NCBI GenBank assembly: GCA_014729795.1
Contig: WJJI01000014.1
Coordinates: 757 to 64,756, forward strand
Reading direction: 5' to 3'
Length of the DNA stretch: 64,000 nucleotides
DNA from: Candidatus Moraniibacteriota bacterium
Lineage (GTDB): Bacteria > Patescibacteriota > Minisyncoccia > CAIUEV01 > JAHKAQ01
The position numbers were made by a program, and so were the translations under genes. Shown here piece by piece: positions 1 to 64,000 of this stretch. Each line of letters begins with the position of its first letter. Positions within the stretch are counted from its first letter, which is position 1. Under the pieces are notes generated by a model. It was given only the letters and a program-made list of their open reading frames with translations, searched no databases and was not told where the DNA came from.

Positions 1-820
1 ACTTATGCGCCACGACATCACCTTTCCTTTATATGTAGAAGTGGACCAAATATACAACCTGGCTTGTCCGGCCGCTCCCGTGCATTATCAATTTGACCCG
101 GTGCAAACCACCAAAACTTCAGTGCATGGCTCCATAAACATGTTAGGCCTGGCTAAAAGAACCCGAGCCAGAATTCTACAAGCCTCAACCTCGGAAATCT
201 ATGGGGATCCGGAGATTCACCCACAAAAAGAAAGCTACTTGGGTCGGGTAAATCCAATCGGACCTCGAGCCTGTTACGACGAAGGCAAGCGCTGCGCTGA
301 AACCCTTTTTTTTGATTATTATCGTCAATACCGAGTTGATATTCGAGTGGCTAGAATTTTTAACACGTATGGTCCGAACATGGACTTCAATGATGGCAGG
401 GTGGTTTCCAATTTTGTGACCAAAGCGCTACAGAATCAAGATTTAGAGATTTACGGAGATGGTTCCCAGACCAGGAGTTTTCAATATATTGACGATCTTA
501 TCAAGGGTCTTGTAAGCTTAATGGAAAACAAGCAAGACTTTATCGGCCCGGTTAACCTAGGCAATGATCAAGAGATAACCGTAAAGCAGCTAGCCGGCAA
601 GGTTTTAGAATTGGCGCCGGAAAGCCAAAGTCGGTTGGTTTATAAAGACCTACCTCAAGATGATCCGATTAGAAGAAAACCCGATATTAGCCTAGCCAAA
701 AACAAGCTCAACTGGCAACCCCAAATAGACCTTGAAACCGGTTTGCAAAAAACTATCAGTTATTTTAAAAACATATTAAAACATGAATCTAACCATAACC
801 CAAGCTTTACAAAAGCTTAA
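1..820 (+). CDS. UDP-glucuronate decarboxylase-like NAD-dependent sugar epimerase/dehydratase. Only the C-terminal ~272 aa are present; the gene is 5'-truncated by the window edge.
   Basis: The translation ([36 protein letters not shown]...[10 protein letters not shown]...[11 protein letters not shown]) matches the catalytic core of UXS/dTDP-glucose-dehydratase-family enzymes. The reading frame stays open to base 1, and the N-terminal GxxGxxG Rossmann motif is absent, so the gene starts upstream of the window. Confidence 0.75.
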
Positions 821-2270
821 AAAACAAGAATTGACATCAGTGGCGCTAACTCGCAAATGTTTGGCCCGGATTGAAAAATACGAAAAAGCCCCGTATAAAG
901 TTAATGCAATCATTACCGTAAACAAAGAACAGGCGCTTGAACAGGCTCGAAAAAGCGACCAAAAAAGGAAAAACAACCAGAAACTTGGAGAGCTGGAAGG
1001 CATTCCTATTGCCGTGAAAGACGTAATCGCCACTCGGGGCTTAAGAACCACGGCCGCGTCCAAAATTTTGGATAATTTTATCCCAACTTACGATGCCACT
1101 GTGGTTAAAAATTTAAAAAAACAAGGCGCTGTCATTATTGCTAAAACCAATTGTGATGAGTTTGCTCACGGCGCTAGCGGGGAAAACTCTGCTTACGGGC
1201 CAACCAAAAATCCTTATGACCTGGAACGAGTCGCGGGCGGTAGCTCTTCGGGATCGGGCGCGATCGTGGTTTACGGTGGCGCTCTGGGCGCCGTGGGAAC
1301 CGATACCGGCGGCTCGGTCCGAGCTCCGGCCAGCTTCATGAATCTTGTCGGCGTTAAACCAAATTACGGTCGTACCTCCAGATACGGATTGCTAGCCATG
1401 AGTTCTTCAACCGACGTGGTTTCTCCTATTGCTCAAAACTGTTCGGACGCAGCTTTAATGCTTAAAGCCATGAGCGCCAAAGATCCCAAAGACTCAACCT
1501 CAGCCGGATTTGCCGGCAAAAGTTTTGATCGAGAATTTAACAAACCGCTGAAAAATTATAAATTCGCCTATCCAAAACAAGTTTATCAAAAAGGTCTTGA
1601 TCCCGAGATAAAAACTATTTTTATGCAAGGCTTAGAGCTTTTAAAATCACAAGGCGCTCAAATCCAGGAAATCGATATTCAAACCTTTGGCGAGCCGGCC
1701 GTGGCTGCCTATTATATTTTAGTTCCAAGCGAGATTAGCTCCAACCTAGCTCGCTACGATGGTATTAAATACGGCATGACCGCGAAACAAGCAAAAAATC
1801 TGGAACAGGTTTACACTCAAAGTCGCAGTCAATACCTTGGCCAAGAAACCAAACGCCGGGTCATGCTGGGCAATTTTGCCTTAAGTGCCGGTTATTATGA
1901 TGCCTATTACAAAAAAGCTCAGCAGGTTAGAGCTAAAATTAAACATAATGCCGGTAAAATATTTGCCAAATACGACCTTATTTTAACCCCAACCATGGCC
2001 TCAGCCGCTTTTAAAATGGGCGCTAAAAACGATCCGCTGAGCATGTATTTAGCCGATGTTTATGTGAATTACGCCAGCTTAGCCGGATTACCGGCTCTTT
2101 CCATTAATGCTGGTTGGCTAAAAAACAACCCCAAACAAGCCATTGTTGATCAAAAAGCTTTACCGGTCGGACTACAAATGGTAAGTAATTGGTGGGATGA
2201 GGAAAACTTATTGGGCGCGGCTTATCAATTTGAAAAGCTTATCGCGCTTCAGCAAACAGTTGCTCGCTAA
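783..2270 (+). CDS. gatA: Glutamyl-tRNA(Gln) amidotransferase subunit A
   Basis: Amidase signature [11 protein letters not shown]...[14 protein letters not shown], and an N-terminus typical of GatA. Overlaps the upstream gene by 38 bp. Confidence 0.9.
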
Positions 2271-2310
2271 AATTTAAACTTTAAGATCAGCGGAGCTGCT
2301 CTTATTTGGC

Positions 2311-2339
2311 TTTACTAAAATCCGGGTTTTTGTTATAAT
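2311..2339 (+). promoter_or_regulatory. Putative sigma70-type promoter for the dacA-like/mraY transcription unit
   Basis: TTTACT (2311-2316), a 17-nt spacer, then TATAAT (2334-2339), about 150 bp upstream of the ORF at 2491. Confidence 0.3.
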
Positions 2340-2490
2340 TTTAAGACAATCAAGGCTAATTTAGCCTACCGCATTAATATGGATTACTAAGTGAATAAAT
2401 CCTAGATTAAGTTATAGATCAATGATTCATCCAAGCAAAATAATCATTTGGCTAATAAAGCCGGTTTTAAAATAACTAAACAAAAAAACA

Positions 2491-3453
2491 ATGCTTATTT
2501 TAATTTTGGTAATTCTTTTATTTCTGGGCAATCAGCCGGAAAAACCGGCGCAAAATCAGGAGTTAGGCGGAGGGCCTATTCAGGAGCAAGCTTCTTTGCA
2601 AGAGATCGTCCAAGAAGAACAAACCCTTGAATTGCCTAAATTTGAAAAAACCCCTCAATTGGTTGAAAATCCCCAAGCCGATCCGGTTTTGCCTTTTACC
2701 CACGCGGCTCTCGTTATGGAAGCAGATTCGGGCAAAATTTTGTTTAGCAAAAACGAAACCCGGAAAATGCCTATTGCTAGTTTAACCAAAATCATGACCG
2801 CTATTGTGGTTGCTGAAAATGTTCAAGACTGGAAAGCCGATGTTAACATTAGTAAAAAAGCCGCCTTTGCCGGCGGCGCCGCGGTGCGGTTAAAATGGGA
2901 TGAATACGTGGACGCCGATCAATTATTCAAAGCCATGCTTATGAATTCGGACAATGGCGCCGCCATCGCTCTGGCCGAACACGTGACCGGCTCCACCGAG
3001 GAATTCGCCAAGTTAATGAATCAACGGGCTAAAGAGTTGGGCGCTAACGATACTTTATTTACCGAACCTTCTGGTTTAGAGGATCAAAGAGCCTATTCAA
3101 CCGCTTATGATATCGCTTTAATTGCCAGAGAGGCTATCAAAAATCCCTTAATTACTCAACCCATGTTGATTAAAGGTCCGGTACAAATAAATTCTTGTGA
3201 CGGAGCCATTACTCATCGGGTTGGCAACACTAATTTATTTGTCAAAGACGAGGAATTCCTACGGCTTGCTCATCGAGTCGTTGGCGGCAAAACCGGCTTT
3301 ACATACGAAGCCGGATACTGTTTAATGGAAGCCATGGAAGATCAAGCCGGTCAACGAAAAGCCATCGGCATCATCTTAAACAGCGACAAAACCATGCGTT
3401 GGTACGAAATGGAGGAGATGATTGAATGGAGTTTTAACAACTACGAATGGTAA
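2491..3453 (+). CDS. D-alanyl-D-alanine carboxypeptidase (serine-type, low-MW PBP, S11 family)
   Basis: N-terminal signal/TM segment. SxxK (SLTKIMTA), SxN (MNSDNGAA) and KTG (GGKTGFT) motifs are in the correct order. Confidence 0.8.
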   Translation: MLILILVILLFLGNQPEKPAQNQELGGGPIQEQASLQEIVQEEQTLELPKFEKTPQLVENPQADPVLPFTHAALVMEADSGKILFSKNETRKMPIASLTKIMTAIVVAENVQDWKADVNISKKAAFAGGAAVRLKWDEYVDADQLFKAMLMNSDNGAAIALAEHVTGSTEEFAKLMNQRAKELGANDTLFTEPSGLEDQRAYSTAYDIALIAREAIKNPLITQPMLIKGPVQINSCDGAITHRVGNTNLFVKDEEFLRLAHRVVGGKTGFTYEAGYCLMEAMEDQAGQRKAIGIILNSDKTMRWYEMEEMIEWSFNNYEW

Positions 3454-4555
3454 TCGGTTAATCTCTTTGACCATGCAATTTGCTCAAATTTTTACAGTTC
3501 CCCTGTACGTGGATATTTTCAAAGTGCTTTTACTGGGCTTAATCGCTTTTTTGACCGCGCTTTTATGGACTCCTTTCTTGGCCGATTTCCTCTACAAGCA
3601 TTTTAAAACCAAAACCAAAACCCAAACCATCAGTGGCGAAAAGGCGCCGATTACCAAATCCTTAACCAAAGGCAAAGAAGGCACGCCGCTTATGGGCGGA
3701 TTGTTAGTGTGGGTAACCGCTCTTTTTCTGGGTTTGTTAATCTTAGGCTTAGCCAAGCTTTTTCCTCAAAGTTTTTTAAACGAACTCACCTTTTTTTCTC
3801 GCTCTCAAACCTGGCTGCCTTTTTTTGCTTTAACAGCAACCGGCATAATTGGTTTATTCGATGACTACTATTCAACCAGAGGCTTAGGCCGGAACAAGGG
3901 CGGGGGCATTAGTTTTAAATTCCGCTTGGCTTGGCTTTTTGTCATCGCGTTAGCCGGTGGACTATGGTTTCATTTTAAGCTAGACTATACCGACATTCAC
4001 ATCCCTGGCTTTGGCGATCTGGAAGTTGGTTTTTTATACATTTTGTATTTTATTTTGGTAATCGTGGCCACGGCTTTTTCTTCCAACGAAACTGATGGCC
4101 TGGATGGTTTAAACGGAGGGGTTTTATTGTTTGCCTTTGGCGCCATGAGCGTAATAGCTTTTTTTACCCAAAGAATTGATTTAGCCGCTTTTTGCTCGGT
4201 TTTATGCGGCGGTCTGTTGGCTTTTTTGTGGTTTAATATTCCGCCGGCTCGTTTTTTTATGGGCGACACCGGCGCTTTTTCCCTGGGAACCACCTTGGGA
4301 GTGGTAGCAATGCTTACCAACGCATCCTTGGTTTTACCTATCATTGCTTTTATTTACGTTGTTGAATCTGCTTCGGTTTTAATTCAAATGGCCTCTAAAA
4401 AGTGGCGCGGTAAAAAAGTTTTCTTAGCCGCCCCTATTCATTATCACTTTCGAGCCAAGGGCTGGAGCGAAGCCAAAGTGGTTATGCGTTTTTGGATCGT
4501 CTCGGCCGTTATGAGCGTAATTGGTATTATTATCGGTATTTTTGGCAGCGGTTAA
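3422..4555 (+). CDS. mraY: Phospho-N-acetylmuramoyl-pentapeptide transferase
   Basis: Polytopic membrane protein with DDYYSTRGL, NETDGLDGL and MGDTGAFSLG motifs. The true start is probably the internal Met at about 3473, which would remove the 32-bp overlap with the upstream gene. Confidence 0.88.
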   Translation: MNGVLTTTNGNRLISLTMQFAQIFTVPLYVDIFKVLLLGLIAFLTALLWTPFLADFLYKHFKTKTKTQTISGEKAPITKSLTKGKEGTPLMGGLLVWVTALFLGLLILGLAKLFPQSFLNELTFFSRSQTWLPFFALTATGIIGLFDDYYSTRGLGRNKGGGISFKFRLAWLFVIALAGGLWFHFKLDYTDIHIPGFGDLEVGFLYILYFILVIVATAFSSNETDGLDGLNGGVLLFAFGAMSVIAFFTQRIDLAAFCSVLCGGLLAFLWFNIPPARFFMGDTGAFSLGTTLGVVAMLTNASLVLPIIAFIYVVESASVLIQMASKKWRGKKVFLAAPIHYHFRAKGWSEAKVVMRFWIVSAVMSVIGIIIGIFGSG

Positions 4556-4577
4556 GTCTTAATAATTTATTTTTAGC

Positions 4578-5171
4578 ATGGAATTAAAAATTCTGATCAA
4601 GGTAATTAAAAAAAATCGCAAAAAAACCTTGATCATAGCGAGTTTGATCACAATAATCGCGACTGTTGGGTATCTGATTCGACCCAAGCAATATCAAGCC
4701 ATGTTCGCTGTAACGGTGTTGCAAAAAGGGAGCGATCAAAGTTCGGACTATCAATTTGACAACTATTATTCTCAAGAAGCTATTGATACGTTTACCGATT
4801 CTTTAGAACAATGGCCCGGTAATCCCGGGTTAATCCAGACGGTTTACAAAAAAGCCGGGATTAATATAAATAATCAAGATCCTTCAAAATTAATAAAAGC
4901 CAGGAAGCTGGGCCCAGACTATCTGGAATTCCGCTTTAAGGCAAAAAGCCCCAAAAACGCTCAAGCCATAGCAAAATCATTAACCGAACAGCTCGCTTCA
5001 GAGCTAGAAAAAAGAAAAACCAACAAAAAAGTTTGGTTTTCCTTGGATGCCGGCGAACCTTATATAGAAGAAGCCCAACTCCCCATAGTAATTTTTATTC
5101 CCATTGCTGCGTTAACCGGTTTATTATTAGGCGCGACCTGGTCTATGCTTGTGTTTTATTGGCAGGACTAA
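4578..5171 (+). CDS. Small bitopic membrane protein, Wzz/PCP (polysaccharide co-polymerase)-like topology
   Basis: An N-terminal TM helix, a ~140-aa hydrophilic domain and a C-terminal TM helix (IVIFIPIAALTGLLLGATWSMLVFYW). It lies between cell-wall and glycosyltransferase genes. Confidence 0.3.
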   Translation: MELKILIKVIKKNRKKTLIIASLITIIATVGYLIRPKQYQAMFAVTVLQKGSDQSSDYQFDNYYSQEAIDTFTDSLEQWPGNPGLIQTVYKKAGININNQDPSKLIKARKLGPDYLEFRFKAKSPKNAQAIAKSLTEQLASELEKRKTNKKVWFSLDAGEPYIEEAQLPIVIFIPIAALTGLLLGATWSMLVFYWQD

Positions 5172-5274
5172 AGACATTGGTTTTTTATCGTTCAGCTAAT
5201 ACCGACCAGTTTTTCGTTTGCCTTACCAAAGAAATAATGATAAATTTTTTATTTTGTAATCCATAGTAATATTT

Positions 5275-6456
5275 ATGAGAATCGGCATTGATGCTCGGCT
5301 TTTGGATGCCAAGCTGCACAGCGGGGTAGAGGAGTATACAATTAATCTTTTAGAGTCAATCTTTAAACAGGATCGAGCAAACACGTATATCTTATTTTAT
5401 AATGCCTTTAACAAAGAGTTACCTGATTTTATCACGGCAATGGAAAAATACCCCAATGTGTTTGTAAGAAGGTTATTTTGGCCTAATAAAATTTTAAACT
5501 TTCTTTTGTTTCTGTTTAAATATCCTAAAATCGATAGACTTTTAGATGTTCCGGTTTTGTTTACTCCCAATCTTAACTTTACAGCGTGGAGCCGCGCTTG
5601 CAAGCACTTGCTTACAATTCATGATTTTTCCTTTAAGATTTTTCCTGAATTTTTTGATTTAAAACGCAAAATTTGGCATTGGTTGGTCGCTCCCAAAAAA
5701 TTAATCGAAAAAAGCGATTTGATTTTTACGGTTTCCAAAACCGGCCAACGCGACATTTTAAATTTTTTTACCAAAACCAGGCAAAAAGTATTAAAAAGCA
5801 AATTTCGAATTCTTTATCCAATTGTAGATCAGCAGCTCAAACCGGTTCAAAAACCAGGCAAACTAAAACGCGTTTTAGCCAAATATCAACTTAACCCCGG
5901 TTATTTATTGGTCTTAGGCACCTTTGAACCCCGAAAAAACCTCGGCGCTTTAATTACAGCTTACGCTTACTTGAGAAAAAAGGGACACACCCATACTAAA
6001 TTGGTAATCACCGGTAAACAAGGCTGGTTATTTAAAAAAACCCTGGATCTTATCCGGGCTTCTAAATTTAGAAATAGCATAGTGTTTACTGGCCCTATCC
6101 ATCGACAAGACCGTTCCGCTATCTATTCTGGAGCAAAATTATTTATTTTTCCTTCAATCTACGAAGGTTTTGGTTATCCTCCGCTTGAGGCTATGGCTTG
6201 CTCCACCCCGGTTATTTCTTCCCAAGCAGGCTCCTTGCCCGAAATTCTTGGCAAAAGCGCGCTTTATTTTAACCCTTTTTTTAGCAGAGAGCTGGCTCAA
6301 GCAATTATTGTGCTGCAAAAAGAAAAAGCTTACGCCAAACTTCTAATCCAAGCAGGCAAAAAAAGAGTCGCAAAATTTCAAAATAATAAATCAGGGCGGA
6401 AATTTTTAAAATTCGTCAACCAAGCCATCAACAACAGGCCCGGTCATGCTGCCTGA
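5275..6456 (+). CDS. Glycosyltransferase family 4 (GT-B fold)
   Basis: C-terminal EGFGYPPLEAMACSTPVISS motif (the E-x7-E GT4 signature) and overall GT4 layout. Confidence 0.75.
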   Translation: MRIGIDARLLDAKLHSGVEEYTINLLESIFKQDRANTYILFYNAFNKELPDFITAMEKYPNVFVRRLFWPNKILNFLLFLFKYPKIDRLLDVPVLFTPNLNFTAWSRACKHLLTIHDFSFKIFPEFFDLKRKIWHWLVAPKKLIEKSDLIFTVSKTGQRDILNFFTKTRQKVLKSKFRILYPIVDQQLKPVQKPGKLKRVLAKYQLNPGYLLVLGTFEPRKNLGALITAYAYLRKKGHTHTKLVITGKQGWLFKKTLDLIRASKFRNSIVFTGPIHRQDRSAIYSGAKLFIFPSIYEGFGYPPLEAMACSTPVISSQAGSLPEILGKSALYFNPFFSRELAQAIIVLQKEKAYAKLLIQAGKKRVAKFQNNKSGRKFLKFVNQAINNRPGHAA

Positions 6457-6464
6457 AATCCGTC

Positions 6465-6818
6465 TTAGTTTGCCTTTTTTAGCGTTACTTTGTATTGAGG
6501 CTCGTATTGAGTGTTGTTTTTATCTTTAACTTCGATATTTTTACCTTGCATTAAATTATTGATGGCCAAGTCGCTGATCATTTGTTCCATGTCTTTAATT
6601 TCCTGATTAAGCTGTTCTAGTTTTTCATAGCGCTTACCCATGTTTTGCTGAACCATGGCCTCAAATTGCTTTTTTTTGTCTCGCAAATCTTTAATTTGTT
6701 CTTCGATTTCCTGATATTCCTGCTCTTGTTTAAGGCTGTCGGTATACTCTCTCCTAATCTCCTTTTTTTCTTGCTTGAGCTCTTGTAATTCATTAAAAAC
6801 GTCCTGGATGTTTTGCAT
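6465..6818 (-). CDS. Hypothetical coiled-coil protein (E/K/Q-rich)
   Basis: 117-aa ORF with strong heptad-like charged composition. It is the last gene of the minus-strand T4SS-like operon. Confidence 0.4.
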   Translation of the reverse strand: MQNIQDVFNELQELKQEKKEIRREYTDSLKQEQEYQEIEEQIKDLRDKKKQFEAMVQQNMGKRYEKLEQLNQEIKDMEQMISDLAINNLMQGKNIEVKDKNNTQYEPQYKVTLKKAN

Positions 6819-6924
6819 AGTTTGTGATTAATAATAGAAAAATAGCGTAAAGCTTTAATAACTAGACCAAATCAATCTCAAAAAATTAAGCCGATTCGGT
6901 TTTTATCCAACGTGTTAAGATTTT

Positions 6925-7398
6925 TTATCTAAAAATCATTAAAATATTATCTAACAAATACTTAACAGCTAAATTAACCGTTACGGATGTTTTGGTTTCA
7001 GGCTTAGTTAACTCAACCAGTTCTTTATTGATTATTCGCAACAGCAAATAACCGGTCACCAAAATTATAATGCCAATTAAAGCAGAAAAAATCGTGGTTT
7101 TTGCCTCCCCGGTTTTTGAGGTGTTCCCCGCTGCTGTTAAATACTGAAACCCGCCAATCATAAACATGGCCAAACCCAAAACACCGGCCACATAAACTAC
7201 GAATTTATAGATCGCATTAATGTATTCAACCGGATCATCGATTTTATCTGTAGCGCCGCCCAAGCCAAATTCAAAAGGAACTTCCAATTTCCAACCGCTT
7301 GCTTTCGCTTGCTCGGGAGTCAAAGGAAAACAGAAAAATAGAATTATTGTTAAAAAAGACAAACAACCCCTAATTAATAAATTCAAGCTCCGTTTCAT
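6925..7398 (-). CDS. VirB2/TrbC-like pilin candidate
   Basis: Signal peptide (…TPEQAKA), then two adjacent hydrophobic helices (FVVYVAGVLGLAMFMIGGFQYL and TIFSALIGIIILVTGYLLL) separated by a short polar loop. That is the hallmark layout of T4SS pilins. It sits immediately downstream of virB4. Confidence 0.4.
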   Translation of the reverse strand: MKRSLNLLIRGCLSFLTIILFFCFPLTPEQAKASGWKLEVPFEFGLGGATDKIDDPVEYINAIYKFVVYVAGVLGLAMFMIGGFQYLTAAGNTSKTGEAKTTIFSALIGIIILVTGYLLLRIINKELVELTKPETKTSVTVNLAVKYLLDNILMIFR

Positions 7399-7404
7399 GT
7401 TTTC

Positions 7405-9231
7405 TTATTTATAGTTTCTTTGTTCGCGCATTTCTTCTTTGGCTTTGGCAATTTCAATCAGCTGCTCGGGGTTAGAAGTGATAATTTGGTCTTCGGTATA
7501 AGATGCCACCACCTTAATAGCCGCGTGTTTTAAGCCGGCGAAGAAAATTCCTTCCCCAACGCTGCTTTCCAGCAAAAGAAACTTTTCCTGATCGGTTAAA
7601 TAAAAAGTTTCTGAAATAATATCAATCGAGGAAGGGGATTGCTTCAAGAGTAACTGTAAAGATGAATTAGAAATAATCGGTTTGCCGTAGCGGGAATTTA
7701 TAAAATCGCTAACATCCTGAGTAATCGTAGTAAGTCCAGTATAATATTTTCTACACCTTTTCGCAATCTGAAACATAAAATTTCCCGCATCTTCATGCAC
7801 CATCATGATCCAAGCCTCATCTACTACCAGCAATCTTTTTTTTAGTTCGCTTCTGATTTCATTCCAAATATATTGCAAAATTAAATACATTGCCACGGGT
7901 CTCAAGATTTCTTCCATGTCACGAATATTAAACACTATTAACTGATTATTTAAACGCACGTTGGTTTTTTTGTTTAAAAAACCGGCAAAAGTGCCCTGAG
8001 TGTATTTTTCCAAACGGATAGCCAGGTCTTCTCCACCGCTCATATTGCGCAACACATCATACAAAATCGATAAAGTGGGCGGATCCTTAATCGCGTTTTC
8101 AAAATTGGCGGAATCCGGGTAAATATCTTTAACCGCGTAAGCTTCGTGAATTGCTTTGTCTAAAATCGAATCTTCTTCAGGCGTGATATTACCCAAGACG
8201 ATTTTCATTAAACCCAAAATATTTGCGACATTGCCTCTTAAAACCTCTTCCGGATCGTCTCCCGGATCAAGTTTAGGCAGGTCGAACGGGTTGATATTGT
8301 TTGCCGAGTTCAGTGAAATTTTTACAAAAGTACCGCCCACGGCATCGCACAAGTGCTTATATTCGTTTTCCGGATCAATAACAATTACTTGGATGCCAAA
8401 CATCATGGAACGCAGAACTTCCAATTTGCAAGCATAAGACTTCCCTGAACCCGATTTAGCAAAAACCACCATGTTGGCGTTTTCCATTTTAAATCGATCA
8501 AAAAGAATTAAACTGTTGTTGTGTCTGTTTATTCCGTAAAGAATGCCTTCGCTGGAGCTTAAATTAGAAGAGACAAACGGAAAAGAGGTGGAAAGCGGCG
8601 ATGTGTTTAAGTTGGTAGACGCGTCAATCTCATCATTGGCCAATGGCAAGTTGGAGGCAAAAGCTTGCTCCATCCGAAAAGCCGCTGGTTTTAAATAGAT
8701 GAGCCGCGATTCCATCAAAGCTTCAATGTTGGATTCCAGCTCGTCAATTTCTTGACGGCTTGCCCCGTAAATAGTCAAATAAACCCCAAAACGGAAAAAT
8801 CTTTCCGTGCCCTGTTGTAATCGATCCCGCAATGCTTCAATGTCCTGGATTGAGGTTTCTAACAAAGGATCTCTGATCTTACCGGCTTGAGTCTCTAAAG
8901 ACATTCTTGATTGCACTTGAGTCGCGGTTTTACGAAGCGCTTTCATAATAACATGAGTTTCAATCGGATGAATAAACATGGTGATATCCATCATTTTATC
9001 CATATTTATAATTGGAGTGAGCCAGCCCGTTTGCAGGTAACGAGGAAAGGTCACCACGAAAAGGGTTTTAACGTATCGATCCCCAACCCTTAAAAAAGTG
9101 GGCGAAACCGTGAAAGAGGCCGGCGCGATTAAATCTTTGACCGTGGCCAGGCCTTTTTGGTAAAGTTGATCAGCTGTCATCTGTTTAGGGTCTTGCTTTT
9201 TTTTCTTTTTACTTTTGAAAATCGGCAACAT
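7405..9231 (-). CDS. VirB4/TrbE/CagE-family T4SS ATPase, C-terminal ATPase part
   Basis: Walker A FAKSGSGKSY, Walker B LLVVDEAW, and conserved VirB4 C-terminal blocks. Confidence 0.85.
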   Translation of the reverse strand: MLPIFKSKKKKKQDPKQMTADQLYQKGLATVKDLIAPASFTVSPTFLRVGDRYVKTLFVVTFPRYLQTGWLTPIINMDKMMDITMFIHPIETHVIMKALRKTATQVQSRMSLETQAGKIRDPLLETSIQDIEALRDRLQQGTERFFRFGVYLTIYGASRQEIDELESNIEALMESRLIYLKPAAFRMEQAFASNLPLANDEIDASTNLNTSPLSTSFPFVSSNLSSSEGILYGINRHNNSLILFDRFKMENANMVVFAKSGSGKSYACKLEVLRSMMFGIQVIVIDPENEYKHLCDAVGGTFVKISLNSANNINPFDLPKLDPGDDPEEVLRGNVANILGLMKIVLGNITPEEDSILDKAIHEAYAVKDIYPDSANFENAIKDPPTLSILYDVLRNMSGGEDLAIRLEKYTQGTFAGFLNKKTNVRLNNQLIVFNIRDMEEILRPVAMYLILQYIWNEIRSELKKRLLVVDEAWIMMVHEDAGNFMFQIAKRCRKYYTGLTTITQDVSDFINSRYGKPIISNSSLQLLLKQSPSSIDIISETFYLTDQEKFLLLESSVGEGIFFAGLKHAAIKVVASYTEDQIITSNPEQLIEIAKAKEEMREQRNYK

Positions 9232-9241
9232 GCTTTTTTAT

Positions 9242-9952
9242 TTATCCATATAAAGAGGTATTAACCGCTAATGATTCGACCGGAGCCATGCCCGTTCTTT
9301 CCACCGGATCTGGATTATAAAGAGAATAATACAACTCGATTAATTCCTGGGTGTTAAGGGGAATCATGCGCACGCCCGCACCGTTTAAACCGTATTGAAC
9401 ATGCTGGGCTCGTTGATAAATTTGTTCTTTGTAAACTTCAAAATTTTTCTTGGCTTGCTTTTGAACCGCTTGTCTGGGGCTTATAATCGCGTAAATTTTT
9501 TCAGTAATCGTGCTTTTTTGATTTTCGCTTGGAGAAAAAGGCACCACAATGTAAAAGTTCTTATTCACAATATCGCTCATAGTGCTAATATTGGTGATGT
9601 ATTTAATATAGTCTTGCATTTGCAATCGCAGTAATTCGTTAGGCTGTTCACGCGATAAGGTTTTTAAACTATTAACATAATTTGTTAAATTGACTTTTCG
9701 AGAACTGATGAAAATTTGAACCGGAAAATCAAGCGAATTAAGAAAATTTTGATAATAAGCCACAATCGCGTCTTGCTCTTCGCTTGATTTAAGATCAAAA
9801 TTAATCGAGGAAACCATCAAAACCATTCGCATACTGCCGTTTTTTAAGATCACTACCCCGTCTTTGATTTCTTCAATATCTAAAAATTGCTGGGTGCTTG
9901 CAGCTTTATTTTTCTGCTTAATAAGTTTTTTAGAATGAAGACTTTCCGGCAT
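9242..9952 (-). CDS. VirB4 N-terminal domain encoded as a separate ORF (split or frameshifted virB4)
   Basis: FLDIEEIKDGVVILKNGSMRMVLMVSSINFDLKSSEEQDAIVAYYQNFLNSLDFPVQIF matches the conserved N-terminal block of VirB4/TrsE/PrgJ-type proteins. The ORF stops 11 bp upstream of the ATPase ORF start and is in a different frame. Confidence 0.6.
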   Translation of the reverse strand: MPESLHSKKLIKQKNKAASTQQFLDIEEIKDGVVILKNGSMRMVLMVSSINFDLKSSEEQDAIVAYYQNFLNSLDFPVQIFISSRKVNLTNYVNSLKTLSREQPNELLRLQMQDYIKYITNISTMSDIVNKNFYIVVPFSPSENQKSTITEKIYAIISPRQAVQKQAKKNFEVYKEQIYQRAQHVQYGLNGAGVRMIPLNTQELIELYYSLYNPDPVERTGMAPVESLAVNTSLYG

Positions 9953-9976
9953 TTGTGTTTGTGTTTATTTTAGCAA

Positions 9977-10669
9977 TTAAACCAAAGCGCTAAAATCTAT
10001 ATTTTGATTGGTATTATAGCTTTTATTGGCAATTTGTTGGGGATCGGACCCGGGTTTTTTATTGGGATTGGCTGGTTGAGCGGCGTTTGGGGCGTTTGGC
10101 TGGGGTGATTGTTTCTGGCCGACTTGGTTTTTTTTGTTGGATGTTGGTTGCGCGACAACGCCTCTTATTAAAGGAGCATCAATCGACTGGCGTTGGTTGA
10201 AATCTTTAGGCAGATTGCTTTGCACCGGCCGGGTTTGTTTAACGGAAGTAAGCGGATTAGCTGGAAATCCTTGCTTTCCATTCGTGTCTAGCACCCGGGA
10301 AAGCCGCCTTACCTGATCCTCCGGAAATTGTTTTTTTACCAGCACCATCTCTTTTTTTTCTTTCTTGGGCTGATGTTTTTTAAATTGACTCTTGCCTCGT
10401 TTCCAAACATAGGTTCTGTTTTTTGTTAAATAGAGACCTAAATTGGCTAAAAAAACAATCATCGGTTGTCCATAAGGTCTGACAAAAGCAAGAATCGCCG
10501 ACAATCCAAGCACAATCACCGCGATAGCGACAAACAAAGCCATCTCTACAAATTGATAAACCACAAACAATATTCCGCAACCGCCCAATATCCAAAGAAA
10601 CTGCTTCCATGTTAGTGGCCCGACAATAGTATCCTCGATATCGACATTTTGGGGAACTTTAAAACGCAT
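9977..10669 (-). CDS. PrgI/VirB3-like small T4SS membrane protein with a Q/P/N-rich C-terminal tail
   Basis: The N-terminus MRFKVPQNVDIEDTIVGPLTWKQFLWILGG, followed by two TM helices, resembles PrgI-family proteins found upstream of VirB4 in monoderm T4SSs. The C-terminal ~100 aa are low-complexity. Confidence 0.45.
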   Translation of the reverse strand: MRFKVPQNVDIEDTIVGPLTWKQFLWILGGCGILFVVYQFVEMALFVAIAVIVLGLSAILAFVRPYGQPMIVFLANLGLYLTKNRTYVWKRGKSQFKKHQPKKEKKEMVLVKKQFPEDQVRRLSRVLDTNGKQGFPANPLTSVKQTRPVQSNLPKDFNQRQSIDAPLIRGVVAQPTSNKKNQVGQKQSPQPNAPNAAQPANPNKKPGSDPQQIANKSYNTNQNIDFSALV

Positions 10670-10830
10670 AGATTATCATTAGTTTAAATTACGAAATTCA
10701 AGGTTTTTCCTTTAAAACCCTGCCAAAAATGGAAACGTCCTTAGTCGCAAACCCTGTATCCTAATATCATAACCTTAAATTTAAACACTTAAGCTCTTAT
10801 ATTGTAACCGATAAACAAGAACTTTCAAAA

Positions 10831-12165
10831 TTATTCCCGGATGTCTTTTTCAAATATTACTTCGCCCCGGCTTTGAGATATGGTCAAAGGCGCGTTTTCA
10901 TCATAAGAAAGCACAATTTGAGCTAATTTGTTTAAATCCTCTTGGTCAATAGTTTGGACATTGGATGATTTGTGCAAAAAGTCTCGTTGATCTTCTTCGG
11001 TATGGTGAGAAACCCCGTAACGATTACGATAATCCAAAATCCAGTTTTGAATGGTTGGCGGGACTGTGCCGGGTTGGCCTAACCGGTAAAGTGGTTTTTT
11101 GGTGATAAGTTGATCAGCCACCTTGGGAATGGTTTTTAAAGCGTCCTTAATTGGCATCTTGACCAGGTCTTTTTCATTTGCTGGAGGAGCTTGCGCGACA
11201 GCGGGTTGGTTCAAGTCTTTTTTGGCTTGTTCTAAAGTCGGACTTTTTTTAACAACTGGTTTTGATTGAGCAACAGCAGATTCCGGACCGGGTTGCTGTT
11301 GTTGGGTCTGGACGCTTTGATTCTTTGAGTACCGGGGTTGAGCTGCTGGAGTTTGGGTTTGGGCAGGCGTCGGCGCTTGATCTTGTATTATACCCTGTAC
11401 CTCCTGTTGAACCGGCATTTTAAATTTCGGTTTGGCCGGAGGCTGGGGCTGAGGCACTGGTTTTGGCTGCCAAGCCGGTTTAATATCTTGAGGTTGGATT
11501 TCGGCTCTTTCCTCCTCTTGTTCTTCTGAGTCAATTTCTTGAGCAATCCTGGATAAGTTTTTAGCCAACTGCAGCGCTTCCTTAAGGGAGGGTAACTTAA
11601 GGTATTCAAATGCCAAAAAAAGTTTTTTCAAGGCTTGCTTATAGTCATCGCTTATTCCTTGAGCGTTGGGGCTGTTAGCTAAAAAACGAACAATCGCCAT
11701 TTCATCATCTTGTTTTTCCATGCCATAAGCTTCGGTGTAATGTCTTAACCAATTACCAATGGTAGCGTTTTTTTGAGCGCCATTCTTAAAAATCAATTGA
11801 TTATCAGCCAATTTTTGTTCATTTTCCAACAAAGCCCGCAATATTAATTGTAAATAGTTAAGCCAAGGAGCGCTTGGAATGCTCATGCGTAAGCGTTCCA
11901 ACAGCTTTTCCAAATCAGAGCTTTTATCCACCAAAGGCAACAAAAAATGATCGCGCAACATTTCCAGTTGCTCATTCTGGGTCAAAGTGGGTAATAAAAC
12001 CCATCTGATTTTCAGTTTAGCCTCTTCTATCCAGTCTGGATCCAAGTCTTTTAAATTTTCCGGATTTGAAAAAAACTCCTCCAGTTCCTGAGCCTCATCA
12101 AGGTTTTGACCCGACCAGGCTCGATATAACTTTAATTTTAATTGGTTAAAATCTTGTTTGTTCAT
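10831..12165 (-). CDS. Hypothetical protein with a central P/Q-rich linker (T4SS operon member)
   Basis: 444-aa ORF with an ordered N-terminal ~220 aa, a PQPQPPAKPK…QTQTPAAQP linker and an ordered C-terminal ~120 aa. No motif recognised. Confidence 0.5.
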   Translation of the reverse strand: MNKQDFNQLKLKLYRAWSGQNLDEAQELEEFFSNPENLKDLDPDWIEEAKLKIRWVLLPTLTQNEQLEMLRDHFLLPLVDKSSDLEKLLERLRMSIPSAPWLNYLQLILRALLENEQKLADNQLIFKNGAQKNATIGNWLRHYTEAYGMEKQDDEMAIVRFLANSPNAQGISDDYKQALKKLFLAFEYLKLPSLKEALQLAKNLSRIAQEIDSEEQEEERAEIQPQDIKPAWQPKPVPQPQPPAKPKFKMPVQQEVQGIIQDQAPTPAQTQTPAAQPRYSKNQSVQTQQQQPGPESAVAQSKPVVKKSPTLEQAKKDLNQPAVAQAPPANEKDLVKMPIKDALKTIPKVADQLITKKPLYRLGQPGTVPPTIQNWILDYRNRYGVSHHTEEDQRDFLHKSSNVQTIDQEDLNKLAQIVLSYDENAPLTISQSRGEVIFEKDIRE

Positions 12166-12196
12166 ATCAAATAATTGTTTATTGAAAAACTAATCA

Positions 12197-14734
12197 TCAA
12201 AATGGCCCGCTTCCGGATTTCTGCCGGCTTATTAAAACTTGATTAATGGTTTCGGTTATTTTCTTCACTTGATCCCTATCCAAATTGTTATCACTCTTCA
12301 AATCCCTGACTTTTTGCTTCATGGCGTTTGCCACCGCGTCAGAAATATTAAAAGCGCTGTTTTGAAAGCCTTGAGTATCCATTCTCTTAATAAGATGCTC
12401 AAAAACCACTCTATCATTTATATGTTGGGGTTTTAAGCTTCTGGCCAAACCTCGGTTGTTCATGCTTTGTATTTCACTTATTACAAACTCTTGTTGTTCT
12501 TTCGGCTCAGCCAAACGCAACTCTTTTGTTATAGGGTCAATTCGAGTTAACCCGGCATGATAAAAATCGTCATTGGCCATAGCCGTAGCGCTTAAATCGC
12601 TGGCAAGTCTTCTTTGCTGACGACTATCGCTAAATTCTGTTTCCAAAAATTTCTTTATGCCATCGGCGTCGTCTTTGCGGCCGAGAGCGCTTAAAAATGG
12701 CTTGATCGCGCCCATGCTCCAAGCCATACGCGTTAAGGCTTCCTTCTGATTTTCGTTGGTTGTGCCTTGATAAGCTTGAATCAATTGTTCAGGGGTGCGA
12801 ACCCCGCTTTGCTTGTATTTTTCTGTTTCGTTGGCCACCTCGACTTCTCTTGGTCGGTCGTAATTAACAGCTTCTCTAAAATGATTTTTCCAAACAGCTT
12901 TTCTGGCGTTTTTAATTGCTTCTTTGTCTTTGTTTTCATTAAGCTCGCCAGCTTCACTAAGTTTTTCCTTTAAAACTTGGTTGGCATGTTCTTTGTCAGT
13001 AATTCTAAGTTCGTTTCCTTGTTTTTGGCTTTTTTTGTCAGCAATTCTAAGTTCGTTTCCTTGTTTTTGGCTTTCGAGCTCTTGAATTTGTTTTTCAAGA
13101 GCTTCTCTGTCATTATTAGCTTTTTTTCTTGCTTTTTCATCTTCGATCTCCTTTATTTCTTTTTCCAGTTGTTCGTTTTCACCTTCGATCTCCTTTATTT
13201 CTTCCTCGTTGTTTTTTATTTCCTTATTCGCATTGTCTCTTTTTTGGTTTCTTTGGTTTTGTTCTATTTCCTCGGCTCTTTTTTTGGCGCCTCTATCAAA
13301 AAAGGCACTGGCTCCGGTAAGGGTCTTTTCAATAGCCTCCGTATCTTCTTCTCTCATCGCATGTTTGGTGCGATTTATTTTTTCCTTCACAAGCCTACCA
13401 GTATTAACGGGATCTAAAAAAGCCGAAGCTAATTTTAGGCCTCCGCCAACTTTTTGCAATCCTTTTCCCGCCAAATTTCTTACCTTTTTTTCACTTTCAG
13501 ACATTTTTTTGCCTTTATTCTCAATCACGCCTCCAAGTTTTCTCGCGGCTACTTTTGTCAGACCGGCCACTCCAAGTCCGGTCAACGCCGCTGCTCCCGC
13601 TGTTGAGAGCTTCATGGCCATGCCAGCGCCGGCTGCGCCCATAACCCCGGCCATGTAAACCGAGCCAATCAAAAGCACCATAGCGAATATTAAATAAATC
13701 CAGGTATTATAAGAATTAATATGATTTTCGGCTTTAGAAGTATGCTCTGCCCCATCAATTTGGCTGGCAATATTCGAGATGCTATCGCCTCCCTCCGAAG
13801 GAATGATGGTAAGAACCTCAGCGCTAAACCAAAGGAAAAAAAGCATCAAAGGGCCCATAAAAGCATATTTCAAAAAAGCGCTCCACCATTTACTGGCCAT
13901 GCCTTGGGTGTCGGGCAATATCATGCCCACGTAAGCCAAAGGAGAAACAACAATCAAAACCCAAATAGCCACGGTTCTAACAATTAAAAGCATGGCCACA
14001 GAACCAATTACAAAGGTGGCTAAAAACACAAACGCCACAGTTAAAACCGGGCCGATTGCTGTCGCAACAATTTCAACTAAATCGTCAGCGCTCAAAATTT
14101 TTAATATAATATCTGCCGTTGCCTTCCATTTCAAAGCCAATAAATTCCAGATCGTTTCTCTGAGTTTTGCTATGGGGTTTCCAAAAATGTTACCAAACAT
14201 GATAACATGGGTAAAATCCAAAACTATACCGGCAAACACCCGGCTAAAATTGGTTAAAAAAGCCAAGATCACCAATCGCACCAACAGCTTCTTGTAACTA
14301 TATTTTTCCACGCGAAAAATCGTACCCACTCCAATAAACAATAAAGCCACGATAAAGCCCATATCCGCGATTAAAGTCACTATGTTATGAGCCTTGATAA
14401 TGGTTTCATTGCTGGCAAAACCGCCGAGTTCCATATAAAAATCCGGATTGAAAAAGTCTTCAATCATATTAGAAGCAACAAGAAAGAAAATCCAAGCGAC
14501 AAACTGAAGCATTGTTGCTATAACTATCATAAAGCCCACCGGAAGCTTAATAAAAATAAAAGAAAAGAATTCCCAACCCGCATTGGTTAACCCTTTTAAA
14601 AGCTGATCTATCCAACCTGCTTGAGTCGGTTCTGGCGCCATCAGAAAAAAAACAACTGCAATTATTAACCCCAGCAAAGTTAAATATTTCCAATTATTTT
14701 TATTGCTTATTTTGTTTTTGATTTTTTCAATCAT
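12197..14734 (-). CDS. VirB6/TrbL-like polytopic T4SS membrane protein with a long C-terminal coiled-coil tail
   Basis: The N-terminal ~480 aa hold at least 8 TM helices. The C-terminal ~350 aa are charged coiled-coil with in-frame tandem duplications. Position and topology match VirB6-like proteins such as TcpH and PrgH. Confidence 0.4.
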   Translation of the reverse strand: MIEKIKNKISNKNNWKYLTLLGLIIAVVFFLMAPEPTQAGWIDQLLKGLTNAGWEFFSFIFIKLPVGFMIVIATMLQFVAWIFFLVASNMIEDFFNPDFYMELGGFASNETIIKAHNIVTLIADMGFIVALLFIGVGTIFRVEKYSYKKLLVRLVILAFLTNFSRVFAGIVLDFTHVIMFGNIFGNPIAKLRETIWNLLALKWKATADIILKILSADDLVEIVATAIGPVLTVAFVFLATFVIGSVAMLLIVRTVAIWVLIVVSPLAYVGMILPDTQGMASKWWSAFLKYAFMGPLMLFFLWFSAEVLTIIPSEGGDSISNIASQIDGAEHTSKAENHINSYNTWIYLIFAMVLLIGSVYMAGVMGAAGAGMAMKLSTAGAAALTGLGVAGLTKVAARKLGGVIENKGKKMSESEKKVRNLAGKGLQKVGGGLKLASAFLDPVNTGRLVKEKINRTKHAMREEDTEAIEKTLTGASAFFDRGAKKRAEEIEQNQRNQKRDNANKEIKNNEEEIKEIEGENEQLEKEIKEIEDEKARKKANNDREALEKQIQELESQKQGNELRIADKKSQKQGNELRITDKEHANQVLKEKLSEAGELNENKDKEAIKNARKAVWKNHFREAVNYDRPREVEVANETEKYKQSGVRTPEQLIQAYQGTTNENQKEALTRMAWSMGAIKPFLSALGRKDDADGIKKFLETEFSDSRQQRRLASDLSATAMANDDFYHAGLTRIDPITKELRLAEPKEQQEFVISEIQSMNNRGLARSLKPQHINDRVVFEHLIKRMDTQGFQNSAFNISDAVANAMKQKVRDLKSDNNLDRDQVKKITETINQVLISRQKSGSGPF
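12993..13202. repeat. Two pairs of in-frame 42-bp tandem duplications inside the VirB6-like gene
   Basis: The 40-nt unit ttgtcag(t/c)aattctaagttcgtttccttgtttttggcttt occurs at 12993-13032 and 13035-13074. The 20-nt unit cttcgatctcctttatttct occurs at 13141-13160 and 13183-13202. Both have a 42-bp period (14 aa). Confidence 0.8.
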
Positions 14735-14735
14735 T

Positions 14736-15236
14736 TTAATTGGCTTGTTTTAATTTGGCTCTTAAGCGTTGAATCTGGGCGGTTAATTTTTGCGACTTTT
14801 CCACAATTTCTTGAGACCGTTCAAGGTTTTTTTCAGATTGTTTTTTTGAAGAGCGCCAGGCAAGTAAAACCATAATTGTTGTAATCGGAGTAATGCCATC
14901 CAAAAAAGGAATAAAAGCCGCGATTAAATCTATTATTATGGGAAGAATTATCCTTAAAAATTTTTTCCAAAGATGCCTTCTCCAACCCATTTGCCACCAT
15001 ATCGGTATAGCAACAAACAGAAATTTTATTATCGGGGAAATACCCACATCCAAGGGGGGAGGCAAAAGGTCGGTAAATTCTGACATAACTGCGAACATCA
15101 AGGCGATTATAAAGATAGTATCGTTATACTGTTGGGCCTTGTCGAATAGTTTTTTCGCTTTTGCTTCAAGTTTCTTTTGAACCGATTGGTTACGCAATAT
15201 CAATTTCAGAATTCTTTGGTTTGTTGGGACAGCCAT
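14736..15236 (-). CDS. Small integral membrane protein (3 predicted TM helices), T4SS operon member
   Basis: 166-aa ORF with hydrophobic segments IFIIALMFAVM, ISPIIKFLFVAIPIWW and ILPIIIDLIAAFIPFL. Its stop abuts the VirB6-like start. Confidence 0.5.
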   Translation of the reverse strand: MAVPTNQRILKLILRNQSVQKKLEAKAKKLFDKAQQYNDTIFIIALMFAVMSEFTDLLPPPLDVGISPIIKFLFVAIPIWWQMGWRRHLWKKFLRIILPIIIDLIAAFIPFLDGITPITTIMVLLAWRSSKKQSEKNLERSQEIVEKSQKLTAQIQRLRAKLKQAN

Positions 15237-15261
15237 TTTTAAAATCAGCGCTTACTTTATT

Positions 15262-17292
15262 TTAAAAAATACTATTATTATCAACTTTTTGCCAGTTTCG
15301 CCCGTTTTGTGAAGTGGCTGAAAAAATTGTCCACACCGCTCCGTCAAAACCCGCGTACCACATTCGATATGGCCCTCCGGCTTCGCCGGCTAAACCGTCT
15401 TGGTCTTCAGTTACAACCATTGGGCCTACTACCTGAACATTATCCCCATCTCCTCTTTCGCCTACATCCAGTACGACCTCGCCCGGAGGAAAGGAACTCG
15501 GTGTTGGAGATTGGGTGTAAAAAATACGCCACGTTGCTCCATCATACCCACTATACCACATATGATACATTTTATAAATCGGTTGACAACGTTCAATGCA
15601 GCACTGTTCATTAAACTTTCTTTCTAAAATAACCGAAGGAGCGGATACATACACGCTGTCCTTGGCGTCTTTATTGGAGTTGGGTTCTAGCGCGATTTGA
15701 TGGCTGGAGCTGTCTGACCACCACAAAGGATCAACGCTCTTGGCGTGGTATATTCTCCAGGTCGCCCCATCAAATCCACTGTACCACATATGATACATTC
15801 GAAATGTTTCAAAACAAATCTCTACATATTGGTTGCAAATACATTGCGAATCAATATCTGCCACCATAGCCGGGCTGTCAACATGAACATGGGGCTTAGA
15901 AGCTTGATTTTCGCCACTTACGTCAATTTGCAAGCGCCCTCGACTTTTGTCCCAGGTATAAGTGTCCATGCTGGTGGCTCCAAAAATGCGCCAAGCTGCC
16001 CCCGCTTGCAGAGTATAACCGCTGTAATACATAATATAATCATTTTGAACCTCTGTCTCTCCTTGCTGCTGTCGCACTTCTCTTTGAGTAAAAACCCAGG
16101 GATTAGCTGTGTGGATAAAATCCAAGAATCCTTTCGGCGAATTGGGTACGCGGCCATTGGTGCCGACCAAACTCCGCTCGGGTACGCTGTTATCAACTTT
16201 GCTTAAATTATCGGCATTGCTTGCTTCAGCCATGTAAATCCTCCAGTTTGCGGAGTTATAACCGGGATACCAAAGCTTATACTGGTTGGAGTTTTGAGGA
16301 TATATAGCAGCCGGACCATCGGGGGAATTTACGTGTTCTCCGGCGGCCAAGCCGGTTGAGCCACCCCCTACATAGGTTTGGTCGCCTTTGCCTTTTGTTC
16401 CAAGCACGATCCTCCCGCCACCGGAACTGCTGTCGCTCCGATTGATGCCGCCATCGCCTGTTTCTTCTAAATCGCCGCCATTATCCAAGCCATCAAAAGG
16501 AGATTCGGAATAATCGGCCAAAAAATCAGAAGTATCGAGCTGATTTAAATCAACCTGATTGTCCTTATCCTGCCTGTCTGCGTCCGAATCATCAAAAACA
16601 CTGTCGGTTTCGCCTGAATCATTAGCTTGGTTTGTTTCCGGCTCGGTTTCGAGAGTGTCGGAATCACCGGATTCCCGGTTTTGTCCCAATTCCGGACTCG
16701 GCTGATTGCCGGTATCTTCAGTTTGGTTTGTTTTAAGCCCGGCAAGTTCTTCAACCGCCTGTTCTTTGATTTCCCGCGCCTGGGTCAAACAAAAGACATA
16801 TTGTTCATGATCGCCCAAGTTTTCTTCGATATAATCTTGTTGAATTAGCTGTTGATCTCCGTTTTTACGATTCTCGTAATCTTCGCACCAAGATTTTGCT
16901 TCAGGATTAAGCTCGCCCAAATATTTATTGACCACCGGAGCGCCGTTTACACAAGTAACCGTCAGTCGATCTCCTTGGGAATTACAGTACATTTCTCCCG
17001 GACTTTGACTGGAGCATTCTTGGCCATGACTCATCAAAATCCAATCGCCTTCTGGTCTCATGGCGACACAATCCGGTGTAAAATCAAGGGTTTGAGCTTG
17101 ATCTTGGTTTTCTAAACCGGTTGATTCGGCTTGAGATTTTTGCGTTAATCGGGTTTGCCGCCGCGCGGTTTCAGAAACTTGAGCCAGTCCAATTAACAAA
17201 GAACCCAAAATCACTAAAATTGAGGCTACGATAAAGAAATTTTTTCTTTTATAAATAAAATTAATCAAACGATCTGAAATATTTTGGCGCAT
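15262..17292 (-). CDS. Membrane-anchored or secreted large protein with an acidic low-complexity region and five tandem beta-propeller-like (Asp-box) repeats
   Basis: N-terminal TM/signal, then a D/E/S/N/G-rich stretch, then five repeats of about 55-70 aa sharing (Y/F)xM(W)YSG(F/Y)DGAxWRI(F/Y)xAxS followed by SxDxxxW-like Asp-boxes. Repeats 3 and 4 are nearly identical. Confidence 0.6.
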   Translation of the reverse strand: MRQNISDRLINFIYKRKNFFIVASILVILGSLLIGLAQVSETARRQTRLTQKSQAESTGLENQDQAQTLDFTPDCVAMRPEGDWILMSHGQECSSQSPGEMYCNSQGDRLTVTCVNGAPVVNKYLGELNPEAKSWCEDYENRKNGDQQLIQQDYIEENLGDHEQYVFCLTQAREIKEQAVEELAGLKTNQTEDTGNQPSPELGQNRESGDSDTLETEPETNQANDSGETDSVFDDSDADRQDKDNQVDLNQLDTSDFLADYSESPFDGLDNGGDLEETGDGGINRSDSSSGGGRIVLGTKGKGDQTYVGGGSTGLAAGEHVNSPDGPAAIYPQNSNQYKLWYPGYNSANWRIYMAEASNADNLSKVDNSVPERSLVGTNGRVPNSPKGFLDFIHTANPWVFTQREVRQQQGETEVQNDYIMYYSGYTLQAGAAWRIFGATSMDTYTWDKSRGRLQIDVSGENQASKPHVHVDSPAMVADIDSQCICNQYVEICFETFRMYHMWYSGFDGATWRIYHAKSVDPLWWSDSSSHQIALEPNSNKDAKDSVYVSAPSVILERKFNEQCCIERCQPIYKMYHMWYSGYDGATWRIFYTQSPTPSSFPPGEVVLDVGERGDGDNVQVVGPMVVTEDQDGLAGEAGGPYRMWYAGFDGAVWTIFSATSQNGRNWQKVDNNSIF

Positions 17293-17614
17293 TTTGTTTT
17301 ATTGATGTTTTGTTATTTTATTTATAGCAAATTTATATCCTAGATGTAAAGGCGTTGAGTCTGAAGCCTTTATTTTTTCTTTACTTTTATGAAAAACAAT
17401 TAAAACAACCTCTTTCCCGCTTTCTTTTAAAATTTTTATCATCTCGTCTCTCTCTGTTTCACGATTTTCATTTTCAGCATTATTTGTTTTAATTTTTAAA
17501 AAAAACAACCCAAATGAACAATTCGAAACAAGGGTTTTTAAAAATATTGCATTGTTTGTTATTTATATTATCCGGATTTTTTACTATTTTATACTTTATA
17601 AGCGCGGTAACAAT

Positions 17615-18925
17615 TCAATATCTTATAAACAATGTCAAAGATAATATTATTAACAGAAAGGCTGTTGTTAATGGAATGTATTTTAAAAAAATATATTTAG
17701 CGATATTTGCTTTTTGATTTAAATAAACAAAAATAATAAATAATGGGATTAAAGTAAATAGAATATATCTAAAATCACCAACGCAAGAATAAGGATTAAA
17801 AATTCTCATTATAATTATTGAGAATAAAAATAAACAAATAAAAATTAAAAGACTTTTAATTTTATTAATACAAATTTTTTTAGATATGAATATATACAAT
17901 AAGGTTATCATATAAATTAATAATGCCAAGAAGTTAATTATTGAAATTATGGTGTGGTTTATTTTATCTCCTGGATTAAACCACTCAATACTTATGCTTG
18001 TTTTTATTAAAAAATTCCAAAAAAGTTTTGATTGTTCATTAGTATCCAAACCATTAGCTATTGGATGTTTTATAAAATTACGGAAATCAAAAACCAAATA
18101 ATTTATCGGTTCGTTTTTAAATTTTAATTCGTGAACGTTTTCTAATTCGTGAATATTTTCAATTAATGTTGTAAATTTTTTATTATCCGGGCGTATATAG
18201 TTTGGGATATAAAATAATAAAAATATCAAGAATATAATAAAAAGCGCTTTAATATTTTTTAAAACGAAAATATGTTTTTTGTTTTTCATAATAAAAATAA
18301 CTCCGATGAAAACAAAACTGACTAACCCGCTAAGTTTTGTTATTAGCGCTAAACCGGCAAACAATGAAGCTAAATATAAATATTGATTTTTTGAAAATTT
18401 ATTCCATAAAAGGGTTAAGTGTAAAGATACAATAACGAAAAAATATAATAAAAGATCATTACCAATTCTACCTGAATGTATTATTAAAGATGGCCAAAAA
18501 GAAATTAAAGCCAAAAATAGAATTAAATATTTTTTTGAGACTATGTATTGTTTTGCAATCTTTAAAGAGAAAAAAAGAACCCCAAGCATAAATAAGAGAG
18601 ATTGACATTGCAAACTCTTTAAAGCAATATCTTTATTATTATATATTAATAAGAACATTTTATATGTGATCGCAGAAATAATATAATATAGTGGAGGATG
18701 CCAACACTCCCAACATGCTTGTTTTTGTGGTAATTTATAATATTTTGAAATATATTCAATATATTCAATATGACCCCCAACGTCATGGGTATTAATTTGA
18801 TAAGGTGTCTGATTAATATAATGAATTCTGATTAAGATTGCCGATATAAAAATTAATAAAATAATTATTTTTTCTTTATAGGTAATAATTTTTTTAAGTT
18901 TGTTTATAAGTTTTGTTCGTATCAT
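17615..18925 (-). CDS. GT-C fold membrane glycosyltransferase (PMT_2/ArnT/GT39-83-like)
   Basis: Polytopic protein of 11 or more TM helices. The first extracytoplasmic loop carries DVGGHIEYIEYI…CWHPPLYY, typical of ArnT/PMT-family lipid-linked sugar transferases. The segment is extremely AT-rich. Confidence 0.5.
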   Translation of the reverse strand: MIRTKLINKLKKIITYKEKIIILLIFISAILIRIHYINQTPYQINTHDVGGHIEYIEYISKYYKLPQKQACWECWHPPLYYIISAITYKMFLLIYNNKDIALKSLQCQSLLFMLGVLFFSLKIAKQYIVSKKYLILFLALISFWPSLIIHSGRIGNDLLLYFFVIVSLHLTLLWNKFSKNQYLYLASLFAGLALITKLSGLVSFVFIGVIFIMKNKKHIFVLKNIKALFIIFLIFLLFYIPNYIRPDNKKFTTLIENIHELENVHELKFKNEPINYLVFDFRNFIKHPIANGLDTNEQSKLFWNFLIKTSISIEWFNPGDKINHTIISIINFLALLIYMITLLYIFISKKICINKIKSLLIFICLFLFSIIIMRIFNPYSCVGDFRYILFTLIPLFIIFVYLNQKANIAKYIFLKYIPLTTAFLLIILSLTLFIRY

Positions 18926-19114
18926 TTGTTTTAATAAACTAAAGAGTATCTACTAAAAAAGATAATTCAAAATGATGTTGACAAAGACGCAACAACAATT
19001 TTTACAAAAAAGCAAAAAGTGTTCAAATTTGAGTCGGGTTGCTTGTTTGTAAAGTTTTTTCCCGGGGGTAAGTATGCTTTGTCTTTTTTAACCGGCTTCT
19101 ACCTACTTTAAAAT

Positions 19115-19408
19115 TTAATAATTGTGGGTTTGAGCGTAATTCAAAGAAGCGACCACGGCTTGAGCGATTTTTTGACTAGAATAGTTTTGATCAATATCTG
19201 ACCTTAATTTAAATTTTTTTATGGCTTTAATATCTACTTTTTGCTTGGTTAGCAAAGCGGCAATTTCCTTTAAAAGCCGGGTGGATAAATCACGTTTATC
19301 CTTCCAAACCGATCGGGCTTCAAGCTTGCCCTTATTAAGTAGCTCTAAAACGACCTCGGAATTTTTTATTTTTATGATTAAGTCCATGATATTCTTGCTT
19401 TTAATCAA
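19115..19408 (-). CDS. Small protein resembling the N-terminal half of TsaB/YeaZ (97 aa); otherwise hypothetical
   Basis: MDLIIKIKNSEVVLELL…RDLSTRLLKEIAALLTKQKVDIKAI loosely parallels the TsaB N-terminal pattern (ILAIDTS…VALL…HS..LLP.I..LL). The GPGSFTG motif is missing. Confidence 0.3.
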   Translation of the reverse strand: MIKSKNIMDLIIKIKNSEVVLELLNKGKLEARSVWKDKRDLSTRLLKEIAALLTKQKVDIKAIKKFKLRSDIDQNYSSQKIAQAVVASLNYAQTHNY

Positions 19409-19559
19409 ATTTTAGTTATTATACAATAAAAGTAAAGTAGCTTTTGGAAAATAATGCATGGTTGCGAAAATTTCATTTTTTGATGATTTTTGGCTAATGT
19501 TGGCAAAAAATCTTACAATATACTTTAAAATGGAATTTGCGGTAGTCGATTTATTTTTC

Positions 19560-19725
19560 AGAGGTTCCCAAACAAAATAGAAGCGATTGAAAATGGCCTC
19601 ACCAGCCGTTTGAGCTTCCGGAAACGCTGATCCGAATAAGCCGGCGAAAAAGAGTCCAATAATTTGGAAAGCTAAGTGGAACCGCCCAATCCGGGTCTTA
19701 GCGTTTATTTAAATTACTGGATTTT
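19560..19725 (+). promoter_or_regulatory. Candidate T-box leader/attenuator upstream of thrS
   Basis: AAGUGGAACCGCC resembles the T-box core AGGGUGGNACCGCG in 9 of 13 positions. It is embedded in a GCUAAG…CUUAGC hairpin followed by GUUUAUUU. The upstream CUCACCAGCC contains the Thr codon ACC followed by A, and an AGAGG element lies further upstream. Confidence 0.25.
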
Positions 19726-19790
19726 TTTATTTTCGTAAACCTTTAGCGGCTATCTTGTTAACAAGTTCAAATAATGATTAAACTTATAAA

Positions 19791-21569
19791 ATGAATCAAA
19801 AAACCGGCAAAACTAAAAAATCAGAGTCAAATCGGGAGACTTTGCGTCATTCTACCGCTCATGTTTTAGCCAAAGCAATATTGGAATTATTTCCTAAAAC
19901 CAAAGTTGCCATTGGCCCTGCCATTGATCATGGTTTTTATTATGACTTTGAGTTTGTAAAGCCGATAGCTCAAAAGGACTTGCCCAAAATAGAAAAAAGA
20001 ATGAAAAAGATCATTAATCAGAATTTGAAGTTTAAAAAAAAGCAAATCTCCGTTCAAGCGGCGTTAAAGCTTTTTAAAAAATTGAATCAGCCCTACAAAG
20101 TGGAACTAATCAAAGAGCTTAAGCGTCACGAAAAGGTCGAAAAAGTAACCGTCTACCAATTAGGCGATTTTCAAGATTTATGTCGAGGCCCTCATCTGGA
20201 ATCAACCGGTAAAATTAATGCTCAAGCTATCAAATTAACCGAATTAGCCGGCGCTTATTGGCAAGGAGATGAAAAAAACAAGATGCTTACCCGAATTTAT
20301 GGCGTGGTTTTTGCAACCAAAGCGGCTTTAAAAAAACATCTAGAAATGTTGGAGCAAGCAAAAAAGCGCAATCACCGCAAGCTTGGCAAAGAACTGGAAT
20401 TATTTGCGATCTTCCCGGAAATCGGCCAGGGCTTACCGGTTTGGCTGCCTAACGGGTACACAATCAGACGTGTTTTAGAGGATTATATGTTAAAACTGGA
20501 AAAAAGTTATGGCTATGAACATATCTTAACACCCGTGATTAATCGCAAAGAACTATTTGAAACCTCGGGTCACCTCGAGTTTTATCAAGATTCTATGTAC
20601 ACTCCGTTGGAAATTGACCGGCAAACCTTTTATCTCAAGCCCATGAACTGCCCGGCCGGTATGATGGTTTACAAAATGAAGCCTAGAAGCTACAAGGATT
20701 TACCGGTGAAAATGGGAGAACTCGGCACGGTTTATCGTTATGAACAATCGGGAGAACTGCACGGTTTACAAAGAGTTAGGGGCTTTACCCAAAATGATGC
20801 CCATATATTTTGTACTCCGGAACAGCTGGAACAAGAATTTATGGAAGTAATCGAATTATTTGAAATCTTTTTTAAAAATGTTGGTTTTCATGAATATAAG
20901 TACCGTTTATCGCTTCGAGATGAAGACAGCTCCAAGTACGTGGGCGATAAAGACCGCTGGGAATGGGCGCAAAACGTGATGAGAAAAGTGCTTAAAAAAA
21001 ACAAAGTAGACTTTTATGAAGAACCGGGAGAAGCCGCTTTTTACGGACCCAAAATTGATGTTCAGGCCGTCAATGTTTTTGGTAAAGAAGATTCAATCGG
21101 TACCAACCAGATCGATTTTAATTTGCCTGAAAGGTTTAACCTTCATTACATTGATGAAACCGGCTCCAAAAAACAGCCTTTTGTGATTCACCGGGCTTTG
21201 ATCGGATCTTTTGAAAGATTTTTTGCTTTTTTTATCGAACACCACGCCGGCGCGTTTCCGATCTGGCTATCAGCTTTACAAGTCATGATCATTCCGGTCT
21301 CGGATAAATATTTAAGTTATGCCCAAAAAGTGGCCAAAAAGCTAAAACAAGAAGACATCAGAGTAAAAATTGACTCTTCAGCCGAGTCCCTGGGCAAAAA
21401 AATCAGAACCAATCAAAAGCAAAAAATCCCTTACATGCTAATTGTTGGAGATAAAGAAGCCGATCAAGAAAAGGTAGCGGTTAGAACGCGAGATCAGGGT
21501 GATATGGGCGCGATAAAATTGGCTAAATTTATTCGGGAAATAAAAGCCAAGCTGGCAAAATTTCAATAA
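19791..21569 (+). CDS. thrS: Threonyl-tRNA synthetase (lacks the N-terminal TGS domain)
   Basis: Class II motifs. HSTAHV zinc/editing-domain motif near the N-terminus. RNHRKLGKELELF. A C-terminal anticodon-binding domain. At 592 aa it is shorter than the usual ~640 aa. Confidence 0.9.
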   Translation: MNQKTGKTKKSESNRETLRHSTAHVLAKAILELFPKTKVAIGPAIDHGFYYDFEFVKPIAQKDLPKIEKRMKKIINQNLKFKKKQISVQAALKLFKKLNQPYKVELIKELKRHEKVEKVTVYQLGDFQDLCRGPHLESTGKINAQAIKLTELAGAYWQGDEKNKMLTRIYGVVFATKAALKKHLEMLEQAKKRNHRKLGKELELFAIFPEIGQGLPVWLPNGYTIRRVLEDYMLKLEKSYGYEHILTPVINRKELFETSGHLEFYQDSMYTPLEIDRQTFYLKPMNCPAGMMVYKMKPRSYKDLPVKMGELGTVYRYEQSGELHGLQRVRGFTQNDAHIFCTPEQLEQEFMEVIELFEIFFKNVGFHEYKYRLSLRDEDSSKYVGDKDRWEWAQNVMRKVLKKNKVDFYEEPGEAAFYGPKIDVQAVNVFGKEDSIGTNQIDFNLPERFNLHYIDETGSKKQPFVIHRALIGSFERFFAFFIEHHAGAFPIWLSALQVMIIPVSDKYLSYAQKVAKKLKQEDIRVKIDSSAESLGKKIRTNQKQKIPYMLIVGDKEADQEKVAVRTRDQGDMGAIKLAKFIREIKAKLAKFQ

Positions 21570-22663
21570 TGAAAAACGTTTTTCTTAAAACTTTTGGTTG
21601 TCAAATGAATTTTTCAGACACCGAAAGAATTACCAATCAATTAATACAATCCGATTATCAATTAAAGTCGGATTTTGAATCAGCCGATCTCGTTATTATT
21701 AATACCTGTGGTGTTAGAGAAACTGCTGAGAATCGGGCCATGAGCCTAGCTCACAAAATTCGCCGTCAAAAACCCAAAGTCAAAATAATCATTACCGGTT
21801 GTCTAGCTAATCGTCCCGACATTCAAAAAAAGATTGGAGCCAAGGCTGATTTGTTTTTAGGCATTCAACAATTGTTTTTTTATCTAAAGCCGGCTAAACA
21901 ATGTCCCGAGAGCCAAACAGGCCAATCAAACAATTCTGATTCGTATCTAGCAATTCAACCCAAATATCAGCATAACCGGCAAATTTTAGTCCCGATTATG
22001 ACTGGCTGTAATAACTTTTGCAGTTACTGTGTGGTGCCTTATGCTCGCGGTCGAGAGTTTTCAAGAAGCAAAGCGCAAATTTCAGCGGAAATTGCTCAAG
22101 CCGTCAAACAGCAAGATCTCCAAAGCGTGGTTTTATTAGGCCAAAATGTTAATAGCTACCGCGACCCAAACAACGAAACTGGTTTTGGTTTTCCGGAGCT
22201 TTTAGCCAAGCTCGCCCGGACTTATCCTAAAATCAAATTCAGTTTCTTAACTTCTCACCCAAAAGATTTTTCTCAAAACCTTATTCGGGTAATTAAAAGC
22301 AATCCCAATGTTTCTCGATCCATTCACTTGCCGGTTCAGGCCGGTAGCGACAAAATTCTAAAAGCCATGAATCGTCCTTATACTAAAAAACAGTATTTGT
22401 CTTTAGTGGCCGAAATCAAAAAGCAACTGCCGGATGTGATTCTCTCAACCGATGTCATTGTGGGATTTCCGGGTGAGACTCGAGCCGATTTTTCTCAAAC
22501 AATCGATATTTTTAAGCGGGCCGGTTTTCATTCAGCTTATATCAACAAGTACTCGCCCAGACCGGGCACTGCCGCATATAAATTGCAAGACCCGATTTCG
22601 CAAAAAGAAAAAAGACGCCGAGAGCAAGTTTTAAAACAAACCCTTGAACGCATAAAGGCTTAA
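21569..22663 (+). CDS. MiaB-family radical SAM methylthiotransferase (short form; no obvious C-terminal TRAM extension)
   Basis: N-terminal MTTase domain (FGCQMNFSDTE, INTCGVRE) and radical SAM CNNFCSYCVVPYARGRE. The start overlaps the thrS stop by 1 nt. Confidence 0.8.
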   Translation: MKNVFLKTFGCQMNFSDTERITNQLIQSDYQLKSDFESADLVIINTCGVRETAENRAMSLAHKIRRQKPKVKIIITGCLANRPDIQKKIGAKADLFLGIQQLFFYLKPAKQCPESQTGQSNNSDSYLAIQPKYQHNRQILVPIMTGCNNFCSYCVVPYARGREFSRSKAQISAEIAQAVKQQDLQSVVLLGQNVNSYRDPNNETGFGFPELLAKLARTYPKIKFSFLTSHPKDFSQNLIRVIKSNPNVSRSIHLPVQAGSDKILKAMNRPYTKKQYLSLVAEIKKQLPDVILSTDVIVGFPGETRADFSQTIDIFKRAGFHSAYINKYSPRPGTAAYKLQDPISQKEKRRREQVLKQTLERIKA

Positions 22664-22676
22664 AATTAAAATCAGC

Positions 22677-23792
22677 TTATTTTAAATCGCGAGCGTGTTT
22701 TTGAATAAAGTTTAAAATGTGTTTTTTAAAATTTTTTTGACTAAATGATTGAGCGTGGTTCGCGATTATTTTAGGATTAAAATTTATTTTCTCGAATTCA
22801 TGCACAGCCTTTATAATGCCTGCCGGGCTCTGATCATGAAAAAAAATACCGGTTTTGCCCGAAACAACCGTTTCGGTTGCTCCTCCCTGGCCATAAGCGA
22901 TAACGGGTCGCCCGCAAGCCATGGCTTCAAGCGGCACCAAACCAAAATCTTCCTCTTGAGGGTAAATTAAAGCTTTGGCTTTTTGATAAACTCGAGTCAA
23001 ATCCGCTCCGGAGCTGCTTAAGCGACCCAGAAATTCGATGTTTGGACCTGCAATTTTTTTTAATTTTTTTAATTCCGGCCCGCTACCGACAATCTTTAGT
23101 TTTTTCTTAAGTCGGTTAAAAGCTTGAATTCCAAGATCAAATTTTTTGTATGGTACTAGTCGACCAACCATTAAATAATAACCTTGATCCGAATCGGGTT
23201 GTTTTTTTAGCGGTTGAAAATTTTCCAAAAAAACCGGCGGATGAATCACCGTGGAATCGGTTTTGTAGTATTTTTTGATTCTTTTTTGCACCAGTCTTGA
23301 GTTGGCGATAAAGTGATCCACTCTTTTTGCCGCCATTTGATCCCAAAGACGAATGTAATTCATTCCCACCGGTACTAATTTTTTGATGATTTTGGGATAA
23401 AGATGAAATTCTCGAGTGTATTTATGGCAATCATCCCAGGCGTAACGCATCGGAGTATGACAGTAGCAAATGTGCAAAGCGTTGGGTTTGGTTATCACTC
23501 CCTTGGCGTAACTGGATGAATCGGAAAGCACCACGTCGTAGTAGGATAAATCAAATTGTTCAATAGCCATAGGCATGAGAACCGGAAAGAAGTGATGCTC
23601 GCTGCGAGAAAAGGGGATTTTTTGTAAAAAAGAAGTGATAATTTCTTTTTTTTGAAAAGCTTTACTTAAAGCCGATTGATTGTGTACCAGGGTATAAATT
23701 GGCGCGTTAGGAAATAACTCGCAAAAACTTTCCAAGACCCTTTCCGCTCCTCCGTATTGAATTAAATAATCATGAACCAAGGCAATTCTCAT
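22677..23792 (-). CDS. Glycosyltransferase family 4
   Basis: GLVPLEAMACGRPVIAYGQGG motif and GT-B architecture. Confidence 0.75.
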   Translation of the reverse strand: MRIALVHDYLIQYGGAERVLESFCELFPNAPIYTLVHNQSALSKAFQKKEIITSFLQKIPFSRSEHHFFPVLMPMAIEQFDLSYYDVVLSDSSSYAKGVITKPNALHICYCHTPMRYAWDDCHKYTREFHLYPKIIKKLVPVGMNYIRLWDQMAAKRVDHFIANSRLVQKRIKKYYKTDSTVIHPPVFLENFQPLKKQPDSDQGYYLMVGRLVPYKKFDLGIQAFNRLKKKLKIVGSGPELKKLKKIAGPNIEFLGRLSSSGADLTRVYQKAKALIYPQEEDFGLVPLEAMACGRPVIAYGQGGATETVVSGKTGIFFHDQSPAGIIKAVHEFEKINFNPKIIANHAQSFSQKNFKKHILNFIQKHARDLK

Positions 23793-23804
23793 ATATATAT
23801 TTAT

Positions 23805-25268
23805 TTATTCAACTTTTCTTTTCCTAAAAATCGCTAAAGGGGTTTTTAAAATAATAGCGATATCCATCCAAAGCGACCAGTTTTCCATATAATAAACGTC
23901 TAAACTCACCTCCGCGTCAAAATCCAGGTCGCTTCGTCCCGAAATCTGCGCCAAGCCGGTAATACCAGGCTTTATGTAAAACATTCTTTGCTGGTCATAA
24001 CTGTATTTCTCAACCTCATAGCTCATGTGTGGTCGATAACCCACCACGCTCATGTCGCCTTTTAAAACATTAAAAAATTCAGGCAGCTCATCAAGCGAAT
24101 AACGGCGTAAAGTTTTACCCAAACGAGTTACGCGAGGATCGTTTTTTATTTTATGCAAAGGGCTGCCGCGGCGAGTGTTTTTGTTTTTATCCCGCTCAAG
24201 TTTTTTCAGGACTTGATTCCCGGCTTTTGTGCCAAATTCGCCATCGCAAAGATCGGCGCGCATAGTTCTAAATTTATAAAAAACAAATTTTTGCTTGCGA
24301 TAACCACAACGATAATCTTTGTAAATTATTGGACCGGGTGAATCAAGTTTAATTAAAATAGCAATCATAATATACAGCGGAGCAAACACTAAAACAAACA
24401 AACTAGCGAAAATAATATCAAAAGCTTTTTTCAATACGCGCCCCCAACCATCAAGCGCGGTTCGATTAAGCTCGATTAATGGAAATCCCGCCAACTCTCG
24501 AATATTGATATTGGTAGCATGAGCCTGAAACAAATTAGGCACGTATTTAAAATCGATTTTAAAAATGTCGCTGAAACGCACCAGCATATTGATCTTTTGT
24601 TTATGTAAATTAGGATCGCAATTGATAATCTCATCAACGCCCTTTTTGTCTTTAATTTTTTTCAGCTTTTCCCAACTTATGTTTTCGTTATAATAACCAA
24701 TCACTGAATATCCTAAACCCGGTCTTCTCTCAAACAATTGTTTAATTGTTTCTCCGATTGGATTGTGACCTATCAATAGGACGCGATGAACCCCGACGCC
24801 TTTAGTGCGAGCTAAATGGTTTTGAAAAAGCCTAATCACGGTTCGGATAAAAGAAGCCGCGAAAATTGTCAACAACCAAGCCGATAAAATGATAAATCGA
24901 GAGGACAATAATTCTCGATTAAAAAAGAGAGTGATAATTAAAACCATTAAAGCCGTGGAAGTAGCCATAAAAATTTTTCTTATTTCTCTCAGTTTCGGTC
25001 GATTAGCTTTCATGGAGTATAAACCCTCCAGAGTGAAAATAAAAACCACAAAAAGCGCGATCCACCAAGAAGCAACAAAATAGTTTTGAAAACCGGCTTC
25101 AACCACGGTAGTGCGGCTAAAAACTTGACCAAAGTAAGGATGAGATCGAATGTAATAACTTAAAATAATCGAGCCCACGATTAGCAAATAATCGATAGGA
25201 ACCAAAATTACGTTAAAAAAAATTTCTGATTTTTTCATAAATTTAATTAGGAAGTTGTAAAAAATCAA
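23805..25268 (-). CDS. Polyprenyl-phosphate hexose-1-phosphate transferase (WbaP/CpsE-like initiating sugar transferase)
   Basis: Four N-terminal TM helices, then a C-terminal bacterial sugar-transferase domain containing YIKPGITGLAQISGRSDL. Confidence 0.85.
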   Translation of the reverse strand: MIFYNFLIKFMKKSEIFFNVILVPIDYLLIVGSIILSYYIRSHPYFGQVFSRTTVVEAGFQNYFVASWWIALFVVFIFTLEGLYSMKANRPKLREIRKIFMATSTALMVLIITLFFNRELLSSRFIILSAWLLTIFAASFIRTVIRLFQNHLARTKGVGVHRVLLIGHNPIGETIKQLFERRPGLGYSVIGYYNENISWEKLKKIKDKKGVDEIINCDPNLHKQKINMLVRFSDIFKIDFKYVPNLFQAHATNINIRELAGFPLIELNRTALDGWGRVLKKAFDIIFASLFVLVFAPLYIMIAILIKLDSPGPIIYKDYRCGYRKQKFVFYKFRTMRADLCDGEFGTKAGNQVLKKLERDKNKNTRRGSPLHKIKNDPRVTRLGKTLRRYSLDELPEFFNVLKGDMSVVGYRPHMSYEVEKYSYDQQRMFYIKPGITGLAQISGRSDLDFDAEVSLDVYYMENWSLWMDIAIILKTPLAIFRKRKVE

Positions 25269-25591
25269 TATTTCTAATCTCGGTTTTCCGGTAAAACAAT
25301 ATTTTGCTAAACAATTGGGTTTTCTCTGAAAATTCTTGCTAAAAAAAGAAATTCTTGTAAAATATTAATAGGATTTTTAAGCATAAGCAAAATCTCAACT
25401 AGATTATCTTAAAAATTCGTCAAAAAAACAAGCTATTTTTTATAGTGTCGCCAACATCTGCCAAAACGCGTGGCTGCTAGGCTGTCCAAATGTGCTTTTC
25501 AACGACTACAACCCTTTATTGTTTTAAGTTAATTTAGTTAATGACTGGAACACAATTATTATTATAAATCAATAAATTTTGTTTTAAAAGC

Positions 25592-25998
25592 ATTTTCGGC
25601 CGGCCTAGAGGAAAGTCCGGACATAATTAAGGGGTAGTGGGTAACGCCCACCTCTTTTGAGGGCAACTTTAAAAGACGGGAAAGTGCCGCAGAGACTATA
25701 CTATCCAGTCGGCTTAAGCTGACTGGAAAAAGGTGAAAAGTAAACCGGTGTTTTAGTGGTTATTACCTTAAAGCTACGGTTTTCGCCCGCCGGCAACGGT
25801 GACGCGTGGCAAACCCTACCTTATGCAAGGCCGTGTCCGGTTCCAAGCCTGGTTAAACAGTAACGCTTTTTAACCAAGCTGTTTAGCTGGGCTGGGACCG
25901 GAAGAGCCGCTTTGAGCTTTGTGGCAACGCAAAGCCTAGATAAATAGCCACGATTCAATTTTTGAATACAGAATCCGGCTTATAGTTTTGGCCGATGT
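25592..25998 (+). ncRNA. rnpB: RNase P RNA (bacterial type A)
   Basis: P4 strands GAGGAAAGUCCGGAC and ACAGAAUCCGGCUUAU are present. P1 pairs UCGGCC at the 5' end with GGCCGA at the 3' end. GGUAACGCC (P10/11-like) and other conserved blocks are also present. Confidence 0.85.
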
Positions 25999-26196
25999 TG
26001 GTGACAAATTTAAAAGCAACTATTTCCCGACAAGGCAGGGTAATTTAACTTCATTTTTTGAGGAAATGTACCAACACTAGACTCTACTATGATTGTTTTA
26101 TTTACCACCGATCTCTAAAAATCAAGTTAATTAAATAAAATCCGATAAATATTTAAATAAGTAAAAACCCTGATTAAACCTTAAAAACTGCGCCTT

Positions 26197-26224
26197 TTGG
26201 AAAAATAATGCTTTATGATATAAT
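26197..26224 (+). promoter_or_regulatory. Putative promoter with an extended -10 for the surface-protein operon
   Basis: TTGGAA (26197-26202), a 16-nt spacer, then TGATATAAT (26216-26224), about 58 bp upstream of the ORF at 26282. Confidence 0.25.
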
Positions 26225-26281
26225 ATTCTTGACATAAACAATTAATACAATCAAAAGAAGCAGACAAAATAAAAACAAATC

Positions 26282-28570
26282 GTGAATATAGAAAAAATAA
26301 AAACAATCGCTACTTCAGCAACCCTGATTATTATAGGAATTTTTTTTGTATTACCTGCTTCCGCCTCGGCTCTGACCTCTTTTTCTTTTGATGTGCCGGA
26401 AGGGCAGGGCGCCTCCAATAATGAATTTTATACCGGACGCTGCGTGCGAGCCGATGTATTACTAGATACAGATGGACACGATGCTGGTGGAGCCGATTTG
26501 ATAATCAACTATTCGAATACTGACATTCAAATCGTGGAAAGCGACTGCGCGACTCCGGCAACCACCATTTACGAAGGAGCCTCGGAAGCCTCAGGTGATG
26601 AACTTTTTGATAACCATATTTTTAATAATGTTAATCCCTCAAGCATAACCTTGGGAGCCTATAATAATTTTGGCAATGTTTATAATGGCTCTGGAGTTTA
26701 CGCTCATTTTTACTTTTTAGTTTTATCTCAATCTGGTAGTTATGATCTGGATTTTGATTTTACTCTCGGCAACACCCTGGATTGCAACCTATCCGAAGCT
26801 GGAACAGGCGCTGACATCCTTGAGCAGGCAAATGACTATACTTTAAATTTAGTTCCTGATCCGATTGGGGACCTGCCCTACATAACCGATCAAACACCAG
26901 CCGACGGAGCGACAGATGTTGCTGTAACTTCCAATGTTTCTTTAAGAATCAATGATGATGCTTCAGGCGTAGATATCGCTAATACAACCATCACCTTAGA
27001 TGGGATTAATTATACAAGCAGTGGCCCGAATTCTTTTAGTTATACCTGTCATACTACTAATTTTAATCGAGTAGATTATTGTGACATTACTATAAACCCC
27101 TCAAGTAATTTCAATTACGGCGCTCTTTATCTGGTTGATGTGGACACCTACGACCTTGGGGAACCCACGGCAAATCATCTAAGCGTGAGCTATTCTTTTA
27201 CCACTGAAACAGATAACGACTCGCCATATATTTATAACCTTAATCCCGGGTCCGGGGCAACAAATGTTGCTACAAACAGCAATATAAGTTTCAATATTGG
27301 CGATATCGCTAACCCTGGTGGTTATCCCGGTTTAGGAGTTGATTTGTCTAGTATTCAAGTGGTTGTTTCCGCTCCAGGCTGGGGCAGTCAAACCTATATC
27401 AACGGAGATTCCGAATTTAACGCTATTGCTAACAGCGCCAACGACTATGGAGATGTATATGATTATAGTATTGAAATTAATCCGGAAAGCGATTTTCCTC
27501 AAAACACCATAGTAAGCATTCAGGTCGTTGCGGATGATTTGAGTTCACCCGCCAATGTTTTAAACACTTCCTATTCTTTCACCACCACTGATACCGATCA
27601 ACCAATTTGTTCTAACTTCTCCCCGGTAAAAAACTCCGCCGCTATGAGTTCCAATGGTAATATAATCTTTGAATGCACCGACAGCGGCAGCGGCATCAAT
27701 ATTGATAGCTTATCCGTGCTCTTAGACGGTAATGTTTACACCTCTAACGGAGCAAATACTTTTGATTACTCCGGGGATGCTTCTGCCTATACAATTACCA
27801 TAGATCCCGTAAACGAAATAGTCAGTCAGTATGCTTTTGAAGTAGTGATTGACGTTAATGATTTTAACAACAATTCGGCGCGTTATTCATATGGTCTAGC
27901 TGCCGGCACCGGAGCTGCAACTTGCGAAGAGTGCGAAGAATGCGAAGAATGCGATGATTGCGATCAAGAATGCGAGCCAGAAACCGAAACGATCATTAAG
28001 TACATTGAAAAAGAATCAACTGATTATAAAGATGGAAATTGCCAAGACTTAGAATCATCAGACACCAGCCCAAGCCAAAACCTTACAGAGTCCGCATCCG
28101 AAAAATCCATTTTTATAAAAACAACCGATCCAACATCATTTACTTTAGAAAAAATCAATGAGATGTTAGTTGGCGGTGAAAATATCGAGGTTAATTCAAC
28201 GGAAGATCAAGTAATTTTTACTGGCACAGCATCGCCTGACAGCTCTTTTACACTAATGATAGAATCTCTGGCAACAAAAAAACAGGGGATTGGTTCTACC
28301 TTGATTTTAAACGGTATGGCCGATCAAACCGGCAACTGGAAGATAGCTATAAAAAACGTATTCACCCAAGGCATGCATGATGTTTCTTTGATTTTAAACA
28401 ACCGGGAAGATGGCAGTCAATTAGATAAAAAAAGGCTTAGTCAATTTGAAGTCAAAACAAAAAAAGAAATATGCTGGCTTTGTATCGTTATTATTTTTCT
28501 AGTTCTTTTAAACATTATTCAGTTTTTAACCAGAAACTCAAAAAAAAATAAAAATGTCGCAAATCAATAA
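26282..28570 (+). CDS. Large cell-surface protein with SbsA/Ig-like repeat domains, a CEECEEC cysteine-acidic repeat and a C-terminal TM anchor
   Basis: Signal peptide. Several ~90-aa repeats of the form ITDQTPADGATDVAVTSNVSLRINDDASGVDIANTTITLDGINYTSSG, which are SbsA-type Ig-like domains. CEECEECEECDDCDQECE at residues ~548-565. A hydrophobic C-terminal anchor (ICWLCIVIIFLVLLNIIQFL). Confidence 0.6.
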   Translation: MNIEKIKTIATSATLIIIGIFFVLPASASALTSFSFDVPEGQGASNNEFYTGRCVRADVLLDTDGHDAGGADLIINYSNTDIQIVESDCATPATTIYEGASEASGDELFDNHIFNNVNPSSITLGAYNNFGNVYNGSGVYAHFYFLVLSQSGSYDLDFDFTLGNTLDCNLSEAGTGADILEQANDYTLNLVPDPIGDLPYITDQTPADGATDVAVTSNVSLRINDDASGVDIANTTITLDGINYTSSGPNSFSYTCHTTNFNRVDYCDITINPSSNFNYGALYLVDVDTYDLGEPTANHLSVSYSFTTETDNDSPYIYNLNPGSGATNVATNSNISFNIGDIANPGGYPGLGVDLSSIQVVVSAPGWGSQTYINGDSEFNAIANSANDYGDVYDYSIEINPESDFPQNTIVSIQVVADDLSSPANVLNTSYSFTTTDTDQPICSNFSPVKNSAAMSSNGNIIFECTDSGSGINIDSLSVLLDGNVYTSNGANTFDYSGDASAYTITIDPVNEIVSQYAFEVVIDVNDFNNNSARYSYGLAAGTGAATCEECEECEECDDCDQECEPETETIIKYIEKESTDYKDGNCQDLESSDTSPSQNLTESASEKSIFIKTTDPTSFTLEKINEMLVGGENIEVNSTEDQVIFTGTASPDSSFTLMIESLATKKQGIGSTLILNGMADQTGNWKIAIKNVFTQGMHDVSLILNNREDGSQLDKKRLSQFEVKTKKEICWLCIVIIFLVLLNIIQFLTRNSKKNKNVANQ
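27923..27976 (+). repeat. 9-bp tandem repeat (tgcgaagar x3 plus degenerate copies) encoding the Cys-Glu-Glu repeat
   Basis: tgcgaagag tgcgaagaa tgcgaagaa tgcgatgat tgcgatcaagaa tgcgag, read directly from the sequence. Confidence 0.85.
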
Positions 28571-28572
28571 AC

Positions 28573-29259
28573 ATGTTATTCATAAAAAATAACCCGGTAA
28601 AAAAAATTTTTATATTTTTTTTGTTAATCATTACCTTTTTAGGTGTCTTTTACTATCTTTACACTTTTAAAAAAGACCAAAATCAAAAACAAACAAATAA
28701 AACCCAAGCAAAAATTATTATCAAAGGCTCAATTATTGATTTGCTAAATCAAAAACCATTAGAAAACGTTAGAGTTCAGAGCAAAAAAATTAATTTTTTA
28801 ACCTCTCAAACAGATAAAAATGGAGAATTCGAGATAAAAACCTACCCTAACGATATTTTATTGATTTCCGGATTAGATTTTTATGAACAAATCGAAATTC
28901 CAATTGAAAACAGAAAAAATATCCAAATAGCGCTAAACTCAAAAGCGCTGGCTTTTTTTAGAAAAATTGAAAAAGCCGAGGAGCAGCGGCAATATCGAAA
29001 AATATATCCTTTTATAGTAAATTCAATAGATGAAAATCATTATTTAGCCAAAAAGAATAACTGGCGTGATAACATAGTGCAAAAAGGTTTCTTAGGACCA
29101 AAAACAGTTAAAATAGATCGAGAAGTTCAAATAAAAGAAAATCAATACCAAACAAGCATTCGGTATGTTTTTCAGAAAGAGAATCAAGATTTAATCAAAA
29201 AATATTCTTTTGTTTTTAATAACGATCTAAAATATTTAGATCAAACTATTGATAACTAA
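28573..29259 (+). CDS. Membrane-anchored hypothetical protein with a CarboxypepD_reg-like beta-sandwich segment
   Basis: N-terminal TM helix. The segment IIKGSIIDLLNQKPLENVRVQS…TDKNGEFEI resembles carboxypeptidase-regulatory-like domains. The start lies 3 nt after the upstream stop. Confidence 0.4.
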   Translation: MLFIKNNPVKKIFIFFLLIITFLGVFYYLYTFKKDQNQKQTNKTQAKIIIKGSIIDLLNQKPLENVRVQSKKINFLTSQTDKNGEFEIKTYPNDILLISGLDFYEQIEIPIENRKNIQIALNSKALAFFRKIEKAEEQRQYRKIYPFIVNSIDENHYLAKKNNWRDNIVQKGFLGPKTVKIDREVQIKENQYQTSIRYVFQKENQDLIKKYSFVFNNDLKYLDQTIDN

Positions 29260-29876
29260 TCGCCTACTTTACCATAATTAGCGTTAGCTTTTGTTACGTC
29301 CATAGAGTTAACTTGATGATTTTCATCAACATCGGCTCTGTTGTCGGAAACTCCTGAGTCAATCACACCCCATTGTGATTGAATATAGGAAATGTCTAAA
29401 GAGTTAACCATATTATCGCCGGTTCCATAAGCATCACCAACCAGTAGGGGATTGGTCCCGGCATCGGTAAAGTCAATGTTGTTTAGTCCGCTTACCAGAG
29501 TCACGGTCTTCTTTAATTTTAAATGGGAATAACCATTGACTGCTACATCATAAGTGCCCGGGGTTATACCTGTTAATGGCAAGGCTGAGCTATAAATTCC
29601 ATTATTATCGGTATCAATAGGACCGAATGTGTCTATAGGAGTAGTGCTGCCTACGTTTCTGACTTCAATATAGGCTTGAGTTGAATTGTTGCCGGTTAAA
29701 GGCACTCGTTTTTCCGGAATAGCGGTAAAGTTAATGGTAACGTTAGCTAACACCTCCGCGGTTATAGTAACGGTTTCATCAAGTGGATTTGCTTTGGTTT
29801 GATTATAAACAAAAAAAGCCATGAAAATGGTAAAAATCAAAAAAAGAGTTAAAAATAATATTTTTATTTTTTTCAT
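29256..29876 (-). CDS. Secreted protein with an N-terminal Ig-like/CarboxypepD_reg-like domain and a C-terminal dockerin-like repeat
   Basis: Signal peptide. C-terminal LDISYIQSQWG…DNRADVDENHQVNSMDVTKANANYG fits the dockerin calcium-binding repeat pattern (D-x-N/D-x-D-x-x-V-N-x-x-D). Confidence 0.4.
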   Translation of the reverse strand: MKKIKILFLTLFLIFTIFMAFFVYNQTKANPLDETVTITAEVLANVTINFTAIPEKRVPLTGNNSTQAYIEVRNVGSTTPIDTFGPIDTDNNGIYSSALPLTGITPGTYDVAVNGYSHLKLKKTVTLVSGLNNIDFTDAGTNPLLVGDAYGTGDNMVNSLDISYIQSQWGVIDSGVSDNRADVDENHQVNSMDVTKANANYGKVGD

Positions 29877-30040
29877 TTGTGTGGTTAAATTATCAGCAAC
29901 TACAACCAGCCCCCAAGGCCATCTGTTTATTTAATAATATTATAATTTATTTTATAATTATTGTCCAAATCCATAGGCCTGTTCCTAAAAACAATTATCG
30001 GTTATAATGCAAACAATCATTAAGCCAACAAACAAAAAAA

Positions 30041-31597
30041 ATGCAAACGCTATCCAATACTACAATTTATTTGATTTTATCGGTAATACTAGGCTTTTCT
30101 TTGTTTTTGCCAAAAACCAGCCAAGCGGCTGAAATTGGCAACGCCAGCGATAAAATGACAAGTCAACATGGCAATCATGCCTCCGGAGCAATTAGTGTTG
30201 GAACTCAGTGGGACCTAACTGATGGTTTGGCCGCCCTTGCCAATACCGATTATTTAATTATTCATGATGGAGACAGCCCAGCCGGCACGACTGATTCGCT
30301 TTGTGTTTGGTTTGATGTCAGCGGTTCAGACGCGGCGCCGGCAGCCTGTGTTTCCGGTTCGGATCAGCAAGCAGAAGCAACCCTCAATGGCCTAGCCAAC
30401 AACGGAGAAGCTGCCGCTTCCATAGAAGCGGCCATCAATAGCGCTAATCCTGAATTTCATGTCACCGCTGAGATCCACACTCTTAACGATAACCGCGTGC
30501 AGTTAACCAATGATCAAGCGGGCGCGAATGGCAACGTTACCATTACCGAGGTTATTGATAGCCAAGATATTGTCATTCAAGGCTTGGATGGCGGAGGTTC
30601 CAGGGCCGATCATGATATCCGGTTTTCAACGCCCTCGGGAGTAGACTCTCCCGCGGATAATATTGTTATCGCTTTTCCAACAGGCTGGGACCTTTCAAGC
30701 TTAACCGCAGCTGATGTTGCTTTGGCTCAAGGCGATTTAGGTGATTGTAATAATCCTAGCATTGTTTTTAATGATAAAATTTTGCAATCCGGAGCTCCTG
30801 GGGCAGGAATTTGGGGGGTTTCGTTTTCAGGGCAACGAATCACCCTCTCCGCTCCCATAGACACGTCAACCGGAGAAATTATCACGGGTAGATGTGTTCA
30901 AATTAGAATTGGACTCAATGCCGGCGGAGCGGCCCAAATCGTTAACGCTAACGCTCAAGGCCCGGCTGGAGCCGACCAAGGTGATAGTGAATTAATTAAT
31001 ATAGGCGGCACCTTTGGCGATAAAGGCAATATCGCGGTCGCCCTTACCAACCGAGATATTATTTTTATTCAGGGTCGAGTAGAGCCAATTTTTAACTTTG
31101 ATGTTTTGCAAAATTTATGCGATTTAGGAGTTCTTGACGTGGCTTCTACTAAAACTTGTTCGGTAATATTTAATGTGGATACTAATGCGGGTAGCGGAGT
31201 CTCGGTTGAATATTCAGCGCCCAACTTATTAACCAATGGCGCCAGTCAGGAAATTGATCCAATCTCCAACGGCGACGGCAACGAAACTCCAGCCAACCCC
31301 GGAACCGAACAGTTTGGCATGAGAGCCTATGTATCCAACACTCCTGTCAATCCGATTTCGATTAACGATGGAGCGGCAACCGGAGACTATAACGGCGCCG
31401 GCTATGCCATGTATGTTAGCGGTGGAGCAGCTTACGTGCCGGACACAGCTCAAGATATGGCCGATATCTTAGCGACCAGCGTTGGTGGAATTGACAACAA
31501 TGAAGTCACTATTGAATTTATGGCTGACATTCAACCCTTAACTCCGGCTGGTGTTTACACAACAGATTACACTATAATTGCGACCGCGACTTATTAA
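30041..31597 (+). CDS. Secreted Gly/Ala/Asp/Thr-rich surface protein (hypothetical; possibly S-layer-like)
   Basis: Signal peptide (…KTSQAAEI). Low hydrophobicity and beta-rich composition. No catalytic motif. Confidence 0.45.
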   Translation: MQTLSNTTIYLILSVILGFSLFLPKTSQAAEIGNASDKMTSQHGNHASGAISVGTQWDLTDGLAALANTDYLIIHDGDSPAGTTDSLCVWFDVSGSDAAPAACVSGSDQQAEATLNGLANNGEAAASIEAAINSANPEFHVTAEIHTLNDNRVQLTNDQAGANGNVTITEVIDSQDIVIQGLDGGGSRADHDIRFSTPSGVDSPADNIVIAFPTGWDLSSLTAADVALAQGDLGDCNNPSIVFNDKILQSGAPGAGIWGVSFSGQRITLSAPIDTSTGEIITGRCVQIRIGLNAGGAAQIVNANAQGPAGADQGDSELINIGGTFGDKGNIAVALTNRDIIFIQGRVEPIFNFDVLQNLCDLGVLDVASTKTCSVIFNVDTNAGSGVSVEYSAPNLLTNGASQEIDPISNGDGNETPANPGTEQFGMRAYVSNTPVNPISINDGAATGDYNGAGYAMYVSGGAAYVPDTAQDMADILATSVGGIDNNEVTIEFMADIQPLTPAGVYTTDYTIIATATY

Positions 31598-31606
31598 ATA
31601 TTTTAG

Positions 31607-32560
31607 ATGATCAACAAAAGCCTGAGCCTATTGTTTTTAGCGGTTTTCATTTGGATTGGATCCGCTACCTTGGTCAAAGCTATCGGATTCACCCCGGTTT
31701 CAGTTGATATCAAAGCGGCTCCGGGACAATCCTACCAAGATTCAATTAAAGTCATTAACAGAAGCGAGAAAGTTATTTATTACCATATAATCCTAAAAGC
31801 TTTTCGCGCCAGTCAAGCCAAGGCTGGCTCGCCAAAATTTTCAGGCAACGAGCTGAGCGATCAAGAAAAAGAGTTTTTAAATTGGATTAAAGTTCAAGAT
31901 CAAGTAATTCAGTTACAACCAAAACAAGTCAAACGAGTTAAATATCAAATTACTGTTCCGGAAGAGGCTCAAGCGGGGGGTTATTATTTTGGAATTTTAT
32001 TTTCAAAAACCGGACAAGATGTTAACAAACAAGCCTTAGGCATGAGAGGCTTAAGCGGCCCGATTTTTTTAATGACTGTAACCGGAAATTTAATTTATGA
32101 TTTTCAATTAAAAGAATTCCGGTTATCGCTTGACCCAGAGCATCAAAACTTAACCTGCTCGGTAAATCTTGAAAACAAAGGCAATGTTCATGTCAAACCT
32201 CAAGGAAAAATTCAATTTAAACAAAACGGTCTATTTTTAAACAACCAGCAGTTAATTGAAAGCAGAGATTTTAATATTCTATCAGGCGACCACTCCGGCA
32301 GCATTTTACCCAAAACCAATCGAAAATGGGTTTTTGACTTTGCAGTAAAAAGCTTGCCTTTATTTTGGACAAAATATCAATGCCAGCTTGATATTGTTTA
32401 TCAAGATATCCACATCAATCAAAAACGCGATACTACCTATATTAATTGGCGATCCATCATCGCTATTTTAACAATAATCGCAATTCTTTCTCTGGTAATC
32501 CTGACCATTAAATGGCTAGCAATGATCAAAGCCGGAAAGGAAATCTCATCTCAAAGGTAA
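31607..32560 (+). CDS. Secreted protein with a C-terminal TM anchor (weak DUF916-like cell-surface protein resemblance)
   Basis: Signal peptide, FTPVSVDIKAAPGQSYQDSIKVIN block, GGYYFGILFS, and a C-terminal TM helix (IIAILTIIAILSLVILTI). Confidence 0.4.
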   Translation: MINKSLSLLFLAVFIWIGSATLVKAIGFTPVSVDIKAAPGQSYQDSIKVINRSEKVIYYHIILKAFRASQAKAGSPKFSGNELSDQEKEFLNWIKVQDQVIQLQPKQVKRVKYQITVPEEAQAGGYYFGILFSKTGQDVNKQALGMRGLSGPIFLMTVTGNLIYDFQLKEFRLSLDPEHQNLTCSVNLENKGNVHVKPQGKIQFKQNGLFLNNQQLIESRDFNILSGDHSGSILPKTNRKWVFDFAVKSLPLFWTKYQCQLDIVYQDIHINQKRDTTYINWRSIIAILTIIAILSLVILTIKWLAMIKAGKEISSQR

Positions 32561-32668
32561 AATAATTAAAACCCTTGATTTATTTTTAGTTTTATTGTAT
32601 TATCAGTTATCAATTTAAAAAAAAATCATTAATCAAATTAATCAATAAGAGATTTATATTATTTAAAC

Positions 32669-33694
32669 ATGAACAAGCTTAATTTTTGGCAAAAACAGCC
32701 TGAAGGTTCGTCAAAAAACGCGCTTTTCAATGCTGATGATTTAAATATCAGCCCACAAGCTTTTCAAAAAGCCGAGCAAGAAGCTAGAAAAAAAAGAAAA
32801 AAACGAGGACTAATCAAAACCTCTGTTAGATGGCTACTTGCTATTGTTATTATGGGGATTTTAATAATGTTTGGCTTTTTTTACTACCAGCAAAATCAAA
32901 AAGCTCAAGCTCTGGATAAGGAGCTTTATCTAAAATCTCGAGATTTCGCGGTTTTTGTTGAATTGGTAAATGATCTGGCCACTGAAAAAACCCCAAAAAC
33001 TAACGGAGAAAGCAAAGATTTATACATCAAAAGAATGGAAAAAGAAAAACAAGATATTGAGCAAACCCTAACCAAGCTCGAAGAAATTAAGAGTAAAGAC
33101 CAAGAAAACCAGTGGTATTATTTAGAATCGCATAGCAAACTAAAAGATTTTTATAATCAAGCCCAGCAACTTTTAACCGAGTATTACCAATTATATACTT
33201 ACGAAATCAAATCTGAGCAACACGCGGTCAATTTGGAAGCGCAAAAAAACAAATTTGAAATTTTACACAAAACAACCGAAAACGTCAACGAACTTAAAGG
33301 ACCAACCGATGAATTTATGCAAGCGGTTGACCAATCTATTCAAGAATTGCAAAAGCTTCAGCCACCGACCGAGCTGCAAGCATATCATAATAAATCCATA
33401 ACTTTTATGGAGTCTTATTCTCTGATTCTGCATCGAATATCTCAAGGGTTAGAAAAGAAAATAAATGGAGCCAACGAATTAGAGTATTTAAAAGCGGTTC
33501 AGGTTTATAATGAATTTGTGGAAGACGGCTCCACCGTTAAAAATCTGGAAAAAATTAGAGAATACTATTACCAAGAAATTCAAGATAAATTCAAAAATTT
33601 ACGAAGACAAGCGGATGAAACCAAAGAACTGCTTATCCGAGAAAGCGAGAAAACAGACGCTGAAATAGCCAGAATTAATATTGAACACTGGTAA
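32669..33694 (+). CDS. Membrane-anchored coiled-coil hypothetical protein
   Basis: One N-terminal TM helix (LLAIVIMGILIMFGFFYY), then a long helical E/K/Q-rich ectodomain. Confidence 0.45.
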   Translation: MNKLNFWQKQPEGSSKNALFNADDLNISPQAFQKAEQEARKKRKKRGLIKTSVRWLLAIVIMGILIMFGFFYYQQNQKAQALDKELYLKSRDFAVFVELVNDLATEKTPKTNGESKDLYIKRMEKEKQDIEQTLTKLEEIKSKDQENQWYYLESHSKLKDFYNQAQQLLTEYYQLYTYEIKSEQHAVNLEAQKNKFEILHKTTENVNELKGPTDEFMQAVDQSIQELQKLQPPTELQAYHNKSITFMESYSLILHRISQGLEKKINGANELEYLKAVQVYNEFVEDGSTVKNLEKIREYYYQEIQDKFKNLRRQADETKELLIRESEKTDAEIARINIEHW

Positions 33695-34598
33695 AATGGC
33701 TGAAGTCAAAGAGGCAAAACCTAAAATTATAGCAGTTGTTGGTCCAACCGCTTGCGGTAAAACTCAACTTGCCGTTAAACTGGCTAAAAAATTTCAAGGA
33801 GAAATTGTCTCGGCCGATTCAAGGCAAATTTATAAAGGCCTGGATATTGGCACCGGCAAAGACTTGGCTCTTTATGGCGACACCCCTTATCATTTAATTG
33901 ATATTGTTAAGCCCACTCGAAAATTTAGCTTAGCGCAATATCAAAAAAAAGCCTATAAGGCTATCAGTACAATTTTAAGCAACAATAAGCTTCCAATTAT
34001 GTGTGGCGGCGCCGGTTTATATGTTAAGGCCGTGGTCCGGGGGTTGCAACTACCTCAAGTCAAGCCGGATCAAAAACTCCGTAAGAAATTGGAAAAAGCT
34101 ACGCCTGAACAAAGAACCGCAATTCTTGAAAAATATCAAGCCGCCGACCAAATTGATTTAAAAAATCCACATCGAGTTATCCGAGCAATAGAAATCTGCA
34201 AAGCAGCCGGAGCAAATTTTTTTAAAACTAAAACACGAAAAAATCCCCAATATCGAACTTTGCAAATAGGCATCAAGTATTCAATTGATCAAATTAGAGC
34301 CAGAATTAAAACAAGAGTTAATCAATGGCTGGAGCAGGGTTTGATTAGCGAAGTCAAACAACTCCATGATCATGGCTTAAGTTTCAAGCGGCTTGAAGAG
34401 CTTGGTTTGGAATATCGATATGTAAGCTATTTTCTTGACAATAAGTTTGATTATCAAACCATGGTTGATAAATTAATTACCGGCACTGGCCAGTATGCCA
34501 AAAAGCAAATTACCTGGTTTAAAAAACAAAAAGGCATTTACTGGATAAAAAGTCCCGACAAGGCTGAAGAGTTAGTCGAGCAATTTTTACAAAAGTAG
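33681..34598 (+). CDS. miaA: tRNA dimethylallyltransferase
   Basis: P-loop IIAVVGPTACGKT and SADSRQIYKGLDIGTGK. Overlaps the upstream ORF by 14 bp. Confidence 0.9.
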   Translation: MNTGKMAEVKEAKPKIIAVVGPTACGKTQLAVKLAKKFQGEIVSADSRQIYKGLDIGTGKDLALYGDTPYHLIDIVKPTRKFSLAQYQKKAYKAISTILSNNKLPIMCGGAGLYVKAVVRGLQLPQVKPDQKLRKKLEKATPEQRTAILEKYQAADQIDLKNPHRVIRAIEICKAAGANFFKTKTRKNPQYRTLQIGIKYSIDQIRARIKTRVNQWLEQGLISEVKQLHDHGLSFKRLEELGLEYRYVSYFLDNKFDYQTMVDKLITGTGQYAKKQITWFKKQKGIYWIKSPDKAEELVEQFLQK

Positions 34599-34617
34599 AA
34601 TAAGCCTTCACTCAAGG

Positions 34618-34691
34618 AGCCAAGAATGGGGTTCGAACCCATGACCTGCGCGTTACGAATGCGCTGCTCTAGCCAGCTGAGCTATCTTGGC
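34618..34691 (-). tRNA. tRNA-Thr(CGU), CCA not encoded
   Basis: The reverse complement folds as a cloverleaf. Acceptor stem GCCAAGA/UCUUGGC. D stem GCUC/GAGC. Anticodon loop UUCGUAA, giving anticodon CGU. T arm AUGGG-UUCGAAC-CCCAU. Discriminator U. Position 31-39 is an A·C mismatch. Confidence 0.8.
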
Positions 34692-34785
34692 CAAAGTATG
34701 AGTAAATAATCAAATCAATTAAAAAACCACGACCAACTGCTTTTTGATATTCAACCAATTCCATTTATAGCTATCAAATTTAAAC

Positions 34786-35616
34786 TTAGTTTTTATTATA
34801 AACAGTCTGTTCATATTCATTTAGATTGGTGTTTTTAAAATAAAGCCGACCCGTTTTTTGATCCCAAATATATTGATCCGGCAATACAATTATCTCGTGT
34901 TTTTTAAGCTCTTGGTTTAACCAACAGTTAAATTCGCATTGGTCAGCGGCTCCCGCCTGTTCAACAATTAAGCCCTGATCAATTAAACTTTGCTTTAAAA
35001 ACTCTCGCTGGACATATTTTTTTACTATTTGATTTTGAAATCGATCAAAGTCCATATCATAAATTTGTTCTAGCTTTTGTTCTGTTTTGATTTGGCCAGA
35101 GTTTAAATTAGCGATTTTTTCGGCCTCAGCTTGAATTTCTTTCCTGGAAGGTTGGTAGTTATACCGTTCTTGATTGATTTTTTCAATAATCTTATCTTCA
35201 ATCATTGTTTTAAGAATATTTTTTTTAGTCACTTGAAAAAAATCAACTCCGGTTTGTCCGCTTAAATCATATTCGGGTATATTTGTGATTACTGATTGTA
35301 AATTATGATAGCGCCGTAAGGTTTCAATTTGATTTTGATAATCCTTGTAGTTAATATTTGTTTTTCTATCAATAATCACTACCGGATAACTAAAAAAGCC
35401 GCTTATGTTTTGAGTAAAAGCATTATTCCAACCCCAGAAATAAATGCCAAAAGCCACAATTAAGTTTAAAATTATAAAACCACCAATTATCAGCATTAAA
35501 AGATTTATCAAGGTAATGGCAGGAAATTTAATTTTTTTTATCCCACCCCAGGTTTTTTCAACATAATTCTTTTTTTTACTCGCTTTTTTAGCGGTTTTAG
35601 TTTTCTTTTTGGTCAT
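34786..35616 (-). CDS. Membrane-anchored hypothetical protein (possible SurA/PrsA-N-domain-like chaperone fold)
   Basis: Lysine-rich N-terminus, one TM helix, and a helical extracytoplasmic domain. No catalytic motif. Confidence 0.4.
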   Translation of the reverse strand: MTKKKTKTAKKASKKKNYVEKTWGGIKKIKFPAITLINLLMLIIGGFIILNLIVAFGIYFWGWNNAFTQNISGFFSYPVVIIDRKTNINYKDYQNQIETLRRYHNLQSVITNIPEYDLSGQTGVDFFQVTKKNILKTMIEDKIIEKINQERYNYQPSRKEIQAEAEKIANLNSGQIKTEQKLEQIYDMDFDRFQNQIVKKYVQREFLKQSLIDQGLIVEQAGAADQCEFNCWLNQELKKHEIIVLPDQYIWDQKTGRLYFKNTNLNEYEQTVYNKN

Positions 35617-35629
35617 ATTCTTGCCTTGA

Positions 35630-36100
35630 TTAATTATTATACCTTGAACTGAAAAAATAATCCCACCATTTAATTGGATTGGGTTTTTGAATTTTTACCG
35701 GTTCTTGATTTTGACTTTTATCGGTCTGGTTTGTTTGCTCCGCTCCTTTCTGTTCTTCGGTCTCTGCTTCTTTTGCCGGCTTTACCTTAACAATCGCTAC
35801 CTTCTCTCCGTTTTTACGAACATTTAATTTTTCTTTGGCTTCTTTTTCAATAAAATTACGAGTTTTAAAATATTCTAACTCGCCGCGTAATTTTTGGTTG
35901 TTTCTTTCAAATTCTTGAGCTTTGGTTTTTTCCTCCTGAACAATTTTTTTAATTTGGTATTTACGGTAAACTACCTTTACCATCCAGTATGACCAAACTG
36001 CTAAAAAGGCAAGTAAAATAAGCATAAAAAATTTATTCCAAAAGTTTCCCTTCCGGGGACTAAGAGATACCGGTTCTTCATTTTCCATGTTTTTGCTCAT
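35630..36100 (-). CDS. Septum formation initiator FtsB/DivIC-like protein
   Basis: Single TM helix, then a coiled coil (…QEFERNNQKLRGELEYFKTRNFIEKEAKEKLNVRKNGEKVAIV), which is the typical FtsB/DivIC pattern. Acidic/Q-rich tail. Confidence 0.55.
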   Translation of the reverse strand: MSKNMENEEPVSLSPRKGNFWNKFFMLILLAFLAVWSYWMVKVVYRKYQIKKIVQEEKTKAQEFERNNQKLRGELEYFKTRNFIEKEAKEKLNVRKNGEKVAIVKVKPAKEAETEEQKGAEQTNQTDKSQNQEPVKIQKPNPIKWWDYFFSSRYNN

Positions 36101-36578
36101 TGGTTCTTTTTTTTAACTTATTCAGATTGGCCATTAGCATTTCCGGATCTCTAATATTGAAGGCCACTATTTTCCCGCCCTCTTTAACGTCAATAACCAA
36201 GGCGCCAAAATTAAAAAAGTTTTGAACAAACCCTTGTTTGAAAGCGGATATGTTAGCGATATCAGAAATTAACACCTCGGTAACCACCCTTTTGGAAAGA
36301 TTGTGTTGGTTTACATCAATAATTTTTTGATCGGTAATTACCAAGCTGATTGCGTACCAAATAATAAATTTATAAACAAGGTAGGCAAAACTAAACATCA
36401 AAATCAACACCAAAATAATGGTTCTAGCAATATGAGCCGGTAAAAAATAATAAATGCTGGCAACCACTCCAAGTAAAACCAAAAGTTGAAAAATCAATCC
36501 GGCCAATGTTAAAAAATGCTGTCTTTCAATTGCCAACAGCTCTTCGTCTTTAAATAAACTAATGGTAAATAATGACAT
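36078..36578 (-). CDS. Bacterial PH-domain (bPH_2/YdbT-like) membrane protein
   Basis: Two TM helices, then a ~90-aa domain with the YdbS/YdbT-like pattern. Overlaps the downstream gene by 23 bp. Confidence 0.45.
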   Translation of the reverse strand: MSLFTISLFKDEELLAIERQHFLTLAGLIFQLLVLLGVVASIYYFLPAHIARTIILVLILMFSFAYLVYKFIIWYAISLVITDQKIIDVNQHNLSKRVVTEVLISDIANISAFKQGFVQNFFNFGALVIDVKEGGKIVAFNIRDPEMLMANLNKLKKRTNEQKHGK

Positions 36579-36661
36579 TAATTATTTTAAATACTATAGC
36601 AAATTATGTTTTATCACTAGGCTTGGCTGCTGTATTGATTTGCTCGCATTTCTTGTTAATT

Positions 36662-36760
36662 TTACCGAAAAAGTGGAATAATAGTAAACACAATCATGCC
36701 AATCAGCAACAAAACCGCGATCATGATCTTAATAGTTTTTAAAATTTTTTTCTTCTTCAT
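36662..36760 (-). CDS. Possible 32-aa hydrophobic micropeptide (MKKKKILKTIKIMIAVLLLIGMIVFTIIPLFR)
   Basis: My own translation of the minus strand. It is below the ORF-track size cut-off. Lys-rich N-terminus followed by one TM helix. Confidence 0.2.
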   Translation of the reverse strand: MKKKKILKTIKIMIAVLLLIGMIVFTIIPLFR

Positions 36761-36954
36761 AGTCAATATTATAATACATTTTTCTCGCAAGAGCTAATTT
36801 TAGTATTAGTAATTAGCTCAAATTTAATTGACCGATAGCGGTTTTTTAAAAAAGAGCCTTTCTCCGCCTATTTTAAAATGTCGATGTTAAAATAAGTACT
36901 TTCCCTTAAAACGACCTTAATCTATTTTGTATTTTAGGGTATTTAGCCTTAACA

Positions 36955-36991
36955 TCAAAAAAACACTCACTACATAGCAAGTGTTTTTTGA
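36955..36991. terminator. Bidirectional rho-independent terminator
   Basis: Stem AACACU/AGUGUU with a 12-nt loop, flanked by an A7 run upstream and a U6 run downstream. It lies about 70 bp 3' of the minus-strand gene at 37064-37570. Confidence 0.45.
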
Positions 36992-37063
36992 TTGTGTTTT
37001 ATTTTTATAAAACCAATGAAATACGTTTTTTTATAAAGCTATTCGTTTTAAGCCAAGCTCCTG

Positions 37064-37570
37064 CTACTTTTTACTCGACTGTTGAGCCGAAGCCTGAGCT
37101 TTACCTTTACCGCTAAAAGCGAAAATCGCTGGAATAATTATGTTGCCCAAGGGCAGGATCACAAATAGCCCCACCCACGTCGGGTAACCCAATTTTTCGC
37201 CCACTTTCATAAAGCAGTAAGCTAAAAGAATAATAGCTCCAATTCCCACAATAAAATTAACAATAGGAATTATTAGGGCCAAAAAACCCAAAGCTATCCA
37301 GGGAGAAAGATTTGCGCCTTTAAGCAAGACCACAAATTGAGCTATCGGGATCCAAGCTATCCAGGGCTTGTCCTGATTTAACTTCTTAGCTATTTTGTAT
37401 AAACAAAAGCTGTAAAATACATATATAACTACAGTAATCATCAGCATGGGAACCATAAAACCAATCGCCCAAGTAATTAAATTCTCGGTAGGTATTTCAC
37501 TCGTACTTGAAAATTCCACCATGGTATCGAAATCGGATTGTGAATCCATTTCGTAAGTATTTTCATTCAT
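37064..37570 (-). CDS. Hypothetical integral membrane protein (4 predicted TM helices)
   Basis: Hydrophobicity pattern only. Confidence 0.45.
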   Translation of the reverse strand: MNENTYEMDSQSDFDTMVEFSSTSEIPTENLITWAIGFMVPMLMITVVIYVFYSFCLYKIAKKLNQDKPWIAWIPIAQFVVLLKGANLSPWIALGFLALIIPIVNFIVGIGAIILLAYCFMKVGEKLGYPTWVGLFVILPLGNIIIPAIFAFSGKGKAQASAQQSSKK

Positions 37571-37871
37571 TATTTTTCACCCCCTTTCTTTATAGATTTA
37601 GATAGCGTTTTAAACCTTAACGCTTTTATAGTAATAAGAAGCTTAGCGCCAACATAAAAAAAAGGATTATTAATCCGTATATTATTTATTGGTTATTCTT
37701 TGACATTTGTTTTTTTGAAAAGCCTCTTATTCTTTCCAATTATTATAATAAAAAGCCAAGATAAGTAAAGAGGGCTTCAAATCTTAAATGCTAATTATTC
37801 TTGCTTCATTCATTCCGATTTTCTGGCATTGTTATTTTTGTCTTATTTTCTTTGAGATCAGCTTGTTCAAG

Positions 37872-38855
37872 CTATTTATCAAAATGTTCCTTTGCTTTAG
37901 CCATGCCAACTTCACAGCGATTATTCCAACCATCAAGAAATTTATGATTTTTTAAAACACAGATTATTTCGCAATTGTTTGGACAACCCTTACATTCAAA
38001 TCCTTGAGTTCTAAATTCTACATCCTGAATTGAAAAATCAAACAATTTTTTTGTACCCTGTTCTTGAGCGATAACCGCTATCCCAAAAGCGCCCATTAGA
38101 TGACCATTTTTATCCACAATTATTTGGCTGTTCAGGCTCTTTTCAAAAGCCTTGACAACTCCGATGTTTTTACTAACTCCGCCTTGGAAAATAATAGGCG
38201 CTAGAATTTTTTTACCCTTACCCACGTTGTTTAAATAGTTATCTACCACCGCGTTGCATAATCCGGCAATAATATCATGCTTAGGGTAACCCATTTGAGC
38301 TTTATGCACCAAGTCGGATTCGGCAAAAACCGTACATCGCCCGGCAATTTTAGCTGGATTTTTGGATTTGAGAGCCAGGGAGCCAAAATCTTTAATATTA
38401 ATTTCCAGGCGTTTTGATTGAGAGGTAAGAAAAGAACCGGTACCCGCAGCGCAAAGCGTGTTCATGGCGTAGTCCGCCACAATGCCTTTATCGATTATAA
38501 TTATTTTACTGTCTTGTCCTCCAATTTCCAAAACGGTTCTAATTTTAGGGTATAGAGTCAAAGCTCCAATTGCGTGCGCGGTAATTTCATTTTTAACAAT
38601 CTCTGCCTGTAGAATAGAGCCAATCAAATTTCTCGCGGATCCTGTCGCTCCAACCCAAGTAATTCTTCCCGGTCTCTCTTGCAATTGCTCCCGAACAGTT
38701 TTTAGGACATTTTTCATGGCCTGAATCGGATCTCCTTGGGTCCAAAGATAAGCCCGGGCTAATATTTTTTTATTTTGATCAATTACCACCGCTTTGGTTG
38801 AAATCGAACCGATATCAACTCCCAAAGAATAATATTGTTTATTTTTTTGTGGCAT
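37872..38855 (-). CDS. BadF/BadG/BcrA/BcrD-type ATPase (2-hydroxyacyl-CoA dehydratase activator, HgdC/YjiL-like)
   Basis: N-terminal YSLGVDIGSISTKAVVID (ASKHA phosphate-1 motif), the CTVFAESDLVHKAQMGYPKHDIIAGLCNAVVDNYLN block, and a C-terminal CxxC pair (CKGCPNNCEIIC), as in [4Fe-4S]-bridging activases. Confidence 0.8.
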   Translation of the reverse strand: MPQKNKQYYSLGVDIGSISTKAVVIDQNKKILARAYLWTQGDPIQAMKNVLKTVREQLQERPGRITWVGATGSARNLIGSILQAEIVKNEITAHAIGALTLYPKIRTVLEIGGQDSKIIIIDKGIVADYAMNTLCAAGTGSFLTSQSKRLEINIKDFGSLALKSKNPAKIAGRCTVFAESDLVHKAQMGYPKHDIIAGLCNAVVDNYLNNVGKGKKILAPIIFQGGVSKNIGVVKAFEKSLNSQIIVDKNGHLMGAFGIAVIAQEQGTKKLFDFSIQDVEFRTQGFECKGCPNNCEIICVLKNHKFLDGWNNRCEVGMAKAKEHFDK

Positions 38856-39942
38856 TTTTTTTCATAGTTAACATGTCATAAAAAGCTTCTAATCTGGTTT
38901 GCATTCCTGTGTCTGATGTTTGGGCGTCAAAAGATAAATAAATAATCGGAAAATTGTATTTTTTGGAAATGTTTTGTAAAGCCGGCATAGCGTTAACCTC
39001 GGGGATGCAACCAAATGGTTTAATGTGGATCGCTCCATCAAAACCTTTTTTCGCCAGTTCGTTTGCCTTGCCAACGCTATCGGTACCATGTCCGCCAATA
39101 TGATATTTCAAAAAAGGTTTAGCGTGACGTAAATATTGGTTGACTTCATGATTAGGAATAATGCCGTTAAAAATTGAATGGTTCAGTAGGCCGGTTAGGG
39201 TAATAAATCGGTGCACCTCTACTCCCTTTGAAGCCAAAAATTTTTCAATATTATAATTTGAAAAAGGCTCTAACACTACGTAAAATTCTCCGACCACGCC
39301 GACTCTGAGCAAATTTTTCGGTTTCAGAATCGGTATATTTTCAAAAATTCGTAAATATTTTTTAGTAAGTTGCCGGGCTTGAGTAAAGGTTTCAGCCTGA
39401 TCTAATTTACTCAAAAAAAATTTAAATTGTTTTTCCAGTTGTCCCTTTTTTTTCTCAAAACCGATATTTTTGCGTAAAAAATCTTCAGCTTTTTCAATGC
39501 AACGACCCTTAAAATAAGCCAATAAAAAGGCCTTTAAAACTCTATAAAACGGTATTTTTGGATTGATTTTGTGAATATCCCCGATAATGTTTATTGGATT
39601 GCGTTTATTACGTAATTTAAAAAATTCAAAATCATAGCCAAGGTTTTCTAAAATGTGTTTTTGCGCCTCCCCGTAATACCCATATCGACAACCTCCACCG
39701 GCTTGTAGTAGTAGGTTAGCGCCCCGATCCAAAGCTTGAATATAGTTGCCTAAATTATACTTAAAAGGCACACAAACACTTTCGGGACTGTACCTAGATC
39801 CTAATTCAATAGTTTGCTTGGATATTGGCGGCGGAATAACAATTTCCAAATCAAGCGCTTTAAAAAAAGTCTTAAAAGTAATGTGGTAATTACCCATATG
39901 CGGAAAAGAAAGCCTGTATTGCTTGGTTTTTTTACGTTTCAT
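38839..39942 (-). CDS. DUF2229 / 2-hydroxyglutaryl-CoA dehydratase D-component (HgdB/YjiM)-like protein
   Basis: N-terminal …LGSRYSPESVCVPFKYNLGNYIQALDRGANLLLQAGGGCRYGYY matches the activase-associated HGD-D/DUF2229 pattern. The start overlaps the stop of the gene at 39957-40901 region downstream by 17 bp. Confidence 0.6.
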   Translation of the reverse strand: MKRKKTKQYRLSFPHMGNYHITFKTFFKALDLEIVIPPPISKQTIELGSRYSPESVCVPFKYNLGNYIQALDRGANLLLQAGGGCRYGYYGEAQKHILENLGYDFEFFKLRNKRNPINIIGDIHKINPKIPFYRVLKAFLLAYFKGRCIEKAEDFLRKNIGFEKKKGQLEKQFKFFLSKLDQAETFTQARQLTKKYLRIFENIPILKPKNLLRVGVVGEFYVVLEPFSNYNIEKFLASKGVEVHRFITLTGLLNHSIFNGIIPNHEVNQYLRHAKPFLKYHIGGHGTDSVGKANELAKKGFDGAIHIKPFGCIPEVNAMPALQNISKKYNFPIIYLSFDAQTSDTGMQTRLEAFYDMLTMKKNATKK

Positions 39943-39956
39943 TAATTGAGGAATCG

Positions 39957-40901
39957 TTAAGACTTATAATTCTTGGCTGATTTTTGCTGATATTCAAGGA
40001 TATCAATAAAGCTTTCAAGTCTTGTAATTAAACCCGCCTCTCCCTGGAGTTCATCAATAATTATATTAATGGATGGTATGTTTTTAATCTTTTTCTGGCA
40101 AATTTCAACCACCAAAGAGTCGGGCCCGCATGGAAAAGCCGAAACATAGATTATCCCATCAACCTTGTTTTTATATAAATCAATGGCACCAACCAGTTCT
40201 TTATTATAAGTCCAATATAAATCTTGAGATATTTTTTGCGATAGCTTCTTAACCAATTTTTTTTGAGCAATATCAGCATCAATAATAGCAATATTTTGTG
40301 ATTTCAGGTAGTCTAAAATTGTTTTGCCTGTAAAACCATCAAATAAAATATAGGGGTGAGCTACTATTAGAATTTTCTTTAATTTTTTATTCTTCAACAG
40401 TCTGGCTTGGCGCCGAATTTTTTTCTTTTGGAGATGTTTTTGTTTAAACTTTCCTTTTCGGTAAGCTCTAAATATTTTAATTGGATTTTTACAAACAGTT
40501 AAGCCCATACGTAAAAACTCCAAGGATTCTCGTCTGAATTCATTAACATCAACATTATAGTGCAGAATATTCAAATCGGGAAAAGTATTAACTGTTATGT
40601 CATATAAACCTTGAAATTTACAGCACAATTCTTCGTTTTTTTTAAAAGAGGCAATTCTTGGAATAAAAATATAATCAGCCTTGTTTTTTAAGTAATCAAC
40701 ATGGCCTAAGAAAATTTTTACCGGCAGACAACTTTCGTCAACAGCGAGGCTTGCTCCCTGCTGCAAAATTTTTTTATTAGTGGCCGGGCTGGTAACAATT
40801 TTAAAACCCAACTCCTTAAAAAAAGTATGCCATAAAACATTATATTTATAATAAAGCAATGCTCTGGGGATCCCAATCCGTTTTTCTTTGTTCATATTCA
40901 A
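39957..40901 (-). CDS. Second DUF2229/HgdB-like protein
   Basis: RIGIPRALLYYKYNVLWHTFFKELGFKIVTSPATNKKILQQGASLAVDESCLPVKIFLGHVDYL resembles the same family: conserved Cys in CLPVK, PRAL…YY. Confidence 0.55.
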   Translation of the reverse strand: MNMNKEKRIGIPRALLYYKYNVLWHTFFKELGFKIVTSPATNKKILQQGASLAVDESCLPVKIFLGHVDYLKNKADYIFIPRIASFKKNEELCCKFQGLYDITVNTFPDLNILHYNVDVNEFRRESLEFLRMGLTVCKNPIKIFRAYRKGKFKQKHLQKKKIRRQARLLKNKKLKKILIVAHPYILFDGFTGKTILDYLKSQNIAIIDADIAQKKLVKKLSQKISQDLYWTYNKELVGAIDLYKNKVDGIIYVSAFPCGPDSLVVEICQKKIKNIPSINIIIDELQGEAGLITRLESFIDILEYQQKSAKNYKS

Positions 40902-40919
40902 AATTATTTGACTCTTTAA

Positions 40920-41594
40920 TTATTCTTTTTCCCGCATTTGCCAAATTTTACGTTGAGTTCGCCAAACCACAACTATCAAACCGGCTAAAGAAGCGATTAG
41001 CACAAACGGCAAAGCACCGCCCAAATAGGTTTTACCAAAAATTATCAACAAAGTATTGATTATAATAAGCAAAATCCTGATTTCGGTTGGACCGACTTTA
41101 AAATAAGTAATTCTAAATTGATTGGTAATAGAAAATGACAAATATGAATTAACCATGTAGCCGCCAAAAATAGCCAAGATGCAAAAAAGGTAAAAATCAA
41201 AATTTCTGGGAGTAATAAAAGAATAACCAATCAAGACACTACAGATAAAAACATAGTCCAAAAAGTGATCCATGTAGTGACCCCATTTTGCTAGCCCCAT
41301 TTTTCGATATTTACCCAAAGCTCCGTCCAGAGAATCGGAAAAATACTGAAACACAATCATCAAAGAAACCCCCCATAACCAATCCAAATTTTTTCGCGAA
41401 AAAAAACTAAAAAGAATCACCAACGCGCTCCAAAGCAAAGTCAACAAAGTTAAATGGTACGACTCTAATTTTTTAGGGATTTTAGGTATTAGAAATTCAA
41501 TCAAGCGCCTTTCATGATGGCCCAAGATGGATAAACTTACCTTTTTGTCTCCATTAAACCGCTTAATATTCTTTTGTTTTATTGATTGGGCCAT
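40920..41594 (-). CDS. CDP-alcohol phosphatidyltransferase family protein
   Basis: DSLDGALGKYRKMGLAKWGHYMDHFLDYVF fits D-x2-D-G-x2-A-R…G-x3-D-x3-D. Five to six TM helices. Confidence 0.7.
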   Translation of the reverse strand: MAQSIKQKNIKRFNGDKKVSLSILGHHERRLIEFLIPKIPKKLESYHLTLLTLLWSALVILFSFFSRKNLDWLWGVSLMIVFQYFSDSLDGALGKYRKMGLAKWGHYMDHFLDYVFICSVLIGYSFITPRNFDFYLFCILAIFGGYMVNSYLSFSITNQFRITYFKVGPTEIRILLIIINTLLIIFGKTYLGGALPFVLIASLAGLIVVVWRTQRKIWQMREKE

Positions 41595-41652
41595 GTTGAT
41601 GGTTGTTTTAAAGCTTTAAGCACCACCCTTCATTTTGTTAGCGGATTTTCAC

Positions 41653-41738
41653 TGGTGCCGCGGGTGGGAGTCGAACCCACACGGGAAAATCCCACCAGCT
41701 CCTAAGGCTGGCGTGTCTGCCAGTTCCACCACCGCGGC
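41653..41738 (-). tRNA. tRNA-Leu(UAG), type II with long variable arm, CCA encoded
   Basis: The reverse complement is GCCGCGG…CCAGC-CUUAGGA-GCUGG…GUGGG-UUCGACU-CCCAC-CCGCGGC-ACCA. The anticodon is UAG. Confidence 0.85.
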
Positions 41739-41752
41739 TTAAAATATAAAAT

Positions 41753-42124
41753 TTATTCTCCTAATTCTTGAATGATATCTTGGTCACCGGTCAGGCATTT
41801 ACCATTATGATACAAAACCGGCACCGAAACGGTTTTAGGTTCATCCTTGCCACATTTATCAAAAGCCAGAAAGTAAAAATTTTGGTTTTCCGTTTTTTTG
41901 AATACCTCCATAATCTGAATTGCCAATTTTTCCCGCAGTTTATGCTCTAGGATGTGCTCTTCCACCTTTTGACAATGATCACAGCCTTCTCCTACAAACA
42001 AATAATAACTATTATCATCCAAAGTAACAGCTTGTGTCTTGCTTTTTTTAATATAATAAAGGCCTGTTAAAACAATAACAATAACCCCAAGAATTAAAGC
42101 TACCTGCAAAAAACGATTATTCAT
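41753..42124 (-). CDS. Membrane-anchored thioredoxin-fold protein with a CxxC motif (glutaredoxin/DsbA-like)
   Basis: N-terminal TM helix. YYLFVGEGCDHCQKVEEHI active-site-like CDHC motif. Later C…HNGKC. Confidence 0.5.
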   Translation of the reverse strand: MNNRFLQVALILGVIVIVLTGLYYIKKSKTQAVTLDDNSYYLFVGEGCDHCQKVEEHILEHKLREKLAIQIMEVFKKTENQNFYFLAFDKCGKDEPKTVSVPVLYHNGKCLTGDQDIIQELGE

Positions 42125-42158
42125 AATATTCTTTTAGTGATTAAGTAAATTTTTATCA

Positions 42159-43022
42159 TTAGTTTAAATCAAAAAGCTTAATTGTTGTTCGAACCGTTTC
42201 TTGAGCTACTTGATCTAACTTTAATGCTTTAACCTGAGCTACTTTTTCAGCCACTAACTCAACGTAATTAGGTTGATTGGTTTCATCTCGATAAGGCTCA
42301 GGTGTCAGGAAGGGCGAATCCGTTTCAATTAAGATACGTTCCATGGGTAAAAATTTTAGCAGCTTATCATAGCTTTGTGAATAGGTGATTATTCCCGTAA
42401 ACCCAAGGTAAAACCCCAGCTCCAAATAGCGTTTAGCAATTGCTATACCGCCGGTATAGCAATGAATAACTCCTCTTAAGTCAAAATCATTGTATCGAGC
42501 TTTGTATTGAGTCAGCATTTCCAGCAAATCTTGATGAGCATCATTATCAAGGTGGCTACGACAATGTAAAATTAAAGGCAAATTCAACAATCTTGCTAAA
42601 TCTAGATGATTACTAAAAACTTGCTTCTGTTTGCCTTTAATTACCTCGGGTTTTAAATTAGATTGCTTCAACTTACCGGCATGGTTAAAAATATGATAAT
42701 AATCCAAGCCGGTTTCCCCAATCGCCACAACTTTTTCGTTATTTCGAGCTAAATCAAGCAGACAATCCCGATCAAAGTCTTCATTGTATACATGAATCGG
42801 ATGTACTCCTATTGAAGCGTAAACCCCCAAAGAATAATCTTGAGCCAGCTCTACCGCTTGTCGACTTGTTTGAAAATTCGAACCAATACCAATAAACCAA
42901 ATTTTTTGTTCCAGCGCTTCATCTATTACCTCTCGACGATTTGAGCCATAAGCTTGAAAACTTAAATGGGCGTGAGAGTCGATTAGGTAAGGATTTTTGT
43001 TCGACTGATTGGGCATAAGCAA
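42159..43022 (-). CDS. TatD-family metal-dependent hydrolase/DNase
   Basis: YLIDSHAHL, IGETGLDY, LILHCRSH and ETDSPFLTP motifs. Confidence 0.85.
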   Translation of the reverse strand: MLMPNQSNKNPYLIDSHAHLSFQAYGSNRREVIDEALEQKIWFIGIGSNFQTSRQAVELAQDYSLGVYASIGVHPIHVYNEDFDRDCLLDLARNNEKVVAIGETGLDYYHIFNHAGKLKQSNLKPEVIKGKQKQVFSNHLDLARLLNLPLILHCRSHLDNDAHQDLLEMLTQYKARYNDFDLRGVIHCYTGGIAIAKRYLELGFYLGFTGIITYSQSYDKLLKFLPMERILIETDSPFLTPEPYRDETNQPNYVELVAEKVAQVKALKLDQVAQETVRTTIKLFDLN

Positions 43023-43025
43023 TGC

Positions 43026-44483
43026 TTAAATTTTTTTAAAAATAACTTGAGGCTGCTTATTCTCGAGCTGTTTTATCATTTTCGCGGAAATTTGCGGCAT
43101 GACCGGTTCAAACAAGCGAGCAATTAAAGTTAAACGATCAAAAATTTGCTTTAAAATCTCTCGACATTTAGCCGGATTCTTGTTGGCCAATTCCCATGGC
43201 TTATTAATTTCCAAATATTGATTACTCTTACTAATAAAGCCATCCAGCTGTTTAATGGCTTGATAAACTTGAATATTATCAAGTAGCTTTAAAAATAAAG
43301 GCAAATCAAAATCGCGAAAATCATAAGCTTGAGGTTTTTTGAACGGATTAACTTGCTTTAGCTTAAAGTCAAAACCATTCTTGTTAATCATCACCAAGGT
43401 TCGTTGCAATAAATTGCCTAAATTATCAGCTAATTTGTGATCATAATCCTGTTTAAGTTTTTTTAAACTTATATCCCCGTCGCTGTCTGAGGCAAATTGA
43501 GATAAAAGCAAATATCGAGCCGGATCAACTCCCCAGGTTTTTATCAAACTATTGGGTTCGATCACATTGCCTAAACTTTTGCTCATCTTCTCACCATTGA
43601 TAGTAAAATATCCGTGAACGAAAATTTTTTTACAAACTTTCATTCTCAAAGACATTAAAATAGCCGGAAAAAAAATAGCATGAAATTTAATAATCTCTTT
43701 TGCCATAAAATGAACATCCACTGGCCAATATTTTTTAAACAAATTGGCCTCAGCCCCGGCTTTTCCATAATCAAGAGCGGTAATGTAATTCATCAATGCC
43801 TCAACCCAAACATATATTTTTTGCTTTTTGTCAAAAGGCACGTCAATTCCCCAATTAACGTTTTGACTGGAGCGCGAAACCGAGAAGTCATTAATCCCTT
43901 GTTCAAACAAGCCCAAAACCTCATTTTTTCTTTCAACCGGCTGAATAATGAGTTGATCTTTTTCAATTGCTTGTTTAAGTGGTTTTAAATATTTGGACAG
44001 TTTAAAAAAATAATTTTTTTCCTTAACCAATCCTGGCTTTTTTTTATGATCCGGACACAAACCCTTTTGATCTAGTTCTTTTTCGGTTTTAAAACTTTCA
44101 CATCCGGTGCAGTAAAGCCCTTGATATTCTTTTTGATAAAGATCCCCTTTGTCCTTTAATGCACTAAACAATTTTTGCGCCCCGCTAATGTGCTTAGAGC
44201 TGGTAGTGCGGATGAATTGGTCATGGCCGAAATTATAATTTTGCCAAGTTTTCTTAAACTTCTGAGTAATTTGATCGCAAAATTCTTGAGGTTGTTTTTG
44301 ATTTTCTTTTGCTTTCCGAGCGATCTTGGTTCCATGCTCATCGGTGCCGGTTAAAAAATAAACATCCCGACCTTCAAGTCTTTTATATCTAGCGATTACA
44401 TCGGCTAAAAGAGTTGTGTAGGTATGACCAATATGCGGTTCGGCATTCACGTAGTAAATTGGAGTGGCAAGATAGTATTTCAT
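43026..44483 (-). CDS. metG: Methionyl-tRNA synthetase (short form)
   Basis: HIGH motif (EPHIGHTYT), KMSKSLGN motif, and a CxxC…C zinc knuckle (CTGCESF…CPDH). Confidence 0.9.
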   Translation of the reverse strand: MKYYLATPIYYVNAEPHIGHTYTTLLADVIARYKRLEGRDVYFLTGTDEHGTKIARKAKENQKQPQEFCDQITQKFKKTWQNYNFGHDQFIRTTSSKHISGAQKLFSALKDKGDLYQKEYQGLYCTGCESFKTEKELDQKGLCPDHKKKPGLVKEKNYFFKLSKYLKPLKQAIEKDQLIIQPVERKNEVLGLFEQGINDFSVSRSSQNVNWGIDVPFDKKQKIYVWVEALMNYITALDYGKAGAEANLFKKYWPVDVHFMAKEIIKFHAIFFPAILMSLRMKVCKKIFVHGYFTINGEKMSKSLGNVIEPNSLIKTWGVDPARYLLLSQFASDSDGDISLKKLKQDYDHKLADNLGNLLQRTLVMINKNGFDFKLKQVNPFKKPQAYDFRDFDLPLFLKLLDNIQVYQAIKQLDGFISKSNQYLEINKPWELANKNPAKCREILKQIFDRLTLIARLFEPVMPQISAKMIKQLENKQPQVIFKKI

Positions 44484-44571
44484 TTGGAAACTTTTAGCGA
44501 TTATTTTCCCGGCATCATAAAACCCTCCTATTAAATTAACAGAATGAGTTAGAGTTTCAAGCTTTAATTTT

Positions 44572-46752
44572 TTATTTTTTAAAACTTATTGTTATTGTTG
44601 TCCCTTTATCAAGCTCAGTACTTTCAATATAAATCGAGGCGCCAAAATGGGCATCAATTATTTTTTTTGCTATAAACAACCCAAGTCCGGAACCGTCGGT
44701 GTAAGCATTGACCGCATTTTTGGCTCTTATAAATTTATCAAAAAGCCTGGGTATATCTTTTTTTGGAATACCAATACCTGTGTCTTGGATTTTTATTAAA
44801 ATTTTATTATCTTTTTCCTCTAGTTTTATTTTTATATACCCCTTTTTTGTGTATTGGATAGAGTTATTAACTAGATTTAATATAGCTTGTTCTAAGTATA
44901 TGGGGTTTGTCTGTATGTGAATGTTTCTTTTTGGGAGCTCTAATTTAAATTTAAGGCCTTTTAAGCTTATTTGATTTTTTTTATTTTCATATATATTTTT
45001 TAATAGTTTATTTAAGTTTACGTTGCTTTTTTTGAAGTTAAATTTTGAAGTATCCATCTCAGAGGCGTTTAAAATATCGTGAATTATTTTTGTAAGCTTT
45101 TGTGATTTAGCAAGAATTCCATTTATTAATTTTTTTTCTTGATTGCTTAGCGATCTTTTTCTAGATAAAATATCAGCCATACCTCTAATTACTGTTACCG
45201 GAGTTCTTAGTTGGTGAGAAGCTATGTTCAAAAACTCTCCTCTCATTTTAAGCAATTTCTTTAAATTAATATTTTTTTTCTTTAATTCTGTAGCTTGCTT
45301 TTTAACTCTCTTGTTCTGTTCCTGAAGTTCTTTAGTCTGGATATTGACTTTTTTCTTTAATTCTTGATTAAAATTATTAATTTTTTTATACAATAAGGCA
45401 TTATGGATTGCTGTAGAAATTTGGAGTCTAATAAATTCTAAAAAATCAATATCTTCTTTATTAAAACTACTTTTATCCCTTTTTCCGCCCAAGAACATTA
45501 ATCCAATTGTTCTCTTGTTAGCAAATAAGGGCACTAATAACTCTATAGCCTTGTTTTTATAAGGTTTAGGCAAAAATGAAACATCAATCTCTCTTTTTGA
45601 CAAAATTCTATTTTCATTATTTATTAATTTTTGTAGCTCTTTTTTAAACCCATTCTTTAATTTACCAACCATAAAACATTTTCTCGAATCACATATTTTT
45701 TTCTTTATGACTTTATTTTCATCAAATATTTCAATGTATATTTCCTCTAAATGTAATATTTTTTTAAAAGAATCCCTAATAACAAATAAAATTTCCTGTA
45801 GAGTCACGGCTTTATTTAATCTTAGTGCCACGTCTTTGTTAACTTTTTGTGGATTTAATCCTTTAAAAAAAATCCAATCTCCAAATTTTTGTATCCATTT
45901 TATTGCGGGCAAAATAATCGAACTGAATATTAATATTAATAAAAAACTTAATACATAAGATTCAATAGTGTATAAATCCCCGGTAAATTTTTTTGTTAAA
46001 TATATAAAACAGTAGAAAAATATAAAAATCATTATAGAAATAAGCATAATTCCATGAAACTTATGGAATATAAACCTTATACCGAAAAGTCTATATCTTA
46101 CTATAGAGTAATAAATAAACAATATTAATATTAACAATCCAATTCCATTTAATCTAAAAAATTCTTTAGAAACATGATTTTGAAGAAAAAAATTAAATAT
46201 TACAATAATTACTGCGCTTAAAAAGAATCCTAAAAAAATATATTTTATTTGGAGTTTTTTTATGCCTTTCTCTTTACGGTATTTATATAAAAGAGAGATA
46301 AAGCCGACTAACAAATAAATTATTATTAGGAAATAATAAAGCAAAGCATAGCTGCCTAGTTCAAATCTTAGCTTTTCGTTTAGAAAATAGATATTATTAA
46401 TAATTTTTCCATTTATAGAAAGCGAGCTCATAATCAAAGCGGGAATAATAAAAAAAATATAAGTAAGCAAGCTTTTTTTAATAGGCACAGGGAAATTTAG
46501 CAAGAATATAAAAGCGAAATAGCTAAGCAATGGAGCTAAGAAAAAATCTAATCTGAGAAAAATTTTTATTAAATTTATATCAGTGAATAAAGTCTGTAAG
46601 TAATTGAAGGAATACCAAGTTATTAAAACCAACGAAAAAATAAAAAACAAGATATTGGTCAAGTTTTTTTTATTTTTGTATGATTTGTAGCCCAAATAAA
46701 AAATCACAAAATTTATTATAACAAGAGGAATCAAATTCAATAATTTGTTCAT
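44572..46752 (-). CDS. Sensor histidine kinase with a large polytopic N-terminal membrane domain (no adjacent response regulator)
   Basis: About 10 N-terminal TM helices, a central GAF-like region, HisKA (NIASHQLRTPVTVIRGMADIL) and HATPase_c (IKIQDTGIGIPKKD…GSGLGLFIAKKII) domains. AT-rich segment. Confidence 0.75.
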   Translation of the reverse strand: MNKLLNLIPLVIINFVIFYLGYKSYKNKKNLTNILFFIFSLVLITWYSFNYLQTLFTDINLIKIFLRLDFFLAPLLSYFAFIFLLNFPVPIKKSLLTYIFFIIPALIMSSLSINGKIINNIYFLNEKLRFELGSYALLYYFLIIIYLLVGFISLLYKYRKEKGIKKLQIKYIFLGFFLSAVIIVIFNFFLQNHVSKEFFRLNGIGLLILILFIYYSIVRYRLFGIRFIFHKFHGIMLISIMIFIFFYCFIYLTKKFTGDLYTIESYVLSFLLILIFSSIILPAIKWIQKFGDWIFFKGLNPQKVNKDVALRLNKAVTLQEILFVIRDSFKKILHLEEIYIEIFDENKVIKKKICDSRKCFMVGKLKNGFKKELQKLINNENRILSKREIDVSFLPKPYKNKAIELLVPLFANKRTIGLMFLGGKRDKSSFNKEDIDFLEFIRLQISTAIHNALLYKKINNFNQELKKKVNIQTKELQEQNKRVKKQATELKKKNINLKKLLKMRGEFLNIASHQLRTPVTVIRGMADILSRKRSLSNQEKKLINGILAKSQKLTKIIHDILNASEMDTSKFNFKKSNVNLNKLLKNIYENKKNQISLKGLKFKLELPKRNIHIQTNPIYLEQAILNLVNNSIQYTKKGYIKIKLEEKDNKILIKIQDTGIGIPKKDIPRLFDKFIRAKNAVNAYTDGSGLGLFIAKKIIDAHFGASIYIESTELDKGTTITISFKK

Positions 46753-46796
46753 AAAAAAATGATTTAATATTTCGTTTCGGATCCGAAATTAGTTTT

Positions 46797-47771
46797 TTAT
46801 TTTATTGATGTTTTTTTATAATCATTATAACAGGCACATTTATATGTTTTTTTTAAAACCCCGGTTCTTCTATAGGTCTTTAAAATTTTATAAATATCTT
46901 CTGAACACTTCTCGCAATTTTTTGGAATGTCAATAGGTTTGGGATTGTCTGTAAATTCACCCAACAACAATGGCCAATTATGTTTCTGGGCCTCTTCAAT
47001 GATTTTTATTATTGTCCATAAAAAAGGCGGTTTATAGTTTCCCTCGATATATTCTGTGTACATTTTAGTGTTTTTTTGAACAAAAGCACAAGATAGGTTT
47101 ATTTCATCAACTTTTAATGAGTTTAAATACTCTATACTTTTTATAGTCTCAATATAGGCCTCTTTTTCATTTAAACCCACTGGTTTTAAAAAAACATATA
47201 CTGAAACTTTAACTCCTTGGCTCTTTAATAATTTTACAGAGCTTTCAAATTGTTTTTTAGATATTCCTTTTCTTAGTAACTTATTCCTAATATAATTATC
47301 TTGACTTTCAAATCCTAACGCTATTTTTAATTCTTTCTTTCCCAAGTTTTTTTTTGCTGTTCTGATTTTTTTTTCGTTAATATATTCACACCTTGTTTCA
47401 ATGGTTAGAGTATCTAAAAAATCATTTTTTCTAACCTCATTGTAGATATATGTCTGGAATCGTTTTGGTATTTCATTGTCATTTAAAAAACTGCCACCAT
47501 GATAAATTATTAATTCACTAGGCTTATATCTTTTTATTCTTTTTAAAGCATATTTATACAAAAATTTAAAAAACCAATCAGGGTACATTATACCGCCAAA
47601 GTTAAATTTTTTAATGTAATCATTAAAACCGCACATACTACATCCACCTGTTTTCTTCCAGTACTCGCAGCCTGCCGCGGGCAGTAATAAAGTCCAAGAG
47701 ACAACCGGTTTCTTTTTTATCACGGAATACTTTTGACCTATAAAGAAAAATAATTTATCTAAGCTGTCCAT
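46797..47771 (-). CDS. Radical-SAM-like protein with a non-canonical Cys cluster (C-x9-C-x2-C)
   Basis: LLLPAAGCEYWKKTGGCSMCGF near the N-terminus, which is a GGCxxC variant as in YhcC/TIGR01212-type radical SAM proteins. TIM-barrel-like remainder. AT-rich. Confidence 0.4.
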   Translation of the reverse strand: MDSLDKLFFFIGQKYSVIKKKPVVSWTLLLPAAGCEYWKKTGGCSMCGFNDYIKKFNFGGIMYPDWFFKFLYKYALKRIKRYKPSELIIYHGGSFLNDNEIPKRFQTYIYNEVRKNDFLDTLTIETRCEYINEKKIRTAKKNLGKKELKIALGFESQDNYIRNKLLRKGISKKQFESSVKLLKSQGVKVSVYVFLKPVGLNEKEAYIETIKSIEYLNSLKVDEINLSCAFVQKNTKMYTEYIEGNYKPPFLWTIIKIIEEAQKHNWPLLLGEFTDNPKPIDIPKNCEKCSEDIYKILKTYRRTGVLKKTYKCACYNDYKKTSIK

Positions 47772-47775
47772 AAAG

Positions 47776-48477
47776 TTAATGAAATTTCAGATAAATCTTC
47801 TCTAGATTTACAATAAAGTTAGCTATGAGGGTCCTAAATGGCCAATTATAAAAAATATTTTTTTTAAAAACCAATACTCCATAATTCCTGCTATCCAAAT
47901 CAGGAAAGTAATTAGCAAGAGCCTTAATCGGCTGAAGACCCTGAGATTGGTAAAGCCTTAACCCTCTATCATAAAACTTTCCATCCTTTCTTTTTAATTT
48001 TATGTATTGATCTACCCTGATTTTGGGGTTTTTTTTCTTATATTCATTATAATCCGGTATTCTAGAGCCGATATACGCTCCCTTTTTATTGTTTATAATC
48101 ATATTTTTTAATCCTTCTAGCATCAATAAAGATCCAATATTTAAAAATCTCTTTGATGGTAAAATAGATAGGTTTATACCGTAAATAAAATCTCCATTTT
48201 TTTTATGACTCTTTGTTGCCATGCCATTATCTGTTATGTTAGACCAGCTAAAACTATTGTTTTTTTTAATTTCATCTACATATTCGAATGAAACATAACC
48301 AACAACTTCTTTTTTATATGTAGCTATAATATTACCCTCAGGGAAAGCTTGAATTCTTGCCGCTATTTTTTTCCTATCTGCTCCTTCTTGTCCCCATGCT
48401 TTTTTTTCTAATATAACAATACCGCCAATATTTTTTAATCGGGCTTTAGATATTATAATTTTACCAAATAAGGCCAT
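47776..48477 (-). CDS. GNAT-like acyltransferase candidate
   Basis: Size and beta/alpha pattern (…VVGYVSFEY…GINLSILPSKRFLNIGSLLMLEGL) fit a GNAT fold with a Q/RxxGxG/A-like segment. The stop lies 5 bp upstream of the radical-SAM-like start. Confidence 0.35.
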   Translation of the reverse strand: MALFGKIIISKARLKNIGGIVILEKKAWGQEGADRKKIAARIQAFPEGNIIATYKKEVVGYVSFEYVDEIKKNNSFSWSNITDNGMATKSHKKNGDFIYGINLSILPSKRFLNIGSLLMLEGLKNMIINNKKGAYIGSRIPDYNEYKKKNPKIRVDQYIKLKRKDGKFYDRGLRLYQSQGLQPIKALANYFPDLDSRNYGVLVFKKNIFYNWPFRTLIANFIVNLEKIYLKFH

Positions 48478-49003
48478 TTTTTTTCATTGTAATAAATTAT
48501 TTCACCTTGATACTCAAGCAATAGACTTACTATCTTTATAATAAAAGAATAACGCCTACCCAAAGCGTATAAGTATTTAAACCAATTACATTTAATAGCT
48601 CAAAAAAAGAATTATTAGCAAAGCCATTGATATAAGCATTAAAACAAAAAATCTGTAATTATTCAACAATATCAAGAATTTACGAATCTAGTGGATTTTT
48701 AGTTACAATAATAAGGTTTTTTTTGACCACGTATTTTAAATAAGCCCTATAAAAACCTTACATATCGTCTTAGATTTTCCTAAGTTCGTAAATCTTAAGA
48801 TAAATAAGAACCAGTAAAATTTTTTTAATAGCCATTGATCAATTCCATAATTCTTAAATTGATATCCAGCCGCTCCCAAGCTAAGTATTTCCTCTCTCCG
48901 GGTAACTTTTTTGGTTTATAAGCAGTCTTGAACTAAAAAATTAATTATGTTTTAATAACTAGCTTTGCTGAATAAACTCTAATTTGGCTAGAACTCTAAT
49001 ATT

Positions 49004-50107
49004 ATGCTTATTATTATCAAAATATTAAAATATATGATTCTTGCCGGCATTTTTGGCGCTGGCGTTGCCTTTACTATTGCCTCAGTTCGTTCTCCCAAGT
49101 ACCAATCCGACTTTACCGCCATGGTAGTCCAGAAAAATTGGGACAAAGACGCGGCTTTAAACCAACAAATTATAGAAAGAGCGCTCAACATTAGTCAACC
49201 TTTAATAAAAAGCGATTATTTTATTCAGGCGGTTGAAAAAAATAATCAAGAAAATCCTAAATTCGATTTAAACAACATCAACCAAAAACAATGGCGTCAA
49301 GCAATTTTTGTAATTCCCAATTCTCAACAAAAAACTATAAAAGTGGTGGCAAGCGATAATCAACCGGAAAGAGCCCTATGGATTGCTGGAGAAATTGCCT
49401 TTAACCTCAAACACATTTTAACCGAGTTTACCGACCCGGAAAAAATTGAACTAAAAATTATCCAACAGCCGGAACAAGGCAAGGCTTTTGATTATTTAAA
49501 TTTAATCGAGCCCACCTCAATGGGCGGTATTTTAGGCGCGGCGCTTGGATTGGTAATTTTTCTTTTATTTGGCCCCGGTTTAGAAAAAATTATCAATACT
49601 CAAACAATGAGCATAAATTCAGCTCAACGTTTGGACAAAAATTTAAATTTACCCAAAGAGCGGCTTAATGCTTATCCCGTTGCTGACTCTCGTGGCTATC
49701 AGAGTCATCCAACCCAAGCCCAGGCAGTAAAAAAACAACAAACTCCAATCTCCCAACCTCCTGCCCAAAACCTTCAAAATTCTGGTTTCAAATCATCAAT
49801 GCCTTCATCCCAAAATTACAGACAGCGATTTCAACAAGAAGCCGATCAAATCAATGCCGGCTATGTTAAAAGTTTTAAACAAAGCAAGCAGCGAGCCGCT
49901 CAACAAATGGCGCAAAAAGGCCGGTTAACCCCGCTGAATCAACCTTATAAAACAACCAGTTCAAATGATTACCCCTCGGTTAATCAAAAACCCAACCAAG
50001 AGCCAATCGCTACTTCTGATTCCAACCAATCTTTTAAATCTCGGGAGCCTAGCGAAGCTGACGAAGAAGAAATAAAAGCTCGACTCAATCGTTTAATTCA
50101 TGGCTAG
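49004..50107 (+). CDS. Wzz/PCP-like bitopic membrane protein with a Q/N/S-rich disordered C-terminal tail
   Basis: TM1 (ILAGIFGAGVAFTIA), a ~150-aa periplasmic-type domain, TM2 (MGGILGAALGLVIFLLFGPG), then a ~170-aa low-complexity tail. Confidence 0.35.
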   Translation: MLIIIKILKYMILAGIFGAGVAFTIASVRSPKYQSDFTAMVVQKNWDKDAALNQQIIERALNISQPLIKSDYFIQAVEKNNQENPKFDLNNINQKQWRQAIFVIPNSQQKTIKVVASDNQPERALWIAGEIAFNLKHILTEFTDPEKIELKIIQQPEQGKAFDYLNLIEPTSMGGILGAALGLVIFLLFGPGLEKIINTQTMSINSAQRLDKNLNLPKERLNAYPVADSRGYQSHPTQAQAVKKQQTPISQPPAQNLQNSGFKSSMPSSQNYRQRFQQEADQINAGYVKSFKQSKQRAAQQMAQKGRLTPLNQPYKTTSSNDYPSVNQKPNQEPIATSDSNQSFKSREPSEADEEEIKARLNRLIHG

Positions 50108-50186
50108 CAATTCTTTCAACTCATTGCGTAGATTATAATAAGCCCTTATAATATCCACAGTCTTTACTTAGAATAAACAAGCATTT

Positions 50187-51632
50187 ATGGAAAAAATGGT
50201 TTTAAAAAATAGCGTTAAGCTAGGCATTTTCTTGGTGACTTTAATGACCGTTTTATCTGTTGTTAATTATTATTTTCGAGATCAAGCATTAAGTTTTTTG
50301 GATTCATTTTTTAACAGTAATAAAAACGACAATCAACAGGTTATTAACGACCCCGAGCATATTCAACAACCGGATCAAGAATCAACCCAACAAGACTTAA
50401 ACATTATTTCTTTTGGTCAAGAACTTTTAGGCTCCAAAGCAGAAAAGCAATATTTAGTGCTGTTTCAAAATTCCATGGAGTTGCGTCCAGGAGGGGGTTT
50501 TATCGGATCATTTGCTGAAATAAAAGTAGCCGATCAACAAATTCAAGAGAAAACCGTGCACAACACGGCTGTTTTTGATCGAATGGTGCAAAAAAAGCCG
50601 GTTCCTCCTTATGTGGTTGAAACTTACTTAAAAGTGGATCGGCTTGGCATTAAAGATTGTAATTGGCACCTAGATTTTTCCAGTAATGCCCGGCAATTTA
50701 TTGAGCTTTATAAAACCACTGACCGGGCCAAGCCAATTGATGGGGTTATTGGTCTAACCACGGAAATTCTGCCATTCATACTGGAATTAACCGGACCCGT
50801 AACCATTGATCAAGTTTCTGGTGAATTTACCAAGGAAAATGCTTTGGAAAAACTTGAGTATGAGGTAGAGGTTGGCTATAAGGATCGTGGCGCTAGCAAA
50901 GATGAGCGTAAAAGCATTATGGAACCGTTACTAAGCGCCATAATTAACAAAGTCCAAGCCATGAACAAGCTGGATCAATTATTTATGATCAGTAAAATTC
51001 AGGAATTAATGGATAAAAAGGTTATCCAATTTTATTTTTTAGACAATCGAATGCAAAATTATGTTGAAAAACATAATTGGGCCGGTCAGTTAGTTAAAGC
51101 TGAAGACACGGATTACCTAGCCATAGTCGAGGCTAATTTAGGCGCGCTCAAAACTGATCGTTGCATGGAAAGAAGACTGAGCTACATCGTGGATTATACC
51201 CGGCCACAACCCATTGCTAACTTAAAAATAAATTACAACCATACTTGTCAAGAAAAAGACTTCATGACCGGTGATTATCAAAGCTTTTTAAGGATCTATA
51301 CCCAACAGGACTCGCGTTTAATTACCACTCAAGGCTTTGCTCAAGGCTTAATTAAACCGGCCACCGACCCGCAAGATCGCGCCGTGATAGATTCGGAAGC
51401 GGATAAGAAAACTTTTGGTAACATGACCTATATTGAGTTAGGTTCTGGCAAAGAGTATGAATTTACCTACCTAATTAATTCAGGTCTTGTTGAAAATTAT
51501 CAGCTTTATTTTCAAAAACAACCAGGCTTGAAACCGCCCTGGCTGGAAGTTGTTTTAAAAACCTCGACCGGCCAAACAACTTTATACAACAATCAGGTCA
51601 CTCAAGACGTTGTGATTCAGAATACACCTTAA
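50187..51632 (+). CDS. DUF4012-like extracytoplasmic protein (polysaccharide-locus associated)
   Basis: N-terminal TM helix. The LVLFQNSMELRPGGGFIGSFAEIKV block resembles the DUF4012 core (LxxxQNxxExRPxGGFxGS). Confidence 0.35.
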   Translation: MEKMVLKNSVKLGIFLVTLMTVLSVVNYYFRDQALSFLDSFFNSNKNDNQQVINDPEHIQQPDQESTQQDLNIISFGQELLGSKAEKQYLVLFQNSMELRPGGGFIGSFAEIKVADQQIQEKTVHNTAVFDRMVQKKPVPPYVVETYLKVDRLGIKDCNWHLDFSSNARQFIELYKTTDRAKPIDGVIGLTTEILPFILELTGPVTIDQVSGEFTKENALEKLEYEVEVGYKDRGASKDERKSIMEPLLSAIINKVQAMNKLDQLFMISKIQELMDKKVIQFYFLDNRMQNYVEKHNWAGQLVKAEDTDYLAIVEANLGALKTDRCMERRLSYIVDYTRPQPIANLKINYNHTCQEKDFMTGDYQSFLRIYTQQDSRLITTQGFAQGLIKPATDPQDRAVIDSEADKKTFGNMTYIELGSGKEYEFTYLINSGLVENYQLYFQKQPGLKPPWLEVVLKTSTGQTTLYNNQVTQDVVIQNTP

Positions 51633-51642
51633 TATTCAAAAC

Positions 51643-53628
51643 ATGTTAAAAAAAATACAAAAAACCAAACTCAGCAAAATCTTTTTAGCTACCTTGGTTT
51701 CGATACTGTTAATTGGCATTGCTTTAAGAATTTACCGGCATAGCGATTTTCTTCACTTTGAGCTAGATCAAGCCCGCGACGCTATAGTTATCAGTTCGGC
51801 TTACGAACAAGGTCCGGGACAACTGCCGCTCTTAGGGCCAAGGGCAGCCGGCACCATGCTTAGATTGGGGCCATTTTTTTATTACACCGGTTATCTAAGC
51901 GCTTTACTCTTTGGTAATCATCCAGCTGGGATGAACGGCATCAACCTAATCCTCAGCGTGGCTGCCATTTTACTTGTTTATTGTTTATTGCGTTATTATT
52001 TCTCTAGATTTATTAGCTTGGCAACCACAAGTATTTTTTCAGCCTCAATTTTTATCGTAGTTTACGCTCGCTTTGCCTGGAACCCCAACATGCTCATCTT
52101 TTTTATTCCGCTTCTGCTTTTAAATATCTTAGCTATTTTAAAACAAACCTATAAAAACAAAAAAACTCAACCTTGGCTTTTTTATAGCTTGTCATTCTTA
52201 ACCGCGGTTTGCATGCAGCTTCATTTTCTGGCCTTTTTAGCTGTGCCATTTTTTCTTTTAATGTTTGCAATAATATATTTTTATCTATTGCCGGTGCTTT
52301 TCAAATTAAAAAATTTTCAAATTAAGTCAATCTCGATCGCTTTCAAACAGGTTTTTAAGCAAAACATCAAGGGGCTTGGTCGGTTAATTAAAAAAGCCTG
52401 GCGACAAATCGCTTTGGCTCTTTTGATTTTTATGCTTATGTTTGCCCCGTTGTTTCTAAATGAATACTTAACCGGAGCTGATAACACCAAAGAGTTTTTT
52501 AAGGCCATCAGTGAAAAATCAGAAAAAAGCCAAGACCATGATTTGCTTGAAAAACTAGTTAGAAATTATCAGGAATACTCCAGAGGTTATTTTTTAATTA
52601 TTACCGGCTTACAAAAAACCGATAATATCAGCTTTGATTTTTGGGAGAAGAAAACCGGCATCATAGATTTTTCTTGCGATAGAAAGTGTCGTCAAAGGCT
52701 AAATGGCAGCATTGGCGCTTTCTTATTTATGACTCTGGGGTTCTCTTTGTTTTTATATAATATTTTTAAGTCTTTTCAAAAAGTCAAAAAAATCGTTAAC
52801 CGGAAATCAAACCGCAAATATAAATATGAACAAAGAAAAGCAATTTTACAATTCCATTTTTTAATTTTGATTTTTTTACTGTTTCTAGCCGCTTTTCTTG
52901 GGTTTTTACCGGTTGCTTACAAATTTCCACCAAGGTTTTTGTTATTCACCCAAATTGTTGCTTTTGTACTTTTAGGACTCATACTCAAGTTTATAAGTCG
53001 AACGATCCTCAGCCAAGCTCGCAAATTTAAAAAATATTCAACTAATCAATTCAAGTTAATTAGTAAAATTTGTATCATAATGTTAACCGCATTTTTATTC
53101 GGTTTAAATATTTTTTACAATCTGGAACGTTTTCAAGAACAGGCAAGCGCTCACACTACTAACCCAATTGAATTCGAAAGAGACACCATCCTTAAAGAAG
53201 ATATTCGTTTCACCAGAATCCAACAAACAAAGATAATTGATTGGATTAGAAACAACAGCGATCATCATATTGTTTATGTTTGGGGACCTCCAAAATATTA
53301 CCGGGCTTTTGTTTATGAGTTAATCTATCGGGAAAATTTTGATGGAAGAAGGTTGCGTTATAGCGCCGAATGCGGGAATGCCGATTATTTTGCCGTGGTA
53401 GGCGCCGATTCAGATGATGATTTTTTTCCTAAAGCACGGAAAATTTTTTCTTCTGTCGCTAATGAAAGCTTTGGCACTCTTAAAGTTCATAAACTTAATA
53501 TTAATAACCCTGATTTAATTGAGAAAAAAAATTGCGGTCCGGAAAAAGAAAAAAAGCCCAACAGTTATGCCAGAAGATATACCTGGGCTGAGGCATGGAA
53601 AAAACTATGGCGAGATTCAACCGATTAA
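51643..53628 (+). CDS. GT-C fold membrane glycosyltransferase (ArnT/PMT-like) with a C-terminal soluble domain
   Basis: About 12 TM helices. ELDQARDAIVISSAY…GPFFYY in the first loop. A C-terminal ~170-aa soluble domain. Confidence 0.5.
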   Translation: MLKKIQKTKLSKIFLATLVSILLIGIALRIYRHSDFLHFELDQARDAIVISSAYEQGPGQLPLLGPRAAGTMLRLGPFFYYTGYLSALLFGNHPAGMNGINLILSVAAILLVYCLLRYYFSRFISLATTSIFSASIFIVVYARFAWNPNMLIFFIPLLLLNILAILKQTYKNKKTQPWLFYSLSFLTAVCMQLHFLAFLAVPFFLLMFAIIYFYLLPVLFKLKNFQIKSISIAFKQVFKQNIKGLGRLIKKAWRQIALALLIFMLMFAPLFLNEYLTGADNTKEFFKAISEKSEKSQDHDLLEKLVRNYQEYSRGYFLIITGLQKTDNISFDFWEKKTGIIDFSCDRKCRQRLNGSIGAFLFMTLGFSLFLYNIFKSFQKVKKIVNRKSNRKYKYEQRKAILQFHFLILIFLLFLAAFLGFLPVAYKFPPRFLLFTQIVAFVLLGLILKFISRTILSQARKFKKYSTNQFKLISKICIIMLTAFLFGLNIFYNLERFQEQASAHTTNPIEFERDTILKEDIRFTRIQQTKIIDWIRNNSDHHIVYVWGPPKYYRAFVYELIYRENFDGRRLRYSAECGNADYFAVVGADSDDDFFPKARKIFSSVANESFGTLKVHKLNINNPDLIEKKNCGPEKEKKPNSYARRYTWAEAWKKLWRDSTD

Positions 53629-53636
53629 GACTAATA

Positions 53637-54194
53637 TTAAAATGAGCGGAATTTTTTTCTAATCATTGGATAATCAGGAATGGTTTTAGCAACCAATTGC
53701 CAAAATTTCAGCGAATGATTCATTTGTTTCAAATGACACAATTCATGAACAATTAAATAATCGGCGCATTTATTGGGCAAAAAAACAATTCGATAATTAA
53801 AATTCAAGTTACGTTTGCCTGAGCAGCTTCCCCAACGAGTGCGTTGATTTCGAATTGAAATGCGATTAAACCTAAATTTATAAAACCGATTATAATATTG
53901 CAGCCGGTCTAAAACAAAATTATAAGCCCTGTGTTTATATTTTAAATAATCTTTTCTGTTTCCCTGTCGCAACAGCCCGACTTTTTGTTGTTTTGCTTGT
54001 TGAATTTTATCAATAATCCAACCTTTTTTACTGACCATGAAAGTTTCAAGCGCGCCAACGCTCATAAAAAAAGGCAAAGTGGCCGACAGCTCCCCTTTAT
54101 GATTTACGGTCAAGCGGATGTTTTTAGCTTTAAAACTTTTTTTTAAATAATATCCAAAATTTTGTTTATTTAACTGAATGAAGCGCTGATTCAT
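53637..54194 (-). CDS. YgjP/DUF45-like (M48/WLM-type) zinc metallohydrolase
   Basis: HELCHLKQMNHSLKFWQLV, that is HExxH plus a downstream His. Size and layout are typical of DUF45. Confidence 0.7.
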   Translation of the reverse strand: MNQRFIQLNKQNFGYYLKKSFKAKNIRLTVNHKGELSATLPFFMSVGALETFMVSKKGWIIDKIQQAKQQKVGLLRQGNRKDYLKYKHRAYNFVLDRLQYYNRFYKFRFNRISIRNQRTRWGSCSGKRNLNFNYRIVFLPNKCADYLIVHELCHLKQMNHSLKFWQLVAKTIPDYPMIRKKFRSF

Positions 54195-54221
54195 ATAGGT
54201 TTAGCTTATTTGAGTTTTGAA

Positions 54222-55670
54222 TTATTTTGCAACCCATTTCTTGGTCCAATTCAGGAAAAATGTTTTTATCCTATAATTTTTATGGCTCATTTCTGAACCA
54301 TAAGTAAAACTTGCATAAATAAAAAAACTAGCAATTAGAGGAACTAACACCGCTAAATAAACTGTGTAGAATAATTTTTTTGACTTTAATTTATTTAGCC
54401 AGTGAGCACAAACCAGCATAAAGAGGATAATCGAAATTGTCAAAGCATTCATATATGAATATAAAAACAAAGGTCTTTTTATTAAAATAAAAGGTAAAAA
54501 ACTACAAACATATCCTAATAAAAAAGAGCCTTTTAAGCTAAATGATTGCTTAATTTTTGGAAAAAAGACAATCGCGCCTAAGATGCCCAAAATACCAGCC
54601 AACCAAACAATCGGATTGCCCTGAAAGGTTATATTGCGTCGACCCTGGTCATTGTGTTCAGAAAAGTACAAAACCGGTTTTTGCATTATCGGCCAAGTAT
54701 AAGATCGGCTGGAATAAGGATGATCAGCTCTGATACGTGAATTAGAAATAAACATTTGTTTATTCAAATAATAAACGTATTTTAATTTTACCCATTGATC
54801 CGGTAAAAATTGGTTTTTAAATTCCGGTTCTTTTCCGGGCGTATTAACAGTATCGTAATGATCATCTGGCATCAGACTAAAATGCAGAAAAAAGATAGAA
54901 ATATAAAATAATAAAAAACTAAAAATTAGCAATAAATACCTACCTACCAACATCGGCGCTGTCTTTAATGCTATACTCGACATTTTTTTAAGTTTGAACC
55001 TTACTTTGAGAACTTTGGTTCCATAATCAAAAAATAAAATCAAAAAAACAATGGCTAAGTAACATAAACCGGTCCACTTTGTTGAAACGCTGGCGCTTAA
55101 AAATATGCCGGCTAAAAATAATTTTTTCCAACTGTAATTGTTATTCCTTGCATTTAGAAAGACAAGTAAACCCAAAAGACCAAAAAGCACCAAAAAACTA
55201 TCAAGTAGGATGAAACGAGCTTGAACAACAAAAGAGTTCTCCAAAAGCAACAAACAACCACCCAGAAACGCAAGGCTGGGCCGCAGTTTAATTTGCCGCA
55301 GTAAATAATAAAAAATCAACGGTATTAAACTGCCCGCCAAAGCCGGTCCATAGCGAAAAATTAAGTATGGAGTCGCGCCGTAATCATCCGCATGCGCGAA
55401 TTTAAAATCGCCAAAATGCTTTACAAAATCGCCATATCCGCCTAGATAAGTGAATAAATAAATTATTAACTTGCCCAGTGGCGGATGAATGTCAAAATAA
55501 GATTTTTGAATAAAATACGAATTCACAAAACCACCGAAGTGGGTTTCGTCAAAAACCACAATCGCTGGATAATCTAAAAAAGCCAGCCTGGAAACCAAAC
55601 CAAAAACTATCAGCAAGCCCGGAAATATTAAGTTTTTGTCATTAATTTTTTTAAAAAAAATTTTTTTCAC
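54222..55670 (-). CDS. GT39/PMT_2-family membrane glycosyltransferase
   Basis: FDETHFGGF (the DE motif of protein O-mannosyl/ArnT-like transferases) in loop 1, HPPLGK, and 10 or more TM helices. Confidence 0.65.
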   Translation of the reverse strand: MKKIFFKKINDKNLIFPGLLIVFGLVSRLAFLDYPAIVVFDETHFGGFVNSYFIQKSYFDIHPPLGKLIIYLFTYLGGYGDFVKHFGDFKFAHADDYGATPYLIFRYGPALAGSLIPLIFYYLLRQIKLRPSLAFLGGCLLLLENSFVVQARFILLDSFLVLFGLLGLLVFLNARNNNYSWKKLFLAGIFLSASVSTKWTGLCYLAIVFLILFFDYGTKVLKVRFKLKKMSSIALKTAPMLVGRYLLLIFSFLLFYISIFFLHFSLMPDDHYDTVNTPGKEPEFKNQFLPDQWVKLKYVYYLNKQMFISNSRIRADHPYSSRSYTWPIMQKPVLYFSEHNDQGRRNITFQGNPIVWLAGILGILGAIVFFPKIKQSFSLKGSFLLGYVCSFLPFILIKRPLFLYSYMNALTISIILFMLVCAHWLNKLKSKKLFYTVYLAVLVPLIASFFIYASFTYGSEMSHKNYRIKTFFLNWTKKWVAK

Positions 55671-55712
55671 GATTGCTTTTAAATTACCTTAAATTTATTT
55701 TAATTTGAGTTC

Positions 55713-57572
55713 TTATTTAATATATTTTTGTCTCAATTTAAAAACTTCTCCGTGTTCAATAAATTTATCCTCAATAGCTTGAATTTCAACTTTTTTATTA
55801 AGCCCCCTTTCTGTTAATTGGTTCAAAAAAAAGCTGCCAAAACCCCCGATTTTACTGTTTTCTTCTACCACGGTTATTTTTTTAGCCTTTTTCGCGTACT
55901 GAAAAATTTCCGGATCCAAGGGCTTTAAGAATCTAGGATTTATTATCGTAGGCAATGATTTTAAAATTCGCTTTTTTCTTAACCTTTCGATCAAAGCCAA
56001 CACCCTTGGCAATTGATTGCCCACTGCTATATATAATTGCTGATTTCCTTGATGAATTAATTCCAGCTTAAATTTTTTAACCAGTGGATTTTTGGGAGTT
56101 TTTTTAAAAATCTCAGGACAATTTTTGGGATTAAGTCTCAATGCTTCTTTGGGGTAACGAATGGCTACCGGCCCGTTAATTTCAGTTATCGCCAACTCCA
56201 GCATTCGACCCAGGTCTGCGGGACTGCGCGGCGCCAAAACGGTTAAGTTTGGTATCGGCAATAAATAGCTTAAATCAAAAACGCCATGATGAGTAGGACC
56301 GTCTTCGCCCACTAATCCAGCCCGATCAATCGTTAAAACCACCGGCAGCTTTTGCAAGCACACATCATGTAGTATTTGATCATAAGCTCGTTGCAAAAAA
56401 GTTGAATAAATTGCCACCACCGGTCGCAATCCGGCCTTAGCCAAACCAGCGGCAAAAGTAACCGCGTGACTTTCGCAAATCCCTACGTCATAAAATTGCT
56501 TTGGCCTCTGATTCGCCAGATATCCCAAACCGGTACCCGTCGCCATAGCCGCTGTGATTCCAATTATTTTAGGATTTTTCTTAGCCAGTTTTAATAATTT
56601 ATCGCTCAGGGCCTGAGTATAATTTTCTGTTGCCGGTTTTTTGTTTTTCGGCAATGAGCAGCCATTGGTAACATCAAAAGCCGAGACCCCGTGGTATTGA
56701 TCGGCGCTTTTTTCCGCCGGCTTATAGCCATGGCCTTTTTGGGTACGCGCGTGAATCAAAACCGGTCCTTTAAGTTTGTCCGCTTTTTTTAACGCTTGAC
56801 TTATTTCCGTAACAATATGACCATCAACCGGCCCCAGGTAATTAATTCCCAGCTTTTCAAAAAAAAGTCCCGGGGTCCCCACTCTTTTAATTGCTTTTTT
56901 TAAAGATTTTAATCGCCTATATGATCGTTCCTCAATACAAGACCCCAATAGGTAGTTAAGATCATTTTTAACTCTCTGATAAATTTGAGTTTTTTCAATT
57001 CTTTTAGTGTATTGAGCCAAAGCTCCAACATTTTGACTAATCGACATGCGATTATCATTGAGAACAATAATCACTTGGCTGCCCAAGTAGCCAATTTGAT
57101 TAATTGCCTCCAAAGCCAATCCGCTAGTCAAGGAACCATCTCCAATAACCGCAACCACTCGCTGAATCGTCTTTTGTTTTTTAAAAGCCTCGGCCATTCC
57201 GATAGCCGCGGAAATAGAGGTGCTGCTATGACCGGTGGCGAAAGCGTCATAAATACTTTCTTCCGGCCGAGGAAAACCGCTCAATCCCCCAATTTGTCTC
57301 AATGTGGAAAATTTTTCTCTACGTCCGGTAATTATTTTATGCACGTACGATTGATGCCCTACGTCCCAAATTAACTTATCCTTTGGACAGTCCAAAAATC
57401 GGTGCAAAGCCAAAGTAAGCTCCACCACCCCCAGGTTGGAAGCCAAATGACCCCCGGTTTGAGATATGTTATTTAATAAAAAAATCCGAATCTCTTTAGC
57501 TAATTGCTTGAGCTTTTGAGGTTTAAGCTTTTTAAGATCTTGCGGACTTTGAATTTTTTTTAACAAGGCCAT
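55713..57572 (-). CDS. dxs: 1-deoxy-D-xylulose-5-phosphate synthase
   Basis: GHQSYVHKIITGRR, the ThDP motif GDGSLTSG…NDN, and a transketolase-like C-terminus. Confidence 0.9.
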   Translation of the reverse strand: MALLKKIQSPQDLKKLKPQKLKQLAKEIRIFLLNNISQTGGHLASNLGVVELTLALHRFLDCPKDKLIWDVGHQSYVHKIITGRREKFSTLRQIGGLSGFPRPEESIYDAFATGHSSTSISAAIGMAEAFKKQKTIQRVVAVIGDGSLTSGLALEAINQIGYLGSQVIIVLNDNRMSISQNVGALAQYTKRIEKTQIYQRVKNDLNYLLGSCIEERSYRRLKSLKKAIKRVGTPGLFFEKLGINYLGPVDGHIVTEISQALKKADKLKGPVLIHARTQKGHGYKPAEKSADQYHGVSAFDVTNGCSLPKNKKPATENYTQALSDKLLKLAKKNPKIIGITAAMATGTGLGYLANQRPKQFYDVGICESHAVTFAAGLAKAGLRPVVAIYSTFLQRAYDQILHDVCLQKLPVVLTIDRAGLVGEDGPTHHGVFDLSYLLPIPNLTVLAPRSPADLGRMLELAITEINGPVAIRYPKEALRLNPKNCPEIFKKTPKNPLVKKFKLELIHQGNQQLYIAVGNQLPRVLALIERLRKKRILKSLPTIINPRFLKPLDPEIFQYAKKAKKITVVEENSKIGGFGSFFLNQLTERGLNKKVEIQAIEDKFIEHGEVFKLRQKYIK

Positions 57573-57625
57573 TTCGATTATTTAGCAATATTTCTTACGG
57601 TTTCTAAAAGCTTTTTATAGCTGCG

Positions 57626-58330
57626 CTACTGTTGAGTATTCAAAACAGCTTCAGCTATCTTTAAATCCCGAGCAAAAGTAATTTTAAAATTTAAACTACC
57701 GGTGGGCACCAGTTTTATTGGCTGGTTATTACACTTTAGCAACTCAAGCTCGTCAGTTAATTCCTGACCAAGTCGTTGAGCTCGCTCCATAGCTTTTTTT
57801 AGTTCACCAAAACGAGCGGCTTGAGGGGTTTGTGTGCGCCAAATATAATCTCTATCCAATCGCTTAATCACTGTTAAATTTTGATCCACCACGCGCAAAG
57901 TGTCAACCGATGGTTGGGCTAAGGCGCAACCATAGCCTAGCTTAACCTCTCGAATCAAAATTTTCAGTTCCTTTATTTGGAAAAAAGGATTGGCTGCGTT
58001 GTGAACCAGTACAATTTCTTGGTTGGGGATTTTTATCTCATGCAAATAATTCAAGGCATTTGCAACCGAATTCTGTCGAGTATTCCCGCCCACAATCATT
58101 GCCTTGATTTTTTGTTGAACTTTCTTGTTCAAGTGTTGCTCAATGCTGCTTTTAAACTCTTGCTTATAGTTCGGCGGAACTAAAATAATAATTTGCTTTA
58201 TGCCGGTTAAAGGCAATTTTGCCAATGAATGCACAAACAAAGGCTTACCCGCCAATTCAATCAAAGCTTTAGGCTTTTTGGCCCCCAAGCGACTTCCCTT
58301 ACCGGCAGCGCATAAAATAAAAATTGCCAT
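57626..58330 (-). CDS. ispD: 2-C-methyl-D-erythritol 4-phosphate cytidylyltransferase
   Basis: AIFILCAAGKGSRLG nucleotide-binding motif. 234 aa. Confidence 0.85.
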   Translation of the reverse strand: MAIFILCAAGKGSRLGAKKPKALIELAGKPLFVHSLAKLPLTGIKQIIILVPPNYKQEFKSSIEQHLNKKVQQKIKAMIVGGNTRQNSVANALNYLHEIKIPNQEIVLVHNAANPFFQIKELKILIREVKLGYGCALAQPSVDTLRVVDQNLTVIKRLDRDYIWRTQTPQAARFGELKKAMERAQRLGQELTDELELLKCNNQPIKLVPTGSLNFKITFARDLKIAEAVLNTQQ

Positions 58331-58409
58331 AAGAATATTTAATTAATATATAAATTACGCATTCAGAAAAATTTTATATAAAATACCAAGCGCCCAATTT
58401 AAATAATAG

Positions 58410-59015
58410 CTATTTTAGACCGGCAATCTCACGATCAGTTTGCCGTAAACGTAATTCATAAAGCATTTTTTCCAAGTTTTTCAGATTGTGCTTGGCTTGA
58501 TCAAATTTATGACGGTCAGAGCCGCGCAAATTTAATTCCAATAAAGCGTTAATAATTTGTTCGCTGATTTCGTGAAAATCCTGCAATTGATCAAGCTTTT
58601 TCAAGCTCGCCAAACGAACCGCTCTTCGATTAAGCTCGCCGGTTAAATCAGCCAAACCGCCGATCAATATTTCCGGATTACCCCGCAAAAAATCTAAAAG
58701 TTTTCTCGGGATTTCAAGCTCGCCGTTCTCAATGTAATTACAATAAAGCTCGGCTTCTACATACTCTTCCAAGGCTTCGTTGCAAAAACCTTCATATCTT
58801 AATCTTGGATTTTCTTGCGTGATGTTAATAATTTTGTTCAATAATTCTTGATTTTCCCGCAACCTTTTTCGAGCCTGTCTCGGTTTTTGATTATGCGTAA
58901 GGCTAATAGCTTTTTTTGAGTTTTTTAAAATAAGACGCGAGGCGTCAAAAACCTGATTATTTTTTCCCTCATAAGTTTGATGGTCTTTTATTAAATTAGC
59001 CAAAAGATTGATCAT
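58410..59015 (-). CDS. Hypothetical all-alpha protein with a Translin-like C-terminus
   Basis: The C-terminal …GELNRRAVRLA…HKFDQAKHNLKNLEKMLYELRLRQ parallels the Translin family C-terminal pattern (RxKYDxLKYxxKKxExVxYDLxIRG). Confidence 0.3.
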   Translation of the reverse strand: MINLLANLIKDHQTYEGKNNQVFDASRLILKNSKKAISLTHNQKPRQARKRLRENQELLNKIINITQENPRLRYEGFCNEALEEYVEAELYCNYIENGELEIPRKLLDFLRGNPEILIGGLADLTGELNRRAVRLASLKKLDQLQDFHEISEQIINALLELNLRGSDRHKFDQAKHNLKNLEKMLYELRLRQTDREIAGLK

Positions 59016-59062
59016 TTTTGTTATTTATAGATATTAATTTCTTGCTAAGGCATTTAAGTGGA

Positions 59063-59917
59063 TCATTTTTCTATTTTAGCTTGTAAAGCCTGAACAACTT
59101 TATGAATAACCGGATCCGGGATTGAAGCCCCGGTACAGACCCAAATTTTTTGATTTGGTTTGATGTTTAAGTCTTGCACCTGTTCTGGTTTGTCAATAAA
59201 ATAAGTAGCCGGGTTGTTTTTTTTACAAATTTTATATAATTCCTTGGAATTAGCGCTGAATGGCGAGCCGATCACCACCACTTGATCAGCTTGACCCGCC
59301 TTTTCTCTGGCCTGTCTTTGTCTGTGATAGGTGGCTGAACAAATAGTATTATAAATTTTTAAATCAGAAAAGTTTTGTCTTAGGAATTTTTTTATTTCTT
59401 TAAACTCAGTGATATTTCGGGTGGTTTGCGACACAAGGCCCAGTCGGGTCTCTTTATTAATGTCTTGAGCCAACTCACTAAGTTCTTTTACACTAGCAAA
59501 CACCAAAGCTTTTTTATTGATCGAGCCGTTGATAGCTCGCACCTCTGAATGAGTTTTATCTCCAAATATTAAAACCGTTCGACCCTTAAGAGCCAAAAAG
59601 CGAGCCTTGGCAATCACCCTAGAAACTTTTGGGCAAATCGCGTTTAAAACTTTTATTTTTTTTGCCTTAAGCCGCTGAATAACTTTAGGGTCAACCCCAT
59701 GAGCTGTGATTATGACCGTTCCTTGCCAAGCTTGATCAATATTATCAATTTTTTTAATACCCCATTTCTTTGTTTCTTGTATTACATGTGTATTGTGCAC
59801 CAAGTCTCCTAAAATCTGTACCGGTTTTGGATATGATTTGTAGTTTTTCTTGACCAACTGATAAGCTCGACGCACTCCGGAGCAAAAACCAATTTTACTA
59901 GAAAGTTCTATAGCCAT
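59063..59917 (-). CDS. ispH: 4-hydroxy-3-methylbut-2-enyl diphosphate reductase
   Basis: GFCSGVRRA motif and conserved Cys/His positions for the [4Fe-4S] cluster (C12, C96, C194 region). Confidence 0.85.
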   Translation of the reverse strand: MAIELSSKIGFCSGVRRAYQLVKKNYKSYPKPVQILGDLVHNTHVIQETKKWGIKKIDNIDQAWQGTVIITAHGVDPKVIQRLKAKKIKVLNAICPKVSRVIAKARFLALKGRTVLIFGDKTHSEVRAINGSINKKALVFASVKELSELAQDINKETRLGLVSQTTRNITEFKEIKKFLRQNFSDLKIYNTICSATYHRQRQAREKAGQADQVVVIGSPFSANSKELYKICKKNNPATYFIDKPEQVQDLNIKPNQKIWVCTGASIPDPVIHKVVQALQAKIEK

Positions 59918-59983
59918 AAATATTTTTGTTAAGATCTTTAATCTTTTTATTAGCGTTAATCCGTAAGATAAATATTTTTGTTA

Positions 59984-61054
59984 TCAGTATTTTCTATTCA
60001 ATACATAATCAGCCAAAGCTAATAAAAATTCTTGGGTTTTGGTTGGCAGTTTTAGAGCCTTAAGTTCTAGCTTAGCCTGCTTTATTAATGCTTGGCTTTT
60101 TGCTTCACAATCATGAAGCGCCTTGGTCGAATGCGCCAACTGCTTATAGAAATCCAACTCCTTTTGATCGGGGGTCTGTTTTCGCTGTATCATTTGCTCT
60201 AGTTTTCTTTTTTCCGCCGGCTTAGACGCGATTAACATTTTCCTGGTCAGTAAAGTTTGTTTACCTTCTTGAATATCTGATCCGATATCTTTACCCAATT
60301 CTTTTTTAGAGCTAAAAATTCCAATCAAGTCATCTTTGATCTGATAAGCCACGCCTAAATTCATAGCATAATTAGCAAGCCCTCTTTCTAGTTGTTTCTT
60401 GCTTTGTCCCAACGCCAAGCCAATCAAAAGTGGATTTTCAAACGTGTATTTAGCTGTTTTTAGCATGTAGATATTAAGGATTTGCGTTTGAGTCAGGTTT
60501 TGATCATTGACGTTTAGATCCAAAGACTCGCCAGCCAGGGTATGAAATAAAGAATCATTCATTTGTTCCAAAATCCGTTGCTTCTTGTTTGCCTCTATAT
60601 GAGCTTGGTTTACAAGTTTAATGCTTAAATTAAAAGCCAAATCCGACGAGATAAAAGCCTGAGCTTGGCCAATTCTTTCAGCGTTCAGAGCGTTTAACCT
60701 CAATCGGCTTTGGTTTTGAGCGAAAAGCCGATATAAAGTTGGCCGCCCCCTTCTTGTTTGGTCTCGATCAAACACATCATCTTGGATTATCAAAAATGCG
60801 TGAATCAATTCTATGGCCGCGGCTAAGTCATAAACTATTTCTCTTTTTACCCGGCTTTGCGCTGCTTGGGCTCCTTGCATCACTAAAGCAGCTCTAAGTC
60901 TTTTGCCGCCGTTTAAAACAAAATGGCTAAAAGCCTGGTATTGTTTTTGAAAAGCCGGATTAATTTGAGCCGCTTTCTCGCTTTCTTGGTCAAGAATATT
61001 TCCAAGGTGGTCTTCGATTTGTTTTTTTACTTGATCAAGTTTTTTTCTGAGCAT
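59984..61054 (-). CDS. Polyprenyl diphosphate synthase (trans-IPPS; FPP/GGPP/longer)
   Basis: First DDxxD motif (LIIQDDVFD). The expected second Asp-rich motif is not a clean DDxxD: the region reads YQIKDDLIG. Overlaps folD by 20 bp. Confidence 0.85.
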   Translation of the reverse strand: MLRKKLDQVKKQIEDHLGNILDQESEKAAQINPAFQKQYQAFSHFVLNGGKRLRAALVMQGAQAAQSRVKREIVYDLAAAIELIHAFLIIQDDVFDRDQTRRGRPTLYRLFAQNQSRLRLNALNAERIGQAQAFISSDLAFNLSIKLVNQAHIEANKKQRILEQMNDSLFHTLAGESLDLNVNDQNLTQTQILNIYMLKTAKYTFENPLLIGLALGQSKKQLERGLANYAMNLGVAYQIKDDLIGIFSSKKELGKDIGSDIQEGKQTLLTRKMLIASKPAEKRKLEQMIQRKQTPDQKELDFYKQLAHSTKALHDCEAKSQALIKQAKLELKALKLPTKTQEFLLALADYVLNRKY

Positions 61055-61910
61055 GAGCTAGCTGATAGCAAATTAATAAATTTTCCAATAACATAGCAAT
61101 GGTCATTGGCCCGACCCCACCCGGCACCGGCGTAATAGCTCCGGCTTTTTGGGCCGCTGAGTCAAAATCAAAATCTCCCTGAAGCTTTTTACCCATTCTA
61201 GAGATTCCCACATCAATTAAAATTGAATCGGCTTTAATCATATCCGCTTTTATAAAACCAGGTTTACCAATAGCGGAAACCAGTAACTCGGCTTTTTGAG
61301 TATGATTTTTTAAATTTCGAGTTTGGCTATGACAAATAGTAACCGTACAATCTTGGTTCAACAATAATTGAGCCATGGGTTTGCCCACAATGTTGCTTCT
61401 GCCGATCACTACTGCCTGTAAGCCCTTTAAATCCAGTTTTAAACTTTGAATTAATCGCAAACAGCCCTTAGGAGTGCAAGGAGTCAAATCTTGGTCGCTG
61501 CCGGAGCTAAAGAATCGTCCCAAGTTTCTAGAAGTCAAACAGTCAACATCCTTAATCGGATCGATTAAATCGAGAACCGGTCCTGGTTCAATCGGTTCAG
61601 GCAAAGGCAGTTGCACTAAAATCCCGGTTGTTTTTGGATCATTGTTTAATTTTCTTATAGTCTGCTTAATTAAACAATTTCCTGATTTGTAAGCTTGAAT
61701 CGCCTGCTTTGCGTTAATCTTAATAACCTGAGAGATTACGCCGGCTTCATCGCAAGCTTTTTGTTTCATGCCAACGTAAACCCGGGACGCTTGATCTTCC
61801 CCAACCAAAATCACACTCAACTTAGCTTCAGCCTTTAAAGCAAGTAAGCGTTTTTTTACATCAGCTCTGATTCTTTTAGCTTGATTAGCTCCGTCAATAA
61901 TTTTTGTCAT
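61035..61910 (-). CDS. folD: Bifunctional methylenetetrahydrofolate dehydrogenase/cyclohydrolase
   Basis: VILVGEDQASRVYVGMKQKACDEAG and a C-terminal Rossmann block (GxSNIVGKPMAQLL). Confidence 0.9.
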   Translation of the reverse strand: MTKIIDGANQAKRIRADVKKRLLALKAEAKLSVILVGEDQASRVYVGMKQKACDEAGVISQVIKINAKQAIQAYKSGNCLIKQTIRKLNNDPKTTGILVQLPLPEPIEPGPVLDLIDPIKDVDCLTSRNLGRFFSSGSDQDLTPCTPKGCLRLIQSLKLDLKGLQAVVIGRSNIVGKPMAQLLLNQDCTVTICHSQTRNLKNHTQKAELLVSAIGKPGFIKADMIKADSILIDVGISRMGKKLQGDFDFDSAAQKAGAITPVPGGVGPMTIAMLLENLLICYQLAHAQKKT

Positions 61911-62546
61911 CTGGCTTGTTTATTTTATTTAAAAAAATTCTTAACCCTTATTTTGCTCTTTTTATATCATCTTAGCCTTTAAATGACAATTTGTCCTTAT
62001 TCTGCAACGCTGAGGTTTTTTGTGAAAAACAGAGAAATTATCTACTTGTTTTTTTTGGAATTTGACCACCTGTTTTACCACTGCAGCGATTAGAACAATT
62101 TTTAGGCTTGGAAGTAAAATGAAATTAAGAAACAGTCGAGCTAAATTAAGTAGCTATGAAAAAGGAATATTAGACAAATGTATTTTCCTCAAAACGCAAC
62201 CTTAAATCTGCAACGGCATTGGTTGACTTTAATTTACAAGCCTTATACTATTTTATCATACAGATACTGCAATCTTAAATTTTATTGTGACAGACCCAGA
62301 ATTATTTCATTTAGGTGATAAAGTTTTTCGTCGTAAAGAAAAAAGCACTTAGAGAACTTATAAGGTTATGTGAAAAAGCCCTTTAAGGAAAACCTGTCTA
62401 TATTTCTTTAATTTGGTCGGTGTGATTGTTAAGACAAGATTTGATACTTTAGGCATCTAGCCAGAACCTTGAGGGATATTGTGCTAGAAAAATTCAGAGA
62501 TTAATAATTTTAAAAAAAAGAATCGAAAACTTCAAATAAATATCTC

Positions 62547-64000
62547 ATGATTAAAATTAAACAGAATAATTCAAAAGTAGAAAATTATTATCAAAAAAAA
62601 AGCGGCTATAAACTGCAATATCCGCCAACCGAAAAAGCCAAACTTTTAATGCTTGATAATTTCCCGATCATGGGAAAGCTGACCGCTTTGCGTTTCATTG
62701 AATGGGTTTTGGAAAATAATGACGGAGTGGTGGCCTTGCCTACCGGAAAAACTCCGGAGCATTTTATCAAATGGAGCAAATATATTCTTCAAAACTGGAA
62801 TAAGAAAGAAATCAAGCAAATGCTTTCTGAGCATGGCCTCAAAAGCGGTAAAAAGCCCAAAATAAATCGTTTGAAATTCGTTCAAATCGACGACTTTTAT
62901 CCGATTTATCCGAAATGGAAAAACAGTTTTTATTATTATGTAAACAAATATTACTTGAAAGACTTCGGATTTTCAAAAGAAAAAGCCTTGTTAATAGACC
63001 CTTCAAGAACCGGTTTAAAAAAAGGAGAAGTTTTGGAGGATGTTTTTCCAAATTTTTTAGTGGATTTAAGCTTACGCTACCGAAAGGCTAAAACCAAGCT
63101 TGAAACAAGACAAAAGAGCGTAATTCAAGCTGTAGATGAATTTTGCCGGCAATATGAAGAGAAAATCAGAGATTTAGGCGGAATTGGTTTTTTTCTAGGC
63201 GGAATCGGTCCGGACGGCCACATCGCTTTTAATGTGTCCGGCAGCGACTTTCATTCCGACACCAGACTGACTAACATAAACTATGAAACAGCGGCGGCGG
63301 CCGCAACAGACTTGGGCGGTATTGAAGTAAGCAGAAAAAGACTGGTAATCACTATCGGACTTGAAACAATTGCTTATAATCCCGATGTCTGCGCCATTGT
63401 CATCGCCGCCGGAGAAGCCAAAAGCGAAATCGTGGCAAAAGCCGTTCAGGAAAAGGCGAGCATTAACTGTCCGGCTTCGATTCTGCAAAGAATAAAAAAC
63501 GGCGTTTTTTATTTAACCAAAGGAGCGGCCAAGCAATTGGAACAAAGAAATTTAATAGCTTTATCCCAGCGGAAAAAACTTGACGAAAAAGAAGAAAATA
63601 AAATAATTATCGATCATTCTTTAAAAAACAAGATTCAGATAAAAAACATCAAGGAAAATAAGGCAAAAAAAGATAAATTTTTAGCAATTCTGCTTCAAAA
63701 ATCAAATAAAAAATTAAACGATTTAAAAAAACAGACTAAAAAAAGCCTCACAAATTCCATTGAAAAATCGCAAAAATCGATCAAGAATGAGATCATTTTG
63801 CACACCAACCCTCATCATGACGATGAAATGCTGGGTTATTATCCTTTAATTCGCGACCTGATTAAGGAAGAATCCAATAAAAACTATTTTAATTATTTGA
63901 CTTCCGGCTTTACTTCGGTTTCAAACATTTATGTTTTAAAACAAGTAAAAACCGTTTTGGATCATATTGAAGCTTTGGATTTGGAAAAAAAATTTAAAAA
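62547..64000 (+). CDS. NagB-family (glucosamine-6-phosphate deaminase/6-phosphogluconolactonase-like) domain fused to a C-terminal LmbE/PIG-L-like deacetylase domain. 3'-truncated by the window edge and absent from the ORF track.
   Basis: My own in-frame translation from ATG 62547 to base 64000 contains no stop codon. It includes LPTGKTPEHF and GIGPDGHIAFNVSGSD (NagB signatures). After a K-rich linker comes ILHTNPHHDDEMLGYYPLI, the PIG-L/LmbE (A)HPDDE motif. The minus-strand ORFs at 62646-63488 in the track are antisense artefacts of this gene. Confidence 0.7.
   Translation, partial: MIKIKQNNSKVENYYQKKSGYKLQYPPTEKAKLLMLDNFPIMGKLTALRFIEWVLENNDGVVALPTGKTPEHFIKWSKYILQNWNKKEIKQMLSEHGLKSGKKPKINRLKFVQIDDFYPIYPKWKNSFYYYVNKYYLKDFGFSKEKALLIDPSRTGLKKGEVLEDVFPNFLVDLSLRYRKAKTKLETRQKSVIQAVDEFCRQYEEKIRDLGGIGFFLGGIGPDGHIAFNVSGSDFHSDTRLTNINYETAAAAATDLGGIEVSRKRLVITIGLETIAYNPDVCAIVIAAGEAKSEIVAKAVQEKASINCPASILQRIKNGVFYLTKGAAKQLEQRNLIALSQRKKLDEKEENKIIIDHSLKNKIQIKNIKENKAKKDKFLAILLQKSNKKLNDLKKQTKKSLTNSIEKSQKSIKNEIILHTNPHHDDEMLGYYPLIRDLIKEESNKNYFNYLTSGFTSVSNIYVLKQVKTVLDHIEALDLEKKFK

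Follow-up and report, generated by a model that had tools for sequence, protein, structure and literature searches.

A putative dockerin–cohesin pair associated with Pam-type pilus genes in Candidatus Moranbacteria

What would a bacterium with a tiny genome do with a dockerin? The stretch of DNA analysed here (the window, 64 kb) comes from a Parcubacteria group MAG, a Candidatus Moranbacteria bacterium (Patescibacteria/CPR), and the initial annotation of positions 26282–32560 had raised the possibility of a cellulosome-style surface assembly. We find that the region is a surface-appendage locus made of two gene pairs, one encoding a Pam-type pilin (518 aa) and a membrane-anchored two-Ig-domain chaperone (317 aa), the other a stalk that bears a cohesin (762 aa) together with a dockerin protein (206 aa). 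The dockerin and cohesin most likely fasten the filament to the cell membrane and do not build a cellulose-degrading complex. The CPR pilus system itself has already been described in a 2026 preprint, which does not mention a dockerin with a cohesin-TM stalk. When the coordinates were rechecked, the ORFs, the CEECEECEECDDCDQECE motif and the 9-bp repeat all kept their original positions.

The first pair is the following:

30041..31597, plus strand: 518-aa Pam-type pilin (NF058581, alignment A1, 70 related loci)
31607..32560, plus strand: 317-aa membrane-anchored two-Ig-domain chaperone, WxLIP/PapD-like (PF06030, AF2 model, Foldseek)

The 518-aa protein has no Pfam match at all and scores 78.7 bits against the NCBIfam profile NF058581 (CPR_Pam_pilin_C; cut-off 55). 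It comprises a signal peptide, an insertion of ~140 aa, an N-terminal domain (NTD, aa ~186–337), a linker strand (aa ~338–349, RDIIFIQGRVEP) and a C-terminal acceptor domain (CTD, aa ~350–518), and can be aligned with other pilins across both domains (alignment A1); 70 loci are related to its own. Its monomer model (pLDDT 48, low in the linker region as well) was unusable, and the 64-kb window holds no CTD-only tip pilin. The 317-aa protein carries an N-terminal signal and a C-terminal TM helix (aa 278–310) and passes PF06030 (36.2 bits, cut-off 27.3). In Foldseek searches its AF2 model (pLDDT 69.7) matched the WxLIP structures 9i25 and 9i1y first (E ∼ 1e-12), followed by CfaA, CupB2, CsuC, EcpB and FimC (E = 1e-11 to 1e-7). 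Homologs adjoin pilins in 67 of 73 loci, and a C-terminal TM is present in 75 out of 75. These two proteins, described at the outset as secreted or anchored, indeed both have N-terminal signals, with a C-terminal TM in the second, and are a Pam-type pilin and the membrane-anchored chaperone of that pilin.

The dockerin gene lies on the strand opposite to both pairs:

29256..29876, minus strand: 206-aa dockerin protein (ORF; homolog of the C-terminal half of L060_450, E = 2.8e-14; orthologs)
29259..29441, minus strand: dockerin module, aa 146–206 of the 206-aa protein (PF00404, CelK, locus profile, orthologs)
29736..29789, minus strand: mature N-terminal strand NPLDETVTITAEVLANVT, candidate donor strand (pilin-linker PSSM, shared motif)

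The encoded protein consists of a signal peptide, a short N-terminal strand, an Ig-like domain and the dockerin. Its PF00404 match (aa 153–194; 21.8 bits, E = 2.3e-4) falls 1.1 bits under the cut-off of 22.9; the NCBIfam search matched this stretch to the dockerin terminus of CelK, the locus dockerin profile recognizes the protein with E ∼ 1e-4, and the second loop, DVDENHQVNSMD, is canonical, although the first Ca loop is degenerate. The match is more than chance: Dockerin_1 is the sole Pfam match in all four orthologs tested, and two of these score above the cut-off, with 26.7 and 27.4 bits, one of them 51% identical to the 206-aa protein. The 206-aa protein thus ends in a dockerin, as the initial annotation had proposed.

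That annotation also expected a cohesin partner, which turned out to be part of the 762-aa protein itself, as an unrecognized domain at its N-terminus:

26282..28570, plus strand: 762-aa membrane-anchored stalk protein (ORF, TM scan, Big_5, full-length homologs)
26366..26887, plus strand: divergent cohesin domain, aa 29–202 (profile comparisons, relatives)
26876..27901, plus strand: three Big_5-type Ig-like domains, aa 199–308, 315–435 and 446–∼540 (PF13205, self-phmmer)
27923..27976, plus strand: 9-bp repeat encoding CEECEECEECDDCDQECE, a (CxxC)n acidic hinge (TRF, sequence)
28181..28405, plus strand: C-terminal Ig-like domain, aa 634–708 (p324N profile, E = 5.6e-9)
28451..28540, plus strand: C-terminal transmembrane anchor, aa 724–753 (hydropathy scan)

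Of the two profile checks, the one for dockerin thus gave a match, albeit below the cut-off, and the one for cohesin gave no direct match of the 762-aa protein to PF00963. The cohesin assignment is transitive: the domain aligns with the locus cohesin family A2 (hhalign, 96.3%, E = 1.5e-9) and has 264 relatives (phmmer); among 35 relatives in the alignment with this domain, 29 carry PF00963, as does the L060 homolog of the 762-aa protein (42.9 bits), and profile A5 matches scaffoldin cohesins in the PDB. On these sequence comparisons, the domain is the predicted cohesin partner of the dockerin.

The remainder of the 762-aa protein is as previously outlined, a surface protein with a signal peptide (hydrophobic segment at aa 5–36), Ig repeats and a C-terminal TM. 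The cohesin is followed by three Big_5 copies (PF13205, E = 7.9e-11; resolved by a phmmer self-search), the CxxC/acidic cluster, and an Ig-like domain of a type seen in dockerin proteins of related loci. The Cys-acidic repeat is real: positions 27923–27976 read TGCGAAGAG TGCGAAGAA TGCGAAGAA TGCGATGAT TGCGATCAAGAA TGCGAG, and Tandem Repeats Finder reports period 9, 4.6 copies, 90% matches and a score of 61; relatives have CxxC-type clusters of variable length at the equivalent position. Between the stalk and dockerin genes lies a further gene, convergent with the latter and overlapping it by 4 bp:

28573..29259, plus strand: 228-aa protein with an N-terminal TM and a CarboxypepD_reg-like domain (PF13715, TM scan)

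It just passes PF13715 (32.8 bits, cut-off 32.2) and has its TM at aa 7–33. The same TM-CarboxypepD_reg module occurs as a C-terminal fusion in the L060 cohesin protein (L060_1540) and in the L030 single-chain anchor (L030_1037), and the 228-aa protein is probably a membrane partner that assists the stalk.

Are the dockerin and the cohesin partners of each other? In all metagenome loci whose sequence extends far enough upstream, orthologs of the 206-aa protein are encoded immediately before 762-aa orthologs; in L073, L074, L076/L077 and L078 the dockerin gene is the direct 5' neighbour of the cohesin gene. In loci without dockerin and cohesin, a single chain corresponds to the two proteins joined. 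Thus, L030_1037 aligns over aa 15–197 with L060_450 (E = 1.5e-24) and over aa 725–1025 with L060_1540 (46% identity, E = 7e-78), in a Rosetta-stone relation to a locus, L060, that holds homologs of all four window proteins; the fission point is exactly at dockerin|cohesin. Such strict adjacency and this fission point, together with the 206-aa orthologs that pass PF00404 and the homologs of the 762-aa domain that pass PF00963, speak against the idea, improbable in our view, that the 206-aa protein ends in a Ca2+-binding EF-hand-like tail with a stabilizing or glycan-binding role and without a cohesin partner, and that the 762-aa domain is an Ig/jelly-roll adhesin with another ligand. The sub-threshold PF00404 score, the degenerate first loop and the missing direct PF00963 match would be in keeping with that idea, as would the speculation of the Southlakia authors (PMC10633639) that host glycans are the target of a dockerin protein.

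Related loci also indicate what the pair might be for. The comparison covered 46 non-redundant CPR loci in which 4.5 kb or more of sequence follows the chaperone gene. In 34 of them, from several CPR lineages, the chaperone is followed by a dockerin protein and then by cohesin proteins, and 71 of 78 cohesin proteins end in a TM. Dockerin proteins of 40+ related loci contain only Ig/FnIII or pilin domains; those of L025, L060, L064, L068 and L072 consist of a pilin NTD, linker, FnIII/Ig spacers and dockerin, with neither an acceptor domain nor a TM. CTD-less NTD proteins without a dockerin have their own TM, and dockerin and cohesin are absent from their loci. Comparative genomics links dockerin–cohesin pairing to pilus loci and not to polysaccharide degradation. 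It is very improbable that the 762-aa protein is a scaffoldin recruiting several dockerin-bearing enzymes or adhesins encoded elsewhere in the genome. Both domains are genuine, the search covered one 64-kb contig of the genome, the stalk homolog in L060 carries two cohesins, and an adaptor-like protein with cohesin and dockerin is encoded in L063 and in L071, all of which would suit a scaffold. The window, however, has one cohesin and one dockerin with no further profile matches, the Pfam search found no catalytic domain or CBM in the 206-aa protein, and beside the dockerin this protein carries only an Ig-like domain. With no enzymes, no carbohydrate-binding module and a single cohesin, the locus is not cellulosome-like, and this part of the initial annotation is not supported.

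We lean, by a modest degree, towards a role of the dockerin protein as the filament's base subunit, plugged into the cohesin on the membrane-anchored Ig-repeat stalk. Filaments of this pilin family polymerize by donor-strand exchange, in which each pilin lends its linker strand to complete the open C-terminal domain of its neighbour, and the 206-aa protein would be the proximal, terminating subunit, whose free N-terminal strand (NPLDETVTITAEVL) may complement the acceptor domain of the last pilin. As it has no acceptor domain of its own, growth would stop there. Its Ca2+-type dockerin would then bind the cohesin, which forms the distal end of the stalk, and so hold the pilus to the cytoplasmic membrane by a non-covalent link. 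The pilin-linker PSSM scores the 206-aa protein best at aa 33–44, at a level reached by only 0.28% of background ORFs, and the motif NPL-x-E-x-[IV]-x-[VI]-[ST]-A-x-V-L is common to this protein and dockerin proteins of distant loci. With the same PSSM, an internal Ig strand of the 762-aa protein reaches 6.5 and the window's own pilin linker does poorly (0.9), so that this 12-residue β-strand motif, of limited specificity, is only suggestive of a donor strand. Further points against the base-subunit reading are the missing pilin NTD of the 206-aa protein, the orientation of its gene opposite to both pairs, its sub-threshold dockerin score and degenerate first loop, the transitive cohesin assignment, the lack of a CTD-only tip pilin in the window, and the closest relatives of the pair, which have no pilus genes beside it.

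Less probably, although still conceivably, the pair is an independent display module, in which the stalk presents the 206-aa Ig-domain protein as an adhesin while the pilin and chaperone genes are a neighbouring surface set and the pilus is anchored otherwise. The five closest relatives of the pair (L073–L078) have housekeeping genes as neighbours and no pilin or chaperone within their flanks, so the pair can exist away from pilus genes. The N-terminal payload of the 206-aa family varies, being a short strand in some members and a pilin NTD or 3x SxNY module in others, and the 206-aa protein itself, with its strand motif of limited specificity, has no pilin NTD. However, the other payloads are themselves pilus-derived modules, and a display role is opposed by the conserved order chaperone-dockerin-cohesin-cohesin in 34 of the 46 loci, by the NTD-dockerin fusions without an acceptor domain, and by the complementary distribution with TM-anchored NTD proteins, combined with the Rosetta-stone relation.

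The base-subunit model has its nearest precedent in the Pam pili of Candidatus Mycosynbacter amalyticus (Troman et al. 2026, bioRxiv 10.64898/2026.03.03.709456; NF058581/NF058579), in which PamR is modelled as an N-terminal-strand terminator and anchor. The pilin C-terminal family is the same, above the curated cut-off, and the systems share the NTD-linker-CTD pilin layout, a PapD/FimC-like chaperone with a C-terminal TM, signal peptides on all parts, a CPR host and the absence of an usher. The host here, however, belongs to Moranbacteria (Parcubacteria group) and not to Saccharimonadia or Microgenomatia; there is a single pilin, with a 140-aa insertion, and no recognizable PamT-type tip or PamR (RbmA-like, TM-anchored), in place of which we find the dockerin protein and the cohesin-TM stalk. 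This pair would fulfil the proposed PamR role split over two polypeptides joined by cohesin–dockerin. Dockerin, cohesin and DUF916/WxL are not mentioned in that preprint.

The domain families are homologous to those of cellulosomal type I cohesin–dockerin pairs (scaffoldins ScaB/ScaC/CipA; PF00963/PF00404), down to the canonical second loop, and the cohesin sits on a cell-anchored protein, as in anchoring scaffoldins. In contrast to those pairs, the locus lacks enzymes and a CBM and has just one cohesin, anchoring relies on a TM helix and not on SLH domains or sortase, and the dockerin is borne by pilus-type modules, for which filament tethering rather than enzyme assembly is proposed.

The chaperone resembles WxLIP (DUF916-DUF3324-TM) of Enterococcus and Lactobacillus clusters, from which a strand is inserted into the partner protein (Hassan et al. 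2023, PMC10599100; PDB 9i25, 9i1y): WxLIP structures are its best structural matches, it passes PF06030, and in both a C-terminal TM helix comes after a pair of Ig-like domains. The second domain is, however, not recognized as DUF3324, and the partner is a polymerizing pilin and not a WxL-domain protein, given that the 518-aa protein has no Pfam match. With chaperone-usher pili (Pap, Fim, CFA/I, Csu) the locus shares the chaperone fold, the donor-strand-exchange logic and a putative terminator subunit without acceptor function, analogous to PapH. Unlike those systems, it operates with no outer membrane and no usher, its chaperone is fixed in the membrane, an inter-domain linker serves as the donor strand, and the proposed anchor is a cohesin–dockerin pair.

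The positions that the initial annotation gave for the five open reading frames of the surface locus were in exact agreement with our ORF calls, and hydropathy analysis revealed N-terminal signals on all five products, which are designated here by their length in amino acids (w762, w228, w206, w518 and w317). The C-terminal membrane anchor claimed for w762 was placed by hydropathy at aa 724–753, and w317 has a C-terminal transmembrane (TM) segment as well (aa 278–310). In the public annotation, w206, w228 and w518 are hypothetical proteins and w317 is 'DUF916 domain-containing'; exact look-up of the w762 sequence as read here returned no identical entry in the public collection.

The pilin candidate w518 scored 78.7 bits (cut-off 55) against NCBIfam family NF058581 ('Pam pilus system pilin subunit'), whose source is a 2026 preprint with cryo-EM structures of CPR filaments (bioRxiv 10.64898/2026.03.03.709456); its paralog from the same MAG, P0002, scored 135.7 bits. 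The w518 sequence aligns with 97 two-domain pilins across both domains and the linker, a Pfam scan of it gave no match at all, and its AF2 model (pLDDT 48, from a four-sequence alignment) is unusable, being too poor for reading the fold. An insertion of ∼ 140 aa (aa ∼ 50–185; window 30188–30595) separates the conserved N-terminal segment of w518 from its pilin N-terminal domain (NTD); it recurs in P0002 and is absent from all other aligned pilins. The gene for w317 (31607–32560) lies 9 bp downstream of that for w518, and its product scored 36.2 bits against PF06030 (WxLIP_PGBD/DUF916; Pfam cut-off 27.3). The best Foldseek matches of the w317 AF2 model (pLDDT 69.7) were the WxLIP structures 9i25 and 9i1y of Enterococcus faecium (E ∼ 1e-12), followed by the chaperone-usher chaperones CfaA, CupB2, CsuC, EcpB and FimC (E from 1e-11 to 1e-7); because the TM-scores were just 0.4–0.55, these matches indicate the fold class and not a precise superposition. 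A homolog of w317 is present in 67 of the 73 loci that hold a pilin relative, and a C-terminal TM was found in every complete copy of the family (75/75).

The dockerin that had been claimed for w206 is very probable: its score against PF00404, 21.8 bits, is 1.1 under the cut-off of 22.9, and two of its orthologs exceed that cut-off. Dockerin_1 was the sole Pfam match in each of the orthologs (26.7, 27.4, 21.8 and 21.4 bits), one of those above the cut-off is 51% identical to w206, and the w206 C-terminus resembles the dockerin end of CelK (NCBIfam). Loop two, DVDENHQVNSMD, is canonical and loop one, GDAYGTGDNMVNSLD, is either degenerate or lengthened by an insertion, a layout that recurs in the orthologs and in L060_450, the dockerin protein of L060 (related loci are numbered L001–L078). 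Dockerins of other pilus loci are canonical double-loop modules (27.9 bits in L001).

A cohesin-like partner, predicted along with the dockerin, was found within the N-terminal domain of w762 (aa 29–202). Direct searches with PF00963 gave no match in this region, either at E ≤ 5 (aa 28–206) or at E ≤ 0.01 (aa 29–202), a word-index homolog search with the domain found nothing, and a three-sequence profile (A3) had no cohesin match in the PDB. An exhaustive phmmer search with the same domain recovered 264 relatives; 35 short ones were aligned with the w762 domain, and PF00963 was present in 29 of them (best E = 6.5e-12). The deeper profile A5 that was needed for the PDB comparison, with the w762 domain included, ranked scaffoldin cohesins of cellulosomes first. 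The closest locus relative of w762, the cohesin protein L060_1540 (E = 1e-31), scored 42.9 bits on PF00963, and hhalign gave 96.3% for the w762 domain against A2, the cohesin family of other pilus loci, which is confirmed by both Pfam and the PDB. Judged by sequence comparison, aa 29–202 of w762 are homologous to bona fide cohesins through these intermediates. A profile scan of the window yielded no cohesins or dockerins besides one of each.

In every metagenome locus with a relative of w762 for which upstream sequence is available (L073, L074, L076/L077 and L078), the gene directly upstream of the w762 relative and in the same orientation encodes a w206 ortholog; w206 and w762 constitute a conserved gene pair. 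The dockerin proteins of these closest relatives begin with a similar short strand or with a threefold S-x-N-Y module. No pilin or chaperone gene was found within reach of the closest w206/w762 relatives, whose neighbours are housekeeping genes. Each of the two pair assignments is highly probable, that of w518 and w317 as pilin and chaperone and that of w206 and w762 as dockerin and cohesin proteins. The essential dockerin protein SEML1_0315 of Southlakia was considered as an ortholog and rejected, being encoded by a stand-alone gene beside a hydrolase and a tRNA. Just downstream of the cohesin gene, we observed a protein family whose members begin with the pattern ..NYQGRL.D..G.P..G.Y.F.F.LY.. 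in L073 (5341–12273, 2310 aa), L075 (2682–3339) and L078 (10453–10956), which may be the 'tail fibre-like' neighbour of the Pam preprint (bioRxiv 10.64898/2026.03.03.709456).

The 9-bp tandem repeat noted in w762 at 27923–27976 is indeed there; it reads TGCGAAGAG TGCGAAGAA TGCGAAGAA TGCGATGAT TGCGATCAAGAA TGCGAG and encodes CEECEECEECDDCDQECE. At the corresponding position, after the last Big_5 domain and ahead of the C-terminal part, relatives of w762 contain CPxCxxCxxC-type clusters that differ in length, and the Cys/acidic cluster is a hinge feature of the family that in w762 has been expanded by three near-identical 9-bp units. Putative disulfide or metal cross-linking by this cluster is plausible. 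A ferredoxin-like reading of CxxCxxCxxxC was set aside, given that the segment is extracytoplasmic and that the relatives have CPxC-type clusters in variable number.

The prevailing gene order in the pilus loci of species-representative CPR genomes is a large protein ending in the pilin C-terminal domain (CTD, the acceptor), one to four pilins, the chaperone, a dockerin protein and two cohesin proteins. When the count was restricted to loci whose sequence continues for at least 4.5 kb past the chaperone, 46 non-redundant loci remained, with a dockerin protein in 35, cohesin proteins in 34 and both in 34; a C-terminal TM is found in 71 of the 78 cohesin proteins of the related loci. Seeds from L001 were needed for this survey, as iterative profiles seeded from the window (w206, w228, the C-terminus of w762 and w341, a 341-aa protein) retrieved no or almost no pilus-locus relatives.

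In L025, L060, L064, L068 and L072, the dockerin protein comprises a signal peptide, a pilin NTD, the linker, FnIII/Ig spacers and the dockerin, and has neither an acceptor domain nor a TM. Such an NTD-dockerin subunit would be able to donate a strand and unable to accept one; a chain terminator follows the same logic. The remaining CTD-less NTD proteins (L030, L032, L036, L041, L050 and others) have a TM of their own followed by CarboxypepD_reg modules and no dockerin, and their loci contain neither dockerin nor cohesin genes. The single-chain anchor L030_1037 matches the L060 dockerin protein in its N-terminal part (E = 1.5e-24) and the membrane part of the L060 cohesin protein with 46% identity over 300 residues (E = 7e-78). 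As read from these alignments, this is a Rosetta stone in which the single L030 chain equals two L060 proteins, with the break between dockerin and cohesin. The w228 gene of the window starts 3 bp past the stalk gene w762, and its product (TM plus a CarbopepD_reg_2 domain) is, as a separate gene, a membrane module of the kind (TM + CarboxypepD_reg) carried by these TM-anchored proteins.

Several other observations were made on the related loci. A 252-aa adaptor-like protein with both a cohesin and a dockerin is encoded in L063 (14634–15392) and L071 (6089–6847); it is a hint that docking may take several steps in some lineages. A triple S-x-N-Y-x-[ILV] module of ∼ 60 aa (SxNY) is N-terminal in small CTD-only tip-like pilins and likewise in two w206-family dockerin proteins; the loci concerned are L060 (7832–8755), L018, L025, L029, L030, L032, L036, L041, L050, L073 (1427–2185) and L078 (6900–7748). 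Some pilus loci of this kind are on contigs, a number of them 350–640 kb long, of MAGs labelled 'uncultured Gammaproteobacteria', 'Eubacteriales' or 'Candidatus Methylomirabilis' (non-CPR labels apply to L010, L016, L017, L021, L029, L030, L032, L036, L045, L048, L050, L051, L053, L058 and L060); either these MAGs are mislabelled or misbinned, or the claim that the system is confined to CPR does not hold.

In the short dockerin proteins a strand comes directly after the signal peptide, for example NPLTESISVSATVL (NPLDETVTITAEVL in w206), and in most of them it is followed by a Pro/Gly-rich spacer that w206 does not have. With a PSSM derived from pilin linkers only, the best match in w206 was at aa 33–44, a score equalled by 0.28% of background ORFs, and 16 of 46 dockerin proteins scored above the background 99th percentile, mostly at the N-terminal position. 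In the controls, an internal Ig strand of w762 scored well too and the window's own pilin linker, RDIIFIQGRVEP, scored poorly, and after these scores the PSSM was downgraded as proof of a donor strand. The N-terminal strand of w206 is suggestive as a candidate donor strand.

In the model that we propose, the CTD-less base subunit of a Pam-type pilus would carry the dockerin, a membrane-anchored Ig-repeat stalk would carry the cohesin, and a putative non-covalent, Ca2+-dependent cohesin–dockerin joint would hold the pilus instead of a transmembrane terminal subunit. We give an even chance to the general proposition that such a putative joint anchors a donor-strand-exchange pilus in a large share of CPR lineages. 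For the window itself we lean slightly towards the full model, in which w206 would tether the pilus via the w762 cohesin stalk, and go no further because the payloads are pilus-derived, yet the w762-type stalk may be a general socket. Non-cellulosomal cohesin–dockerin modules are widespread; the model, if true, would provide the first function for such pairs in Patescibacteria, as a modular socket for mounting, exchanging or shedding pili or pilus-derived payloads (e.g. the SxNY module). CPR bacteria live on host cells and surface appendages are central to this lifestyle; Pam pili were recognized only in 2026 and their cellular attachment is so far described by a model. If the pair is the tether, it would account for a conserved 'hypothetical' gene pair in dozens of CPR pilus loci and widen cohesin–dockerin biology from enzyme scaffolding to filament anchoring, and the joint is predicted to be Ca2+/EDTA-sensitive and potentially releasable, in agreement with the reported easy detachment of Pam pili. 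A literature search for cohesin–dockerin in CPR pilus loci or for fission evidence found nothing, and dockerins and cohesins have zero mentions in the Pam preprint (bioRxiv 10.64898/2026.03.03.709456) and are likewise absent from the NCBIfam Pam models.

The surroundings of the locus in the window include the following features.

Features around the surface locus (coordinates, strand where called, description)
7405–9231, minus strand, VirB4-like conjugation/T4SS ATPase (NF045971, 360 bits)
21569–22663, plus strand, miaB-like methylthiotransferase
22677–23792, GT4 glycosyltransferase
23805–25268, polyprenyl glycosylphosphotransferase
25597–25998, plus strand, bacterial RNase P RNA class A (RF00010, 146 bits)
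32669–33694, plus strand, w341
33681–34598, plus strand, miaA (TIGR00174, 212 bits)
34618–34691, minus strand, tRNA
41656–41738, minus strand, tRNA

The 1-kb 'empty' stretch upstream of w762 was dismissed as a regulatory or novel element, as it holds the RNase P RNA gene. The miaB-like gene and miaA lie on either side of the surface locus, and the products of both act on tRNA A37. Located between the chaperone gene and miaA, w341 has one TM (aa 47–75) and a long charged coiled-coil-like region, with no family match and no homolog found in the related loci. Glycosylation genes are found just upstream of the locus (17615–25268), among them one encoding an Agl23-like membrane protein (weak match); a role in glycosylating the pilin is possible, given that a modification has been seen on Ser356 of PamA (bioRxiv 10.64898/2026.03.03.709456). 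The VirB4-like gene and its neighbours probably represent a patescibacterial T4SS cluster; beside it, at 9242–17292, are large proteins (845 aa and 676 aa) without a family match. GC content is 0.27–0.29 at 18001–20000 and 44001–48000, compared to about 0.37 for the whole window.

Three known systems invite comparison. The cellulosome-style assembly suggested in the initial annotation finds no support: the window contains a single cohesin and a single dockerin, Pfam detected no catalytic or CBM domain in the locus proteins, and the w206/w762 locus is not a cellulosome.

In the Pam system, the pilin consists of a beta-sandwich NTD, a single linker strand acting as donor and a truncated Ig-like acceptor CTD, and filaments assemble by donor-strand exchange; PapD-like chaperones are held by a C-terminal TM helix, PamT is a CTD-only tip, and PamR, in which an N-terminal strand is combined with two FnIII domains and a TM, is the proposed terminator/anchor (bioRxiv 10.64898/2026.03.03.709456). 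The window shares with it a pilin with the Pam CTD and, beside the pilin, a PapD/FimC-like chaperone with a C-terminal TM. No CTD-only tip pilin was found among the window ORFs (the PamT equivalog model gave w518 44.4 bits, cut-off 240), and the window has no single RbmA-like protein with two FnIII domains, a strand and a TM; we propose that PamR is functionally replaced by w206 (strand, Ig and dockerin) together with w762 (cohesin through to TM). No ATP-synthase genes were found near the locus among the 26 window ORFs scanned with NCBIfam, which include thrS, miaB, miaA, metG, a histidine kinase and VirB4. With its pilin and chaperone, the window adds a new member to the Pam group in a lineage (Candidatus Moranbacteria, Parcubacteria group of Patescibacteria) not emphasized by the preprint (bioRxiv 10.64898/2026.03.03.709456).

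In the comparison with the WxL/WxLIP systems of Firmicutes, w317 passes the DUF916 cut-off, has a C-terminal TM and has a model fitting WxLIP across both domains; Pfam did not detect DUF3324 in w317, and the six locus proteins have no WxL-domain match in Pfam. The WxLIP/DUF916 link of the Pam chaperones is not mentioned in the Pam preprint (bioRxiv 10.64898/2026.03.03.709456). Given the above-cut-off Pfam score and the best structural matches, the Pam-type chaperones are members of the WxLIP/DUF916 family of Firmicutes, which suggests that WxL clusters and Pam pili share ancestry.

Follow-up and report, generated by a model that had tools for sequence, protein, structure and literature searches.

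What an activase and two paralogous DUF2229 proteins would do in a bacterium of the tiny-genome Candidate Phyla Radiation (CPR), and whether the adjacent CDP-alcohol phosphotransferase has a part in it, is the question raised by a cluster of four open reading frames in the window (the whole 64,000-nucleotide stretch of DNA analysed here). The contig was assigned to a Candidatus Moranbacteria MAG. All four frames were present on the minus strand at the coordinates given in the initial annotation:

37872..38855, minus strand: activase, single ASKHA-type ('archerase'), 327 aa; PF01869 and TIGR00241
37914..37994, minus strand: Cys-rich tail of the activase, C288-x2-C291-x3-C295-x18-C314, plus C299
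38839..39942, minus strand: protein B (subunit B, Red2/PlsR-type), 367 aa; divergent DUF2229 with an HGD-D tail
39957..40901, minus strand: protein A (subunit A, Red1-type), 314 aa; PF09989 DUF2229 over the full length
40920..41594, minus strand: CDP-alcohol phosphotransferase-family membrane protein, 224 aa; PF01066 at 31.8 bits (cut-off 22)
41653..41738, minus strand: tRNA-Leu(TAG), by ARAGORN and Rfam RF00005; directly upstream, bounding the cluster

The gene cluster and its upstream neighbour

The initial annotation had described an HgdC-type ATPase and two paralogous DUF2229 proteins, and the Pfam and TIGR profiles bear this out with matches far above chance level. The activase matched PF01869 (E 8e-51) and TIGR00241 (199.9 bits, cut-off 125.4), while PF09989 was matched by A over its full length (E 9e-48, 163.2 bits) and by the N-terminal part of B (E 3.5e-12, 46.8 bits; cut-off 29.4), A and B being 20% identical to each other. 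The gene layout stood in part: the genes share one strand, and the reported 17-bp overlap exists between B and the activase, the only pair to have it (14 bp separate A from B), but the transferase, which had been placed downstream, is the first gene in the direction of transcription. Its gap to A is 18 bp, as reported, with the TTG start of A and 24 bp with the alternative ATG start at 40895, which is implied by the 312-aa GenBank protein. No terminator-like site was seen between the two genes, and the transferase is probably co-transcribed with the other three in this genome.

The CDP-alcohol phosphatidyltransferase signature is DG-x2-AR-x8-G-x3-D-x3-D. The protein encoded here has the variant DxxDGxxGK-x9-G-x3-D-x3-D (here DG-AL-GK-x9-G-x3-D-x3-D), which is kept across its family as DxxDGxxG[RK]x9GxxxDxxxD, and it scored far below the cut-offs of the NCBIfam equivalogs for AIPS (archaetidylinositol-phosphate synthase; 36.7 vs 180) and PIPS (18.7 vs 170). 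CPR, DPANN and other groups have homologues with 52-62% identity, and in CPR and DPANN the family is common on its own. The initial annotation had speculated on a lipid or head-group role from the adjacency of this gene and had raised conservation of the linkage across genomes as the point to check; such conservation is refuted. In 89 related cassette loci, no CDP-alcohol transferase was found by phmmer, by the family HMM at E<=10 or by the generic motif, and no DUF2229 or activase gene neighbours the transferase homologues (56-60% identity) at three loci. The linkage is unique to this contig, and transferase and cassette are not conserved partners. One dedicated pathway in which the attachment of head groups would be tied to the making of ether lipids is an improbable explanation of the cluster: the common strand, the 18-24 bp gap with its lack of a terminator-like site and, if our main hypothesis is right, an action of both parts on membrane lipids are in its favour, but it is opposed by both neighbourhood searches and by the wide occurrence of the transferase family alone in CPR and DPANN. 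The lipid role itself stays plausible and, because the linkage is not conserved, rests on homology and not on gene neighbourhood.

Kinship with PlsA/PlsR and Ger

The comparisons argue strongly that the module corresponds, in unfused form, to anaerobic enzymes with the layout Act-Act-Red1-Red2 that make ether lipids from ester lipids, namely PlsA/PlsR (plasmalogen synthase) and Ger (glycerol ester reductase); its earlier description as functionally uncharacterised is outdated. A concatenated Act+A+B query gave a single collinear alignment (98-99% coverage, ~31% identity) to Act-Act-Red1-Red2 proteins of ~1400 aa, among them that of Thermodesulfobacterium geofontis, in which a modified PlsA (Ger-type) homologue has been reported (PMC8788747). 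The domains and their order in these fusions (activase, Cys linker, DUF2229 Red1, Red2) are those of the concatenated query, relative to which the genomic order is permuted to A-B-Act. Ger-like proteins were the best-scoring relatives of characterised type (against P0227: Act 288, A 118, B 47+19 bits), Ger being represented in this comparison by the T. geofontis-type homologue named in PMC8788747 and not by T. maritima Tmari_0479 or D. alkenivorans SHJ90043. They differ from the split system in being one polypeptide with two activase domains, as opposed to three genes with one activase, and their reductase domains are 25-29% identical to A and B and fall in separate clades. With PlsA/PlsR (Clostridium perfringens Q8XL48/Q8XL47; Jackson et al. 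2021) the correspondence is one to one: the activase equals PlsA Act2 plus linker (34% identity, E 9e-47, Cys linker included), A equals Red1 (27%, E 2e-16) and B equals PlsR (20%, E 2e-9), B also aligning to residues 1000-1388 of the fused proteins. PlsR is a gene of its own, as is the second subunit of the split cassette, whereas PlsA fuses two activase domains with Red1; the split proteins are 18-25% identical to clostridial PlsA/PlsR, less than to the Ger-like proteins. The PlsA/PlsR reference was an orthologue (L008) from a relative of C. perfringens, Clostridium sp. LIBA-8841, whose locus was found by a published cloning primer (the forward primer matches exactly, the reverse primer does not).

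The C-terminal Cys cluster noted earlier in the activase was recovered as C288, C291, C295, C299 and C314, and it carries the most specific link to the fused enzymes. The pattern C-x2-C-x3-C-x18-C was present in all of the 39 complete split-family activases. It is specific to the family and, in PlsA and the Ger-like fusions, makes up the linker between Act2 and Red1; the tail aligns to KCGLCTNRC...RCE of clostridial PlsA and fits the fused-protein consensus FECKGCPNxCEI...RCE, its motif being identical to that of the Ger-like linkers. The closest PDB sequences were MbdQ (9e-44), HgdC (7e-42) and HadI (1.4e-36), chains of 269-276 residues that lack this tail; the bridging-cluster cysteines C135 and C174, with the motifs CAAGTG and CTVFAE, aligned with those of all three. 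Every alkyl-ether producer is said to have kept a tandem pair of activase domains (BB; PMC13159169), but no such pair was found here, where there is one activase gene of 327 aa. An activase homodimer could replace the pair, by analogy with HgdC and HadI.

Both catalytic subunits retain candidates for the Cys ligands that the initial annotation had singled out for a check: Cys58, Cys93 and Cys258 of A were invariant across 30 A sequences, and Cys57, Cys85 and Cys312 of B were invariant in B and 25 fused proteins, so that three cysteines per subunit persist through the split, fused and PlsA/PlsR clades (the full sets being 58, 93, 94, 137, 258 and 268 in A and 57, 85, 148 and 312 in B). Further invariant motifs were C58-x3-K62-x3-G66-H67 and F-x-C-G-x-D in A and GGGCR in B. 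The three-Cys pattern suggests a putative [4Fe-4S] site with one open iron in each subunit. Around the second Cys, the split clade has C-[CT]-K-F-x-A-L-Y-D as against C-P-x-V-x-x-P in the fused proteins and PlsA. The predicted folds of A and B resemble HadBC, BzdNO and DCCP (the HadB/C-BcrB/C fold); for the AF2 model of B (pLDDT 80.5), the top 17 Foldseek matches were all HadBC, BzdNO, DCCP or MbdON.

In trees of the A-type and B-type proteins, the split sequences were monophyletic in each case (bootstrap 100/100), lay outside the fused and PlsA groups and were not nested among the experimentally verified enzymes. Support for the (fused+PlsA) grouping was 60 (vs 38) in the A-type tree, too little to fix the branching order of the three clades, and the B-type tree favoured (fused+PlsR) at 88; the split clade has the same rank as the Ger-like and PlsA clades. 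The split family comprises at least 453 clusters at 50% identity (E<=1e-30) and includes A-B fusions of 670-765 aa. A, B and the activase gene were consecutive in 42 loci, the two different subunits were always encoded together in the loci examined, and no neighbouring gene, lipid genes included, recurred across related loci. The A-B-activase trio is a self-contained unit in CPR as well as in Firmicutes, an independence of context that fits the finding that PlsAR and Ger each suffice alone for ether lipids in E. coli (PMC13159169, PMC12838417).

Proposed chemistry and competing substrates

[quoted passage not shown] Our preferred reading, to which we give about an even chance, is that the cassette is an ATP-driven ketyl-radical reductase that probably turns acyl esters of membrane lipids into ethers. 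The analysis establishes the family, the architecture, the fold and the Cys pattern, and the Fe-S content, electron path and lipid substrate are inferred; the mechanism is modelled on HgdC/HadI-HadBC and on a scheme put forward for PlsAR. Two activase chains would pair around a [4Fe-4S] cluster, with Cys135 and Cys174 as its ligands, and this homodimer would be reduced by ferredoxin or flavodoxin; ATP hydrolysis by the activase would then drive a low-potential electron into an A/B heterodimer, in which each subunit would hold a [4Fe-4S] cluster on three Cys with one iron open. The electron would produce a ketyl radical on the carbonyl of a bound ester, the likeliest substrate being the sn-1 acyl ester of a membrane glycerolipid, and reduction and dehydration of this ester would give a vinyl ether (plasmalogen) or an alkyl ether, two products that cannot be told apart by sequence (PMC11868695). 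A CPR bacterium is expected to scavenge its lipids, and the cassette would here remodel lipids that are already formed. It also speaks for a lipid that a CPR genome provides no evident pathway of CoA-ester fermentation in which such an enzyme could serve (within the window, no CoA-ester fermentation genes were found, CoA-transferase and 2-hydroxyacid dehydrogenase included).

Several observations speak against a lipid substrate, namely the separate clade with its low identity to Ger-like proteins and PlsA/PlsR, the single activase gene, the lack of a recurrent lipid gene beside the cassette and the lipidome of a CPR-rich sub-0.2-um fraction, which was without bacterial ether lipids (bioRxiv 10.1101/465690). 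Some of them would suit a distinct paralogous archerase-dependent branch that applies the same ATP-driven Fe-S machinery to something other than glycerolipid esters and classical CoA thioesters (a component of the cell envelope, for instance, or a different metabolite with a carbonyl or ester group), which we regard as a serious though clearly less probable explanation. It accords with the fully supported clade equal in rank to Ger-like and PlsA, with the large and varied family, with the absence of lipid neighbours and with the divergent second-Cys motif; moreover, activation-domain-less PlsA homologues are reported from Bacillota besides PlsA/Ger, where it is 'unclear which role' they have (PMC13274423), and this co-occurrence hints at a non-redundant function. 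Against it, the split system shares the family-specific Cys linker and many non-Cys residues of the active region with PlsA and Ger, lipid ester reduction is the only function that experiments have defined in the DUF2229 branch, and CPR genomes offer very few candidate pathways that need such chemistry.

That the system works on a CoA thioester, as a 2-hydroxyacyl-CoA dehydratase or an aryl-CoA reductase of the HgdAB/HadBC/Bcr kind, is very unlikely, and the initial annotation had already doubted a classical dehydratase. HadBC/HadI and HgdAB/HgdC do follow the same logic, with a homodimeric ASKHA activase and two homologous subunits that each hold a [4Fe-4S] cluster on three Cys (PMC7317905); the superfamily fold is common to both, the third Cys aligned with a Cys of HadC, the activase is nearest in the PDB to MbdQ, HgdC and HadI, and the cassette of Desulfitobacterium dehalogenans lies near genes for Fe-ADH, thiolase and acetyl-CoA hydrolase/transferase. 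These neighbours, however, are not kept at other loci, and the CoA-ester pathway context is absent from the window. HGD-D (PF06050) was matched only at profile positions 281-342, by about the last 60 residues of B (26.9 bits) and A (19.7 bits), below the gathering score of 28.4; no NCBIfam dehydratase or reductase model matched A or B, and identity was 11-19% to HadBC and BzdNO and 12-19% in the comparison with HadBC/HadI and HgdAB/HgdC. Least probable of all is a double-cubane cluster system of the YjiL/YjiM type that reduces small molecules, and the label YjiL/YjiM, used at first for this module, is wrong. YjiL/YjiM and DCCP/DCCP-R of C. hydrogenoformans are activase-dependent Fe-S reductases of the same superfamily, and DCCP was a top structural match; yet DCCP and YjiM are single-subunit homodimers with an [8Fe-9S] cluster, a motif of seven Cys (CX19CX18-19CX29CX166-170CX32-34CX32C) and six ligand Cys per chain (PMC7317905). 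That motif is absent from A and B, in each of which only three Cys are invariant.

Implications for CPR membranes and ether-lipid surveys

CPR bacteria are regarded as incapable of lipid synthesis and as dependent on lipids scavenged from their hosts. We tentatively suggest that a portable three-gene cassette, exchanged between CPR and anaerobic Firmicutes, makes ether lipids from scavenged diacyl lipids, that its co-expression with the transferase in this genome forms a minimal 'salvage and remodel' membrane pathway and that the split clade, next to PlsAR and Ger, is the third lineage with such a function, whose regio- or product specificity may differ from theirs. If so, CPR bacteria would gain a defined route to modify scavenged membranes, and the reading of ether-lipid biomarkers in anoxic settings would be affected. 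A whole clade of producers, the size of the split family, would also have been overlooked by searches for PlsA/Ger fusions: the published Ger survey demanded at least 30% query coverage (PMC13159169), and proteins of ~310 aa probably fall below it. If the cassette has another function, it would add a class of substrates new to the ATP-driven ketyl-radical enzymes. In both cases, a set of three small genes is a handier minimal system for biochemistry than a fusion of 1400 residues.

Organisation of the three-gene cassette

The initial annotation had placed four open reading frames in this region, and all four were found on the minus strand at the following positions (profile matches in brackets):

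41594..40920, minus: transferase of the CDP-alcohol phosphotransferase family, 224 aa (PF01066, 31.8 bits against a cut-off of 22)
40901..39957, minus: protein A, 314 aa (PF09989/DUF2229 over the full length, E 9e-48)
39942..38839, minus: protein B, 367 aa (DUF2229 in the N-terminal part, E 3.5e-12, and the last ~60 positions of HGD-D)
38855..37872, minus: activase, 327 aa (PF01869, E 8e-51; TIGR00241, 199.9 bits against a cut-off of 125.4)

The profile search thus bears out the assignment of A and B to DUF2229. The order of transcription is transferase, A, B and activase, with a tRNA-Leu gene directly upstream of the cluster. The transferase adjoins the cassette on the same strand, as had been annotated (18 bp before A if A starts at TTG, 24 bp if it starts at ATG, as the 312-aa GenBank protein implies), but it is the first gene and does not lie downstream. 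Likewise, the 17-bp overlap described earlier holds for B and the activase and not for A and B, which are 14 bp apart. Because the gap between transferase and A is 18-24 bp and contains no terminator-like site, the transferase and the cassette are likely co-transcribed in the window; a scan for promoters and terminators gave background level only. The GC content of the cluster, inspected for a signal of horizontal transfer, was unremarkable. The window has 100% identity to the MAG of a Candidatus Moranbacteria organism, a Candidate Phyla Radiation (CPR) bacterium, with locus tags GF332_01700 and GF332_01705.

Relationship to PlsA/PlsR and Ger

The combination of BcrAD_BadFG, DUF2229 and an HGD-D tail is the domain set of the anaerobic plasmalogen synthase PlsA/PlsR and of the glycerol ester reductase Ger, with the architecture 'BBD...' (PMC13159169, PMC9702350, PMC8788747). 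The concatenated activase, A and B sequence was run against a collection of 5.8 billion proteins, and the best 120 matches were all proteins of ~1400 aa, collinear with the query over 98-99% of its length at ~31% identity (Act1, 1-265; Act2 and Cys linker, 316-640; A-like, 665-984; B-like, 1000-1388). These ~1400-aa matches include a protein of Thermodesulfobacterium geofontis, for which a modified PlsA (Ger-type) homologue has been reported (PMC8788747). To obtain a PlsA/PlsR reference, the forward primer published for cloning from C. perfringens (PMC12838417, Table S6) was used as an exact DNA pattern, which led to a two-gene operon of Clostridium sp. LIBA-8841 with the published fragment size (4,199 bp). 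Since the reverse primer has >3 mismatches in this operon (relatives were retrieved, not C. perfringens itself), we regard it as an orthologue in a relative. Compared with this reference, the activase shares 34% identity with PlsA Act2 including the linker (E 9e-47), A 27% with PlsA Red1 (E 2e-16) and B 20% with PlsR (E 2e-9). The cassette very probably belongs to the DUF2229 (PlsA/PlsR/Ger) branch of the archerase-dependent radical enzyme superfamily, and its stoichiometry matches those enzymes, with a Red1-type and a Red2-type subunit alongside a single activase, which is presumably a homodimer. It is a real, well-defined three-gene system, the split variant of a recently characterised kind of enzyme in a CPR genome, with a putative substrate.

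Whether both DUF2229 proteins retain Cys ligands, a question raised in the initial annotation, is answered by three invariant residues in each (C58, C93 and C258 in A; C57, C85 and C312 in B), all six of which are kept in the fused ~1400-aa proteins and in PlsA/PlsR; the predicted ligand pattern is three Cys per subunit. Among the further conserved residues are K62, G66, H67, G259 and D261 of A and, in B, G83, R86, G218 and E219. At its C-terminal end the activase carries C288-x2-C291-x3-C295-x18-C314, which agrees both with the consensus FECKGCPNxCEI...RCE of the fused proteins and with the PlsA linker. All 39 complete activases of the split family have the C-x2-C-x3-C-x18-C pattern. The PDB chains of HgdC, HadI and MbdQ comprise only 269-276 residues. 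The bridging-cluster residues C135 and C174 align with those of MbdQ. Searched by sequence profile against the PDB, A had no more than a marginal match at its C terminus (E 0.005), so that structure prediction was needed. The AlphaFold2 models were confident (pLDDT 89.4 for A and 80.5 for B), and in the structural comparison proposed earlier the 17 best Foldseek matches of the B model were all HadBC, BzdNO, DCCP or MbdON (E 1.5e-9 to 1.2e-5). HadC and DCCP each have a Cys aligned with the third one of A.

The module had initially been called YjiL/YjiM-type. However, YjiM/DCCP consists of one type of subunit, with an [8Fe-9S] cluster and a 7-Cys motif, whereas A and B are distinct subunits that carry three Cys apiece, as in HadBC (PMC7317905). 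The label 'HAD' was tried and rejected as well: matches to HGD-D stay below threshold and involve the C-terminal tail alone, and none of the NCBIfam dehydratase models matches, in agreement with the earlier view that a 2-hydroxyacyl-CoA dehydratase is unlikely in this genome. Because of the Cys and subunit pattern together with the HGD-D and NCBIfam results, both labels were rejected and the DUF2229 branch accepted; a CoA-ester dehydratase or reductase seems to us improbable, and a DCCP-type system more improbable still.

Spread, genomic context and putative substrate

Neighbour-joining analysis with bootstrap recovered two ancient paralogue groups, one of A, Red1 and PlsA-Red1 and the other of B, Red2 and PlsR, in each of which the split proteins (those encoded as separate genes) were monophyletic (bootstrap 100). 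Identities were 29% between A and Ger-like Red1, 25% between A and PlsA Red1 and 27% between Ger-like Red1 and PlsA Red1 (25% for B and Ger-like Red2, 18% for B and PlsR, 21% for Ger-like Red2 and PlsR); therefore, the distance of the split clade from each characterised type is similar to that between the two types. The clade does not nest between them, and the grouping of fused proteins with PlsA received 60% (A-type) and 88% (B-type) support. The split family is large: a library of 1.84 billion representatives yielded 2,667 matches with E<=1e-3, of which 453 have E<=1e-30, and most matches are 300-340 aa long. Sequences of CPR bacteria (Moran-, Staskawicz- and Berkelbacteria, Paceibacterota) and Firmicutes (Desulfitobacterium, Oxobacter, Clostridium) are intermixed at ~50-55% identity, which implies that the cassette was probably exchanged laterally between them. 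A few matches have 670-765 aa (proteins P0393, P0395, P0413, P0415, P0429, P0447, P0465 and P0470), and several stretches of them match A; these appear to be A-B fusions without activase, putative intermediates between split and fully fused forms.

Among 89 split-family loci, A, B and activase were consecutive in 42, with genes typically overlapping, and another 31 had A-B without an adjacent activase (truncated contigs included). The latter group includes a low-GC Firmicute lineage (loci L060, L064, L069, L071, L074, L084, L087 and L090), whose activase must be located elsewhere in the genome or be borrowed. At these eight loci, A-B is flanked on one side by ArgRS and a small acidic protein, and on the other by two VUT-family (PF02592-like) membrane proteins and a LexA-like protein (read from sequence).

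The link to the transferase, advanced in the initial annotation as a functional clue, fails its own test, because a CDP-alcohol transferase was found at none of the 89 loci (phmmer, family HMM at E<=10, generic signature) and the cassette at none of three loci of transferase homologues with 56-60% identity (Magasanikbacteria, a DPANN-like contig, Parcubacteria). The pairing is lineage-specific. A Pfam census of 111 flanking proteins revealed no family in more than four of them and no recurrent lipid gene, and none of the cassette's own neighbours in the window recurs at split-family loci. The cassette is a context-independent unit, which is compatible with the self-sufficiency of PlsAR and Ger, each of which alone suffices for ether lipids in E. 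coli (PMC13159169, PMC12838417).

By analogy with HgdC/HadI-HadBC and with the scheme proposed for PlsAR, ATP would drive a low-potential electron out of the activase cluster and into those of A/B, where it would turn an ester carbonyl into a ketyl radical. The activase is predicted to hold one bridging [4Fe-4S] cluster and perhaps another in its tail, and A and B one [4Fe-4S] each. The predicted substrate is a membrane glycerolipid, whose sn-1 acyl ester would be converted to a vinyl or alkyl ether. We give such a lipid substrate an even chance. Against it stand the separate clade of the split proteins, whose putative function is read from comparison with PlsAR and Ger, the activation-domain-less PlsA homologues of 'unclear role' that Bacillota are reported to carry alongside PlsA/Ger (PMC13274423), and a CPR-rich lipidome without bacterial ether lipids in one study (bioRxiv 10.1101/465690). 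The chief alternative is that the cassette is a paralogue acting on some other substrate, a real but lesser possibility.

The transferase itself belongs to a family of ~220 aa with 52-62% identity among CPR, DPANN (Woesearchaeota), Thermoproteota and Planctomycetota (homologues P0242-P0360). In its variant signature, DxxDGxxG[RK]-x9-G-x3-D-x3-D, G[RK] replaces AR and the spacer is longer by one residue. Against the equivalog models for archaetidylinositol-phosphate and phosphatidylinositol-phosphate synthases, the transferase scores far under the cut-offs. It looks like a putative lipid head-group enzyme transferred across domains.

Two other flanking genes were seen at several split-family loci. 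Directly upstream of A, a predicted 140-aa membrane protein with a His-rich motif (HIHHW...AHDIYDY) is encoded at L005 (5494-5916), L006, L011 (7455-7877) and L013 (130-552), at least two of the four being from a Staskawiczbacteria MAG; neither a Pfam match nor a homologue in the window was found for it. Just after the activase, convergent on the opposite strand, a DUF212/divergent PAP2 family protein (E 8e-45) occurs at L049, L051, L053 and L056. Lipid phosphatases are common among PAP2 enzymes, but the four loci are extensively syntenic and may therefore not be independent cases.

Other features of the window

An isoprenoid gene cluster occupies 55713-61054 (minus strand) and is followed by FolD; an RNA gene lies apart from it:

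55713-57572, minus: DXP synthase
57626-58330, minus: IspD
58410-59015, minus: Translin-family protein, inside the isoprenoid cluster
59063-59917, minus: IspH/LytB
59984-61054, minus: trans-polyprenyl synthetase
25597-25998, plus: bacterial class A RNase P RNA (146 bits)

The cluster shows predicted MEP-pathway capacity in a CPR genome; the Translin-like gene within it is unusual. At 7405-18925 (minus), a TraG/VirD4-like P-loop ATPase (7405-9231) adjoins four large open reading frames of 436-845 aa without a Pfam match, and the region may be a conjugation/secretion-type island or may encode surface machinery specific to CPR. GC content drops as low as 0.29 at 18-20 kb and is lowest (0.27-0.29) at 44572-47771 (minus), where a 726-aa multi-pass membrane histidine kinase, so assigned from sequence, precedes a weakly radical-SAM-like protein (PF04055, 26.5 bits, under the cut-off of 29.5).

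Follow-up and report, generated by a model that had tools for sequence, protein, structure and literature searches.

Fusions of a NagB-like to an LmbE-like domain are already catalogued, and the curated family closest to the protein described here is PRK02122/NF002557, the 'glucosamine-6-phosphate deaminase-like protein' of about 653 amino acids, in which the two domains stand in the same order, NagB-like and then LmbE-like. PRK02122 presumably covers proteins of the Bacteroides BT_0258 type. BT_0258 itself is annotated as a GlcN-6-P deaminase isozyme and is induced by GlcNAc and by mucin (PMC13634575). We found no literature on the biochemistry of NagB-LmbE fusions or of PRK02122. As regards the deaminases proper, NagB-II is a SIS-fold GlcN-6-P deaminase that is non-homologous to NagB-I (PMC10201695). 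In the NagB of E. coli, which is of the NagB-I type, the R state brings Glu148 into contact with the catalytic His143, and the T state has it in a salt bridge with Lys160 (PMC4008608).

The gene considered here lies at the end of the window (the whole stretch of DNA analysed, 64 kb of a Moranbacteria contig). By direct translation, its plus-strand frame runs from the ATG at 62547 to the window end at 64000, as the sequence-only reading had it, and a re-reading of its 484 codons found no in-frame stop. This ATG is the earliest past in-frame stops that lie a short way upstream. At the random stop-codon rate given by the local base composition (about 7%), simple arithmetic puts the chance of an open run of 484 codons at about 1e-15; moreover, a protein search aligns the frame end to end with thousands of homologues. 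The complete product, P0001, has 784 amino acids, is matched at 100% by the frame in the window, and is entered in NCBI nr as 'MAG: glucosamine-6-phosphate deaminase [Candidatus Moranbacteria bacterium]', from a contig of 65,846 nt. The window holds the 5' 62% of the gene (codons 1-484 of 784, 62547-64000, plus strand), which would end, stop codon included, at the window-equivalent position 64901. Four minus-strand ORFs of 57-97 amino acids, all with TTG starts, overlap it, most probably as shadow ORFs. The gene had been called unlisted: it is indeed missing from the ORF list, because that list omits ORFs still open where the sequence stops, but it was already annotated in GenBank and its family is found in at least 592 species. 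What is confirmed is a real, GenBank-annotated gene that belongs to an uncurated subfamily.

This family of proteins of about 784 residues is large and uncharacterised. A genome scan gave at least 599 matching stretches of species-level genomes, with at least 592 encoding a relative, and clustering at 50% left 240 representatives at E <= 1e-30. The best 80 loci, at 45-51% identity to P0001, come from Ignavibacteriota/Melioribacteraceae, Calditrichota, Bacteroidota, KSB1, WOR-3, Planctomycetota, Spirochaetota, Sumerlaeota, Gemmatimonadota, Latescibacterota, and Omnitrophota; no CPR member occurs among these best 80 of the at least 592 relatives. The closest non-self protein has 56% identity, and all the named relatives of P0001 in the protein search are non-CPR. 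Compared with PRK02122, P0001 is about 130 residues longer, has insertions in both domains, and scores below the cutoff (202.5 bits, E 9e-60, against 384); the NF002557 profile of 653 positions nevertheless reaches over the two halves by two alignments, the best of which pairs residues 194-518 with positions 141-480. Against the same cutoff of 384, the relative P0058 reaches 219.9 bits and eight others 100-183 bits. Shorter relatives of about 645-663 amino acids (P0201, P0202, P0246, P0254, and P0265) also fall below the PRK02122 cutoff, which suggests that the NagB-LmbE architecture comprises several sister subfamilies, of which PRK02122 alone is curated.

P0001 belongs by fold to the NagB-I and LmbE superfamilies and by curated thresholds to none. 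The fusion of a NagB-like to an LmbE-like domain, in that order, had been read correctly from the letters and is strongly supported by fold, since in a Foldseek comparison the predicted model presents the NagB/Pgl alpha-beta fold and the Rossmann-like fold of LmbE. Support from profiles is partial: both halves are matched, but every curated profile stays below its cutoff, with 23.2 bits for Pfam Glucosamine_iso (PF01182, gathering score 27), 22.3 bits for Pfam PIG-L (PF02585, gathering score 28.2; 13.5 bits for the part in the window), and 88.8 bits for NCBIfam nagB (TIGR00502, cutoff 236.9). By sequence, the window fragment detected solved NagBs down to E 1.4e-17 and the family profile did so down to E 3.6e-23, and no solved LmbE protein in the PDB was detected by sequence with either the single protein or the family profile. 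P0001 has no Pfam or NCBIfam match to a SIS domain and no match, by profile or by fold, to an amidohydrolase. The label NagB-II, which had been attached to this type of fusion, does not apply: the N-terminal domain has the NagB-I fold, and only the reaction is shared with NagB-II enzymes such as that of Shewanella.

The first 30 residues (62547-62636, plus strand, as are all the features of the protein given below) form an extension that the four canonical NagBs aligned with it lack; no signal peptide is apparent in it, and the model places a helix at residues 10-19. The NagB-type (NagB-I/Pgl superfamily) domain then occupies residues 31-340 or so (62637-63566) and carries two family-specific insertions, at residues ~83-100 and ~154-195. 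It is followed by a Lys-rich interdomain segment, residues 341-415 (63567-63791). This segment had been taken for a Lys-rich linker, and Lys-rich it is; it is not loose, however, but modelled confidently as a module of four helices (347-361, 370-375, 377-386, and 390-407), with a pLDDT of about 90-97 over residues 340-410 and a pTM of 0.85 for the whole model, so that a structured connector is predicted rather than a flexible linker. The LmbE/PIG-L-type domain begins at residue 416, has its residues 416-484 in the window (63792-64000), and extends beyond it to about residue 784. Helices inserted at ~460-590 add about 100-130 residues to it; PF02585 aligns residues 421-649 to only 129 profile positions, which amounts to some 100 inserted residues.

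The NagB-like active site was compared by aligning 40 family members with four canonical NagBs from related loci. The motifs TGKTP and GIGPDGHIAFN of this domain, like PHHDDE of the other, had been quoted before and are present at residues 66-70, 219-229, and 422-427, respectively. The TGxTP phosphate loop (62742-62756) is kept and is invariant in the 40 members, with an equally invariant Lys68 where the canonical enzyme has Ser43. The equivalents of four further NagB residues are invariant in 40 of 40: Asp115 (62889-62891) for the catalytic Asp72, Asp223 and His225 in the GIGPDGHIAFN motif (63201-63233) for Asp141 and His143, and Lys292 (63420-63422) for Lys208. The residue that follows this motif, Val230 (the whole element being 63201-63236), stands at the position of Glu148, where all 40 members have Val or Ile. 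Thr254 (63306-63308) aligns with Arg172, the phosphate-binding residue of NagB; 35 of the 40 members have Thr or Ser here, and Arg is never among the residues listed for the 40. Thr254 lies in the active-site loop (residues 222-263), a part of low confidence in the model. The invariant Lys68, Glu247, Arg265, and Arg177 are candidates for taking over from Glu148 and Arg172. The family keeps none of the allosteric NagB residues Lys160, Thr161, and Tyr254.

Compared with the solved NagB-I enzymes (E. coli NagB, 1dea/1cd5; human GNPDA1, 1ne7; B. subtilis, 2bkv), the fusion protein thus differs at Glu148 (Val/Ile), Arg172 (Thr/Ser), and Ser43 (Lys), lacks the three allosteric residues, and adds the N-terminal extension of 30 residues, the two insertions, and a second domain. 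From the alignment, the loss of Glu148 and Lys160 would fit a non-allosteric, rewired site. The same loss is the main reason for doubting a standard deaminase activity, and that of Glu148 would weigh the more because this residue is generally conserved even in non-allosteric NagBs.

In the second domain, PHHDDE (residues 422-427, 63810-63827) is the counterpart of AHPDDE, and its P422-H423-H424-D425-D426 is invariant in 40 of 40 members. Roles are assigned here by reference to His13, Asp15, Asp16, and His147 of MshB; by this analogy, His423 and Asp426 would be metal ligands, Asp425 the general base, and His641 the third metal ligand. His641 is part of G637-P638-D639-T640-H641, which lies beyond the window and is invariant in the family alignment; this GPDTH differs from the HxDH-type second motif, in whose place it would stand, and the PF02585 alignment reaches position 126 of 129 at residue 649. 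Identity to the structures of LmbE/PIG-L proteins is only 9-16% (Pyrococcus diacetylchitobiose deacetylase, 3we7/4xm0; MshB, 1q7t; BC1534, 2ixd; TT1542, 1uan; LnmX, 5bmo), and the helical insertion is a further difference from these de-N-acetylases. In divergent branches of the family, P0254, P0246, and P0237 are without DGH and P0211 has QQDD. That one or the other set of motifs decays in this way suggests that either domain can be dispensable in some lineages; the clade of P0001 keeps both.

Evidence on function comes from the gene neighbourhoods of the relatives. The 806 ORFs of the best 80 loci were clustered, and the recurrent ones were annotated; the counts rest on the 76 loci in which the ORF calls recovered the fusion gene. 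An amino-sugar, chitin/GlcNAc, or murein-recycling gene lies within 8 kb in 28 of these 76 loci (37%) and within two genes of the fusion gene in 24, the remaining 63% or so of loci, like the window itself, offering no informative context. In Ignavibacteria/Melioribacter, a divergent MurQ occurs in the flanks of 10 loci, directly adjacent in 8 of them (this MurQ passes the equivalog cutoff of TIGR00274, with 385 bits against 302), a co-directional gene for a dipeptide-epimerase-like member of the enolase superfamily follows the fusion gene in 12, and Amidase_3, GHL10, and Peptidase_S13 are often close by. Elsewhere, the order is GH3, SSF transporter, ROK, fusion, canonical NagB, and DUF4954 (L013); fusion, ROK, ROK, GH18 chitinase, SSF, and GH20 hexosaminidase (L041); ROK, fusion, GH35, GH18, and MFS (L027); MFS, fusion, ROK, and ROK (L042); or ROK, binding protein, GH94, and fusion (L083). 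The GH94 protein beside P0005 matches no NCBIfam equivalog, which leaves chitobiose phosphorylase and cellobiose phosphorylase undistinguished in this case.

A search with a single sequence motif found no NagA-motif ORF in any relative's locus (flanks of up to 8 kb), and in both sets of neighbour genes the 25 most frequent families listed include no amidohydrolase. The deacetylation of GlcNAc-6-P is the one step missing from these clusters, and it is a step that an LmbE-type enzyme could supply. The fusion protein probably handles GlcNAc-6-P without the usual NagA. It would share with NagA the proposed reaction (EC 3.5.1.25) and the place in the pathway, beside ROK kinases, NagB, MurQ, and chitin hydrolases; the folds, however, are unrelated, NagA being of the amidohydrolase superfamily, so that the LmbE domain would be its functional analogue and not its homologue.

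On balance, we lean towards a bifunctional enzyme, in which the LmbE-type domain, as a NagA analogue, deacetylates GlcNAc-6-P and the NagB-type domain deaminates the resulting GlcN-6-P to Fru-6-P. The conversion of GlcNAc-6-P to GlcN-6-P and then to Fru-6-P, which the sequence-only reading had proposed, is the role best supported by gene context in the relatives. What the analysis shows is the ORF, the two folds, the conserved motifs, the gene contexts of the relatives, and that no NagA was detected there; the substrate, the two activities, and their possible coupling are inferred. The protein would be a cytoplasmic two-domain enzyme of amino-sugar catabolism. [quoted passage not shown] The NagB-I-fold domain, its pocket rewired by the changes of Glu148 to Val, Arg172 to Thr, and Ser43 to Lys but with the equivalents of Asp72, Asp141, His143, and Lys208 kept, would isomerise and deaminate GlcN-6-P to fructose-6-P and ammonium, probably without allosteric control, and a putatively rigid helical connector would join the two.

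This bifunctional reading is plausible, and its deacetylase half is the stronger: the deacetylase is assigned on fold, motifs, and the logic of the missing NagA, the deaminase on fold and a partial conservation of motifs. The deaminase half is less certain because the profiles score below their cutoffs, because Glu148 and Arg172 are gone, and because a NagB lies nearby in five loci. In these loci (L003, L008, L013, L058, and L065), a canonical NagB of 268-272 amino acids, with Glu148 and Arg172, is encoded 1-4 genes away, which suggests that the NagB-like domain of the fusion is more than a mere duplicate of it. One alternative is that the LmbE-type domain alone is the pathway enzyme, again a GlcNAc-6-P deacetylase analogous to NagA, and that a separate NagB deaminates; the NagB-like domain would then be a sugar-phosphate-binding or regulatory module, or else an isomerase/deaminase for another amino-sugar phosphate, for example GalN-6-P or ManN-6-P. 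We give this alternative an appreciable but minor probability. Another possibility concerns the substrate: the deacetylase might, like that of the archaeal Dac pathway, take GlcNAc or N,N'-diacetylchitobiose in unphosphorylated form, with phosphorylation after deacetylation and the NagB-like domain acting later on GlcN-6-P. We regard the unphosphorylated substrate as improbable.

The genome in which the gene is found is a different matter. Its neighbours in the window, on the other strand, are folD and genes for a polyprenyl synthase, ispH, a Translin-family protein, ispD, dxs, and PMT-type glycosyltransferases. Within the 64 kb, targeted searches detected no homologue of MurQ, ROK, the epimerase, canonical NagB, or DUF4954, and the window contains no ORF with the NagA motif. 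A host-dependent lifestyle, which the gene had been thought to fit, finds no support in this window, where the gene has genes of the MEP pathway and of folate metabolism for neighbours and where the targeted searches turned up none for amino sugars. The named best matches of the ThrRS encoded on the same contig are CPR only (Moranbacteria at 72%, then Parcubacteria, Patescibacteria, and Dojkabacteria). Judged by such matches, the contig is CPR and the relatives of the fusion gene are not.

This discrepancy could mean that the gene is foreign to the genome, either joined to the end of the contig by chimeric assembly or surviving in a CPR host as a decaying, functionless relic. It is, indeed, the last gene on the contig, it stands behind a spacer of 636 nt, its named relatives are all non-CPR, and the window gives it no pathway context. 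Its composition, however, is that of the contig: its GC content is 0.356 (contig mean 0.372) and its codon usage is mid-rank; its tetranucleotide profile and that of the remaining window correlate at r = 0.946, which exceeds both the window mean (0.917) and the values of all 74 homologous genes against the same profile (maximum 0.900); and the Lys content of P0001 (13.8%) is above that of every homologue (maximum 9.8%), the ORFs of the window averaging 9.2%. An assembly chimera is rejected on these grounds. As for a relic, the frame of 784 codons is intact, and P0001 keeps every invariant residue of the 40-sequence alignment. We therefore hold it highly improbable that the gene is foreign in either sense. 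A host-like composition speaks instead for a lateral transfer that is old and was followed by amelioration: the gene appears to have entered this Moranbacteria genome long ago and to have taken on its composition since. In a neighbour-joining tree with 100 bootstraps, it groups with a WOR-3-like clade in 37% and with Sumerlaeia in 32%, and no donor can be named.

A wider reading is tentative and, in our view, slightly likelier to fail than to hold. The LmbE-fold domain of the family may be a widespread non-orthologous replacement of NagA (EC 3.5.1.25), coupled to a rewired, non-allosteric deaminase of the NagB type and serving chitin and murein turnover in hundreds of FCB-group, planctomycete, and spirochaete species; one copy, captured laterally by a Moranbacteria (CPR) lineage, would let a reduced genome turn scavenged GlcNAc-6-P, by means of one gene, into GlcN-6-P for building the cell wall or into fructose-6-P. 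If the LmbE domain does deacetylate GlcNAc-6-P, reconstructions based on NagA only would mistake the recycling of chitin, GlcNAc, and murein for incomplete in hundreds of genomes of Ignavibacteriota, Calditrichota, Bacteroidota, Planctomycetota, and Spirochaetota, and in the CPR genome considered here. The family would also be a natural instance of a NagB active site that functions with neither Glu148 nor Arg172, and its pair of fused amino-sugar enzymes would be a candidate for substrate channelling. For the Moranbacteria genome, the gene would be a sign of a capacity for amino-sugar processing gained from outside the CPR. In kind, it is not surprising, the gene being already annotated and the architecture already catalogued, and it is mildly unusual solely through its setting in a CPR genome; the added interest lies in the rewired NagB site, the likely replacement of NagA, and this isolated occurrence.

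The non-coding spacer of 636 nt (61911-62546) separates the fusion gene from the divergent folD (61035-61910, minus strand) and contains no ORF of 60 amino acids or more. An Rfam scan of it gave sub-threshold chance matches only, a search for a terminator-like site found none, and its last 217 nt fold no better than shuffles (z = +1.6); a riboswitch or leader in the spacer is rejected on these three results. The spacer presumably holds the promoters of both genes, and eight promoter-like matches were found in it against 3.2 expected.

The fusion gene (plus strand, from 62547 to beyond the window end at 64000) and folD (61035-61910, minus strand) diverge from a gene-free spacer of 636 nt (61911-62546), which is long in a contig that is otherwise tightly packed; an Rfam scan and searches for terminators and stable folds in it were all negative. 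In the WOR-3-like clade, one candidate sister of the query, a gene of the SMP-30/gluconolactonase family (SGL) always lies directly 3' of the fusion, at position +1 (loci L009, L016, L022, L028, and L055). The SGL protein at this position matched no NCBIfam model at E 1e-10.

Four divergent relatives of the fusion protein (P0254, P0246, P0237, and P0211) have lost either the DGH motif of the NagB domain or the HHDD motif and the conserved His of the LmbE domain. The full-length two-domain architecture is still present in all four, and it appears that one domain has been retained as a structural or pseudo-enzyme partner.

Canonical NagB genes in the relatives' loci from Calditrichota, KSB1, and Ignavibacteriaceae are consistently accompanied by a gene for a DUF4954/DUF6819 protein, a left-handed-beta-helix protein of 660 aa (in locus-own coordinates, L003 3677-8680, L008 11604-16112, L013 10529-13387, L058 10372-13334, and L065 10906-16057). 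Three of these five loci also encode an ADP-forming acetyl-CoA synthetase-like protein. DUF4954 and acetate handling could, on the basis of these loci, be tied to amino-sugar catabolism.

Within the window itself, a gene for a Translin-family protein of 201 aa (58410-59015, minus strand; PF01997, E 1.6e-17) is flanked by ispH and ispD, in an MEP-pathway run that comprises dxs, ispD, ispH, and a polyprenyl synthase gene. Translin occurs chiefly in eukaryotes and archaea, and it seems notable that a CPR genome should have a fairly complete set of MEP genes. Another cluster (50187-55670) encodes a DUF4012 protein, a PMT_2 glycosyltransferase of 661 aa, a YgjP-like metallopeptidase, and a protein O-mannosyltransferase-like enzyme of 482 aa with PMT and PMT_4TMC domains, which suggests glycosylation of protein or of the cell envelope.

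Several ORFs stand out by their composition. Those at 17615-18925, 28573-29259, and 44572-48477 have a very low GC content (0.22-0.30, versus a contig mean of 0.37); the first is among the strongest outliers in codon usage, and 44572-46752 encodes a 726-aa product named 'hypothetical' in GenBank. These ORFs may form islands of surface genes that are foreign or evolve fast. Two plus-strand ORFs encoding hypothetical proteins of 518 aa (30041-31597) and 762 aa (26282-28570) are also atypical for the contig: their GC content is relatively high, and their Lys contents, 1.0% and 2.8%, respectively, are extremely low compared to the mean of 9.2% over the contig ORFs.
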